Source: Patescibacteria group bacterium
GTDB lineage: Bacteria > Patescibacteriota > Minisyncoccia > 2-02-FULL-40-12 > IGHO2-01-FULL-4-A
Assembly (NCBI GenBank): GCA_038057175.1
Contig: JBBUDS010000001.1
Coordinates: forward strand, 1 to 29,817
DNA length: 29,817 bases
Reading direction: 5' to 3'
A program made the translations under genes and the position numbers. How positions within the stretch are numbered: the first letter of the stretch is position 1; every line of letters begins with the position of its first letter. The notes beneath the pieces are model-generated. The model was given only the letters and a program-made list of their open reading frames with translations, had not been told where the DNA came from and did no database searches. This document shows, piece by piece, positions 1-29,817 of the stretch.

Positions 1-272
1 CTTAGCACCCAAGGTTGGTTTCCTTGACCTGCGCCCGTCGAAGGGCCGAATATTTTAATTGACTGTGCTTGTATATTTATAAACAGTCCTTCGCGGCCGT
101 TATTTTCCGAATAAAATACTTTGTAGTTGCCGGTTTCGATTGCTTCCAGAGCGTTGTTGCCATTCATAGCCTCGTCGGGATAGAGGCCCGGTGGTGTCGA
201 GGTGATACTTTGAAATCTAAAAAATATAGCGACGATAATTATCAAGACGATTATGGGCCAATGTTTATTCAT
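1..272 (-). CDS. Partial (runs off window) ArnT/PMT-like (GT83/GT39) membrane glycosyltransferase, N-terminus
   Basis: Not in the ORF track. Manual minus-strand translation from ATG at 272: MNKHWPIIVLIIIVAIFFRFQSITSTPPGLYPDEAMNGNNALEAIETGNYKVFYSENNGREGLFINIQAQSIKIFGPSTGAGQGNQPWVL. This is a TM helix followed by the PPGLxxDE motif typical of this family. Confidence 0.8.
   Translation of the reverse strand, partial: MNKHWPIIVLIIIVAIFFRFQSITSTPPGLYPDEAMNGNNALEAIETGNYKVFYSENNGREGLFINIQAQSIKIFGPSTGAGQGNQPWVL
22..45 (-). repeat. REP-like short element CCCTTCGACGGGCGCAGGTCAAGG, in frame (PSTGAGQG) in the glycosyltransferase
   Basis: 17 of the first 21 nt match the element at 1803-1823 (CCCTTCGACAAGCTCAGGGCA), read in the same PSTxxGQ frame. 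Confidence 0.6.
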
Positions 273-313
273 TACTATATAATATCATGAAAATTAAATA
301 ATCGATCAACAGG

Positions 314-342
314 TTGACAATCTACGCATAGCATATTAAGAT
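314..342 (+). promoter_or_regulatory. Sigma70-type promoter
   Basis: TTGACA (314-319), 17 bp spacer, TAAGAT (337-342), upstream of the ORF at 370. Confidence 0.6.
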
Positions 343-369
343 TCGTATAGACTATTTCGCGGAGGTTTT

Positions 370-582
370 ATGAAATTATTAGTTGAATTCCCGATAGATA
401 GGTTTGGTCACATGATTAATTCGGGGTTTATTACCGAGGAAGGTATAGCCAAGAAGATTAGTGATATTTTGATTCATTCTTTGGCTGGTTTGGCGGCAGA
501 TGTAAAAGTTTTCCATGTTCCCGAGCCCAAGACCAGACACGAGGATTTTAAAGTTTCAGTTGAGGATGGCAGGATAAGTTAG
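370..582 (+). CDS. Small hypothetical protein (70 aa)
   Basis: GGAGG RBS at 361-365, promoter upstream, fills the intergenic gap. No recognised motif. Confidence 0.55.
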   Translation: MKLLVEFPIDRFGHMINSGFITEEGIAKKISDILIHSLAGLAADVKVFHVPEPKTRHEDFKVSVEDGRIS

Positions 583-626
583 CGTCACCATTGGTGGCGT
601 TTTATTTTAGGTGTATAATTAGATTA

Positions 627-1076
627 ATGTCAGAAGGAGGAGTTCCAAACGGTTTACTCGAACAAGAGATAGCTCAAATTGAGCGGGATTTAGCGTCCAA
701 GAGGGCGGCACTAGAAGAACAGCAACGAGCCGGTACGATAAAGGATCTACCGCATGAAAAGGAAACTCTTCGTGAAGTAGTGCGCGAGCAATACGCTATG
801 CCTGCACCGACCGTGCAGCAGCCAACTCCTTTAGCGAGTTCGGGACAAACAATTACGCCTCCTCCGCCAGTAGCGGATTCTCCTTCGTATCTTTCGCCGG
901 AACTCAAAGAAAAGGTTCAAGAACTGGTTAATGTTGCTTTTTCTCAAACTCCGGATGCCGCTATTAAGCAGGCCTTGGCAACCAACAATGCTGCTCTCAT
1001 AGATGCATTTCACGATGCATTAATAGATGAATTATATAATCATTTATTAGAACGCGGGAAGCTCCAGAGACTCTGA
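627..1076 (+). CDS. Hypothetical protein: N-terminal coiled coil, Pro-rich linker, helical C-domain
   Basis: ORF track 591-1076; ATG at 627 (MSEGG) is the more plausible start. Directly upstream of the ATPase. Confidence 0.75.
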   Translation: MSEGGVPNGLLEQEIAQIERDLASKRAALEEQQRAGTIKDLPHEKETLREVVREQYAMPAPTVQQPTPLASSGQTITPPPPVADSPSYLSPELKEKVQELVNVAFSQTPDAAIKQALATNNAALIDAFHDALIDELYNHLLERGKLQRL

Positions 1077-1098
1077 TTTTACTAATGTATAAACGTAA

Positions 1099-3540
1099 AT
1101 GATATTATTGATAATTTTACTTATTATCATAATCTTAATCGCTATTGCGGCTTTTGTTTTGGTTGGTGGCATGCGTACACGCGGACAGGTAGAGAGGGCG
1201 CTTAATATGACATTATTTTTAATTCGCGTGCCCAGAGATTTACCGACCTCCGGTTCTGGTCAGCAGAGATCAGAAAAAGAACTTATTTCTATAGGTGAAC
1301 AGCTATTGGCAGGTTTTTCCAGTATACATTCCAAAGGTTGGAATAAATTTATTTATGGGGAACCCTATGTGGCACTCGAAATGGCCGTTCACCATGTTGG
1401 TGAAGAAACCCATTTTTATATTGCCGTGCCTAGAAGCAATCAAGATATAATAGAAAAGCAAATTTATGGTTTATATCCAACGGCAGAAGTTAGTAAATCT
1501 AAGGATTATAATATATTTAATCCACAAGGCGCAACAGCTGGTGCATATTTGAGTTATAACAATTCGCCGGTTTTACCGATCAGAACGTATCAAAAAATGG
1601 AATCAGATCCTATCGGTAGCATCCTTACTTCAATGTCGAAGTTGCAAGCCGAGGGAGAAGGTGCGGCTTTGCAGATTTTGATTAGGCCAAGCCACGCCGA
1701 CAATCAAAAATCCTTAGCCGTTAAGGTTTCGCGTGAGATGCAATCCGGATATCAGTTTAAGGAGGCGATGCAGAGAGCGCAAAATCCACCTAAGCCTAAA
1801 GCCCCTTCGACAAGCTCAGGGCAGGCACCAGAACAGCATCCGCCAGCTGGCGGACCGAAGGTAGTAACTCCGACAGATGACGAGATTATTAAGGCAGTAG
1901 CCGGTAAGGCTAGTAAGTCTAGTTTTGACGTTAATGTTCGTTTGGTGGCTTCGGCGGCATCTGATATCCGTGCCCAGCAGATTCTTCAGGATTTCGAGGG
2001 TTCTTTTGTTCAATTTTCTTCGCCAGATATCAATGGTTTGAGATCAAATAAATTAACAGGTGGTAATTTGGATAAGATGATATACAAATTTTCATTTAGG
2101 CTTTTTGACAATAGCCAGTTATTGACTATGTCTACCGAGGAGATTACCAGCCTTTATCATTTGCCTGTTGCCACAACCAATGCTCCCAAGGTTAAGTTTC
2201 TTAGATCTAAGCCCGCTGAACCGCCACCTAATTTACCACAAGAAGGAATTGTGCTTGGACGTAATGTATTTCGCGGGCAAGAGTTACCAATACGTATGAC
2301 CGATGAGGATCGCCGCAGGCATCTTTATGTAATCGGGCAGACTGGTACCGGTAAGTCAACGTTGATGAAGGCTATGCTTCGACAGGACATAGAAAACGGC
2401 AAGGGGGTTTGTTTAATTGACCCGCATGGTGAATTTGCCGAGTTCGTTTTGTCAGTTACTCCAAAGGAAAGAGCTGACGATGTTATTTATTTTGATCCCG
2501 GTGATATCGAGAGACCGATAGGCTTGAACATGTTAGAAATAGATCCTGTGCATCCGGAGCAGAAAACGATGGTTATAGATGAGCTGTTTGGTATTATGGA
2601 CAAGCTTTATAATCTTAAGGAGACTGGCGGACCAATGTTTGAAAAATATTTTAAAAACTCCCTGTATCTATTGTTGGATGATTATGAACATGATATTCCC
2701 ACGCTTTCCGATATTTCTCGCGTGTTGAATGACGATGATTATAGAGCGGATAAATTAAGTCGTGAAAAGAATCCTTTGGTCAAAGAATTTTGGCAGTTAG
2801 AAGCAGAGAAGGCCACCGGAGATCAGAGCCTTTCCAATTTTTCGCCGTATATTACCTCAAAGTTAAATAATTTTATATTTAACGAATTTTTACGGCCGGT
2901 TATTAATCAGAAAAAAAGTGCCATAAATTTTCGTGAAGTCATGGATAATTCCAAGATTTTGATTGTGAATTTATCCAAGGGCAAGATTGGAGATCTCAAT
3001 GCTAATTTTATTGGTATGTTGATTGTCGGCAAGTTGTTACGAGCGGCGTTATCGCGCATAGATATAGCGGACGAGATGGCTCGCAAGGATTTTTATCTTT
3101 ATATAGACGAGTTTCAAAATGTTACGACCGATAGTATTACTACGATTTTGTCGGAGGCGCGTAAATATCGTCTCGATCTTATAGTTGCGCATCAATTTAT
3201 AAAACAATTAAAAGAAAACATTCGTGATGCCGTGTTTGGTAATGTTGGCTCAATTGTAACCTTTAGAATCAGTCCGGACGATGCGGAGTTTATGAAAAAT
3301 AAATTTGCGCCGGTTTTTAGCGAGCAAGACCTTATGAATATTGATAATCTTAATGCGTATGTTAGCCTTTTAGTTAATGGACAGACAACGCGTCCGTTCA
3401 ATGTTAAAATAGAAACAGAAAGAGTGTTCGGTGCTGGCTCAGCTGATGATGCCGCAGAATTGCGCCAAATGTCGCGATTGAAGTACGGCCGTCCGCGAGC
3501 GGAAATTGAAGCCGAAATTATGGCCGGGCGCAATGTTTAG
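1099..3540 (+). CDS. Membrane-anchored VirD4/TraD/TrwB-HerA-like P-loop ATPase (type IV coupling-protein-like)
   Basis: N-terminal TM helix; HLYVIGQTGTGKS Walker A; LIDPHGE; LYIDEFQN Walker B; SEARKY..LIVAHQ motif. Confidence 0.85.
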   Translation: MILLIILLIIIILIAIAAFVLVGGMRTRGQVERALNMTLFLIRVPRDLPTSGSGQQRSEKELISIGEQLLAGFSSIHSKGWNKFIYGEPYVALEMAVHHVGEETHFYIAVPRSNQDIIEKQIYGLYPTAEVSKSKDYNIFNPQGATAGAYLSYNNSPVLPIRTYQKMESDPIGSILTSMSKLQAEGEGAALQILIRPSHADNQKSLAVKVSREMQSGYQFKEAMQRAQNPPKPKAPSTSSGQAPEQHPPAGGPKVVTPTDDEIIKAVAGKASKSSFDVNVRLVASAASDIRAQQILQDFEGSFVQFSSPDINGLRSNKLTGGNLDKMIYKFSFRLFDNSQLLTMSTEEITSLYHLPVATTNAPKVKFLRSKPAEPPPNLPQEGIVLGRNVFRGQELPIRMTDEDRRRHLYVIGQTGTGKSTLMKAMLRQDIENGKGVCLIDPHGEFAEFVLSVTPKERADDVIYFDPGDIERPIGLNMLEIDPVHPEQKTMVIDELFGIMDKLYNLKETGGPMFEKYFKNSLYLLLDDYEHDIPTLSDISRVLNDDDYRADKLSREKNPLVKEFWQLEAEKATGDQSLSNFSPYITSKLNNFIFNEFLRPVINQKKSAINFREVMDNSKILIVNLSKGKIGDLNANFIGMLIVGKLLRAALSRIDIADEMARKDFYLYIDEFQNVTTDSITTILSEARKYRLDLIVAHQFIKQLKENIRDAVFGNVGSIVTFRISPDDAEFMKNKFAPVFSEQDLMNIDNLNAYVSLLVNGQTTRPFNVKIETERVFGAGSADDAAELRQMSRLKYGRPRAEIEAEIMAGRNV
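1803..1854. repeat. Two adjacent REP-like elements in frame in the ATPase linker
   Basis: CCCTTCGACAAGCTCAGGGCAGG (1803-1825, PSTSSGQA) and the perfect 16-bp palindrome TCCGCCAGCTGGCGGA (1839-1854, PPAGG). Confidence 0.75.
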
Positions 3541-3565
3541 TGTCGTTTTCTTTTGACGATTTATT

Positions 3566-4213
3566 ATGTCACGTAAAGATATTTTTATAACAATTCTGGT
3601 GGGTATTTTTACGGGTCTTATTTGGACGGGTATTTTTGTGCGACTTGGAACATTTGATGGATTTGGGGTGGGTGGTGCGGTTTGGGGATTAGTAGTGGTT
3701 GTACCAATAATATTTGTTTTCGGACTATATTTGGGGCGGTGGCTATCTAAATTTGCTAGTTTTTTTAGTTCTTTTGCAAAATTCGTCATGGTCGGGTTTT
3801 TTAATGCTGGCATAGACTTAGGCATTTTTAATTTACTGATGTTTTTAACGGGCATTGAGCGTGGAATATCTGTGTCGTCTTTCAAGGCCGCGGCTTTTTT
3901 GGCAGCCCTCATTAATAGTTATTATTGGAATAAACACTGGGCTTTTAAAGCTTCTGAAACGAAAGAAGGGACAAGAGAGTTTAGTAAATTTGCCATGGTT
4001 AGCGTAGGCGGTTTAGTTGCGAATGTTGGAGCTACTACTTTAATTATACTGATTTTCATACCGCAATTTGGTTTTGCTCAGCTTAGCTGGAATAATCTTG
4101 CCGCTGTTGTCGGTAATATTGCCGGTCTGATCTGGAATTTTATCGGGTATAGATTTATTGTTTTTAAGTCAAACGGAAGGGTTACTTCAAATGGACAGTC
4201 GGAGCAACAATAA
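3566..4213 (+). CDS. GtrA-family membrane protein (lipid-linked glycan flippase-like)
   Basis: FAKFVMVGFFNAGIDLG, NSYYWNKHWAF, WNFIGYRFIVF motifs; hydrophobic. Confidence 0.85.
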   Translation: MSRKDIFITILVGIFTGLIWTGIFVRLGTFDGFGVGGAVWGLVVVVPIIFVFGLYLGRWLSKFASFFSSFAKFVMVGFFNAGIDLGIFNLLMFLTGIERGISVSSFKAAAFLAALINSYYWNKHWAFKASETKEGTREFSKFAMVSVGGLVANVGATTLIILIFIPQFGFAQLSWNNLAAVVGNIAGLIWNFIGYRFIVFKSNGRVTSNGQSEQQ

Positions 4214-5489
4214 AAATATTTGGTATTGGGTAATATTTGATTTCGCTAATTCGCTGGGTAACATTACCCTTGCTTTTTATTTTACCCTCTGGTTTGTAGC
4301 CGATCTTGGTGGAGCTGATATCTGGGTTAGCGGAACGCTGGCCTTGGCAACTATTGTTTTGTTGTTAACTTTGCCGGTTTTGGGTTCTATTTCTGACCGC
4401 CTTCGCCGCAAGATGCCCTTTTTTAGGGTGTTCACTATTTTAGGCATCAGCTCTTTAATGGCCTTGGGTATTGTTGCCGGAAAGATCAGTGTGCTAACAT
4501 TCCCTTCGATTATTTTAATAACCGGTTTATATTTCTTGTTTCAGTACTTTTTTCAAGGCAGCTTTGCTTTTTATAACTCGTTTTTGCCAGATTTAGCGGT
4601 AGGCCGATCTCTTGAGAAGATTTCCGGTTTCGGTATAGCGGCCGGTCAGCTTGGCAACGTCGTTGGTCTTGCCATCGCGTTGCCATTCGTTAGCGGCACG
4701 TTTTCACTTTTCGGGTTTAGTGGTAGGTCGGTAACTTTTTTGGTGGGCGCTATTGGTTTTTTGATTTTTGCTTTGCCGACTTTAATCCGCCTCAAGGACA
4801 GGAACGAAATATCAATTGATTCCACCAGCGTTCCCGAATCGCGAATTGCTTTTGGCAAATCCTTCAAAGAAACTATTGCCGATTTAAAGCATATAAGAAA
4901 ATATCCAGGAGTTTTAACCTATCTGATTTCTTACTATTTTTTTTCAGATGCCAGTTTAACCGTTCTTTTTTTTGGGGCTTTATATCTTGAAGTTGTGGCC
5001 GGTCTTAACGATGCCCAAAAAACCATGGTGGGTATAATAAGTCTTGTGTTTACAATATTGGGAGCACTCTTGGCTGAGCGAATGGTTAAAAAACTAGGTG
5101 GTTCCAGGAAGGGATTGGCATTTTTCATAATTTTTGAGGCAATTTTACTTGGTGTTTTTGCATTTTCGACGCACAAAATTCTTTTTAGCGTCATGGTAAT
5201 TTTGAATGGATTTGCTTTTGGAGCGCTTTTCTCGTTATCTAGAGCTTTTTATTCTAAACTGATTCCTCCAGGTCAGCAGGCCAAATTTTTCGGTATCTAT
5301 GTTTTGTTCGAGCGTTCTGCTTCGATCCTGGGTCCGCTTATTTGGAGCCTGACGATAATCGGCTTTGCTTTTTTGGGCAAAGTAGTAAGTTATAGATTAG
5401 CCATGTTTTCGCTGGCTATTATGTTAGTAATTAGTTATGTTATTTTTCGTTTTGTAAAAGAACCCCAAGATGCAAGTCTTATATCGTAA
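4191..5489 (+). CDS. MFS transporter (UMF1/Atg22-like)
   Basis: WVIFDFANS N-terminal motif, LGSISDRLRRK loop, YNSFLPDL, about 12 TM segments. ATG at 4191 preferred over 4158. Confidence 0.85.
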   Translation: MDSRSNNKNIWYWVIFDFANSLGNITLAFYFTLWFVADLGGADIWVSGTLALATIVLLLTLPVLGSISDRLRRKMPFFRVFTILGISSLMALGIVAGKISVLTFPSIILITGLYFLFQYFFQGSFAFYNSFLPDLAVGRSLEKISGFGIAAGQLGNVVGLAIALPFVSGTFSLFGFSGRSVTFLVGAIGFLIFALPTLIRLKDRNEISIDSTSVPESRIAFGKSFKETIADLKHIRKYPGVLTYLISYYFFSDASLTVLFFGALYLEVVAGLNDAQKTMVGIISLVFTILGALLAERMVKKLGGSRKGLAFFIIFEAILLGVFAFSTHKILFSVMVILNGFAFGALFSLSRAFYSKLIPPGQQAKFFGIYVLFERSASILGPLIWSLTIIGFAFLGKVVSYRLAMFSLAIMLVISYVIFRFVKEPQDASLIS

Positions 5490-6621
5490 ATACCGCCCGA
5501 AGACTTTTGAAGAAGTCGAGGGGCAGGAACATGTCGTGCGCACATTGCAAGGTGCGCTTATTTCGGGGCGCGTGGGGCACGCCTATCTTTTTTGCGGACC
5601 GCGGGGAACGGGCAAGACGACAATGGCGAGACTGCTAGCGAAATCTTTGAATTGTGCCAATTTTTCCAAAGTTTCTGAAAGAAACGTTGGTGAAAAATTG
5701 AGCATCCGCCGAAGCCTTGCTTCGCCCTCCAAAACTACAGGTGAAGGACGGGGAGAAGGCGGATACTTCGAACCCTGTAACTCTTGCCATTCATGTTCTG
5801 AAATTAACGAGGGTCGCTCGCTTGATTTAATAGAAATTGACGCCGCTTCAAATAGGGGAATTGATGAAATACGTAATCTTAAGGAATCTGCCCGTGTAGC
5901 AGCAACCGGCGGCCAATACAAGGTTTTTATTGTAGACGAGTGTCACATGCTGACTAAAGAAGCTAATAATGCACTTTTGAAACTGCTCGAAGAACCGCCC
6001 TCGCACGTGATATTTATATTAGCTACTACCGAATCTCATAAATTATTAGACACGATTTTATCTCGTGTGCAAAGGTTTGATTTTAAAAAGATCGCCACCG
6101 ATAAGATTCAAAGCCGTCTCATAACAATAGCGCAAAAAGAAGAAATAAAAACTGATCCGGAGGCATTGGCGATACTAGCTTCTTTTGCGGGAGGCTCATT
6201 GCGAGATGCCGAATCGGCATTTAACAAGGTGATTGCTTATGCCGGCCAAGGGGCGGAAATAAGTTCTGGAGTTGTGGCAGAAATTCTTGGTATCGTGCCC
6301 ATGCAAGTTCATGAAACTCTCAGTAGTTTAATTTTAAGTAAAAAACCGCAAGAAGCCATTAACCAAATTAATGATCTTCATGAGTCTGGCGTGGATTTAA
6401 ATAATTTTCTCAAGCAATTTATTGGATATTTAAGAAATAAACTCATTGGTTTAATAGGTGACAGGCCGTACGTTGTGAGCGTAGCCGTTTCTTCTAATCA
6501 GGCAACGCCGGAGTTTTTAATAAAATCAATCAATGTTTTTATGAAGGCTAGTAGTGAGATTAAGCTTTCGCCGATTCAGCAGTTACCAATAGAGTTGGCA
6601 ATATTGGAACTAACTAAATAA
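5470..6621 (+). CDS. dnaX: DNA polymerase III subunit gamma/tau (short form) with an insertion of about 30 aa in the Zn module
   Basis: LYRKYRPKTF, HAYLFCGPRGTGKTT, EIDAASNRGIDEIR, KVFIVDECHML, NALLKLLEEPP, TILSRVQRF. Confidence 0.97.
   Translation: MQVLYRKYRPKTFEEVEGQEHVVRTLQGALISGRVGHAYLFCGPRGTGKTTMARLLAKSLNCANFSKVSERNVGEKLSIRRSLASPSKTTGEGRGEGGYFEPCNSCHSCSEINEGRSLDLIEIDAASNRGIDEIRNLKESARVAATGGQYKVFIVDECHMLTKEANNALLKLLEEPPSHVIFILATTESHKLLDTILSRVQRFDFKKIATDKIQSRLITIAQKEEIKTDPEALAILASFAGGSLRDAESAFNKVIAYAGQGAEISSGVVAEILGIVPMQVHETLSSLILSKKPQEAINQINDLHESGVDLNNFLKQFIGYLRNKLIGLIGDRPYVVSVAVSSNQATPEFLIKSINVFMKASSEIKLSPIQQLPIELAILELTK
5658..5764. repeat. Tandem palindromic elements inside dnaX
   Basis: Hairpin 1: CAATTTTTC-CAAAGTTTCT/AGAAACGTTG-GAAAAATTG (5658-5700). 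Hairpin 2: closed by ATCCGCC (5704-5710)/GGCGGAT (5758-5764). Confidence 0.7.
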
Positions 6622-7712
6622 TGTCCGAACCATTTCAACCACTCTCTCGGCCGCGCATTAGTTTAAGCCGCTTTGCTTTTTATTTTATTACTTTAGCGGC
6701 TATAGTTTTAATTTATCTTAAATTTTCTGAAGTACAACTAATAAGAGAATTATTTTTACGTTCAAATTTATTTTGGCTCCTCGGAGTTATCGTCACACAA
6801 GCTGTCAGTTATTATTTTATAGCCTTGAATTATCGTGATGTTTTGCGGGTTAAAGATTTGAGCGTCAGCATCAGAGAGCTTTTTCCGGTAACATTTGTTG
6901 TTCAGTTTCTTAATCAGGCACTACCGTCTGCTGGTATTTCCGGGCAGGCATTTTTTATTCAGTATCTTAAAAAATTCAGTCTTACCGTGGCTGATGGTAT
7001 TGGACGTGCGATTTTGGAACTTACCACGCTATATATGTCTTTCGGCGTGTTTTTTATTATTTCAGCCGTAATGATGTTTAGGAGCGGAATAATTGATAAG
7101 CATCCCGAAGCGACTTATTTTATTTATGCTTTTTCATTTTTTGCGGTAATCGCGGTTTCGCTTTTTTTCTTTTTTCAGCGTCGCGGCCGGGGAAAGTTTG
7201 CCCGATGGCTTATAAATAAACTTCATAGGTATTTTGAAAAGAAAAACAAGAAAAAAGGAAAGGATAATTTAAGTGATGGCGATCATTCTTCGCATGTAGC
7301 TATGATTTTTGATCAGTTCAAGGCAACGTTGAATTACGGAGCTTTAAAAAAACGCGGACGTTATTTCTGGATGGCATTTTTTTGGCAAAACATGATTATG
7401 CTGGTTAATGTAGTGACTCTTTATTTTATTTCTTTTGCGATTGGCCATGAAATAAGTTTTGGCGTGGCCTTTATTACTTTTACGCTGACCAAATTTTTAT
7501 CGATGGTTTCTTTTATTCCCGGCGCCCTAGGTGTCTTTGAGGGAGGAATGACTTTGATTTTAATATCCTTTGGCGTATCAGCAGAACCGGCGTTTGCTAT
7601 GACTTTACTTTTGCGAGCCTTTACATTTTGGTTTCCAATGCCGATAGGCTGGATACTGTATCGTTGGTATCTGCATCGTCAGGAATTAGAGAATCCTTAC
7701 GAGTCGGCATAA
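6621..7712 (+). CDS. Lysylphosphatidylglycerol-synthase TM domain / UPF0104 flippase-like membrane protein
   Basis: FLNQALPSAGISG, SFIPGALGVFEG, LLLRAFTFWFP motifs; polytopic. Start overlaps the dnaX stop. Confidence 0.85.
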   Translation: MSEPFQPLSRPRISLSRFAFYFITLAAIVLIYLKFSEVQLIRELFLRSNLFWLLGVIVTQAVSYYFIALNYRDVLRVKDLSVSIRELFPVTFVVQFLNQALPSAGISGQAFFIQYLKKFSLTVADGIGRAILELTTLYMSFGVFFIISAVMMFRSGIIDKHPEATYFIYAFSFFAVIAVSLFFFFQRRGRGKFARWLINKLHRYFEKKNKKKGKDNLSDGDHSSHVAMIFDQFKATLNYGALKKRGRYFWMAFFWQNMIMLVNVVTLYFISFAIGHEISFGVAFITFTLTKFLSMVSFIPGALGVFEGGMTLILISFGVSAEPAFAMTLLLRAFTFWFPMPIGWILYRWYLHRQELENPYESA

Positions 7713-7774
7713 ATAGACTTCTTCAATTAACCGTGGTAGCTTTATTTCAGCACATTTACATTTAGGAGGCTACA

Positions 7775-8320
7775 TTGTCTGATGGGATTACCGATTCTTA
7801 TCGAGATACTCGGAGGGGTGAACTTTACGATGATTTTCTTCTAGCACTGGCTGATTATCTCGCAAAAAAGACTGAGGCGAATCTAACTCTTCTAAAAAAA
7901 ACTGCTAATCTCGTTGATGATGTGCCCAGAGGTTTAATGAGTGGCAGAACTAATTTGGCGCAGGGCTTGGATGATATGTTGAATAAACTTTTAGCCCAGG
8001 ATAAACGGACGTGGGGTAAGCTTCTTGGGACCGCTCTTAATACATATCCGACCAAGGTGTACAAGCGACTGAAGTGTATGTCACCATTTGATGGTCAAGT
8101 TCTGATTGCTGTGGATTATGGAATTGGTTTTGTAAATTTACATGGCGATATTCAGAATTTTTTAGATCACTATATTCAGAGAGATAAAAACATGAAAATC
8201 TACGATGCCGATAAGTATATAGTTGCTATCCCAGAATCTGCATTGACTCAGAGTGATGTTACGTGGTTGCATTGCGGATATTTTGGAGTTAAAGAACCCA
8301 GAAAACAAAGAATTGGTTAA
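7775..8320 (+). CDS. Hypothetical protein (181 aa)
   Basis: TTG start with AGGAGG RBS about 6 nt upstream, followed by a terminator. No motif recognised. Confidence 0.7.
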   Translation: MSDGITDSYRDTRRGELYDDFLLALADYLAKKTEANLTLLKKTANLVDDVPRGLMSGRTNLAQGLDDMLNKLLAQDKRTWGKLLGTALNTYPTKVYKRLKCMSPFDGQVLIAVDYGIGFVNLHGDIQNFLDHYIQRDKNMKIYDADKYIVAIPESALTQSDVTWLHCGYFGVKEPRKQRIG

Positions 8321-8338
8321 TCTTCCTTGTTGCCGGAT

Positions 8339-8360
8339 ACCGCCATAAGCGGTTTTTTTT
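8339..8360 (+). terminator. Intrinsic terminator
   Basis: ACCGC-CATAA-GCGGT followed by a T-run. Confidence 0.7.
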
Positions 8361-8401
8361 ATTTGATTTTTTGATATTTTTTTGTCATAATTTACTTACT
8401 T

Positions 8402-8675
8402 TGGGAGATTGTCCCTGGCCGGGCAGGCTAACTTGCCCCGCCTAAATTTTTGAAAAGTATTTGTCATCAAAGCTGGGAGGTCGTCTAATGGTAGGACTGC
8501 TCCCTTTGAAGGAGTCTATCCTGGTTCGAGTCCAGGCCTCCCAGCTTTGATGGGAATTTCAAAAACTTAGGCGAGTGAGTAGGGCCCCGCCTTAGCGGGG
8601 TAAAACAGCGCCCTGCTTGTCCCGCCAAGGCGGGATGAAAAGGCGAGTATCTTGGTTCGAGTCCAGATCTCCCAG
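8402..8675 (+). pseudogene. Degenerate tRNA-Gln-like shell interrupted by palindromes and enclosing the intact tRNA
   Basis: 5' TGGGAGA (8402-8408) is complementary to TCTCCCA-G (8668-8675). T-loop GGTTCGAGTCC at 8654-8664. D-arm and anticodon-arm fragments in between. No clean 7-nt anticodon loop is recoverable. Confidence 0.55.
8474..8544 (+). tRNA. tRNA-Gln(TTG), CCA not encoded
   Basis: Acceptor TGGGAGG/CCTCCCA, D-arm GTCT-AATGGT-AGGAC, anticodon arm GCTCC-CTTTGAA-GGAGT, T-arm CCTGG-TTCGAGT-CCAGG. Confidence 0.95.
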
Positions 8676-8845
8676 TCGACGAACGAAGGTGATTGACGAG
8701 CGAAGGCGAGGAAATGCTGAGATCAGCAGATCGAATGTAGGAGGTACTGAGCGCAGCGACTGAGCGAGAGCGAAGAAGTGCTGAGCTTAGAAAAGCGAAC
8801 GTGTAGCGCGAATGTGTTTTGGTCGGGAGTAACGTCTAATAAAAT

Positions 8846-9367
8846 ATGGAAACAAATTTTCACAAAACAATCATAGGAATTATTGGTGGTCATGAGCATA
8901 ATACAAATCAAGAAGCATTATCTCTTGCGGAAAAAACTGGAGAACAATTAGCGAACCTTGGCATCACAATTGCTTGTGGTGGTGAGGATGGGATCATGGA
9001 AGCAGTTTGCAAAGGAGCAAAACATGCCAATGGCACGACAATAGCCATCACTAAGAGTAATAAGAAAGGAGACGCGAATAGATATGTTGATTATGTAATC
9101 CCAACGGCGCTCGATCTTGCTTTTATGAATGTCCTCGCTTGGTCGTCTGATGCGATAATTGCATTTGATGGGCGTTTTGGAACGATGTGTGAAATTGGTT
9201 TAATTCTCGATATCGGTAGACCTTTAGTGCTTCTTGGTAAACACGAGTTAATTCATACCGATAAAATAAGGGTTCAGAACTTCGCTCATTTCGAAGAATA
9301 TTCTGATGAAAATATTCAGAAAGCTATTGACTTTATAATGCAGCATATTCCTAGAAATATCTCATAA
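8846..9367 (+). CDS. LOG/SLOG-family nucleotide-binding protein (TIGR00725-like)
   Basis: IGIIGG; CGGEDGIMEAVCKGAKHANGTT; DAIIAFDGRFGTMCEI. Confidence 0.8.
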   Translation: METNFHKTIIGIIGGHEHNTNQEALSLAEKTGEQLANLGITIACGGEDGIMEAVCKGAKHANGTTIAITKSNKKGDANRYVDYVIPTALDLAFMNVLAWSSDAIIAFDGRFGTMCEIGLILDIGRPLVLLGKHELIHTDKIRVQNFAHFEEYSDENIQKAIDFIMQHIPRNIS

Positions 9368-9373
9368 AATAAT

Positions 9374-9940
9374 ATGCCATACTCAAGCTTTGTTTTCGAT
9401 AGATCTATAGAAGAAATTATTCGACTATTAAAACCAGAGGCTCTTTTTGATCTTGGTGCCGGTGCCGGAAAATATGGCGAGTTAGTAAGAAATATAAATC
9501 CATCCATAAAATTAACAGCTGTTGAAATTGAGGTGGACTATGTAAAAAAGTTTAATCTTTCTTCAATTTATGATGAAGTATGGAACATTTCTGCTACGGA
9601 TTTAATTAATCCAAAATACTACGATGTAACTTTTGATGTAGTTATGATCGGCGATATTATTGAGCATTTGAAAAAATCAGATGGTATTGATTTACTAAAT
9701 TTTTTAATTTATAGGTGTCGCTGGATTATCCTTGAATTTCCCTATCGCTATATCCAAAATTCTGTTGACGGATATTATTCAGAGGCTCATATATCAGTAT
9801 GGACTAAAGATGACTTTGTCTCGTTTGAAAGGACTCAGCTATATGCGAGAGGCACCCAATGCTTAGTCGTACTTCGCGGGTATCTTGAAAACAAGATTTC
9901 TATTGCAGATATTGAGGTAGCAATTAATAAAAATGAATAA
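9374..9940 (+). CDS. Class I SAM-dependent methyltransferase
   Basis: LFDLGAGAGKYG motif I; FDVVMIGDIIEHL. Confidence 0.85.
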   Translation: MPYSSFVFDRSIEEIIRLLKPEALFDLGAGAGKYGELVRNINPSIKLTAVEIEVDYVKKFNLSSIYDEVWNISATDLINPKYYDVTFDVVMIGDIIEHLKKSDGIDLLNFLIYRCRWIILEFPYRYIQNSVDGYYSEAHISVWTKDDFVSFERTQLYARGTQCLVVLRGYLENKISIADIEVAINKNE

Positions 9941-10760
9941 TAATGATTTAAAAATTGGCGCGTGCATTATGGTGCATAATATGGCCCCTTTTATTGGAGC
10001 TTGTGTACAGTCGCTTCAATGGACAAACGGAATATTTGTATATGACGACCATTCTACTGACGGAAGTATTGATGTGGCACAAGCACAGTCTGAAATACCA
10101 ATTAATGTTGAATACTCAAAAAATAAGGATGTAGCTTTTAAGAGAGGGGAACTCGAGACTCGAAATTACGTTATTGATCGAGCCTTCAAGGCGCTCGGTG
10201 TTGATATTTTAGTGATTGCAGATGCCGACGAATTATTTTCATCATTACTGCGTTCAAAAATAATCGAATCTTTTAGTGATCCTGATACGGATAGTATGGC
10301 TTTCTCAATATGGCATCTATATGATGAAAAACAATATATTCATTTTTGGGAAACAAAGATCAATGGTGTGGACATGATTGATCCGCATACGCGCATTATT
10401 AAAAAAGATAAACATTTCATTCCTCTTTTTGAGGACGGTAGTCATCCAATTCTTGAGCTGACTAAACACACCGCGTGCTTCCATGGTCCTTACCACTTTC
10501 ATCTTAAATATCACTATAAAAGCACTCTCCCTAACTACTCGATTTATTTTTTACCTGAAAGACCACGTAAAAAAGATGTATTACCATATCTCAGACCGCT
10601 GCCTTTTGAGTTACCTATCGATATAAAATCAGCCATTTCATTAGTAGATTGGGGAAATTTACCATCATATAAAGAAACACCACACCATTCGCTAAAACGC
10701 ATAAAATTTACTGATCCAAGAGAAGCTTTAATTCATCCCAAAGATAAAATAAATATATGA
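9933..10760 (+). CDS. Glycosyltransferase, GT-A fold (family 2-like)
   Basis: IMVHN..PFIGACVQSL; VYDDHSTDGS; DADE (DxD) motif. Confidence 0.8.
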   Translation: MNNNDLKIGACIMVHNMAPFIGACVQSLQWTNGIFVYDDHSTDGSIDVAQAQSEIPINVEYSKNKDVAFKRGELETRNYVIDRAFKALGVDILVIADADELFSSLLRSKIIESFSDPDTDSMAFSIWHLYDEKQYIHFWETKINGVDMIDPHTRIIKKDKHFIPLFEDGSHPILELTKHTACFHGPYHFHLKYHYKSTLPNYSIYFLPERPRKKDVLPYLRPLPFELPIDIKSAISLVDWGNLPSYKETPHHSLKRIKFTDPREALIHPKDKINI

Positions 10761-11701
10761 TAAATCTTGAACGAGGAAAAGATGTATTGCTTTTCTATGA
10801 AAAGCACAAATGGGATTATGTTGAAAGGTATTCAAAAAGGAGTATCTCTGGTTTTTATGCATGGTATATGCTTCTTGTTTGTGCCCTGAAAGAAAGTGGC
10901 TATCGTGTGTATGAAAATGATTATAAATTAGCTCTGGCTAATCCAACTTATCCTATAGGTATTATCGGTACGCCAGATTGTATTCCAAAATGGTCATTAC
11001 CAAATCCTGCAATTTTAGGTCCAAGCATGTATGACAGCCCATTTCAAAATCCAAATTTGATGAAAGACCCAAGGTTTAAATATTATTTACTGACATGCGC
11101 TTGGCTTAAAAATGTTTTTGAAAAAGTATATGGTGATACATGCGTATTGTGGCGTGCAGGAATTTCAACGAATGAGTGGAAAGATACAAAAAATAATAAA
11201 AAATCTATCGAGGTACTTATTTATGATAAAATACGCTGGGAAAGAGAAAGAACTATTCCATTTTTTCTTGATCCGATTAAGGCCTATCTGGGTAAAAGGG
11301 GTCTATCATATTTTGTATTACCATATGGAAATATCACCCATGAAATTTACAAAGATTTATTAAGTAAAAGCCGATCGATGATTTTTCTTTGTGAACACGA
11401 AACTCAGGGAATTGCTTATCAGGAAGCCCTTGCTTCAAATGTGCCTATTATCGCATGGGATCATGGATGGTGGACTGATCCTATCTGGCCTGCATTCTCT
11501 AAAAATCCTATTCCCGCGACATCTGTACCAAACTTCTCAAAAGAGTGCGGGGAAAGATTTAAGATGATTTCAGATTTCCCAAAAACTTTTGATAGATTTT
11601 GGGCTAATATTGATTTGTATACGCCACGCGCTTATATAAAAAAAGAAGTTTCCTTCAAAGTATCAGCTGATTTATATGTAAGATATTATTTTAGCATCTA
11701 A
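10757..11701 (+). CDS. Glycosyltransferase, GT-B fold (family 4-like)
   Basis: HETQGIAYQEALASNVPIIAWD (E-x7-E motif). Confidence 0.75.
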   Translation: MINLERGKDVLLFYEKHKWDYVERYSKRSISGFYAWYMLLVCALKESGYRVYENDYKLALANPTYPIGIIGTPDCIPKWSLPNPAILGPSMYDSPFQNPNLMKDPRFKYYLLTCAWLKNVFEKVYGDTCVLWRAGISTNEWKDTKNNKKSIEVLIYDKIRWERERTIPFFLDPIKAYLGKRGLSYFVLPYGNITHEIYKDLLSKSRSMIFLCEHETQGIAYQEALASNVPIIAWDHGWWTDPIWPAFSKNPIPATSVPNFSKECGERFKMISDFPKTFDRFWANIDLYTPRAYIKKEVSFKVSADLYVRYYFSI

Positions 11702-11706
11702 CTATC

Positions 11707-12726
11707 ATGGCGATTTATAAATGTGCATGGTTTATAAATTTTACTGGTATTGGAAATGGAGTAACCATTGCACCTCTACTTCGATGTTTTGAAAAAAGTT
11801 ATCCGACAACGGAATATTTTCATACTGAAAATGAAATTCTTTCAAACGGGTGGTTTGTTGAAAAAGCTAGGTTGAGCAAGTTGAAAGGATTTAGTCCAAT
11901 TGCGTGGAGACGGTTTAATAAAGAAGACTGGGACAAGATCGTTGATTTTGTAAATCAAAATCAGATTGATTTGATTGTTAACTTACGCAATGAGGGCCCA
12001 AGGTATGATACTGGTTATTATGAATTTAAGAAATTTTTAAAGCAGGATCGTGATATTATTTTTTGGGATTTGGATTTTAATATTATTGAAAATAGAAAAA
12101 AGCAGGAAAATTTGACCGGTGATCTTTTGAAAATGTTTCAGCAGCAAAATGTTAGTATTTCTTATTACGAACCTCGGTGGCTCGCTACTAATAGTGAAGA
12201 CAAAAGTGAGGTTGGTTTTGGTATGGCTGCTAGTCAGAAAAATAAACGTTGGCCAACACATAAATGGGTTGAACTAGCACAAAAAATACTAAAAAATACT
12301 AACATCAAAATAATTTTATTTCATGGCTTGTCACAGGAGGAAGTAGATGGAGCAGTAGAAGTACAAAAAGTTATTGGATTGAGTAGGTGCGAAATGATAA
12401 ATCACCAGGAGCTTAACCGTATTGCAATTATGCTGGGAAAGTTAAAATGTTTCATCTCAAATGATTCAGGTCTTTTGCATATTTGTTCCGCGACTGGAAC
12501 TCCTACGGTCGGTTTATACACAAACACCGATCCTGATATTTGGGCACCTTACGATAAAGCAAATTTTTTATACTGCACTAACATTTTTATGGAAAAATGT
12601 CTTGCGCGCAAAATATATTGTGGAAACTGTTTTCATTATTATGGTCCTTGTCCGGCAATTATTAAGTATGGCGACAGTATCAGCCCTAAGCAGGTATTTG
12701 AACTAGTTAAGGAAATAATTGCCTAA
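11707..12726 (+). CDS. Glycosyltransferase family 9 (heptosyltransferase-like)
   Basis: GIGNGV..APLLR; AASQKNKRWP; ISNDSGLLHICSATGTPTVGLY; Cys-rich tail. Confidence 0.85.
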   Translation: MAIYKCAWFINFTGIGNGVTIAPLLRCFEKSYPTTEYFHTENEILSNGWFVEKARLSKLKGFSPIAWRRFNKEDWDKIVDFVNQNQIDLIVNLRNEGPRYDTGYYEFKKFLKQDRDIIFWDLDFNIIENRKKQENLTGDLLKMFQQQNVSISYYEPRWLATNSEDKSEVGFGMAASQKNKRWPTHKWVELAQKILKNTNIKIILFHGLSQEEVDGAVEVQKVIGLSRCEMINHQELNRIAIMLGKLKCFISNDSGLLHICSATGTPTVGLYTNTDPDIWAPYDKANFLYCTNIFMEKCLARKIYCGNCFHYYGPCPAIIKYGDSISPKQVFELVKEIIA

Positions 12727-12908
12727 GTATCTTTTCTAGCTTTTTTATTTTTTGTAATTTCGAGTACTCCCTACAAGTAATTTTTCGTAAGAACTATATA
12801 TTTTTGTTTTAGATTTTTTAGAGTATGGCTAGTAAAAGTTTCTAGTATACTAACTTACAAAAAGTTTTCTTTTTCGTGCGTTTTTTAGAGATATGACGTA
12901 TAATAGCT

Positions 12909-13379
12909 ATGATTATGGAAAACTGTATTTTTTGTAAAATTGTAATGGGAGAGGCGTCTGCGCATAAGATATGGGAAGATAATAAACATCTTGCTTTCTT
13001 GTCCATATTTCCCAATACCGAAGGATTTTCTGTTGTTATCACGAAGGAGCATTACTCAAGTTATGCTTTTGATTTACCGGATGAGGTCTTGGCAGATCTT
13101 GTCCTTGCTTCAAAAAAAGTTGCCAGACTATTGGATAGTAAATTAGATGATATTGGACGAACCGGTATGATTTTTGAGGGTTTTGGCGTTGATCATGTGC
13201 ACGCCAAGCTTTTTCCAATGCATGGAACAAGAAGTGGCGAGTGGATGGCGCATAAGAGTAATGTGAAAAAATATTTTGAAAAATACGAAGGCTACATTTC
13301 ATCGCACGATTATGAAAGAGCCGATGACCAGAAATTGGCAGAGCTTGCAGAAAAAATAAAAAATATGTCAAGGGAGTAG
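12909..13379 (+). CDS. HIT-family nucleotide hydrolase (HxHxK variant)
   Basis: CIFCKI, IWEDNKHLAFLSIFP, GFSVVITKEH, DHVHAKLFP. Confidence 0.85.
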   Translation: MIMENCIFCKIVMGEASAHKIWEDNKHLAFLSIFPNTEGFSVVITKEHYSSYAFDLPDEVLADLVLASKKVARLLDSKLDDIGRTGMIFEGFGVDHVHAKLFPMHGTRSGEWMAHKSNVKKYFEKYEGYISSHDYERADDQKLAELAEKIKNMSRE

Positions 13380-13500
13380 ATATTTACGAGTTCTATTAAA
13401 TCATGCTATGCTTATTATGCAATATATTTATTCATTAGAAGCATAGTCGAGTTTCTATAATGTTTAAATTTGCAAAGCAAGGTATTATAACAAAAAACTA

Positions 13501-13722
13501 ATGAGCACAGGTACTATTAAAAAGTTAATTCCAGGCAAAGACTTTGGTTTTATAGCCGCTGATGACCAACAGCCTGGAGACAAGGACTTGTTTTTTCATA
13601 AAGACTCTCTCATCGAAATGGCGCTGGACGACCTTAAGGAAGGTGACAAGGTATCCTATGATACAGAACCATCAGACAGAGAAGATAGGGGACCGAAGGC
13701 GGTCAATATAAAACGAGTCTAG
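13501..13722 (+). CDS. Cold-shock domain protein
   Basis: GTIKK...KDFGFI (RNP1), DLFFHKDSL (RNP2), GDKVSY, RGPKAVNI. Confidence 0.92.
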   Translation: MSTGTIKKLIPGKDFGFIAADDQQPGDKDLFFHKDSLIEMALDDLKEGDKVSYDTEPSDREDRGPKAVNIKRV

Positions 13723-13737
13723 TTTTCGTAAGATTAT

Positions 13738-13760
13738 AAAAGGGCCCCAAGGGTCCTTTT
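13738..13760 (+). terminator. Intrinsic terminator (possibly bidirectional)
   Basis: AAAAGGGCCC-CAA-GGGTCCTTTT. Confidence 0.7.
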
Positions 13761-13767
13761 ATATTTA

Positions 13768-13937
13768 CTGACAGAACGCCACGAGCGTAAGCTCGTGGAT
13801 GAATGTCAGCCCGTAAGTTGCCCGAAGGGCAACTGGAGGTAAATATATAGACCCTGCGCAGTTGCGCAAGATTCAAATGAGCGCAACTGCGCAGAAGGTA
13901 CGTAAGTACCATGCCCGTAAGGGCGGGGGTCTCTATA
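13768..13937. other. Multi-hairpin non-coding element (structured RNA or IS200/IS605-type MITE)
   Basis: Five stem-loops, including CCACGAGC-GTAA-GCTCGTGG, AGTTGCCC-GAA-GGGCAACT and a perfect 14-bp stem CTGCGCAGTTGCGC/GCGCAACTGCGCAG. Confidence 0.6.
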
Positions 13938-13972
13938 ATTCTGCAGATTAAGTTTGGAAATACGAAGCTGGC

Positions 13973-14000
13973 TTGACATTTTTATATATTTTGTTATTTT
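13973..14000 (+). promoter_or_regulatory. Possible sigma70 promoter
   Basis: TTGACA (13973-13978), 16 bp spacer, TGn-TATTTT. Confidence 0.4.
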
Positions 14001-14039
14001 ATATAGTGAGTTATTTAACATTTTAAACAGGAGTATTGA

Positions 14040-14780
14040 ATGCCAACCAATGCAGATAGAGCAAATAAAATTAGGTTAGGATTTTCAACGGGATGTCTTT
14101 ATAAGTCTGAACCCAGCATAATTCGACGCTTAGAGGTGATAAGGAATATCGGTTGTCGTACGGTTGAACTGGGATTCGTAAAATTGGATGGTTTTTGGGG
14201 TGAGATAGATCAGGTAATTTCACAACCGAAATGCTTGGATGACTTTGATTATGTAAGTCTGCATGCACCAGTTGCGCCATATGGTTTCGATCGTGATTCG
14301 ATGAATATTTTTAGAAAGATTGCCCAGCTACATCTTATTCGGAAATTAAATTTGGTAGTTTTTCATCCGGATGAGGTAAAAGGTTTTGAATTTTTTCCTA
14401 GCTGGGCGAATAGTATAGATTTGCCATTCGCTTTTGAAAATATGGATAACCGAAAGGGATCATATAAAAACCTACTCGATATGCAGGGCTTGTCATGCTG
14501 TGTCTATAGATTCCGGATGGTCTTAGATGTAAATCATGCCTTTTCCAACGATCCGACGATGGGGCTCGCGCGGGATTTTCATCGGTGTTTTAAGGGATCT
14601 ATTGTTCAGACGCATCTTAGCGGATATAAGAATGGCCATGTACCTCTGTTTGAAACCAAGCAAATCGAAATCATAGAGGGCGTACGAAACATAAAAAAGC
14701 CCATTATTATTGAGAGTGTTTTGGAGTCCTATCAGTTATCGCAAGAAAGAAATTATATTTTAGAGGTTCTTGAAAAATAA
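14040..14780 (+). CDS. Xylose-isomerase-like / AP-endonuclease-2 TIM-barrel metalloenzyme
   Basis: LGFSTG, VEL, SLHAP, VVFHP, FENMD, LDVNHA, THLS, HVPL, IIES metal-ligand pattern. RBS AGGAG. Confidence 0.8.
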   Translation: MPTNADRANKIRLGFSTGCLYKSEPSIIRRLEVIRNIGCRTVELGFVKLDGFWGEIDQVISQPKCLDDFDYVSLHAPVAPYGFDRDSMNIFRKIAQLHLIRKLNLVVFHPDEVKGFEFFPSWANSIDLPFAFENMDNRKGSYKNLLDMQGLSCCVYRFRMVLDVNHAFSNDPTMGLARDFHRCFKGSIVQTHLSGYKNGHVPLFETKQIEIIEGVRNIKKPIIIESVLESYQLSQERNYILEVLEK

Positions 14781-14793
14781 AATTGATAAAACT

Positions 14794-14820
14794 AAAACCG
14801 AAGTATACTCGGTTTTATTT
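14794..14820 (+). terminator. Intrinsic terminator
   Basis: AAAACCGA-AGTATAC-TCGGTTTT plus T-rich tail. Confidence 0.6.
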
Positions 14821-14881
14821 TAACTAGTGAGGAGCAAAATGGAAATTTATTTCCATTTTATCCGAACGAAGTTAAAAGTGG

Positions 14882-14960
14882 GAATACTACGCCGCTTGCG
14901 GCGTTATCAAGAGAAACGAAGTTTCCTTTGATACCTCGCGGCTTGCCGCGAGGAGTATTC
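14882..14960. repeat. Cloverleaf palindromic element (REP/IS200-end-like)
   Basis: GAATACT/AGTATTC closes three hairpins: ACGCCGC-TT-GCGGCGT, TATCAA..GAAAC-GAA-GTTTC..TTGATA and CCTCGCGGC-TT-GCCGCGAGG. Confidence 0.7.
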
Positions 14961-14995
14961 ATTTTGGCTAAATTTTTGATATAATAAGCATAAAT

Positions 14996-15553
14996 ATGGA
15001 TTCACTTATTTTTTATATTTTTCTTTTTGTTCATCTTACTTCTTTGATCGTTGGCTTCGGCGCTGTTTTGGTTACCGATTTTTTTGGCCTACTGTGGTTG
15101 CGTAAAAAAATAACCATGGAATTCATGGTTAATATTTCTGGTCAAACTAAAAAATTGATTTGGCTGGGTTGGTTTGGATTGGTATTTTCCGGTATATTTT
15201 TGATAGCTCAAAAGGGATATATAGACAACCTTACTCAGATAAAATTATTTTTTGTGGCCATGATTGGGGTTAATGGTATTTTTCTTCATAAAATCCACAA
15301 GATGTTGGATAGATTTGGTGATAATGATTTACCCCCTCTTTTCAAATTTCGTATTGCTTTGGCAAGTATAGTTTCTCAAGTTGGTTGGTGGGGAGCTATA
15401 TTTATCGGTTTTATTCATCGCCATTGGAGACACGACATTCCTTGGCCGGAAAACCCATGGTTTTATATGTTATTAATTGCCGGCACTTTTATGGTACTCT
15501 TGCTTATTGGCGAATTAATTTTAGGCCACAATAGAAATAATAATCAGAATTGA
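14996..15553 (+). CDS. Integral membrane protein of unknown function
   Basis: About five hydrophobic helices; FLFVHLTSLIVGFGAV start. Confidence 0.75.
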   Translation: MDSLIFYIFLFVHLTSLIVGFGAVLVTDFFGLLWLRKKITMEFMVNISGQTKKLIWLGWFGLVFSGIFLIAQKGYIDNLTQIKLFFVAMIGVNGIFLHKIHKMLDRFGDNDLPPLFKFRIALASIVSQVGWWGAIFIGFIHRHWRHDIPWPENPWFYMLLIAGTFMVLLLIGELILGHNRNNNQN

Positions 15554-16419
15554 TGAATAGAAAAACTATTATTTTAATTACCTTATTTGTGGTTGTCGGC
15601 GCGACCCTATTTTTTTATAAGGATTATTTTTTTGATTTATCACCAAAGCTTTCCGATATAGGGAAAACCGCGGAGATATTAGTAGGGGATATTAAAAAAG
15701 AAATAAGTAATCCACCGCCATTGAGGATGATACGGGAATCAGAACGGTCTTATTTAACACGAGCTGGTACGATTAAATTTACCAACATGCAAAGAGTTAA
15801 TAACGGCGGTCTGGCTCTGTTGTTGGAAAATAGCCAATTAAATGCAGTAGCTTCGCGCAAGGTACAGGATATGTTTAATCGCCAATATTTTGAACATGTT
15901 TCTCCTGACGGTAAGAACGTTGGCGATTTGGTTGACGGTGTTGGTTACGAATACATTGCCGTGGGTGAAAATTTGGCACTCGGTAATTACAAAGACGATC
16001 AGGAGTTAGTACAGGCCTGGATGGATAGTCCCGGTCATAGGGCGAATATTTTAAGTTCTAAGTTTAAAGAGATTGGTGTTGCCGTGGGTAAGGGAATGTT
16101 TGAGGGAAAAGAAACGTGGCTTGCGGTGCAGACCTTTGCTTTGCCGCTAGATTTTTGTCCGCAAGCTGATGATTCATTAAAATCGCAAATAAGCTGGTTA
16201 GAGTTGCAGGTTGCAGAATTAAAGGTTAAGGCAGATTTATTATTAGATGAATTGGATTTATATAAAAAACGGGGAGATAAAGACGGATATAATAAAAAAG
16301 TTGAAGAATATAACGCTGTAGTCAAACAAATTAACGATTTGGTCGCTCAAATTAAGACGGCGGTTATAAAATATAATGATCAGGTTAAAATGTTTAATGC
16401 CTGTATTGCCGAATCGTAA
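15553..16419 (+). CDS. CAP/SCP-domain exported protein with C-terminal coiled coil
   Basis: Signal/TM helix; YFEHVSPDG, GENLA, AWMDSPGHRANIL. ATG overlaps the upstream TGA. Confidence 0.9.
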   Translation: MNRKTIILITLFVVVGATLFFYKDYFFDLSPKLSDIGKTAEILVGDIKKEISNPPPLRMIRESERSYLTRAGTIKFTNMQRVNNGGLALLLENSQLNAVASRKVQDMFNRQYFEHVSPDGKNVGDLVDGVGYEYIAVGENLALGNYKDDQELVQAWMDSPGHRANILSSKFKEIGVAVGKGMFEGKETWLAVQTFALPLDFCPQADDSLKSQISWLELQVAELKVKADLLLDELDLYKKRGDKDGYNKKVEEYNAVVKQINDLVAQIKTAVIKYNDQVKMFNACIAES

Positions 16420-16439
16420 GTATGTATTTTGGGAATTAA

Positions 16440-16464
16440 AAAACGGAATTAACTTCCGTGTTTT
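16440..16464. terminator. Bidirectional terminator between convergent genes
   Basis: A-run, ACGGAA-TTAAC-TTCCGT, T-run. Confidence 0.5.
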
Positions 16465-16467
16465 ATT

Positions 16468-17694
16468 TTATGCTAGTTGAAGCTTTGAATTCGGGCGATA
16501 CCAGCGTCCAACTTTTCCACATGGTTGTCCGTTCACCTTGACAATGTCAGCTGTAAAATCCTGATTGCCTTTAAGAAGTGAACTCCCGCAGCCGTAAGCA
16601 TCAACCGGCACCTTTTTGTTCTCAAAGTAATTTATTTTTTCTTTAGTAAATCCGCCGGATACCACTATTTTTACATCATCGTGGCCATTCCGATCCAGTA
16701 CGCTTCGTACGTTATTAACTAACATAGGATTAACTCCGGTTGGCTTTTCGCTACCCATTTGATTGTTGCGATCTATGGATAAATCAACCATGTTTTCAGA
16801 TGTGTCTAGTCGAACGCCCCATAGCTTCAAACCTCTTTCCTTGAAGGTATTTGCGACAGAAAGCGCCGTGGTAACGCAATCATTTTTGAAGTCAACCAGA
16901 GAAATACAGGGTTTATCTGGATATTCACTTGCTAACGCCAGAGTTGCTTCTACGGTGTCGCCATGGAAGCAGGCAATCAATGCATGCGGCATGGTGCCAA
17001 GGCCTTTGGTACCCCACCATTCACCCATACTATTGGTGGCAACTCCTTTAATTCCGCCACACATTGCTGCGTAGCCATCGCCGGTTTGAGTTGTGTAATG
17101 ATCAAACCGATCAGCAAAGAAAAGAATCGGTTTTCCATTAGCCGCTTTAACTACATTAGAAACGTTGGTAGCGATTAACGTTCGTCTTGCCAGTATGCCG
17201 AGGTATACTGATTCGAGATGAGCAAAATATTGTGGCAATCCGTTGATCGTCATGACCGTCTCCCACGGACCAATCTTATCGCCGTCGTTTAACGCCATGA
17301 TTTCTAATTCATCAGATTTATCTACCCACAATTGGTAAAGCTCCATTTCAAGTTGCACCGTTTCTTTTAGTGTTTTTTCAATGCCGTGATAATCCTTTTT
17401 GATGTAGAGGACCGAAATTAATCTTTTTTGCTCTTTTAGTTTGTTAAAAATACGATTTGCGCGATTTTGATCTTTAAAAAATCCGCTGCAAAGCTTAAGA
17501 ACGGCAATGGCTTCATCGGTTCCGCAGATAACCGCATCATTTTTTTGGAAAATTTGCATTGTAACCTTTTCGGAGTAACTTCTGTTGGTTAGTATATGTT
17601 TTTCATTACAAAAGTAATCGGCACTATAATGACCAATCCTTATATCTTGTATGGGTATGCCAAATGTTTCAGCCGGTAATCTTTTATTTGCCAT
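16468..17694 (-). CDS. pncB: Nicotinate phosphoribosyltransferase (type II PRTase)
   Basis: MQIFQK, HLESVYLGILARRT, FFADRFDH, GTMPHALIA, SLVDFKND, WGVRLDTS, IVVSGGF, DFTADIV. Coupled to the nicotinamidase gene. Confidence 0.85.
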   Translation of the reverse strand: MANKRLPAETFGIPIQDIRIGHYSADYFCNEKHILTNRSYSEKVTMQIFQKNDAVICGTDEAIAVLKLCSGFFKDQNRANRIFNKLKEQKRLISVLYIKKDYHGIEKTLKETVQLEMELYQLWVDKSDELEIMALNDGDKIGPWETVMTINGLPQYFAHLESVYLGILARRTLIATNVSNVVKAANGKPILFFADRFDHYTTQTGDGYAAMCGGIKGVATNSMGEWWGTKGLGTMPHALIACFHGDTVEATLALASEYPDKPCISLVDFKNDCVTTALSVANTFKERGLKLWGVRLDTSENMVDLSIDRNNQMGSEKPTGVNPMLVNNVRSVLDRNGHDDVKIVVSGGFTKEKINYFENKKVPVDAYGCGSSLLKGNQDFTADIVKVNGQPCGKVGRWYRPNSKLQLA

Positions 17695-18295
17695 TAATGA
17701 TCTCCTTTACACTTGTAATTATAGCTCCAGCTTTTTTCATTTCGTCTATGGCTTTTTGTTCGTCGCCGGGATTAGTATTTATGGCGAGGCAGGCATCAAG
17801 TGCAAGATAAACTTTGTATTTTTCCAGCTTGCAAGCGGTTAGCACTCCTGCTTTCACGCAGTAATTAGTTGCTATTCCCCAAAACACTATTTTTGTAACT
17901 TTATTTTTATCCAGAACTTCCCGTGTTGTTTTATTGTTTTTTGTTTTACCTTCAAACGGGTCGTACCCATGTTGTGTTTTTTCTGTGCCTTTATAAAGTA
18001 TGATTGAGCCAGGCGATATATTTAGTCCGGATAAAAACTCAGCATCCCATGTGTAGGCGATTCCATGTGGCGGCCAAGGACCAATGGGTTGGAAGTGATC
18101 AGAATCAGGTGGATGCCAATCTGCTGAAAATATTATTAATGAGCCAGCTCTTTTGGCATGAGAGACCAATTTATTACCTTGTTTAAGTATTTTTTTAGGA
18201 GATCCTACGTATAGTCCTCCCTGTGAATGACCAAAGCAATTTTGTAGATCAACGCCGAATATTGCGCAATCTTTAAAATTAAATCTAACACTCAT
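17684..18295 (-). CDS. pncA: Nicotinamidase (isochorismatase family)
   Basis: Catalytic Asp (GVDLQNCF), DWHPPDSDHF, WPPH, Lys (YKG), Cys (GIATNYCV). Confidence 0.9.
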   Translation of the reverse strand: MSVRFNFKDCAIFGVDLQNCFGHSQGGLYVGSPKKILKQGNKLVSHAKRAGSLIIFSADWHPPDSDHFQPIGPWPPHGIAYTWDAEFLSGLNISPGSIILYKGTEKTQHGYDPFEGKTKNNKTTREVLDKNKVTKIVFWGIATNYCVKAGVLTACKLEKYKVYLALDACLAINTNPGDEQKAIDEMKKAGAIITSVKEIINGK

Positions 18296-18837
18296 ATTTT
18301 ACCTCTTTTAATTTTGGTAATGCCAGTTTTTGTTTGAAGTATTTGAAATAATTTTTTATGGCTTGGCCAACCTATTTCCGGCGGGTTTTTAATATTAAAC
18401 CACGCAATTTCCTGATTTTCTTTCGGGTCATTATTTTTAATTTTACCTTGGGTTGTTACCCAATAGAAAAATAGAAAATGTCCCGGACTTCTTGGATCTT
18501 CATTAGACTGAATGAATTTGATAAACGTCGCTTTCTTAACGATAAGGCCGACTTCTTGTCTAATCTCTCTCTTTAAGGCATCTATGGGACTCTCGCCGTA
18601 CTCTACGAATCCAGCTGGGAATCCCCAGGTATTTTTATGTGGTTCGCGATTGCGTTTTACAAGCAACACCTTATTTTTTCTAAATATTAAACCAACCGAA
18701 GCTTGACCAACAGATGGATGATGCGTCCAATTACAATATGTGCAAACTTTTTTTTGTACGCCATCTATTTTTAGAGTCGTTAATCTGGAACTGCAATATG
18801 GGCAAAAGATATAATTGGATTCAATAATTTTTGTCAT
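18292..18837 (-). CDS. NUDIX hydrolase with N-terminal zinc ribbon
   Basis: FCPYC...CTYC; Nudix box GFVEYGESPIDALKREIRQEVGL. ATG at 18837 has a GGAGGA RBS (the track uses a longer TTG start at 18915). Confidence 0.9.
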   Translation of the reverse strand: MTKIIESNYIFCPYCSSRLTTLKIDGVQKKVCTYCNWTHHPSVGQASVGLIFRKNKVLLVKRNREPHKNTWGFPAGFVEYGESPIDALKREIRQEVGLIVKKATFIKFIQSNEDPRSPGHFLFFYWVTTQGKIKNNDPKENQEIAWFNIKNPPEIGWPSHKKLFQILQTKTGITKIKRGKI

Positions 18838-18886
18838 TATTCCTCCCGGAGTTTCTGTAAAAATTTTAAAGTTCTTAAGCTCTAAG

Positions 18887-18952
18887 ATAATAGCATACCG
18901 TTTAGCGTAAGTCAATTTTTTAATTGACTTACGCCACGTTTTCTGTTATTAC
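18887..18952. promoter_or_regulatory. Back-to-back divergent promoters built on a 13-bp inverted repeat
   Basis: GCGTAAGTCAATT-TTTT-AATTGACTTACGC (18905-18934). Each arm gives TTGACT with a 17 bp spacer to TGn-TATTAC (+) or TGn-TATTAT (-). Confidence 0.75.
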
Positions 18953-18990
18953 ATAAATAAAGTTTTTTAATAATTATAAATGAGAGGGTT

Positions 18991-21483
18991 ATGAATAACC
19001 TAGCAGGATTAAAGGTTTCTTTGTGTCAAATGCCGGTTGTTGCTGGTAGGCCAGATCTAAATACCGCCTACATTAAAAATGAAATAAAATCTGCGGCAAG
19101 TCGCGGATCTGATATTATTATTTTTCCTGAAATGGCAGTGTCTGGCTATGTTCTGGGTGATAAATTCGAAGACGAAAGATTTGCGGTAGATGTTAATAAA
19201 CATAACAGGTTGATCTGTGAGGCGTCTGATGTGAGCTTGTCCGATACAGAAGGCAAGATCGCTATTATTTTTGGTAGTTATACAATTGATTCCAGAAAGA
19301 GTGGTCGTGATGGACGAACGCGTAAGCATAACATAGCAATCGTTGCACAGGGCGGAGAATTTATTGGTAAGACCATAAAAACTAACAATCCCGAATACAG
19401 TATTTTTGATGACGATAGGCACTTCTATTCGATGACGAATTTAATACTCGAAGATAGTAGTCTGGGAAATGCTGAGGAATTGAACCTAGATGATTACTTC
19501 AAGACGTTTCCCGTTGAAACAAGATTAGGCATTATCACCGTCGGAGTAATTATCTGTGAGGATGCGTGGTGGAGGGATTATCCATATAGCCCCGGTAAGA
19601 TTCTTGCAGAGAAGGGGATTGATTTGCTCGTGATTATAATGTCTTCGCCTTGGACTTGGCAGAAAAGGCGTAAGCGCCATCAGATTATTAAGGAGCTTGC
19701 AGTGTCGTGCAGAGATGCCAGTTGTCGAGTACCGATTGTTGCGGTGGGCAATACTGGTGTTCAAAATAATGTTAAGAATCTGATTATTTTTGACGGCTTT
19801 GCAGCTAGCTACAATGAAGATGGCGAGCTGTTATATGAGGCAGAGCCGTATGCCGAGCAAACTTTTGATGTAGTGCTTAATAAAGATATGACGCGATTGC
19901 CGAATGAGGATACGGATGATTCAAAAGAATTATTTGACGCTCTAAATTATGCGGGAAGGAAGTATGTAGAGAGCCTGGCACCCTTAAATAGGAAGATAGT
20001 CATAGGAATTAGTGGTGGAATTGACTCAAGTGCCAGTGCGGCATTTTGGGCTAATGTTGTAGGGCCAAAAAATGTCTATGGCATAAGTATGCCCGGACCA
20101 TTTACAAGTGATGAAACCAAGGCGCTTGGAGTCGAGCTCGCTGGTAACTTAGGGATCAATTTCGAAGTTATACCGGTTACCGATGTTGCGGATTCGATCG
20201 CTCAAAAGATTGGCATAGAAAGAGGTACCGATGCTTATGGAAATATTCTATCGCGTGTTCGTAGAGAGATCCTATCAGCAAAGGCAGAAAAAGTTGGCGG
20301 CGTTTTTACTTGTAATGCAAATAAAGTTGAATCTGCCTTTGGATACACAACTCGATACGGTGATAATGCGGGGTTTTTGACGATATTTGGTGACTGTCTA
20401 AAAAGAGAAGTTTATCAGATCGGTGATTATATGAATCGAATTGTTTACAGTCGTGAGGTGATACCGTTAAGATGCTTTACTATAAGACCAACAGCCGAAC
20501 TTAAAAATAAACAAAAAGATCCGTTCTATTATGGTAATCTCGAGGGCTATAATTATCACGATCAATTAACTCGTGCTTGGACAGAGTTTAGATGGGATCC
20601 AGAAATGACCATTGAGCATTATATAAAGGGTACATTAGAGTCGGAATTTAAATTAAACAAAGGACATCTTGCCTTGTTGTTTTCTACGCCACACGAATTC
20701 GTGAAAGATTTGGAGAGGTGTTGGCGGTTGTGGCATGTAGCCGTTTCTAAGCGAGGTGAGGGACCGCCTATACCAAGAGTTAGCAGGAGATCGTTTGGTT
20801 TCGATTTGCGTGAGTCAATGATGTCGCCCAATCTAACACTCAGATATCATGACTTAAAAGTTCTATCTTTAGCCAGACCAATCAAACGGAGACGCGTAGT
20901 TATATTTGGTGGTAGTTTTAATCCTGCATCTAGACACCATATTTTGTTAGCGCAAAGATTATCAAAGGAATTCGATCTGGTTGTTGTTGTTCCTTGTAGT
21001 GGCGGACGCAAGGATAAAACACTTAGTATGGTTTCTGATGCCGATAGAGAGGGGATGTGCAAATTAGCATTTTTTGATCTAGATAAAATTAGACTTGATA
21101 TGTTTGATTTGAGCGGTGGGTTGTTCACTCCAACATGGAAAATGCAGGAAATTTATCAGAATGAATTTCCCGATGCACAAATTTGGCATGTCGTCGGTGG
21201 TGATATTATCGCCGGCGGTCGTGATAATAACTCAGAGATACATAGATTATGGGACAAGGGTGTTGAGATTTGGGAAGGTCTTAATTTTGCTGTTATAACT
21301 CGCCCGGGCTACGTGGTGGAAAGACAAGATTTGCCGCCATCAACCAAGCTCATTGAAGTTGATGGGGTGGTTGGCTCTGGTACTTTGATTCGTCGGTTAA
21401 TTGCTGAAGGTAAGTCAATCGCTCGTTTAGTGACGCCAGAAGTAGCGGAATATATTAAAAATAATAAATTATATATAAAATAA
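18991..21483 (+). CDS. nadE: Glutamine-dependent NAD+ synthetase fused to a C-terminal NadD-like nucleotidyltransferase
   Basis: Nitrilase domain IIFPEM...ICEDAW; synthetase GISGGIDSS, GYTTRYGD, PTAEL; C-terminal FGGSFNP..HH, VGGD, RPGY, SGTLIR. Confidence 0.88.
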   Translation: MNNLAGLKVSLCQMPVVAGRPDLNTAYIKNEIKSAASRGSDIIIFPEMAVSGYVLGDKFEDERFAVDVNKHNRLICEASDVSLSDTEGKIAIIFGSYTIDSRKSGRDGRTRKHNIAIVAQGGEFIGKTIKTNNPEYSIFDDDRHFYSMTNLILEDSSLGNAEELNLDDYFKTFPVETRLGIITVGVIICEDAWWRDYPYSPGKILAEKGIDLLVIIMSSPWTWQKRRKRHQIIKELAVSCRDASCRVPIVAVGNTGVQNNVKNLIIFDGFAASYNEDGELLYEAEPYAEQTFDVVLNKDMTRLPNEDTDDSKELFDALNYAGRKYVESLAPLNRKIVIGISGGIDSSASAAFWANVVGPKNVYGISMPGPFTSDETKALGVELAGNLGINFEVIPVTDVADSIAQKIGIERGTDAYGNILSRVRREILSAKAEKVGGVFTCNANKVESAFGYTTRYGDNAGFLTIFGDCLKREVYQIGDYMNRIVYSREVIPLRCFTIRPTAELKNKQKDPFYYGNLEGYNYHDQLTRAWTEFRWDPEMTIEHYIKGTLESEFKLNKGHLALLFSTPHEFVKDLERCWRLWHVAVSKRGEGPPIPRVSRRSFGFDLRESMMSPNLTLRYHDLKVLSLARPIKRRRVVIFGGSFNPASRHHILLAQRLSKEFDLVVVVPCSGGRKDKTLSMVSDADREGMCKLAFFDLDKIRLDMFDLSGGLFTPTWKMQEIYQNEFPDAQIWHVVGGDIIAGGRDNNSEIHRLWDKGVEIWEGLNFAVITRPGYVVERQDLPPSTKLIEVDGVVGSGTLIRRLIAEGKSIARLVTPEVAEYIKNNKLYIK

Positions 21484-21503
21484 AACCCAGATCTCTGGGT
21501 TTT
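21482..21503. terminator. Bidirectional intrinsic terminator
   Basis: AAAACCCAGA-TC-TCTGGGTTTT between convergent nadE and AAA genes. Confidence 0.75.
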
Positions 21504-21507
21504 TATA

Positions 21508-23478
21508 TTATTTAATTTTAAATTGAGGATAACCGCTTAAGTCAACGATACGACGTTCTGTGATTTGCTCGAATAGCGTGTCTATATTTTCAATAAGGTT
21601 TCGTTTTCGGATGTCAATTAAGAGTTTTACTATATTCGGTGGCAATAATTCTCTCGATGATGATGCGAGGAGACTAACAAGCGTCATGTAGTCTATATCT
21701 GTTTGACTTGAGCTAGGGATTGAATCTTCAATCGCTTTCATTAGCGCTGGTCCATCTATAATTATTTCATTTTCTTCTTGTCGGTCAGTGCTTGCAAAAT
21801 TTAGAGATGATAATGTTATAGCTTCGATGTCTGCGCCAGATCGGCCATCTACCAACTTCGCATATTTAGAAAAATCAATAATAGATGTTTTTATGGCGTA
21901 TCGCTTGAACATGACTTTAAAAATTGCTGGTATTTCTTCAACTGATGGCATGGGAAGCAGTATTCGTTTATCGCTTCTGCCACTGCGCATCAGTGCCGCA
22001 TCCATTCTATCTGGCCTATTGGTGCAGTTAATTATAATTACCTTACCGCGTATTTTGGGGTCAGATAAGAATGTCATCCATGATCTCATCAACCTTTCAG
22101 ATACACCAGAATCTCCCTTTGGAGAGTTGCGGTCAGCTTCACCCAAATCAGCTTCGTCGTTCATGATAACGACTGGGACTAGAGACCATAAACCACTTAA
22201 AAGTTTTTCCATTCTGGCTTCTGATTCACCAACCCACATTGATCTGATGTTCTTAATTTTAATAAAGTGGAAGCCAGCTTCTTTGGCTAATGCCTCAACG
22301 AATGCAGTCTTGCCTGTTCCGGGGGGGCCCATGAGAGTTACGCCCATTGGTACGCGTCTAATGTCGCCACTTTTTATAGCTCGAATGACTAATTTGAAAT
22401 ATTTTTTCAGGTGTTCCATTCCGCCAATATCTTCAAGCCCTTTATCAGCATTGACCACTTCCATGACGTCACTATATTCGTTAGACAATATTTGGTATTT
22501 TTTTTCTTTTACGGTTTTTAGATTTAGCGGAACGCTGGTTTTTTTTGTTTGAATCAGTAGTTCTTTGATTTGATTAAGGCCAAGCCCTTGTGTGGCGATG
22601 GTCAGAGTGTTGATGTCTAGTGTCTCGTCCAGTAGATACAGTTCAGAGAAGTTTGCCAACTTATTACGCAGTGCATCTATCTGATCGGCAACATACCGAC
22701 GATTCGTGTCATTTTTTTGTTTTGGAAGTTTTATATTCCAGTCCCTGAGTCTAGCAAGAATATTTTTTTGTTCTCCAGTGCCCTGAGTGTATGTTCTAAT
22801 AAAATTCTTTCTTTCTTCTTCGGTCGGTTTTACAATAAGGGAGGTTTGTATTTCATTTCCGCTTTGGCGCAACTCATTAGAAATTTTGGAAGCTTGATCG
22901 GTTACGAGTAATACGATGCTCTTCTTTTCTCTAATGGTTTCGCTCTGGCTCCAATTACGGAGTCTTTCGGTGGCTATCCTATCTGCTGGTGATAAAGACA
23001 CTCCGCCGCCACTGTTTGGAGCGATAAAGTGTGCGGAGTTTAATATTATGGCGACTTCAGATTCTTTTCGTAAAACTTTATCCATTAGTTCCAGACATAC
23101 TAACAGTTCGGTTGGTAGGGGCTGTCTGTTAGATAGGTCGGCTCTTGCGGCGGCAACCGGATCATTTGCGGGTGAATTTGGCTTTACAATGTCTGCGGCT
23201 TTTTTAAATTTTGTTTCCATTTCTGACGTTAGAAACGTAATGCCTGAGGCAATATTGTAGAAGATTACAATTTTAGTATCTTTCAAAATTCTTCGCCAAA
23301 ACTCCCTAAATTTTATGTAGAATTTGTTATTTTGATTATCATCTGGATTTAAAACCAAACAATTGATATCGCCGTGCAAGATAAATACAGAACTTGTCCC
23401 CGCTTCGTATGGTTCAAGAATATGATTTGTGAACCAAGATGGTAATTTTTCTCTCGAAATGTTTTTTGCTAAATTCAT
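21508..23478 (-). CDS. AAA+ ATPase (classic clade, Ycf46/CDC48-like) with a degenerate N-terminal AAA-like domain
   Basis: DIGGMEHLK, GPPGTGKT, MWVGESE, MNDEAD, TNRPDRMDAALMRSGRSD, GRSGADIE. N-terminal FILHGDIN region lacks an intact Walker A. Confidence 0.88.
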   Translation of the reverse strand: MNLAKNISREKLPSWFTNHILEPYEAGTSSVFILHGDINCLVLNPDDNQNNKFYIKFREFWRRILKDTKIVIFYNIASGITFLTSEMETKFKKAADIVKPNSPANDPVAAARADLSNRQPLPTELLVCLELMDKVLRKESEVAIILNSAHFIAPNSGGGVSLSPADRIATERLRNWSQSETIREKKSIVLLVTDQASKISNELRQSGNEIQTSLIVKPTEEERKNFIRTYTQGTGEQKNILARLRDWNIKLPKQKNDTNRRYVADQIDALRNKLANFSELYLLDETLDINTLTIATQGLGLNQIKELLIQTKKTSVPLNLKTVKEKKYQILSNEYSDVMEVVNADKGLEDIGGMEHLKKYFKLVIRAIKSGDIRRVPMGVTLMGPPGTGKTAFVEALAKEAGFHFIKIKNIRSMWVGESEARMEKLLSGLWSLVPVVIMNDEADLGEADRNSPKGDSGVSERLMRSWMTFLSDPKIRGKVIIINCTNRPDRMDAALMRSGRSDKRILLPMPSVEEIPAIFKVMFKRYAIKTSIIDFSKYAKLVDGRSGADIEAITLSSLNFASTDRQEENEIIIDGPALMKAIEDSIPSSSQTDIDYMTLVSLLASSSRELLPPNIVKLLIDIRKRNLIENIDTLFEQITERRIVDLSGYPQFKIK

Positions 23479-23488
23479 GCGTCCTTCC

Positions 23489-24199
23489 TTATCCTATCTC
23501 GTTATGACCATGATGGTGCGAGTGATTGTGTGTATGACTATGACCGGTGTGTTCTTCAACACTGCCGGGTATTGGTTGTCCGTTAACGGGTGAGTCGGGT
23601 AGTGCAATTTTTACTCCTAACCTTTGTGCTAATGCGATAAATTTTATTTTTTCTTTTTCAAGCTCTGATTTACTAGTGAAGTGTTCAAATACTATTTCGC
23701 CATTGCTGTCGGGATTTTTTGATATGCGTATGTATTTACAGGGATGCGACTTGCCTTCTTCTTCGGCAACTAAGGTTAGTGCTTTAGTACTATTTTCCCC
23801 GGGATTTAAAATATTTGCCTTATAGCCAAGTAGCCGGGTTACTATTTTTAAAACCTCCATTTGCCAATGATTAATTACGCGGTTTGTTGTTTTTTCAGCT
23901 TCATTTTTTTCAGAACTGTTTGTATAAAATGATTCGGCAATAATGTTGCCGTCTTCACTAATCGAGAAATTGATACTTTCCGATGGCTGCAGTTCTAGTG
24001 TTTTTTTGAGGGCTTCTTCCAGTAATGGTTTAATATTTAACTTTTGTATCCAGCTTAGAAACACCTGATCGTTTACTCCTAATTTTTCCAGTAAATCCTG
24101 ATCTATACTAGGAGAGGGCATCTTTTTCTTAAATCTTTGAGGTGTAGGCTGGGGTATACGAATAGGGGCGTAGGTTTTATAACCAATATTGCAAGGCAT
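23489..24199 (-). CDS. Hypothetical protein, N-terminal MPC and His-rich C-terminus; co-transcribed with the AAA ATPase
   Basis: 10-bp gap to the ATPase; tail HTGHSHTHNHSHHHGH. Confidence 0.8.
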   Translation of the reverse strand: MPCNIGYKTYAPIRIPQPTPQRFKKKMPSPSIDQDLLEKLGVNDQVFLSWIQKLNIKPLLEEALKKTLELQPSESINFSISEDGNIIAESFYTNSSEKNEAEKTTNRVINHWQMEVLKIVTRLLGYKANILNPGENSTKALTLVAEEEGKSHPCKYIRISKNPDSNGEIVFEHFTSKSELEKEKIKFIALAQRLGVKIALPDSPVNGQPIPGSVEEHTGHSHTHNHSHHHGHNEIG

Positions 24200-24261
24200 A
24201 GGTTGTTTTCCTGTTAAGTTTTTTAAGAACTCAATAGTTACTGTTTAATATAAAAATTATT

Positions 24262-24306
24262 ATATGTCAATAGATAATTGACATATTGTCGTATCTTAGT
24301 TAGGAT
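24262..24306. promoter_or_regulatory. Divergent promoter region with a 10-bp inverted repeat
   Basis: ATATGTCAAT-AGATA-ATTGACATAT. On the + strand: TTGACA, 17 bp spacer, TAGGAT (24301-24306). Confidence 0.6.
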
Positions 24307-24390
24307 AGTGCATGTTCTTTAAAAAATAGATTGCTATTAAGTTATCGAGATTAGCATTCTTTATATTGATAATTCACGAAGGGAGACTTT

Positions 24391-25590
24391 ATGAATGAAA
24401 AAGCTGTTATGGAAGTTTGTAGAAAAATTACAGAAGCCGCCAATCCAGAAGAAATATTTGGGAGTCTTGGCGGTAAGGGCCAGAATAGAGGCGATAAGTT
24501 AAAAGCTCTCGAAAGAGAGTTTAATAAATTTAAACAAGTTCTTGCTATAGATCTCCCATCTGTTAGTCAGGCATTACTTGAAAAAGTTGACGAGACAAGA
24601 GTTGTTCTTGATGATCTGTATGAATGGGCGCGGACGATTGTCGTTGGCGAAGATTTGTCGGAAAGAGAATCCGTTGAAGATTCGGAAGAGACCGAGTCTA
24701 GACCAGCCGGTCTATTTAAAGAAATTACGATTCAAACTAAAAAACGCCCCTATTATATTACCGGTAGCCTCGCTAGTGGCGATTTAGCTTCGGTGTATAA
24801 AGGATATTACCTTGAGGGCACAACACCTATTGATGTTGCAATTAAGATTATTGATGACCCTGCCGATAACTCGTTTGCCAAGAAGGAAATTGATGCGTTG
24901 GGAATATTGCATGCCGAACCAAACAACGAAGGCAAGCAGTTAAAGCATTTACCGCGGTCAGTAGATCAATTTATAACTACCGATAATCAGCAAGGTAATA
25001 TACTGACCTATCTTGACGGATATACCTTAGAACAAGTTAGGGCAAAATATAAAGGAGGCATTGATCGTAAGCACATGGTTTGGATGCTTAGCCGTGGACT
25101 TAGCCTTTTAGGATACGCGCACAGTAAGGGTGTAATTCATGGCAACATTACTCCATCTAATTGGATGATTCGACCAATGGATCACAATGCGTGGATTATA
25201 GATTGGGGTTATTCCGTTATTGATCACATTAATAAGGGTGCTAAATTTTCGGTTTTTGATCCCGATTTCAGTGCCCCAGAGATAAAGCAAAGATCAACTT
25301 TATTATCGGTATCGAAATGTTCCGATCAGGCAGGGCTAATGTATCTATATGCTCTGTTTTCCGCGGATATTTACTCTGTAGGTAAATGCATGATATACAT
25401 ACTTGGCGGTGATATAGGGACCGACAAGATGCCGGATAGTGTTGAGAAACCATTGCAGAGATTTTTGGACGGCCTAGTTAATAAGAGCCCACTTCAACGT
25501 CCACGTAATGCGTGGGAAGTTCATTCACAGTTAAGGAAATTAATTGTATCCCTTTGGGGAGAAAGAAAATTTTTAGAATTTAAAATGTAA
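24391..25590 (+). CDS. Hanks-type Ser/Thr kinase-fold protein, probable pseudokinase, with N-terminal helical domain
   Basis: LASGDLASVYKG Gly-loop, VAIK, KEIDAL, HGNITPSN (catalytic Asp replaced by Asn), DWG, FSAPE, ADIYSVG. Confidence 0.85.
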   Translation: MNEKAVMEVCRKITEAANPEEIFGSLGGKGQNRGDKLKALEREFNKFKQVLAIDLPSVSQALLEKVDETRVVLDDLYEWARTIVVGEDLSERESVEDSEETESRPAGLFKEITIQTKKRPYYITGSLASGDLASVYKGYYLEGTTPIDVAIKIIDDPADNSFAKKEIDALGILHAEPNNEGKQLKHLPRSVDQFITTDNQQGNILTYLDGYTLEQVRAKYKGGIDRKHMVWMLSRGLSLLGYAHSKGVIHGNITPSNWMIRPMDHNAWIIDWGYSVIDHINKGAKFSVFDPDFSAPEIKQRSTLLSVSKCSDQAGLMYLYALFSADIYSVGKCMIYILGGDIGTDKMPDSVEKPLQRFLDGLVNKSPLQRPRNAWEVHSQLRKLIVSLWGERKFLEFKM

Positions 25591-25604
25591 AAAAGGAGGC
25601 AATC

Positions 25605-27074
25605 ATGGGTGGTGGAAATTACAATGTTGATGTTGCAGAGAGATTTAGAGAGTCTACTACTGAGGATACTATATTTAGAAGCCAAGGTTTATCGGCTAGA
25701 GAAAAGTGTGATCCAAGCTTAAATATAAAAGGTAAGATACGGGAATGCTGTGATTCGTTGGAACATCCAAACACTACGCCTATTGTTGTTGTTATGGATT
25801 TTACCTCATCTCGTGGTGATGATGCTAAGGTAATTTTTGCTAAAGCACCAATGTTTTTTGGACAGATGAAAATGCGTAATTATGTGCCCGATCCTGAAAT
25901 TTGTTGGATGGGCATAGGTGATGCAACGTGTGACAAGGCACCACTTCAAGTTGCCCAATTTGAGTCTGATAATAAGTTGGATGATGAATTGGCCAAGATG
26001 TGGCTCGAGGGTGGCGGCGGAGGAACGGGTCAAGAATCTTATGAATTAGCCGCGTACGCCATTGTTAAAAAAATGAAGCTTGATGCAGTTACGAAGCGCA
26101 ACAAGAAAGCCCTTGTATTCTTCCTGATTGATGAGGGATTTTATCCCGTTATTTCAAAATCTCAGGTGAAGAAAGTTTTTGGTGATGACTTGTCAGCCGA
26201 TATCCCTTCTGAACAGATTTTTGCCGAACTGAATAATATGGCTGACGTCTTTGTTATTTATCCAAAGAAATCATGGCAAGAAAGAAAGGCCGATATTGAT
26301 GTCGAGATGCGTGAGCGCCTTGAGCAGGCTGGCGGAAGATTCCGAGATGTTGATATTAGGGCTTCATTGCGTTGGGATACCTATGATGATCTCGACCTCC
26401 ATGTTGTTTGCCCCGGAGGTGAAGTCTGGTATGCAAATAAAAAATGTTCTAACGGGGAATTAGACGTTGATCGAAATGCCGGTGGTCCTCAAACAAGAAA
26501 ACCGGTAGAAAACATCCGTTGGGCGAAGGGCGAAGCGCCTAAAGGAAGGTATAAAGTTTTTGTTCAAAATTATGCTTTTCATGAGGATGAAAGAAATCCA
26601 ATACCGTTTCTTGTCGAGCTGGAGGTAAACGGTAAAATTCAAAAATTTGAAGGGGTCTCTGCTTCTAAGAAAGAAAATGGTTCGAGAAGTAATATTACCG
26701 CGTTTGAATTTAATTATGATCCTGCCGAGAGACAGATAAGTTCAGACGAATCCGATCTTTATAAGGGTTACGATGATGCGTTAATTAAAGCCCAGTGGGC
26801 GAATGTGATTCCAGCGGATAATATTCTTGAGATCGATGATCCTAAGGTGATTATTGATGTGATGCTCGGTGCCGTTGCGATTAATTCCGGTTCGAGCCTC
26901 GATGGTTATTTGGTTGACATGGAGGGCCGCGGTCAGACTGCAAGGCGGCGTGAAGAGACAACCGCCGCTCTCTCTGGATTGGCGGATAAGGCCAATACCG
27001 TTAAGGTTGATGTGGGCAAGAGGTTGCCCAAGATTACGACAAAGAAAAAGACTAGTAAGATAAAGAGGCTGTAA
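25605..27074 (+). CDS. vWA-domain protein with an inserted YfaP/DUF2135-like domain
   Basis: MGGG start, MIDAS-like DFTSS, GIGDATCD, LQVAQFE, LEGGGGG..QESYELA, FLIDE. Insert DDLDLHVVCP...LDVDRN...VENIRW...GRYKVFVQNY. Confidence 0.85.
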   Translation: MGGGNYNVDVAERFRESTTEDTIFRSQGLSAREKCDPSLNIKGKIRECCDSLEHPNTTPIVVVMDFTSSRGDDAKVIFAKAPMFFGQMKMRNYVPDPEICWMGIGDATCDKAPLQVAQFESDNKLDDELAKMWLEGGGGGTGQESYELAAYAIVKKMKLDAVTKRNKKALVFFLIDEGFYPVISKSQVKKVFGDDLSADIPSEQIFAELNNMADVFVIYPKKSWQERKADIDVEMRERLEQAGGRFRDVDIRASLRWDTYDDLDLHVVCPGGEVWYANKKCSNGELDVDRNAGGPQTRKPVENIRWAKGEAPKGRYKVFVQNYAFHEDERNPIPFLVELEVNGKIQKFEGVSASKKENGSRSNITAFEFNYDPAERQISSDESDLYKGYDDALIKAQWANVIPADNILEIDDPKVIIDVMLGAVAINSGSSLDGYLVDMEGRGQTARRREETTAALSGLADKANTVKVDVGKRLPKITTKKKTSKIKRL

Positions 27075-27090
27075 GTTAGATGTATACTGC

Positions 27091-27114
27091 AACTCTGCGA
27101 CTGCGGAGTTTTTT
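27091..27114 (+). terminator. Intrinsic terminator
   Basis: AACTCTGC-GACT-GCGGAGTT plus T-run. Confidence 0.7.
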
Positions 27115-27217
27115 ATTGTTTGAATTCATGAACGGTCAGTTGGTCGTATATTTGACAAATATAGTATTATCATGTATTGATTAGATAAATTTGCTCATTA
27201 AAATACGGAGATAAATA

Positions 27218-28162
27218 ATGTTTATTTCAACTCTACCGCCGATTCATATGGAGGGCCTAATGGAGGAAATGATTGCGCATTCTTTAGTTGACGGCGTTCG
27301 TTATAATATTGGCGGCTATTCTGCCTATAAACCTAAAGAAACTCTTGAGCGTATCCTTGGTTTAACCGAGGAATATAAAAAGAAGTTTTGGCTAGATCTT
27401 AAGGGTCGGCAATTACGTATATCTCGTTGGACAATGGGAAGTTTGGGTAAGGCTACTCTCAATCATAAAATTCAGGTTGACACACCTGCACGCGTGTATT
27501 TTAGGGGTAACGATTGGTCGGAAATAAAGGTTGTTAATGGCGATACTATTTTTGTTGACCCTTTGCCTAAAAATGCTGTCGGTGAAGGTCAGGCTATAAA
27601 TATTCATGGCGATAATCTAAAAATTTTTGGTTACTTAACCGACGATGATAGGGAATATATTGATGCTGCCGCTAAGTTAGGCATGCACAGCTTCATGCTT
27701 TCTTTTGTTGAGGGCCTTGAGGACGCAGAGGAATTTGAGCAAGCTTTGGGGTATGGATACAGGGGTATGGGTGTTGACGAAGTGTTTAAGATTGAATCGC
27801 CGAAGGGGATGGAATTTGTACGCCAACTAGGAAGCAGTGGCATCCCATCTGAATTATATACGCTTATGGCGGCACGTGATGATTGGTTTACGAATACTAT
27901 TCCCAGACCGCAGATTCTTAAAGATTTGGAAGATATGGTAAAAATTGATCCTAAGGCCATAGTGGCATCACATATATTTGGCGGGCTAGAGGGGGCAGGC
28001 ATGGTTACTATGGCAGATCTGTCAGACCTATATCTTATGCGCCATTTTGGTTATAAAAATTTTATGTTATCGGATGGCATATCCAAACGACATTTCAAGA
28101 AGGCCGTGGAGGCTTGGGAAGAATTTTTAGATTATTTTCCGATGGAGGAGCGAAATGAGTAG
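27218..28162 (+). CDS. Divergent pyruvate-kinase-like protein (A and B domains, no C domain)
   Basis: VRYN, LDLKGRQLR, MLSFVE, FKIES, MAARDD, FMLSD appear in order against the PK motifs RLN, LDTKGPEIR, LSFV, KIE, MVARGD, VMLSG. Confidence 0.75.
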   Translation: MFISTLPPIHMEGLMEEMIAHSLVDGVRYNIGGYSAYKPKETLERILGLTEEYKKKFWLDLKGRQLRISRWTMGSLGKATLNHKIQVDTPARVYFRGNDWSEIKVVNGDTIFVDPLPKNAVGEGQAINIHGDNLKIFGYLTDDDREYIDAAAKLGMHSFMLSFVEGLEDAEEFEQALGYGYRGMGVDEVFKIESPKGMEFVRQLGSSGIPSELYTLMAARDDWFTNTIPRPQILKDLEDMVKIDPKAIVASHIFGGLEGAGMVTMADLSDLYLMRHFGYKNFMLSDGISKRHFKKAVEAWEEFLDYFPMEERNE

Positions 28163-29567
28163 GAGAGCGTTTTTAATTGCCGGTATTGGTTATGGCGATG
28201 AAGGCAAGGGTAGTATTGTTGACTACCTTAGTTTTAAACACAAGCCGCACACCATCATACGTTTTAATGGTGGTTCACAAGCGATGCATCATGTTGTTAA
28301 ACCGGATGGAACGGTTCATGGTTTTCGACAAATAGGTTCCGGAATGTTTGCTAATCCAAGCGTACGCACCTATCTTTCTAAATTTATGCTGGTGGACCCG
28401 TTTTTTATTCACGAAGAGATAAACGAATTATCGGTAGAAAAAAACATCAAATATTCATTTGGACAGGTTATAGTTGATCGCGAGTGTGTAGTGATCACAC
28501 CATTTCATAGATTAGTTGGACAAATGCGTGAGTTAGTTAGGGACGATAAACGGATTGGCAGTTGTGGTTGCGGCGTTGGAGAGGCGATGTTTGATTACAA
28601 TTTAGTAGGAGATGGCGTTCTTCTAGCGGGCGATTTGGCGGATAAACAAAAAACACTATATAAGCTAAGACGGTTACTGATTTCAAAAATTGATATCGCA
28701 GAACAGTTGGTTGACGTAGAGTATTCGCGCAGATTTACCAAGAGACTTCTGCAAGAAAAATTATTGGAGTTGTATGATTATCGCAAGTGGTTAGATAGGT
28801 TAACTCAAAAATATCTTGATTTTTTTAAATTCGGATTTTTAAAGTTTGGAGACGAGAAGAAGCTTAAGCATATTCTGAGTAAAAATGGTACTGTGATTTT
28901 TGAAGGAGCTCAGGGTGCATTACTAGATCCGCGTTATGGATTTGCTCCTTATGTTACAAAAACACGAATGAGTTTTGAAAATGCAAACACTCTACTGGAT
29001 GAATCTGGCTATAATGGTGATTGTACCAGAATTGGCGTAATGCGTGGTTACAGTACTCGTCATGGTCCCGGACCTTTTATAACAGAAGATCCTAGATTTA
29101 ATAGGCGTGTTTCAGAATTACACAATGTAATGAATGCATGGCAGGGTCCGTTTAGAATTGGTTGGCCTGACATTGTCGCATTGAAATACGGAATAGATAT
29201 AGTTGGTGGCGTCGACTACTTGGCTGTTACCAGCATGGATCGCATCAAGGATTTTAATAAAATACGCGTTTGTGAAGCATATGATACTGACCTTGTCAGT
29301 ACAAACCATATTTTAAATAAATATTTTGAATTGCATGCTGGCAGTAAGATTAATAGGATAACAAGAATTAAGGTTTTGCCTGAAGGTAAGGTTGGGAAAG
29401 GCGAACTTACAAAATTGCTCAAGAGATGCAGGCCAGTTTATAAAAATATATATCATCATGATTGTAGATATGTGGATTACTTAAGGCATAGTCTTGGAGT
29501 TGAAGTAGGAATTATATCTCATGGCCCGACACGTAAAGATAAAATTGAGTTGATCCCCGCATGTTAA
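28155..29567 (+). CDS. Divergent adenylosuccinate-synthetase-like (PurA-fold) GTP-dependent ligase
   Basis: GYGDEGKG, RFNGGSQAMH, EGAQGALLD, RHGPGPFITE, RIGWPD, SHGPTR. Overlaps the upstream stop. Confidence 0.85.
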   Translation: MSRRAFLIAGIGYGDEGKGSIVDYLSFKHKPHTIIRFNGGSQAMHHVVKPDGTVHGFRQIGSGMFANPSVRTYLSKFMLVDPFFIHEEINELSVEKNIKYSFGQVIVDRECVVITPFHRLVGQMRELVRDDKRIGSCGCGVGEAMFDYNLVGDGVLLAGDLADKQKTLYKLRRLLISKIDIAEQLVDVEYSRRFTKRLLQEKLLELYDYRKWLDRLTQKYLDFFKFGFLKFGDEKKLKHILSKNGTVIFEGAQGALLDPRYGFAPYVTKTRMSFENANTLLDESGYNGDCTRIGVMRGYSTRHGPGPFITEDPRFNRRVSELHNVMNAWQGPFRIGWPDIVALKYGIDIVGGVDYLAVTSMDRIKDFNKIRVCEAYDTDLVSTNHILNKYFELHAGSKINRITRIKVLPEGKVGKGELTKLLKRCRPVYKNIYHHDCRYVDYLRHSLGVEVGIISHGPTRKDKIELIPAC

Positions 29568-29600
29568 AATGCACGTTTTTAGTGAATTTTTGGTTAAAAT

Positions 29601-29629
29601 TTGACATTTGGGGGAGTTTTTGCTATTAT
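29601..29629 (+). promoter_or_regulatory. Sigma70 promoter
   Basis: TTGACA, 17 bp spacer, TGC-TATTAT (extended -10). Confidence 0.7.
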
Positions 29630-29674
29630 TAATAGTATAGAAATCGGGCTGAAAAGCCCAGAGAGGAGAGAGTT

Positions 29675-29817
29675 ATGGCCACGCAGACAAAAGGCCGGAA
29701 GCGCTATAAGCGCATTCGGCAAGCCATGCTCCAGCACGGAACACCCGAGCAGGGGCATGGTTGGGCGGCGCGACAGGCGGCGCGCCGATTCGGGCACAAA
29801 GGTGCCCGCCGCGCTCG
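29675..29817 (+). CDS. Possible partial ORF, basic and GC-rich (MATQTKGRKRYKRIRQAMLQHG...), truncated by the window end
   Basis: ATG at 29675 after GAGGAG and a good promoter; open to the window edge. Confidence 0.4.
   Translation, partial: MATQTKGRKRYKRIRQAMLQHGTPEQGHGWAARQAARRFGHKGARRA

Follow-up and report, generated by a model that had tools for sequence, protein, structure and literature searches.

The Correia (NEMIS) elements of Neisseria and the palindromic elements of Rickettsia are MITE-like repeats that are processed at the RNA level, and the hairpins of Correia elements are cut by RNase III. Mobile insertion cassettes such as MIC231 of Bacillus cereus are bounded by inverted repeats and carry passenger genes and no transposase. 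A survey of rRNA genes of the candidate phyla radiation (CPR) found many short insertions that are not introns at known sites of intervening sequences (IVSs) and suggested their removal by RNase III (PMC11270868); tRNA genes are not mentioned there (PMC11270868). Our search of the literature returned no account of tRNA genes nested within one another in these bacteria. Here we describe a tRNA-Gln locus of a member of the Patescibacteria in which a complete tRNA gene stands in a palindromic hairpin between the pieces of a second tRNA gene, a layout that recurs in ultra-small bacteria for at least nine tRNA types.

The window (the whole stretch of DNA that was analysed, 29,817 nt, with all features below on its forward strand) is contig C1 of an assembly of 695 kb (77 contigs, 40% G+C, 88% complete). 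ARAGORN and Rfam agreed on a single tRNA in the window, an intact tRNA-Gln(UUG) at 8474-8544/5 (listed here as 8474-8544), with a cloverleaf, a 7-nt anticodon loop and an Rfam score of 59.8 bits against a gathering score of 29. CCA is not encoded, and a gene for a CCA-adding enzyme is present in the genome. Among the 37 tRNAs called in the assembly, glutamine is represented once, by this inner gene; the check for a tRNA-Gln(CTG) elsewhere, proposed in an earlier note on this DNA, detected no other tRNA-Gln in the 88%-complete assembly. The neighbouring genes encode DnaX, a lysyl-PG synthase-like protein, an unknown protein, a SLOG protein and transferases.

The earlier note had placed the intact tRNA-Gln at the tip of a long hairpin, with its acceptor stem extended by a 9-nt pair and by a 17-nt pair with one mismatch, and both descriptions were confirmed, the former by ARAGORN, Rfam and a repeat search and the latter by the repeat search. 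The inner helix (8465-8480/8537-8552, acceptor stem included) is 16 nt long and 100% complementary. Its leader strand (8465-8473) and its trailer strand (8544-8552), which begins at the discriminator base, form the 9 bp that lengthen the acceptor stem. Further out, 17 nt at 8439-8455/8557-8573 are 94% complementary, and the outer helix comprises 17-19 bp in total (8437-8455/8557-8575). The folding check gave -136.7 kcal/mol for the whole region, which is far more stable than shuffled sequences (z = -8.7).

Hairpins around tRNA-Gln, likewise flanked by tRNA pieces, are present in two congeners, G004 (87% identity) and G006 (78%). Pairing of the hairpin, including the acceptor-extending helix, is maintained there by compensatory and G-U changes, a covariation seen across three sequences from three species in all. 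The equivalent hairpin, tRNA-Gln and tRNA pieces in two congeners exclude a misassembly, one of the scenarios by which the note would have been refuted. A covariance model of the hairpin plus tRNA returned mainly ordinary tRNAs; matches that seemed to span its full length proved, with the exception of G013, to be normal tRNA genes (Gln, Lys, Trp and others) whose flanks matched by chance.

The live gene is flanked by pieces of a second tRNA-Gln, here called the shell, with a 5' piece at 8402-8414 and 3' pieces within 8580-8675. The 5' piece comprises the 5' strand of the acceptor stem, positions 8-9 and the 5' strand of the D stem, and it is identical at 11 of 12 positions to the start of an intact tRNA-Gln in the congener G002. 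Its acceptor strand (8402-8409) is 100% complementary over 8 nt to 8667-8674 (repeat search), and relative to the inner acceptor stem, the outer one carries a compensated change (GG/CC to GA/TC). On the 3' side, TA GGGC at 8580-8585 would supply the end of the D loop and the 3' strand of the D stem, as read from the sequence and from ARAGORN on the rejoined pieces; GGGC pairs 4/4 with 8410-8413. The next piece (8600-8615, 14/16 identical to the G002 tRNA-Gln) holds a D-loop end, a second candidate for the D-stem 3' strand, position 26, the 5' strand of the anticodon stem and the first three loop bases. The remainder (8640-8675) holds the last two loop bases, the 3' strand of the anticodon stem, the variable loop, the T arm, the 3' strand of the acceptor stem and a discriminator G. 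It is 83% identical to the 3' half of the inner gene (repeat search) and identical to the G002 tRNA at 31 of 36 positions.

When four stretches were removed by their window coordinates, ARAGORN called the rejoined shell pieces a tRNA at default settings. The anticodon of this molecule depends on the junctions chosen and does not read as Gln, its D, anticodon and T stems contain mismatches, and its D loop lacks G18G19. The earlier note had likewise described a tRNA-Gln paralogue with stem mismatches and no clean anticodon loop. At 85% identity, the rejoined shell is closest to the intact, plain tRNA-Gln of G002, compared with 79% for the inner gene. The sequences closest to the inner gene, at 92% each, are the inner gene of G004 and an intact tRNA-Gln of the congener G005; its own shell reaches only 79%. 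As it stands in the genome, the shell does not form a contiguous cloverleaf for either program: ARAGORN in intron mode, a check that had been suggested, called no second tRNA with introns of up to 300 nt, and Rfam at E <= 1 reported only chance hairpin matches besides the inner tRNA and did not detect the shell.

The outer arms of the hairpin (8437-8455 and 8557-8575) also occur elsewhere: they form the inverted ends of a palindromic element with dispersed copies, which we call the frame. The arm motif occurs in 69 of the 105 genomes of the order, with up to 29 matches per genome compared with 0-4 for a reversed control. A typical copy is a hairpin of ~65 nt with a variable loop, and the genome of the window has solo copies of ~65 nt on contigs C3, C51 and C19. 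Our set contained 90 distinct elements, 72 of them non-tRNA copies and 18 loaded with a tRNA. An exact 4-bp direct repeat, the mark of transposition, flanks 16 of the 72 non-tRNA copies (0.3 expected). The frame is thus a mobile element of the MITE type, with many dispersed copies, conserved terminal inverted repeats, no coding capacity and target-site duplications. A search of the 88%-complete assembly for transposases of two families (DDE_Tnp_1 and TnpB) gave no match, and no large arm pairs enclosing open reading frames were found.

Frames also lie in and around genes for other structural RNAs. One copy in G069 is located inside the 23S rRNA gene, as confirmed by Rfam, and is flanked by LSU model positions 568-895, which we take to be the helix 25 region from a by-eye reading against E. 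coli 23S rRNA. On this reading, the copy is a long hairpin that entered the gene of a structural RNA at a site known for IVSs. Another frame is found just before the 5' end of a 23S rRNA gene. The solo copy at C3:3349-3412 in the genome of the window (G000) lies directly after a hairpin and 220 nt upstream of the 5' end of the 16S rRNA gene, and it is likely to fall in the rRNA leader. A further frame abuts a tmRNA gene, and one arm pair of 290 nt lies beside tmRNA.

Two further sets of palindromes were observed. Frames of 110-130 nt in the public contigs L123, L130, L139, L132, L156, L167, L177 and L187 share the flank AACCTTTA on one side and TGCTCA or TACTCA on the other; these flanks, shared between different genomes, imply a conserved insertion site, one that Rfam does not recognise. 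Genome-wide, G000 contains 47 short hairpins in which CCGCC and GGCGG are separated by 2-8 nt, many of them reading TCCGCCAGCTGGCGGA or near it. They may be another family of mini-palindromes or collapsed frames.

Pattern scans for loaded frames covered 401 genomes of the class and all GTDB species representatives. The 18 distinct loaded frames carry tRNAs of nine identities (Gln, Trp, Ile, Arg, Glu, Ala, Val, Met and Pro), and in all 18 the cargo points the same way as the tRNA pieces on either side. In most cases the flanks scored higher against the cargo tRNA than did flanks from loci of other amino acids. No target-site duplication was found on any of the 18; the window copy is flanked by CTTG(C) and TGAG. 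In nests at the D loop, CTTG precedes the frame and TGAA (or CGAA, TGAG) follows it, replacing T17-G18, and in nests at the anticodon loop, TTCA precedes and CAAG (or CGAG, CAGG) follows, replacing a CA. The corresponding tetranucleotides of the window are CTTG at 8432-8435, which, as such or slightly altered, stands before the frame in D-loop nests of Ile, Arg, Val, Trp and Gln, and TGAG at 8576-8579, recognised as a variant of TGAA by comparison of distinct elements. The two junction forms are reverse complements of each other, and the frame is therefore one asymmetric unit that lies either way, with a cargo that always follows the orientation of the shell. An origin of the tetranucleotides from a T-loop target (TTCAAG with duplication of CA) may be considered, as it fits the letters.

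In the clearest nest, that of tRNA-Ile(UAU) in an Azambacteria genome (G294), the acceptor, D, anticodon and T stems of the shell are perfect and CCA is encoded; its D loop holds a hairpin-borne tRNA-Ile, and a second insert of ~68 nt lies at the anticodon loop. The inner and outer tRNA-Ile differ by compensated changes in three stems. A tRNA-Trp nest of Yanofskybacteria follows the same plan as this tRNA-Ile nest, and another Azambacteria locus (L188) has three tRNA-Ala layers, of which the inner two are identical. A search of the 105 genomes of the order for an empty frame in an otherwise intact tRNA (3' arm, then T loop within 28-58 nt) returned none. Readings of the outer molecule as tmRNA-like or Y-RNA-like were dropped, because the anticodon arms of the shells share the identity of the cargo and the shells are decayed in relatives.

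The junction rule explains one of the three small palindromes that the earlier note had removed from the shell. At 8616-8639, CTTG, a 16-nt GC palindrome (8620-8635) and TGAA follow one another, the tetranucleotides being those of loaded frames, and we read this stretch as a frame copy that has lost its interior; it occupies the site of the TG of the anticodon UUG. A second one, the GC-rich near-palindrome at 8415-8431, ends in ..GGCT AA; with CTTG next, this matches how 5' pieces of D-loop nests close (D stem, AA, CTTG). A middle tRNA layer may have left it as a 5' remnant, with acceptor, CA, D stem and the first two D-loop bases; its alignment at 12 of 18 positions with the 5' shell pieces of G004 and G006 is suggestive only. 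The third, at 8586-8599, has a stem of 5-6 bp and a 4-nt loop by sequence and folding and could be either an element that has collapsed or an anticodon arm belonging to the same layer. Together, 8415-8431 and 8580-8599 may represent a third, middle tRNA. The three palindromes are present as described but are not equivalent, with 8620-8635 belonging to a collapsed frame and 8414-8431 possibly to a middle layer.

We judge the shell of the window to be a dead tRNA-Gln gene, because its anticodon loop is broken by the collapsed frame, G18G19 are missing, the shells of congeners are decayed, no splicing endonuclease or RtcB was matched, and relatives have a plain tRNA-Gln. In G004 the T loop and the acceptor of the shell are degenerate, and in G006 no T arm remains. 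Searches of the 88%-complete assembly for the tRNA splicing endonuclease (PF01974) and RtcB (PF01139) gave no match, with controls detected. In metagenome relatives with a SLOG protein 87-88% identical to that of the window, a plain tRNA-Gln is located between dnaX and the ortholog of the SLOG gene, and in two genomes of the same order, tRNA-Gln directly follows dnaX. The comparison with the orthologous locus, as had been proposed, thus revealed an un-nested gene in metagenome relatives but failed inside the genus, where flanking-protein searches in five congeners found no synteny. Between the shell and the next gene of the window lies a purine-rich, gene-free spacer (8676-8845) with a 38-nt direct repeat (8698-8735 and 8762-8799, 76% identical) that has only short matches elsewhere in the genome; close relatives have a small helix-turn-helix gene in its place.

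The tRNA genes of this genome are generally battered. Four small GIY-YIG genes are present, and two of them are located directly 5' of tRNA-Ser(GCU) and tRNA-Pro(CGG), at C34:1-620 and C48:3600-4350 (minus strand), respectively. Ahead of each lies a duplicated 5' part of the tRNA (~31 nt for Ser and ~10 nt for Pro), and in the tRNA-Ser duplicate the D loop also contains two mini-palindromes rich in GC. At these two tRNAs, the GIY-YIG genes look like a second kind of tRNA-gene invader. A tandem in G005 (L004, 1300-1660) consists of a 5' fragment of tRNA-Gln, a truncated GIY-YIG-like ORF, assigned from its translated sequence alone, an intact tRNA-Gln and a tRNA-Gln-like gene with a broken acceptor. 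At least six tRNAs (Cys, Leu, Thr, Val, Trp and Arg; C29, C53, C61, C77, C16 and C47) are followed 90-125 nt downstream by a copy of their 3' end, with an intervening module that is shared by at least four of them. In five copies, the module contains the motif GAAC..GGAGCGATG and starts with the complement of the T arm. These modules are a separate family of tRNA-associated mini-elements. At C44:3261-3440, tRNA-Leu(CAA) is followed after 11 nt by a perfect 62-nt copy of its positions 24-85.

We propose that a replacement tRNA cassette overwrote the resident tRNA-Gln gene and that the nest is transcribed from the promoter of the shell, a reading to which we assign a probability of roughly 0.68. 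The origin that we favour is insertion of a cassette that already carried tRNA-Gln. A resident tRNA-Gln with its own promoter would have been interrupted in the D loop at T17-G18 by a small palindromic cassette, made up of ~19-nt inverted arms and the conserved junction tetranucleotides around a complete tRNA-Gln(UUG) with its leader-trailer helix. The cargo would then have taken over the function and the resident gene would have become the shell, which would later have accumulated several mismatches and received, in its anticodon loop, a second frame that has since collapsed. The anatomy of the locus, the dispersal and mobility of the frames, the repeated cognate nests, the decay of shells and the un-nested genes of relatives are observed; movement of the loaded cassette itself, as opposed to loading in place, the enzyme behind it and processing by RNase III are inferred. 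The cargo always matches the shell, presumably because, with single-copy tRNAs, only insertion into the cognate gene would be survivable. One option raised in the earlier note, a decayed tRNA that served palindromic elements as a landing pad, fits the evidence, with the addition that the long hairpin is itself such an element and the live tRNA its cargo. A further option, a structure that shields the tRNA from integrases or nucleases, found no support.

Expression of the cargo would depend on the gene that it replaced. The only promoter-like site in 8250-8900 is located at 8363-8391 and consists of TTGATT and CATAAT, spaced by 17 nt, with TG before the second hexamer (extended -10). This hexamer ends ~10 nt before the first base of the shell, and a -10-like box is found just before the shells of G004 and G013 too. 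Since the sole promoter-like site precedes the shell, the inner gene would be read from the promoter of the gene that it replaced. The transcript of the whole nest would fold into a two-tier hairpin, and its long duplex would probably be cut by RNase III, as for rRNA intervening sequences; an RNase III gene is present on C19. RNase P, 3' trimming and CCA addition would then complete the inner tRNA.

Three observations are awkward for the insertion of a loaded cassette. No loaded copy has a target duplication, unlike the empty frames; the cargo can point either way within the asymmetric frame, which would be unusual if the two formed one mobile unit; and the identical layers of L188 fit self-insertion but fit local duplication equally well. 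An alternative order of events is that an empty palindrome entered a tRNA loop and that local duplication or repair then put a copy of the tRNA inside, without movement of any loaded cassette. Such loading in place is compatible with target duplications that occur on empty copies and are absent from loaded ones, with a cargo that is always oriented like the shell in either direction of the frame, and with the identity of the L188 inner gene and the adjacent layer. We nevertheless consider it unlikely. The many compensated changes in three stems that separate the inner and outer genes of G294 argue against local copying, as does the inner gene of the window, which shares 92% identity with inner genes of other species but 79% with its own shell. 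The intermediate that it requires, a tRNA intact but for an empty frame, was not found in the 105 genomes of the order, and we know of no mechanism that places a direct copy of the flanks inside a hairpin, which we also counted against loading in place.

A functional outer tRNA is far less probable still. Here the hairpin and the small palindromes would be removed from the transcript of a multi-intron or split tRNA, and the pieces would be joined or held together; the earlier note had listed such a multi-intron tRNA among its options. Pairing of the shell acceptor (8/8, with a compensated change), the tRNA call by ARAGORN on the rejoined pieces, and the perfect stems and encoded CCA of the G294 shell would suit such a molecule. 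In the window, however, the rejoined anticodon is not that of Gln, the anticodon loop is broken, the D loop lacks G18G19, and mismatches affect the D, anticodon and T stems. The homologous shells of G004 and G006 are clearly degenerate, their T arm or acceptor pairing being lost, neither RtcB nor a splicing endonuclease was matched in the 88%-complete assembly, and tRNA-Gln is already supplied by the inner gene. Least credible of all is the footprint of a lost integrase island or prophage with its attachment site in tRNA-Gln, which would leave a duplicated tRNA end and a chance match on the 5' side: tRNA genes are common attachment sites, and other tRNAs of the genome have 3'-end copies ~90-125 nt downstream, but here a complete gene is flanked by both 5' and 3' fragments, the outer gene is broken within its D loop, its 5' piece is perfectly paired to the distant 3' end, a 139-nt hairpin from a dispersed family fills the space between, no integrase is encoded among the neighbouring genes, and the arrangement is repeated at 18 distinct elements, so that this scenario, offered as a possible refutation in the earlier note, is excluded.

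Returning to insertion of a loaded cassette as the preferred reading, we tentatively suggest, at odds that we regard as slightly unfavourable, that the loaded frames form an undescribed class of self-complementing selfish cassettes. The hairpin frame, with its fixed junction tetranucleotides, would insert at CA/TG in the D or anticodon loop of an essential single-copy tRNA gene, destroy that gene and supply a replacement in its own loop. Only cognate insertions would survive, successive rounds would build Russian-doll nests because the cargo is a target in its turn, and the empty frames in rRNA, tmRNA and spacers would be gene-less relatives. If cassettes do overwrite essential tRNA genes and carry the replacement, this would be a new strategy of selfish elements, with addiction arising through gene replacement rather than through splicing or toxins, and it would open a route for the horizontal exchange of tRNA genes among ultra-small bacteria. 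The nests also have a practical consequence: tRNA finders report the inner gene only and are blind to the shells, and phylogenies and synteny comparisons of tRNA genes in Patescibacteria may therefore mix resident and imported genes. Finally, the occurrence of the frame family in 23S rRNA ties short rRNA insertions of CPR bacteria to a mobile element with recognisable ends.

The frame family resembles Correia/NEMIS and the Rickettsia elements in that it is short, non-coding and dispersed, with terminal inverted repeats that form a long hairpin, with short target duplications on empty copies and with insertion into genes and transcripts. Unlike those elements, the frame can hold a complete tRNA gene in its loop, and its loaded copies are found inside a gene for their own tRNA. 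The loaded frames are bordered by junction tetranucleotides and not by target duplications, and a partner transposase was not found among the two families tried. With mobile insertion cassettes, the loaded frames have in common an inverted-repeat frame around a passenger gene that is not a transposase. In contrast to those cassettes, the passenger is a tRNA of 71 nt, the element measures ~110-140 nt, and the target belongs to the passenger's own gene family, which makes the insertion self-complementing.

Members of the frame family in 23S rRNA are comparable to intervening sequences: a long hairpin lies in a structural RNA and would be cut out with the ends left unjoined. A tRNA processed in this way would remain cut, and rescue would come from the cargo rather than from tolerance of fragmentation. 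Archaeal and red-algal multi-intron, split and permuted tRNAs are likewise interrupted at the D and anticodon loops, with pieces that on paper rejoin to a cloverleaf. Those systems need a bulge-helix-bulge together with splicing endonuclease and ligase enzymes, and we detected none of these; their interrupted genes are functional, whereas that of the window locus is decaying. The nest is also similar to integrative elements that target tRNA genes, where a selfish insertion brings a replacement sequence and leaves a displaced remnant. Such elements encode an integrase, replace only the segment beyond the crossover and leave one remnant. The duplication of an attachment site that they produce differs from the arrangement in the window, in which both remnants are present with 139 nt of hairpin between them. 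In the nest, the whole gene is supplied and two remnants are left, with no recombinase nearby.

Follow-up and report, generated by a model that had tools for sequence, protein, structure and literature searches.

The window analyzed here, the whole 29,817-nucleotide stretch of a Patescibacteria group genome (GCA_038057175.1, JBBUDS010000001.1), carries NAD+ salvage genes directly beside an AAA+ ATPase pair and genes for pseudokinase, vWA, pyruvate-kinase-like (PK-like) and PurA-like proteins. This arrangement raises the question of whether these genes constitute a single unit and, if so, what such a unit might do.

Gene order and promoters of the island

A sequence-only reading of this DNA had proposed ten contiguous genes in five units with two palindromic divergent promoters, and both proposals were borne out. 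Ten ORFs are arranged back to back between positions 16468 and 29567, all with family assignments that hold, and the accompanying features are as follows.

16468-17694, minus strand: PncB, nicotinate phosphoribosyltransferase (NCBIfam equivalog PRK07188, 390 bits vs a cut-off of 378; Pfam QRPTase_N and QRPTase_C)
17684-18295, minus strand: PncA-like nicotinamidase, isochorismatase fold (Pfam Isochorismatase, E 5e-22)
18292-18915, minus strand: Zn-ribbon Nudix hydrolase (Pfam NUDIX, E 1.9e-22; CxxC...CxxC motifs and a Nudix box)
18905-18934: palindrome 1, in the divergent region between the Nudix and NadE-NadD genes (13-bp arms, core GTCAAT-N6-ATTGAC)
18991-21483, plus strand: CN hydrolase and glutamine-dependent NAD synthetase (NadE) fused to a NadD-like adenylyltransferase (Pfam, NCBIfam)
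21482-21503: hairpin resembling a bidirectional terminator, where the NadE-NadD and AAA genes converge
21508-23478, minus strand: AAA+ ATPase of the classic clade, N-terminal domain of 330 aa (Pfam AAA, E 1.4e-27)
23489-24199, minus strand: 236-aa protein with a His-rich C-terminal tail, partner of the AAA ATPase and encoded ahead of it
24262-24286: palindrome 2, in the divergent region between the 236-aa partner and kinase genes (10-bp arms, core GTCAAT-N5-ATTGAC)
24391-25590, plus strand: pseudokinase with a degenerate N-terminal J-like domain (Pfam Pkinase, E 5.8e-10)
25605-27074, plus strand: vWA (MIDAS) protein of 489 aa, beta-sandwich and helical C-domain (MIDAS motif, predicted fold)
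27091-27110, plus strand: terminator-like hairpin, possibly an attenuator, separating the vWA gene from the PK-like gene
27218-28162, plus strand: short PK-like barrel without a C domain (Pfam PK, E 8e-4, below the cut-off)
28155-29567, plus strand: PurA-fold ligase with remodelled substrate pockets (Pfam Adenylsucc_synt, E 2.6e-62)

The five transcription units would comprise PncB-PncA-Nudix, the NadE-NadD fusion, the AAA+ ATPase with its 236-aa partner, pseudokinase-vWA, and PK-like-PurA-like. This division fits the gene overlaps of 11, 4, and 8 nt, the first between PncB and PncA and the last between the PK-like and PurA-like genes, as well as the two hairpins, the second of which is followed on its 3' side by a weak promoter-like site at 27177. 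The 695-kb genome (88% complete) has just two copies of the core GTCAAT-N5/6-ATTGAC, both in the divergent promoter regions of the island, against 0.25 copies expected by chance, and a GTCAA...TTGAC arrangement is retained in the region orthologous to palindrome 1 in the related locus L002. Island co-regulation is thus possible from a palindrome confined to these two promoters. A search of the genome identified no regulator for the palindromes, and NrtR boxes, with their GT-N7-AC core, do not fit them. The half-sites double as -35-like hexamers, TTGAC(A/T), of the divergent promoters: palindrome 1 overlaps TTGACT, which resembles a -35 box in a promoter-like site, while the right half of palindrome 2 is the -35 of a promoter-like TTGACA-17-TAGGAT at 24278. 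Given this match to -35 hexamers, and with a variable 4 to 9 nt between the half-sites in L002, back-to-back promoters instead of an operator may explain the palindromes. As annotated, the Nudix gene starts at a TTG that overlaps palindrome 1; Met27, near 18837, is likelier to be its true start.

Groundwater metagenomes from three studies yielded Logan contigs that tile the island at ~100% identity, in pieces only, and the sequencing runs that matched the island were DNA runs only.

Composition of the NAD genes and the cassette

The claim that PncA, PncB, NadD, and NadE provide the complete Preiss-Handler route is upheld by the Pfam and NCBIfam assignments, with the qualification that the top NCBIfam match of the PncA-like protein, nicotinamidase/pyrazinamidase, scores 100 bits and lies under its cut-off of 174. 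The NadE-NadD fusion supplies the sole NadD and the sole NadE of the genome, while it is an extra paralogue in two Blastocatellia genomes (G401 and G402). The host is a tiny-genome groundwater bacterium whose only NAD-making genes sit within the island. The expected scarcity of cofactor synthesis in CPR genomes was confirmed for NadD-like genes, which were found in just 8/401 genomes of the phylum; the vWA gene (4/401) and the AAA N-terminal domain (1/401) are rarer still. The Nudix protein has no NrtR winged helix, and NrtR was likewise not found anywhere in the 695-kb genome.

The last four genes of the island form a cassette of pseudokinase, MIDAS vWA protein, optional short PK-like enzyme, and PurA-fold ligase. 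Both the pseudokinase and the vWA assignments stand at the family level. The pseudokinase has HGN in place of HRD in its catalytic loop, and across the kinase family the catalytic Asp is replaced by N or A in 67/76 members, with the VAIK Lys and DFG Asp retained. A sensory role had been suggested for the kinase module, but a DnaJ domain is fused to 21/43 kinase relatives, which speaks for chaperoning rather than sensing; in the island protein, the HPD motif of this domain reads AID. The vWA protein has no Pfam match and was recognized by its family-invariant MIDAS motif (D65-x-T67-x-S69; DxTxS) and by an AF2 model (pLDDT 79) that Foldseek matched to an integrin beta-I plus hybrid domain (E 2e-9). 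Residues 1-31 and 471-489 are conserved, yet disordered in the model, and ~90% of 173 vWA relatives begin with MG[GS].

The PK-like gene, present in 22/87 cellular loci and in each case situated between the vWA and PurA-like genes, encodes a protein whose atlas structure aligns with PK families at a TM of 0.8-0.88; its family-conserved motifs (R.N, D.K.RQLR, LSFVE, KIES, and AA.DD) correspond to the PEP, metal, and catalytic residues of PK. The PurA-like protein is the product of the only PF00709 gene in the genome and scores 169 bits against NCBIfam purA (cut-off 396). It shares the fold of canonical PurA (EC 6.3.4.4; E. coli 1ADE/1GIM) and retains equivalents of D13, K16, H41, and Q224, the GDxGKG P-loop with its catalytic Asp, and the guanine-contacting Asp of (N/T)KxD. 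It differs in that the aspartate loop TTGRxRR has become WQGxFR (R303 is replaced and one later Arg retained), and among the IMP-phosphate contacts, Thr129 is an invariant Cys, Asn38 is Gln, and Arg143 is lost. Further differences are its constant pairing with the vWA protein and its status as an extra paralogue wherever canonical PurA exists. The family signature reads GD[AE]GKG, GGxQAxH, GSCGxG, FEGAQG, TRHGxGP, WQGxFRxG, TxLD, and the altered pocket noted by the sequence-only reading is therefore a family-level trait. The accompanying proposal that this enzyme moves IMP towards AMP did not survive, since the whole family has exchanged both its aspartate loop and the residues that contact the IMP 5'-phosphate, and a search for PurB in the 88%-complete genome found none; a plain IMP-to-AMP step is thus not indicated.

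The 236-aa protein had no match in Pfam, NCBIfam, or PADLOC and resembles DUF2997/DUF1257 clusters in a structure atlas, which we treat as a lead only. Its gene also lies 5' of the AAA gene in L002, L172, and L175, and the N-terminal domain of the AAA protein matched 233 clusters among 1.8 billion representatives. The AAA gene adjoins the cassette in three architectures (L002/L058, L003, and L175, where the pair takes the place of the kinase) and stands without it in two loci (L173 and L176). The AAA+ pair, for which a role as a sensor or assembly part had been suggested, is accordingly a facultative add-on to the cassette.

Conservation of the cassette and its linkage to NAD genes

The cassette is a widespread but undescribed gene set: it is conserved in 80 bacterial loci from many phyla and in 80 viral contigs, counting those retrieved, which include large phages such as Bxz1-type mycobacteriophages, and our literature search found no paper describing it. 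Its vWA and PurA-like genes are strictly paired (159/160 loci with intact flanks). The cassette recurs below or next to NAD genes, namely NadD/NadE, PncA, NrtR, and NAMPT. NadD or NadE-NadD lies directly upstream on the same strand in 11/49 non-actinomycete loci (L003, L011-L016, L018, L020, L028, and L034) from about eight lineages of Patescibacteria and Acidobacteriota, and PncA homologues adjoin the cassette in L013-L016, L058, and the viral locus L151. NrtR, the ADP-ribose-sensing NAD regulator, is found upstream in 29/31 actinomycete loci, one Parcubacteria locus, and 11/82 viral loci, while 11/82 viral loci have NAMPT downstream; a Nudix or NrtR gene occupies the equivalent position in 35/80 genome loci. 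There was no NAD gene within 10 kb in 38/49 non-actinomycete and ~60/82 viral loci, and no NadD match in the other three cassette-bearing genomes of the 401-genome phylum sample. Free-living Blastocatellia retain canonical PurA, PK, NadD, and NadE alongside their cassette copies.

Cassette-adjacent NadD proteins of other lineages share 40-57% identity with the NadD part of the fusion. Shallow clades are concordant among five gene trees, including those shared by the NadD and cassette trees, while deep nodes are without resolution; Blastocatellia cassettes nest among CPR cassettes. The suggestion of one NAD/nucleotide unit is consequently sustained as a genomic association, with NAD genes recurring beside the cassette in several phyla and phages and with agreement of the shallow clades.

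Possible functions and relation to known systems

We estimate a probability of about 0.5 that the ten genes make up one accessory, probably co-regulated and likely transferred island in which the full Preiss-Handler route to NAD+ is combined with an undescribed cassette linked to NAD or ADP-ribose metabolism. Against a single unit, the hairpin and weak promoter part the vWA gene from the PK-like gene. We consider it quite improbable that mere packing in a compact genome has brought a standard set of NAD salvage genes next to an AAA+ pair and a cassette to which it is unrelated. Small genomes do pack unrelated genes tightly, most cassette loci are without NAD genes, the AAA gene is also found apart from the cassette, the palindromes make sense as -35 boxes too, and the NAD genes may be mere housekeeping neighbors because the genome has no others. 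Such an account is opposed by the recurrence of NAD genes beside the cassette across two bacterial phyla, actinomycetes (as NrtR), and phages, by the identity of the fusion NadD to its cassette-adjacent counterparts and the clades common to their trees, by the restriction of the core palindrome to the two promoters of the island, and by the adjacency here of three components that are each rare in the phylum.

If the ten genes do act as one island, they would presumably be expressed while NAD+ is being consumed. PncA, PncB, NadD, and NadE would then remake NAD+ from nicotinamide, while the Nudix enzyme would remove ADP-ribose or NAD-derived dinucleotides. The PurA-like enzyme might transfer phosphate from GTP to a lactam of 6-oxopurine type in a nucleotide other than free IMP, possibly a dinucleotide given the loss of the 5'-phosphate contacts, and might then exchange the phosphate for a non-aspartate amine, either ammonia or the invariant N-terminal glycine of the vWA partner; its substrate, nucleophile, and product are all guesses. 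The translationally coupled PK-like enzyme could regenerate GTP from GDP and PEP. The pseudokinase may be a co-chaperone or scaffold of the vWA-ligase complex, and as the island copy has lost the Hsp70-recruiting HPD, the adjoining AAA+ pair may stand in.

The nucleotide-pool rescue originally suggested, as a response to NADases or deaminases, is purely conjectural. It would constitute counter-defence or self-rescue, in which NAD+ and adenine nucleotides are restored after the action of NADases (TIR, SIR2), ADP-ribosylating toxins, or adenosine-nucleotide deaminases, with the PurA-like enzyme directly re-aminating hypoxanthine nucleotides, using ammonia in place of aspartate, so that PurB is not needed, and the PK-like enzyme remaking NTP. 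We regard this as unlikely, even though the vWA-PurA-like pair of phages adjoins NAMPT and NrtR, NAMPT makes up half of a published phage pathway (NARP2; bioRxiv 10.1101/2024.02.11.579819), the aspartate pocket is lost with no PurB found, a glutaminase-bearing NadE adjoins the cassette, and the sporadic distribution looks transfer-driven. A plain salvage enzyme needs neither an obligatory vWA partner nor a pseudokinase, and the IMP 5'-phosphate contacts are lost as well. Moreover, the inspected loci had no NADase, deaminase, or defence gene beside the cassette, with PADLOC matches confined to generic Nudix, AAA, and kinase proteins, and the actinomycete cassette is a stable chromosomal NrtR operon. 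The PurA-like enzyme might otherwise join the C6 of a purine nucleotide to the alpha-amine of the vWA N-terminal glycine after Met removal, yielding a nucleotidylated adaptor handled by Hsp70 (via the J domain) or the AAA+ ATPase. The strict pairing, the common MG[GS] start, a 31-residue N-terminus that is conserved yet modelled as disordered, the conserved W, Q, and F in the former aspartate pocket, and the chaperone-type partners are all consistent with such conjugation, but this evidence is circumstantial throughout, ~10% of vWA partners do not have the MG start, and both the NAD linkage and the PK-like gene are left unexplained; we consider it improbable. The reading as one NAD-linked accessory island can also be set against several known systems.

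The phage NAD+ reconstitution pathways comprise NARP1 (Adps and Namat), NARP2 (NAMPT and NMNAT), and NARP3 (PnuC and NadR). Like the island, these are phage-shared accessory gene sets that remake NAD+, and NAMPT adjoins the cassette in phages; none of the three includes a PurA-fold, PK-fold, vWA, or pseudokinase protein, whereas the island route is PncA-PncB-NadD-NadE and its rescue role is putative. Among NrtR regulons, the NrtR-regulated nrtX-nrtY genes of Streptomyces, Frankia, Proteus, and Hahella have no explained function (Rodionov et al. 2008, PMC2330246). The regulator itself, a Nudix protein with a winged helix, is directly upstream of the cassette in actinomycetes, the Parcubacteria locus, and phages, whereas the island instead has a Zn-ribbon Nudix protein without a DNA-binding domain. 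PurZ, the succino-amino-deoxyadenylate synthase of Z-genome phages, is similarly a phage-borne PurA paralogue, and phage relatives of the PurA-like protein are labelled "2-aminooxy adenylosuccinate synthetase" in PHROGs and RefSeq, a garbled PurZ-type label from annotation transfer; the NCBIfam PurZ model gives the island protein 49 bits against a cut-off of 300, and no DatZ or MazZ was seen around its gene. Finally, the cassette recalls the pairing of vWA proteins with chaperones or ATPases (MoxR-vWA, TerY-P), in which a MIDAS vWA is coupled to a kinase fold, J domain, or AAA+ ATPase. The kinase-phosphatase-vWA "TerY-P" triad was reportedly described by Anantharaman and colleagues in 2012. 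The island AAA protein is of the classic Cdc48/FtsH type and not MoxR, its kinase is predicted to be catalytically dead, and in place of a PP2C phosphatase, the constant partner of the vWA protein is a PurA-fold enzyme.

Organization of the ten-gene island

The window comprises the entire 29.8-kb contig C1 of a genome that is 695 kb in length and 88% complete. An ORF listing and Pfam/NCBIfam scans agreed in placing the ten genes of the island at 16468-29567, as the sequence-only reading had claimed, and the five units it had drawn match gene overlaps of 11, 4, and 8 nt together with two features located between units of the island:

21482-21503, bidirectional terminator
27091-27110, hairpin

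A complete Preiss-Handler set had likewise been proposed, and the PncA, PncB, NadD, and NadE families were all identified within the island (Pfam/NCBIfam). PncB scored above its NCBIfam equivalog cut-off, while PncA, NadD, and NadE are family matches that all fall below theirs. The PncA-like gene product has an isochorismatase fold, a zinc ribbon is present in the Nudix protein, and CN-hydrolase, NAD synthase, and NadD-like domains are joined in a single 830-aa fusion. At the canonical HxGH position, the NadD domain of this fusion reads GGSFNPASRHH and its cassette-linked relatives read GGSFNPxxxHH; we take the former to resemble the eukaryotic NMNAT form GSFNPITxxH. A classic AAA ATPase adjoins a 236-aa His-tailed partner (p236), and the last four genes, hereafter the cassette, encode a kinase fold, a 489-aa protein, a 314-aa PK barrel, and a PurA fold.

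Both palindromes described previously in the divergent promoter regions are real, one at 18905-18934 with 13-bp arms and the other at 24262-24286 with 10-bp arms. Their core, GTCAAT-N5/6-ATTGAC, occurs exactly twice genome-wide against an expectation of 0.25, and these copies fall within the island's two divergent intergenic stretches. In L002, a close relative of the window, the orthologous regions retain GTCAA...TTGAC with different spacings. Since the half-sites coincide with -35-like hexamers of promoter-like sites, the palindromes may serve as promoters placed back to back, as an operator, or as both. Control by NrtR was rejected for this genome because the island Nudix gene has no winged helix/HTH and no NrtR_WHD, and a genome-wide search for an NrtR-type regulator found none (best PF21906 match E 0.09). 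A riboswitch was similarly rejected, as an Rfam search of the window returned only a tRNA.

In groundwater metagenomes from three studies, Logan contigs were found that tile the island at ~100% identity, and at least one contig spans each of the junctions NAD genes-AAA, AAA-p236-kinase, kinase-vWA, and vWA-PK-PurA. When expression evidence was sought for the island sequence, the matching runs were DNA only. Two runs from a further groundwater study contain contigs that break at 23661 and 24207 with identical unlike continuations, pointing to a co-occurring strain in which the p236 5' half and part of the divergent promoter region differ. We also considered whether the island is a known defense system, and rejected this because its PADLOC-DB matches are generic only (PD-T4-6/MkoA kinase, IetA AAA, and PDC-S07 Nudix); that database had no match for the vWA, PK-like, PurA-like, or p236 protein.

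Several other features of the contig lie outside the island. An 813-aa HerA/TraG/VirD4-type coupling ATPase (DUF87, TrwB_AAD_bind, TraG-D_C) is encoded at the contig start (1099-3540) and may belong to an apparatus for DNA transfer. Upstream of the island are a HIT-family nucleotide hydrolase (12909-13379) and a CAP/SCP-domain protein (15550-16419), with a bidirectional terminator-like hairpin (16443-16459) between the CAP gene and PncB. Downstream of a tRNA (8474-8544), a stretch of lower GC content (0.33-0.35) at 8846-12726 contains a SLOG/LOG-type gene (Pfam LDcluster4), a methyltransferase, and three glycosyltransferases (GT2, GT1-like, and GT9). LOG enzymes act on N6-substituted AMP, and the LOG-type gene would be of interest if it is true that the PurA-like enzyme yields an N6-substituted AMP-type product.

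Distribution of the cassette and its recurrent NAD neighbors

An alignment of the 489-aa family, scanned against one genome per GTDB species, matched at least 564 stretches, and metagenomic matches to the vWA protein number in the thousands, making this a large, unexplained family. Among 80 fetched loci, the order kinase - vWA-like - (PK-like) - PurA-like was repeated across many lineages, with carriers in the Acidobacteriota, several Patescibacteria (CPR) lineages, Leptospiraceae, Myxococcota, Schekmanbacteria, Riflebacteria, Gammaproteobacteria, and Actinoplanes/Micromonospora. Within the phylum of the window the vWA-like gene is rare (4 of the 401 genomes sampled). All 80 IMG/VR viral contigs, many of them >100 kb, contained the vWA-like and PurA-like pair, with the kinase detectable in about one third. 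The well-studied Bxz1-type mycobacteriophages also carry the cassette: in phage Mangeria, the neighbors of the PurA-like gene are a kinase with 27% identity to that of the window (E 3e-30) and a hypothetical protein with 41% identity to the N-terminal half of the 489-aa protein (E 2e-46). In some loci (L009, L047, L052, and L057) a single PurA-like gene is surrounded by two or three vWA paralogues, as in the L009 order vWA-PurA-like-kinase-vWA-PK-like, and thus the partner protein has been duplicated repeatedly. We found no description of the cassette in literature searches on PurA-like, on adenylosuccinate with vWA and kinase, or on NARP, and comparative surveys of jumbo phages and of viral NAD-ADPr systems do not mention it.

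Co-occurrence of the NAD genes with the cassette, a prediction of the sequence-only reading, was seen well beyond the window, as 11 of 49 non-actinomycete loci carry NadD or NadE-NadD. The fusion or a lone NadD immediately precedes the kinase gene in the same orientation (L003, L011, L012, L013/14, L015, L016, L018, L020, and L028/34, plus the close relatives L002/L058), and these loci come from Paceibacterota, two Blastocatellia, Moranbacteria, Parcubacteria, Saccharibacteria, and Falkowbacteria. Every NadD-linked locus with intact flanks includes the PK-like gene, and PncA is near the cassette in five loci. For 29 of the 31 Actinoplanes/Micromonospora loci, as well as Parcubacteria L015, a Nudix-cluster gene sits immediately upstream; it was identified as NrtR (Nudix + NrtR_WHD) in the three representatives scanned (L060, L065, and L015), and the same regulator is present in the relative L151. 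The commonest neighbors in viral contigs were NrtR and NAMPT (11 loci each), followed by RlaP, Ro60-type TROVE-vWA, ligase, and phosphoesterase genes. The NAD link of the cassette is recurrent rather than local, and across phyla and in phages the cassette sits beside or under NAD/ADP-ribose genes. The vWA-PurA-like pair also has RNA-repair-type surroundings in the phage contigs L107, L110-L112, L117, L128, L131, L159, and L160, consisting of an RlaP nucleotidyltransferase, an ATP-dependent ligase, a Ro60-like TROVE-vWA protein, and a calcineurin-like phosphoesterase.

The two Blastocatellia genomes also encode a canonical NadD (163-169 bits), a second NadE, a canonical PK (405-415 bits), and a canonical PurA (501-609 bits), and thus the cassette enzymes there are all extra paralogues. 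In the CPR genomes with the fusion, it is the sole NadD/NadE. NadD-like genes occur in 8 of the 401 phylum-sample genomes, and a search for NadD in the three other cassette carriers of this sample found it in none. In these tiny-genome bacteria, an NAD-making capacity that is rare in the phylum sample lies here in the same block as the cassette. Trees of the vWA, PurA-like, PK-like, NadD, and kinase proteins from eleven loci bore out the expected concordance in part: supported shallow clades are common to vWA, PurA-like, PK-like, and NadD (the window with L002, L028 with L034, and L011 near L020), but deeper nodes are not resolved. The kinase tree, distorted by one very long branch (L020), recovered only L028 with L034. 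In both the vWA and NadD trees, the Acidobacteriota cassettes fall among the CPR ones. Overall, the island is accessory and was probably acquired by transfer, it looks as though the NAD-making genes were acquired together with the cassette in this organism, and it is unlikely that these neighbors were placed together by chance.

Characteristics of the cassette proteins and the AAA pair

The kinase-like protein has a recognizable kinase fold (Pfam Pkinase, E 5.8e-10), and its family retains the VAIK Lys in 73 of 76 members and the DFG Asp in 68 of 76. The catalytic-loop HRD Asp is missing; the window reads HGN, and across the family 67 of 76 members have N or A here and six have D. An N-terminal Pfam DnaJ domain was found in 21 of 43 relatives (best E 2e-25). 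The window protein has no Pfam DnaJ match and reads AID at the HPD position, with the helix pattern of the DnaJ-bearing relatives kept. Its 489-aa neighbor has no Pfam match, and a Rossmann-like vWA fold was predicted by an AlphaFold2 model (pLDDT 79) built from an alignment with one phage-record row left out. Foldseek matched this model in the PDB to integrin beta-I plus hybrid domains, SpaC, and ArnB (E 2e-9 to 2e-7, probability 1.00), and the MIDAS motif D65-x-T67-x-S69 (DxTxS) is invariant in the family. The first 31 and last 19 residues are disordered in the model, yet the motifs with the highest conservation lie there (MGGGxYDxDV... and ...RL), and ~90% of 173 cellular and viral homologues start with MG[GS].

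The AAA N-terminal domain was found in 1 of 401 phylum genomes and in 233 clusters among 1.8 billion representatives. The AAA gene adjoins the cassette in three architectures: divergent and upstream in the window and L002/L058, downstream in L003, and on a single strand in L175 (GCA_964372325.1 contig, 7310-14773), where the order is p236a-p236b-AAA-vWA-vWA-PK-like-PurA-like without a kinase gene. In L175, the small genes p236a and p236b are homologous to the two halves of p236, and the two vWA genes are paralogues. In L173 and L176, AAA occurs without the cassette. The HPD motif is absent from all three kinase-bearing loci with AAA, but also from several loci without it. From only three or four lineages, we infer that the AAA pair is a facultative remodeling module that may replace Hsp70 recruitment by the J-domain.

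The PK-like protein shares with pyruvate kinase the A-domain barrel and its PEP, metal, and catalytic Lys/Glu/Asp residues, but at 314 aa it lacks the C domain. Its predicted structure (atlas) matches PK families at TM 0.8-0.88, and the conserved R.N, D.K.RQLR, KIES, and AA.DD align to PK motifs. Scores fall below thresholds (Pfam PK 19 bits vs. 30; NCBIfam 33 vs. 432), and canonical PK coexists with it in four compared genomes (G401-G404). Of 87 cellular loci, 22 carry the PK-like gene, in every case placed between those for vWA and PurA-like, and in the window its overlap with the PurA-like gene is 8 nt.

The PurA fold of the PurA-like protein is clear (Pfam E 2.6e-62); the GDEGKG P-loop, the His of GGSQAMHH, and FEGAQG are kept in the window protein and family-wide, as are the equivalents of catalytic Asp13 and the P-loop Lys, His41, and Gln224, together with the guanine-recognition motif Asp. 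Fold, P-loop, and catalytic residues are thus common to canonical PurA, whereas the aspartate and IMP-phosphate pockets differ. The aspartate loop (Thr300/301, Arg303, Arg305) reads NAWQGPFR in the window and changes from TTGRxRR to WQGxFR across the family, and among the IMP 5'-phosphate contacts Asn38 is an invariant Gln, Thr128-Thr129 is Ser-Cys, and position 143 has no Arg. The proposal that this gene moves IMP towards AMP does not fit, as TIGR00184 scored 169.5 bits against a cut-off of 395.6 and no purB, the partner of PurA in AMP synthesis, was found in the 88% complete genome. A housekeeping PurA was rejected on these grounds and because canonical PurA coexists with the cassette copy elsewhere (G401 and G402). 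PurZ was also rejected, since NF038379 gave 48.6 bits against a cut-off of 300 and covered only residues 7-147. Phage PurA-like genes are named '2-aminooxy adenylosuccinate synthetase' in RefSeq (Mangeria, L006 5998-7326) and in PHROG (phrog_1211); since the catalytic Asp is present in the phage gene and the PurZ model is not passed, the label seems to be a corrupted PurZ name spread by annotation. The window protein scored 203 bits against the Bxz1-type phage gene and at most 111 bits against solved PurA structures, and numerous unnamed proteins from diverse phyla are closer to it than the latter are.

Proposed function and comparison with known systems

These features suggest a tentative model in which the PurA-like enzyme would use GTP to activate a lactam oxygen for subsequent substitution by an amine, with a substrate other than free IMP and an amine other than aspartate. 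The PK-like enzyme would regenerate its NTP, the vWA protein would be its obligatory partner or substrate, and the pseudokinase or the AAA pair would chaperone the complex. A more far-reaching reading, with a probability of only about 0.3, is that the cassette is a new type of enzyme system in which a PurA-fold ligase, supplied with GTP by its PK-like regenerator, would aminate or conjugate the purine ring of a dinucleotide related to NAD, or else attach such a nucleotide to the vWA N-terminal glycine, as an ADP-ribose-responsive repair, protection, or re-routing of the NAD+/adenine nucleotide pool during conflict, both in cells and in large phages. Pool reconstitution after NADase attack, the function originally put forward for the island, could reasonably be a sub-case of the tentative model; conjugation to the N-terminal glycine of the vWA partner would be a second.

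Current phage-bacterium immunity research has NAD+/ADP-ribose at its center, and here a PurA fold with its catalytic residues kept and its pockets new has been repeatedly wired to NAD+/ADP-ribose sensing and salvage. The window holds the fullest version of the cassette, in which the PK-like helper and the AAA+ pair are combined with an entire route from nicotinamide to NAD+, and therefore offers a concrete gene set to express together. Besides this route, it adds the shared promoter palindrome, the link between PK-like and NadD genes, and the AAA-pair architectures.

If the more far-reaching reading is true, the cassette would constitute an NAD-centered counter-measure with a chemistry unlike that of NARP1-3. 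NAMPT + NMNAT constitutes NARP2, a phage NAD+ reconstitution pathway (bioRxiv 10.1101/2024.02.11.579819). The island differs from NARP1-3 in that none of their defining genes (Adps + Namat, NAMPT + NMNAT, and PnuC + NadR) was matched within it by Pfam/NCBIfam, and NAMPT occurs beside the cassette in viral loci only. Compared with the NrtR regulon, the regulator was not found here, yet it is located upstream of the cassette in relatives. Among the genes under NrtR control, the 2008 paper on this regulator (PMC2330246) includes an unexplained pair, nrtX-nrtY, and these candidates might be cassette genes.

Follow-up and report, generated by a model that had tools for sequence, protein, structure and literature searches.

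A PurA-like enzyme and a mini pyruvate kinase as the enzyme pair of a mobile pseudokinase-vWA cassette in an NAD+ salvage context

Here we describe two overlapping genes of a Patescibacteria group bacterium (GTDB lineage Bacteria; Patescibacteriota; Minisyncoccia; 2-02-FULL-40-12; IGHO2-01-FULL-4-A) that encode the enzyme pair of a conserved mobile cassette, which is made up of a pseudokinase, a vWA protein, an optional mini pyruvate kinase (PK-like) and a PurA-like protein. Our sequence comparisons support the reading that the PurA-like protein is neither PurA nor PurZ and that its nucleophile pocket and its acceptor site have been rebuilt. An earlier note on this DNA had considered the two genes as a coupled pair. 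They are not a stand-alone two-gene unit, but part of a pseudokinase-vWA-(PK-like)-PurA-like cassette found in the context of NAD+/ADP-ribose salvage and the regulator NrtR. The window is the whole stretch of DNA that was analysed, positions 1-29,817 of the forward strand of contig JBBUDS010000001.1 (assembly GCA_038057175.1), and gene absences were examined in the genome, which is 695 kb in size and 88% complete.

The PurA-like gene (28155..29567, plus strand) encodes a protein of 470 aa, a predicted GTP-dependent ligase in which the aspartate pocket and the 5'-phosphate site have been rebuilt. On PF00709 it reaches 211 bits (cut-off 27), and its predicted structure (pLDDT 91) has the adenylosuccinate synthetase fold, with TM values of 0.74-0.82 to PurA structures and best Foldseek matches that are all PurA. 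The fold is therefore common to it and to PurA (EC 6.3.4.4; PF00709; 1ADE and 1CG1 from E. coli, 6ZXQ from H. pylori). In alignments to solved PurA structures the P-loop GDEGKG is retained, while GGSQAMHH replaces the canonical GG(A/H)NAGHT, GSCGCGVG replaces GTTGRGIG and NAWQGPFRIGW replaces TTTGRPRRVGW. The altered loops that had been noticed earlier in the sequence (NAWQGPFR, GGSQAMHH and GSCGCG) are thus borne out by the alignments, and they are near-invariant in 120 homologues. Residues D15, K18, H45, Q253, T268, R334, D362 and S455 are retained, and with them the Asp of the P-loop, the catalytic His, the Asp that specifies guanine and the Gln in contact with the base, which together make up the machinery for moving the gamma-phosphate of GTP to a lactam-type oxygen. 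The changed positions are Asn to Q42, Thr to C137, Val to H303 and TTGRxR to AWQGPF, and the two Arg residues that serve the IMP phosphate and the dimer in PurA are G152 and L156. The ligand roles of these residues were assigned by mapping E. coli residue numbers through motifs.

The GDxGKG P-loop Asp, the catalytic His, the EGAQG Gln, the Thr of YVT, the GW-D motif and the guanine-specificity Asp and Ser are features of PurA that recur in the PurA-like protein. Because of these shared features the GTP-driven activation of a carbonyl oxygen is likely to be retained. The aspartate loop differs, as the T-T-G-R-x-R that precedes R-x-G-W in PurA has become A-W-Q-G-P-F. Every aspartate ligand of PurA is replaced, and so are most of the IMP 5'-phosphate ligands, among which only T268, the Thr of YVT, remains. 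These replacements are conserved. Among the 120 nearest homologues D15, K18, Q42, H45, S136, H303, W329, Q330, F333 and R334 are invariant or nearly so, and C137 is found in 113. Across the PurA-like homologues D15, K18, H45 and D362 are invariant and S455 nearly so; in the segment that replaces the aspartate loop the same holds for W329 and Q330 (invariant) and F333 (nearly so). Compared to PurA there are also three new invariant residues, H55, F57 and Q59. Replacements that are near-invariant in 120 homologues argue for a new function of the PurA-like protein, and against decay or chance. Members with and without a linked PK-like gene differ at G10/D, E16/A, D147/Y and W337/H, none of which lies in the GTP site, and these differences indicate that the PK-linked set is nearer to canonical PurA and nothing more.

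Scores and phylogeny set the PurA-like protein apart from genuine PurA. It reaches 169.5 against a cut-off of 395.55 on the PurA equivalog TIGR00184 and 176.2 against 402 on NF002223, and on PF00709 its clade scores 198-242 bits whereas canonical PurAs score 460-570. In the tree the PurA-like clade is monophyletic with respect to canonical PurA with a support of 100, so the placement outside the canonical clade, which had been proposed as a check, is clear. Paralogues of both types occur together in four of six genomes. Unlike PurA, the PurA-like enzyme is always found inside the vWA cassette and has no PurB partner: no PurB-type lyase (PF00206) was matched in the window, as the earlier note had already stated, or anywhere in the 695-kb, 88%-complete genome, which also yielded no second PF00709 gene.

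PurZ and PurZ0 of the 2-aminoadenine pathway (7ODX, 6FKO, 7VF6) are likewise phage-borne, retooled enzymes of the PurA family. The earlier note set the PurA-like protein apart from PurZ by the catalytic Asp in its GDEGKG, and this separation is supported. On the PurZ model NF038379 the protein scores 48.6 bits against a cut-off of 300, with residues 7-147 alone matching, and the match to the PDB PurZ 7ODX has an E-value of 8e-4. Identity to PurZ-type structures is 13-15% and the query-normalised TM values are 0.47-0.57, which is below those for PurA. PurZ moreover retains the use of aspartate, according to the deposited Asp complex 6TNH. PHROGs and some phage records give the PurA-like family the PurZ-type name '2-aminooxy adenylosuccinate synthetase'.

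The upstream gene of the pair (27218..28162, plus strand) encodes a mini pyruvate kinase of 314 aa, with an A domain (TIM barrel) and a short B domain (lid) and no C domain. By profile and fold it is firmly a relative of pyruvate kinase. It scores weakly on Pfam PF00224 (19 bits, cut-off 30) and on TIGR01064 (27.9, cut-off 306.4), but in a profile search against the PDB all matches are pyruvate kinases (E-value 1e-13). The AlphaFold model has a pLDDT of 93.5, and the best 50 of at least 500 Foldseek matches are all pyruvate kinases, with E-values of 1e-15 to 1e-17 over about 340 aligned columns and TM values of 0.74-0.76 for the best matches. In HMM alignments to PDB pyruvate kinases the phosphate-binding Arg and Asn correspond to R28 and N30 (RxN), D60-x-K62-G-R-Q-L-R67 aligns with DxKGPEIR, K191 and E193 with KIEN, R220 and D222 with ARGD, S251 with the Thr of ATQ and S285 with the Ser of MLSGE. 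All eleven of these residues (R28, N30, D60, K62, R67, K191, E193, R220, D222, S251 and S285) do not vary among 29 diverse members. In rabbit-muscle numbering the catalytic set of pyruvate kinase comprises R73, N75, D113, R120, K270, E272, R294, D296, T328 and S362; the equivalent of T328 is a Ser in PK-like, these correspondences coming from profile alignments. The catalytic Lys is retained, as are the two Mg ligands and the Arg residues that bind phosphate.

There are also departures from pyruvate kinase. The lid Lys, which in pyruvate kinase contacts the transferred phosphate, is an invariant Gln (Q125) in PK-like, the Gly of RGD is D221, and SGE reads SDG. The Ser of the K+ site is a Gly and the lid is shorter. 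The C-terminal allosteric domain PF02887 is missing, the chain ending directly after the barrel, and PK-like therefore lacks both the allosteric site and the tetramer contact between C domains. This is the rule for the family, which comprises 149 clusters at 50% identity (E<=1e-30), nearly all of about 300 aa (290-350). Pyruvate kinase proper (EC 2.7.1.40; PF00224 and PF02887) belongs to glycolysis whereas PK-like belongs to the vWA cassette, and both are found together in one genome (G086).

The two genes overlap by 8 nt (ATGAGTAG, 28155-28162). A ribosome-binding site GGAGGAG for the PurA-like gene (28144..28150, plus strand) lies within the 3' end of the PK-like gene, 4 nt from the ATG at 28155, and the PK-like stop codon TAG occupies 28160-28162. 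The coupling of the two genes, read earlier from the overlap, is real and also conserved, since all 59 adjacent pairs on the same strand have gaps of at most 53 nt, often with a 4- or 8-nt overlap. Directly 3' of the stop of the vWA gene (27074) there is a terminator-like hairpin with a T run (27091..27110, plus strand; 8-bp stem with 4 GC pairs, TTTTATTGTT tail), which suggests separate transcription units for the pair and for the kinase and vWA genes in this window. A promoter-like site, TTGATT-16-TAAAAT (27177..27204, plus strand), precedes the PK-like start; it is a consensus match only, and such matches are no more frequent in the region than in shuffles. The intergenic space also holds a perfect 8+1+8 palindrome, TATATTTGACAAATATA (27147..27163), a possible operator. 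We rejected the idea that it is shared with other promoters of the window, as there is a single copy, and at least one match at 3 mismatches arises in 39 of 100 shuffles, so that it has no statistical weight. The GC content of the pair is the same as that of the remaining contig.

Upstream in the window lie the kinase-like protein (24391..25590, plus strand) and the vWA protein (25605..27074, plus strand). The former belongs to a family of pseudokinases in which the beta3 Lys is present in 75 of 75 members and the catalytic Asp of HRD in just 3, with Ala in 34 and Asn in 32; the protein of the window reads HGN at this position. The vWA protein has an intact MIDAS and an extra C-terminal domain, and matches phrog_2971 and phrog_1735. 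About 100 homologues share its D-x-T-x-S motif essentially without variation, and in most loci its gene directly precedes PurA-like or PK-like. On the minus strand, divergent from the kinase gene, are an AAA+ ATPase (21508-23478) and its partner of 236 aa (23489-24199), which recur in 10-11 PK-like loci (for example L086, L105, L109 and L114).

The cassette is found in CPR bacteria, Chloroflexota, Actinomycetota, Myxococcota and large phages. Of 55 loci from isolate and MAG genomes, about 47 show the order kinase-vWA-PurA-like, and only 2 of the 55 PurA-like loci in this sampled genome collection contain a PK-like gene. Seen from the other side, PK-like is nearly always inside the cassette and usually overlaps the start of PurA-like: among 84 PK-like loci, 67 have room for a downstream neighbour, which is PurA-like in 47, and the upstream neighbour is vWA in 43. 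Within the phylum PK-like is present in 3 of 401 genomes, cassette-borne every time. On the PurA-like tree its presence requires 4-5 label changes, compared to about 37 in shuffles. PurA-like was matched in 201 Mycobacterium-phage records and in at least 239 phage records overall, and in Mycobacterium phage Erdmann (gp263-266) the order of the cassette is that of the bacterial loci. A 485-kb phage (LR745208) has kinase, vWA and PK-like; no PurA-like gene was found in it. A search for fusions of PK-like with PurA-like gave none, the only fusions being to PP-loop enzymes. In some loci PK-like is fused or coupled to NadE or QueC-like PP-loop enzymes, including a PK-like::NadE fusion, and in four it is coupled directly to NadE-NadD (L104, L105, L108 and L111). 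We found no published description of the PurA-like clade, the cassette or the C-domain-less pyruvate kinase in the literature.

NAD salvage genes surround the cassette. In the window these encode, on the minus strand, PncB-like (16468-17694), PncA-like (17684-18295) and NudC-like Nudix (18292-18915) proteins and, on the plus strand, a glutaminase-NadE-NadD fusion (18991-21483). Homologues of NadE-NadD, PncA and the Nudix protein adjoin the cassette in many loci, where NAPRT, PRPP-synthetase-like and NAD kinase genes are further neighbours, and NrtR is directly 5' of the cassette in Streptomyces and Streptosporangium loci. NAD+ and ADP-ribose are at the centre of many conflicts between phages and bacteria. 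The cassette resembles NARP1, NARP2 and NARP3, by which phages reconstitute NAD+ (bioRxiv 10.1101/2024.02.11.579819; PMC13464706), in being common to phages and bacteria amid NAD salvage genes, but the NARP enzymes (Adps, Namat, Nampt, NadR/PnuC) include no relative of PurA or PK. It likewise resembles the NrtR regulon in standing behind the ADP-ribose sensor NrtR in actinomycetes; an NrtR-controlled nrtX-nrtY pair without assigned function has been described in Streptomyces, Frankia, Proteus and Hahella (Rodionov et al., PMC2330246).

There is also a likeness to the TerY-P triad, in which a MIDAS vWA protein and a Hanks-type kinase-fold protein share an operon as they do in the cassette. The triad, reportedly described by Anantharaman, Iyer & Aravind in 2012, combines a TerY-type vWA protein, a Ser/Thr kinase and a PP2C phosphatase. 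The TerY-P kinase is active whereas that of the cassette lacks the catalytic Asp in 72 of 75 members, no PP2C domain was found in the ORFs of the window that were scanned, and the cassette differs in its metabolic enzymes (PurA-like and PK-like) and NAD context.

Taking these observations together, we tentatively prefer, at somewhat less than even confidence, a reading in which the cassette works within NAD+/ADP-ribose salvage, with the PurA-like enzyme as a ligase for substrates other than IMP and aspartate and the mini-PK as the supplier of NTP. The PurA-like enzyme would move the gamma-phosphate of GTP to a lactam-type oxygen of an acceptor other than plain IMP, the likeliest being a nucleotide with an esterified phosphate, either purine-like or derived from NAD/ADP-ribose. 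The activated acceptor would then be passed to a nucleophile other than aspartate in a pocket of Trp, Gln and Phe. The mini-PK, not being under allosteric control, would phosphorylate a nucleoside diphosphate at the expense of PEP or a close analogue, and could in this way provide GTP for the PurA-like enzyme, remove inhibitory GDP and supply ATP for the neighbouring NadD and NadE steps. The vWA protein and the pseudokinase may serve as regulators or adaptors.

The earlier note had proposed that the PK-like partner recycles GDP. Such recycling from PEP is plausible and no more, although the catalytic residues of pyruvate kinase are retained. Against it, the genome has no visible PEP metabolism, since no enolase, PPDK/PEP synthase (PEP-utilizer), canonical PK or MurA was detected at 88% completeness, where absence is unproven; PGK and GAPDH are present, and two other PK-like-bearing CPR genomes also gave no enolase. 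The genome encodes NDK, so that GDP could be recharged without a PK. The couplings and fusions to NadE and QueC-like enzymes and the 485-kb phage with PK-like and no PurA-like weigh in the same direction, and the PP-loop partners release AMP, not NDP. So do the sampled PurA-like cassettes, most of which have no PK-like gene, and the invariant Gln in place of the lid Lys.

A different division of labour is possible though less likely: the mini-PK could be an effector of the pseudokinase-vWA module with a substrate of its own, such as a pathway intermediate or an enol/lactim phosphate other than PEP, and PurA-like a second, interchangeable effector; the two would then be neighbours through a common module and pathway, with no hand-off of GDP and GTP between them. 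The phage cassette without PurA-like, the direct joining of PK-like to NadE-NadD, the fusions to NadE or QueC-like domains and the lack of detectable PEP metabolism in the host genome would fit this, and a specific ligand is also suggested by the invariant lid residues W71, N82, F95-R96-G97, D114, P117, G122, G124-Q125 and N128 and by the new acidic residues D221 and D286 in the active site. On the other hand, PK-like retains all PEP, Mg and phosphate ligands together with the T/P residues of the nucleotide pocket, the overlap with the start of PurA-like is by far its commonest arrangement, and its presence follows the PurA-like tree.

A bolder form of the salvage reading, to which we give a minor chance, is that the PurA-like enzyme is a GTP-driven ligase that remakes NAD+ or an adenine nucleotide straight from breakdown products and is powered from PEP by the mini-PK. 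It might, for instance, place a phosphate on an oxygen of a nucleotide of ADP-ribose or hypoxanthine type, and nicotinamide or ammonia in the Trp/Gln/Phe pocket would then displace this phosphate.

There is a small chance that the PurA-like enzyme is instead a protein modifier, joining a nucleotide to an amine of the vWA partner or of a client held by the MIDAS, with the mini-PK giving NTP. The vWA protein with its intact MIDAS is an obligate neighbour, and a bigger nucleophile could be accommodated now that the small-molecule Asp pocket is lost, but metabolite chemistry suits the NAD salvage context better. The cassette could also be a defence or toxin module of the abortive kind which, once triggered, depletes GTP and PEP. 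Sensors of the kinase and vWA types are frequent in conflict systems, the distribution of the mobile cassette is patchy (PK-like being so rare in the phylum), and the AAA+ ATPase nearby is IetA-like. This has only a slim chance, as PADLOC-DB 2.0 matches at the locus are confined to the generic kinase and the AAA+ protein, with no model matching PK-like, PurA-like or vWA, hundreds of lytic phages carry the cassette, and it stands among genes that build NAD rather than destroy it, under NrtR, which activates salvage. That the pair is merely a divergent genuine adenylosuccinate synthetase and the glycolytic pyruvate kinase of a reduced genome, as the sole PF00709 gene, the sole PK-superfamily gene and the unremarkable GC content might suggest, we reject as largely refuted by the loss of all Asp ligands, the lack of a detected PurB and of an enolase to feed a glycolytic PK, the scores far below both equivalog cut-offs, the coexisting canonical PurA and PK paralogues and the strictly cassette-borne occurrence of PK-like in the phylum.

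PurA chemistry, in which an amine takes the place of a GTP-activated ring oxygen, is known to have given only two products so far, adenylosuccinate and the 2-amino analogue of Z-genome phages. The PurA-like clade is a large third branch of this chemistry, spread over many bacterial phyla, in which the catalytic core is kept and aspartate discarded. Its constant companions are a vWA protein and a dead kinase, to which one lineage adds a pyruvate kinase without C domain. The latter is a natural minimal and non-allosteric form of a textbook enzyme. If the bolder form of the salvage reading were true, the cassette would represent a fourth route of NAD+ or nucleotide reconstitution, unrelated in sequence to the known ones, switched on by NrtR and present in bacteria and in hundreds of large phages. 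Once found, the substrate of the PurA-like enzyme would probably lead to a nucleotide reaction not seen before, and perhaps to a new answer of phages and cells to the destruction of NAD+.

The 470-aa PurA-like protein (28155-29567, + strand) matches PF00709 strongly (211 bits), scores less than half of the NCBIfam cut-offs for PurA equivalogs and reaches 48.6 bits on the PurZ model, whose cut-off is 300, so that the separation from PurZ made in the earlier note stands. The structure prediction which that note had called for gave a confident AlphaFold model (pLDDT 91) with an adenylosuccinate synthetase fold, the nearest solved structures being enzymes of this kind throughout (TM 0.74-0.82). 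All the motifs read in this protein beforehand were recovered in an alignment to solved PurAs. Residue conservation was examined in the 120 nearest homologues and also across 102 loci, with the roles of E. coli PurA residues transferred via the motifs. The P-loop D15 and K18, the catalytic H45, Q253 of EGAQG, T268, R334 and the GW-D motif are invariant as in PurA, and so is D362, with S455 nearly so; the PurA counterparts of these last two are the Asp and Ser that read the guanine base. Among the replacements, Asn has become Q42, which is conserved as tightly as the retained residues, and GTTG has become GSCG, with C137 in 113 of the 120 homologues. The two arginines that hold the IMP phosphate across the PurA dimer are replaced by G152 and L156, a Val by H303 and the aspartate loop TTGRxR by A-W-Q-G-x-F, all of them conserved in the new state, and H55, F57 and Q59 are invariant residues new to this clade. 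Because the changed residues are as conserved as the retained ones, the pattern is, as judged from the alignments, one of selection for a new function and not of decay.

The placement of the protein was tested in a tree for which canonical PurAs served as outgroup; the PurA-like clade is monophyletic and stands apart from them (support 100). On these sequence relationships the clade is old and distinct, and its members are paralogues of PurA. Carriers usually possess a canonical PurA as well: in Leptolinea and in one MAG each of Myxococcota, Phycisphaerales and Sungbacteria the canonical copy scores 460-570 bits against PF00709 and the PurA-like copy 198-242 bits, and in one Anaerolineae locus the two lie 3 kb apart. 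The PurA-like protein is the sole copy in the genome of the window and in one other CPR genome. The absence of PurB from the window, already remarked on, extends to the whole 88%-complete genome, in which none was found. On a 243-kb IMG/VR contig (locus L166, the same sequence as L127) an in-frame TAG splits the PurA-like gene (10876-12144) into ORFs of 233 and 186 aa, which become a single 422-aa ORF when TAG is read as Gln; the codon is a nonsense mutation, or else the phage has recoded TAG.

That the base-contacting Gln is kept, along with the catalytic Asp and His, argues that GTP would still phosphorylate an N-H/C=O (lactam-type) group. Since the phosphate site has lost its Thr and the two arginines, the 5' end of the substrate may be less charged or bulkier, for instance a phosphodiester as found in dinucleotides or an ADP-ribose-type compound. 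The pocket is now Trp/Gln/Phe, suggesting that the nucleophile could be a small or aromatic nitrogen, for example ammonia or nicotinamide, or that there is none.

The partner, a 314-aa protein (27218-28162, + strand), has a sub-threshold Pfam match to pyruvate kinase (PK). Run against the PDB, a profile of 29 family members hits pyruvate kinases alone (E 1e-13), and the model (pLDDT 93.5) fits their A and B domains (TM 0.74-0.76), the C domain being absent. Invariant in the family are R28, N30, D60, K62, R67, K191, E193, R220, D222, S251 and S285, the pyruvate-kinase residues for PEP, Mg and phosphoryl transfer. The deviations are an invariant Gln for the lid Lys, RDD for RGD and SDG for SGE. 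With 149 clusters at 50% identity (E<=1e-30), nearly all of about 300 aa, this is a small family with sharp limits. Its distribution is patchy, and a search of 401 genomes from the window's phylum found it in 3; Uroviricota is the commonest taxon in an automatic ESM Atlas cluster. The closest families are PurA and PurZ for one protein and pyruvate kinase for the other, and both are new variants of known folds.

The window is the complete contig 1 of an ultra-small bacterium (695 kb in 77 contigs). Overlap and coupling of the two genes, as described earlier, are borne out: the PurA-like ATG and the PK-like TAG both lie within the overlap ATGAGTAG, and a ribosome-binding site, GGAGGAG, lies 4 nt upstream of the ATG on the + strand. 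The vWA gene upstream is followed by a terminator-like hairpin (27091-27110), and in front of the pair there is a weak promoter-like site (27177-27204), so the two genes look like a bicistronic unit in this genome. Their GC content is that of the remaining contig. Beyond them lies the region's best match to a promoter (29601-29629, TTGACA-17-TATTAT with TG), followed by a ribosome-binding site and an ATG at 29676 that opens a very GC-rich, Arg/Lys-rich ORF running off the contig end (29817); the contig otherwise has 34-43% GC.

From 84 loci collected via the PK-like protein we counted downstream neighbours within 300 nt, and the PurA-like gene was found in 47 of the 67 loci with room. Upstream lies the vWA protein in 43 loci and NadE-NadD in 4. 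No gap among the 59 same-strand adjacent pairs exceeds 53 nt, and 12 of these pairs overlap by 1, 4 or 8 nt (first-start rule). In variants, a second vWA gene separates the two enzymes, or PK-like comes directly behind NadE-NadD. Loci L109 (7327-8469) and L114 (11064-12227) carry such a second vWA paralogue in an AAA+-type cassette variant without the kinase. On the PurA-like tree PK-linked members form a basal grade, and a derived clade holds the PK-free ones, which are mostly Actinomycetota; this takes 4-5 label changes compared with about 37 in shuffles. This pattern shows co-inheritance, with no direction implied because sampling differed between the two sets.

The likeliest of the readings is that the mini-PK would regenerate GTP for the PurA-like enzyme. 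GDP is released by PurA-type enzymes and is, next to ADP, an acceptor for pyruvate kinases, so the chemistry of such a pair fits. The retention of the guanine-reading residues and the translational coupling speak for it too, and a PK free of its allosteric domain would run independently of glycolytic state. On the opposing side, enolase, a PEP-utilizer enzyme, canonical PK and MurA were not detected in the 88%-complete genome, so no other maker or user of PEP is visible there; PGK, GAPDH and NDK are present, and NDK also counts against a regenerator. Enolase was likewise not found in two other CPR genomes bearing PK-like, and a third has enolase, canonical PK and PK-like together. As a side observation, two complete genomes of the window's class lack a pyruvate kinase as well.

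Real weight attaches to the alternative that the mini-PK is an effector of the module, with a substrate of its own. P0241 (569 aa) and P0318 (568 aa) join an N-terminal PK-like domain to a C-terminal PP-loop ATP-pyrophosphatase domain, NadE in one and QueC-like in the other; they are 29% identical and represent two independent fusions. Such partners release AMP and not an NDP, which counts against regeneration. In locus L176 (124786-143634) of the 485-kb phage LR745208.1 the genes kinase-like (6904-7938), vWA (7973-8935) and PK-like (8953-9867) follow one another, with Thg1-like (11370-12263) and ADP-ribosylglycohydrolase (14081-15265) genes just downstream. A search of the entire record, weak in that it had no positive control, gave no PurA-like match, again counting against GTP regeneration. 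No known system matches. The closest are the TerY-P triad, which reportedly combines vWA, kinase and PP2C, and the phage NAD+ reconstitution pathways (bioRxiv 10.1101/2024.02.11.579819; PMC13464706); no PP2C was found in the window ORFs scanned, the cassette's kinase is dead, and the NARP enzymes of the phage pathways are unrelated. PADLOC models did not match the vWA, PK-like or PurA-like protein.

The observation made beforehand is confirmed, and the proposal of an altered ligase for a non-aspartate amine or non-IMP nucleotide, with a GDP-recycling partner, is supported in part, by the conserved loops and the coupling; missing from it was the wider cassette. Neighbours were examined at 55 PurA-like loci from isolate and MAG genomes, and about 47 show the order kinase-like, vWA, PurA-like on the same strand, the exceptions being mostly cut by contig ends; just 2 of the 55 have a PK-like gene. 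Hosts include Streptomyces, Micromonospora, Actinomadura, Nocardia, Chloroflexota, Variovorax and Planctomycetota. The order is identical in Mycobacterium phage Erdmann (gp263 to gp266, phmmer-confirmed), and 239 phage records, 201 of them from Mycobacterium phages, have a PurA-like match. All 75 homologues of the kinase-like protein retain the ATP-binding Lys and just 3 the catalytic Asp, which makes the protein, on its residues, a pseudokinase; the vWA protein retains its D-x-T-x-S metal site. A full-text literature search found no published description of the cassette.

Directly 5' of it in Streptomyces and Streptosporangium lies NrtR (Nudix plus NrtR winged helix), the ADP-ribose-sensing repressor of NAD genes. 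NrtR-controlled genes without assigned function, nrtX-nrtY, are described from Streptomyces, Frankia, Proteus and Hahella (Rodionov et al. 2008, PMC2330246). Other loci have a glutaminase-NadE-NadD fusion, PncA, a NudC-like Nudix, NAPRT, a PRPP-synthetase-like protein, NAD kinase, a uridine-kinase-like P-loop kinase and a Pol-beta nucleotidyltransferase protein as neighbours. The P-loop kinase (about 210 aa, PRK/uridine-kinase family) lies just 5' of the pseudokinase gene in 24 loci (e.g. L145, 6621-7244), and the Pol-beta protein (about 610 aa) follows PurA-like on the opposite strand in 12 (e.g. L145, 12320-14149). In the window the flanks are PncB, PncA, Nudix, NadE-NadD and an AAA+ pair; the gene at 18991-21483 encodes three fused parts, a carbon-nitrogen hydrolase (glutaminase), an NAD synthase and a domain resembling nicotinate-nucleotide adenylyltransferase, and close homologues of the entire fusion adjoin the cassette in 19 loci. 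The PK-like/PurA-like pair is a genuine member of this widespread cassette.
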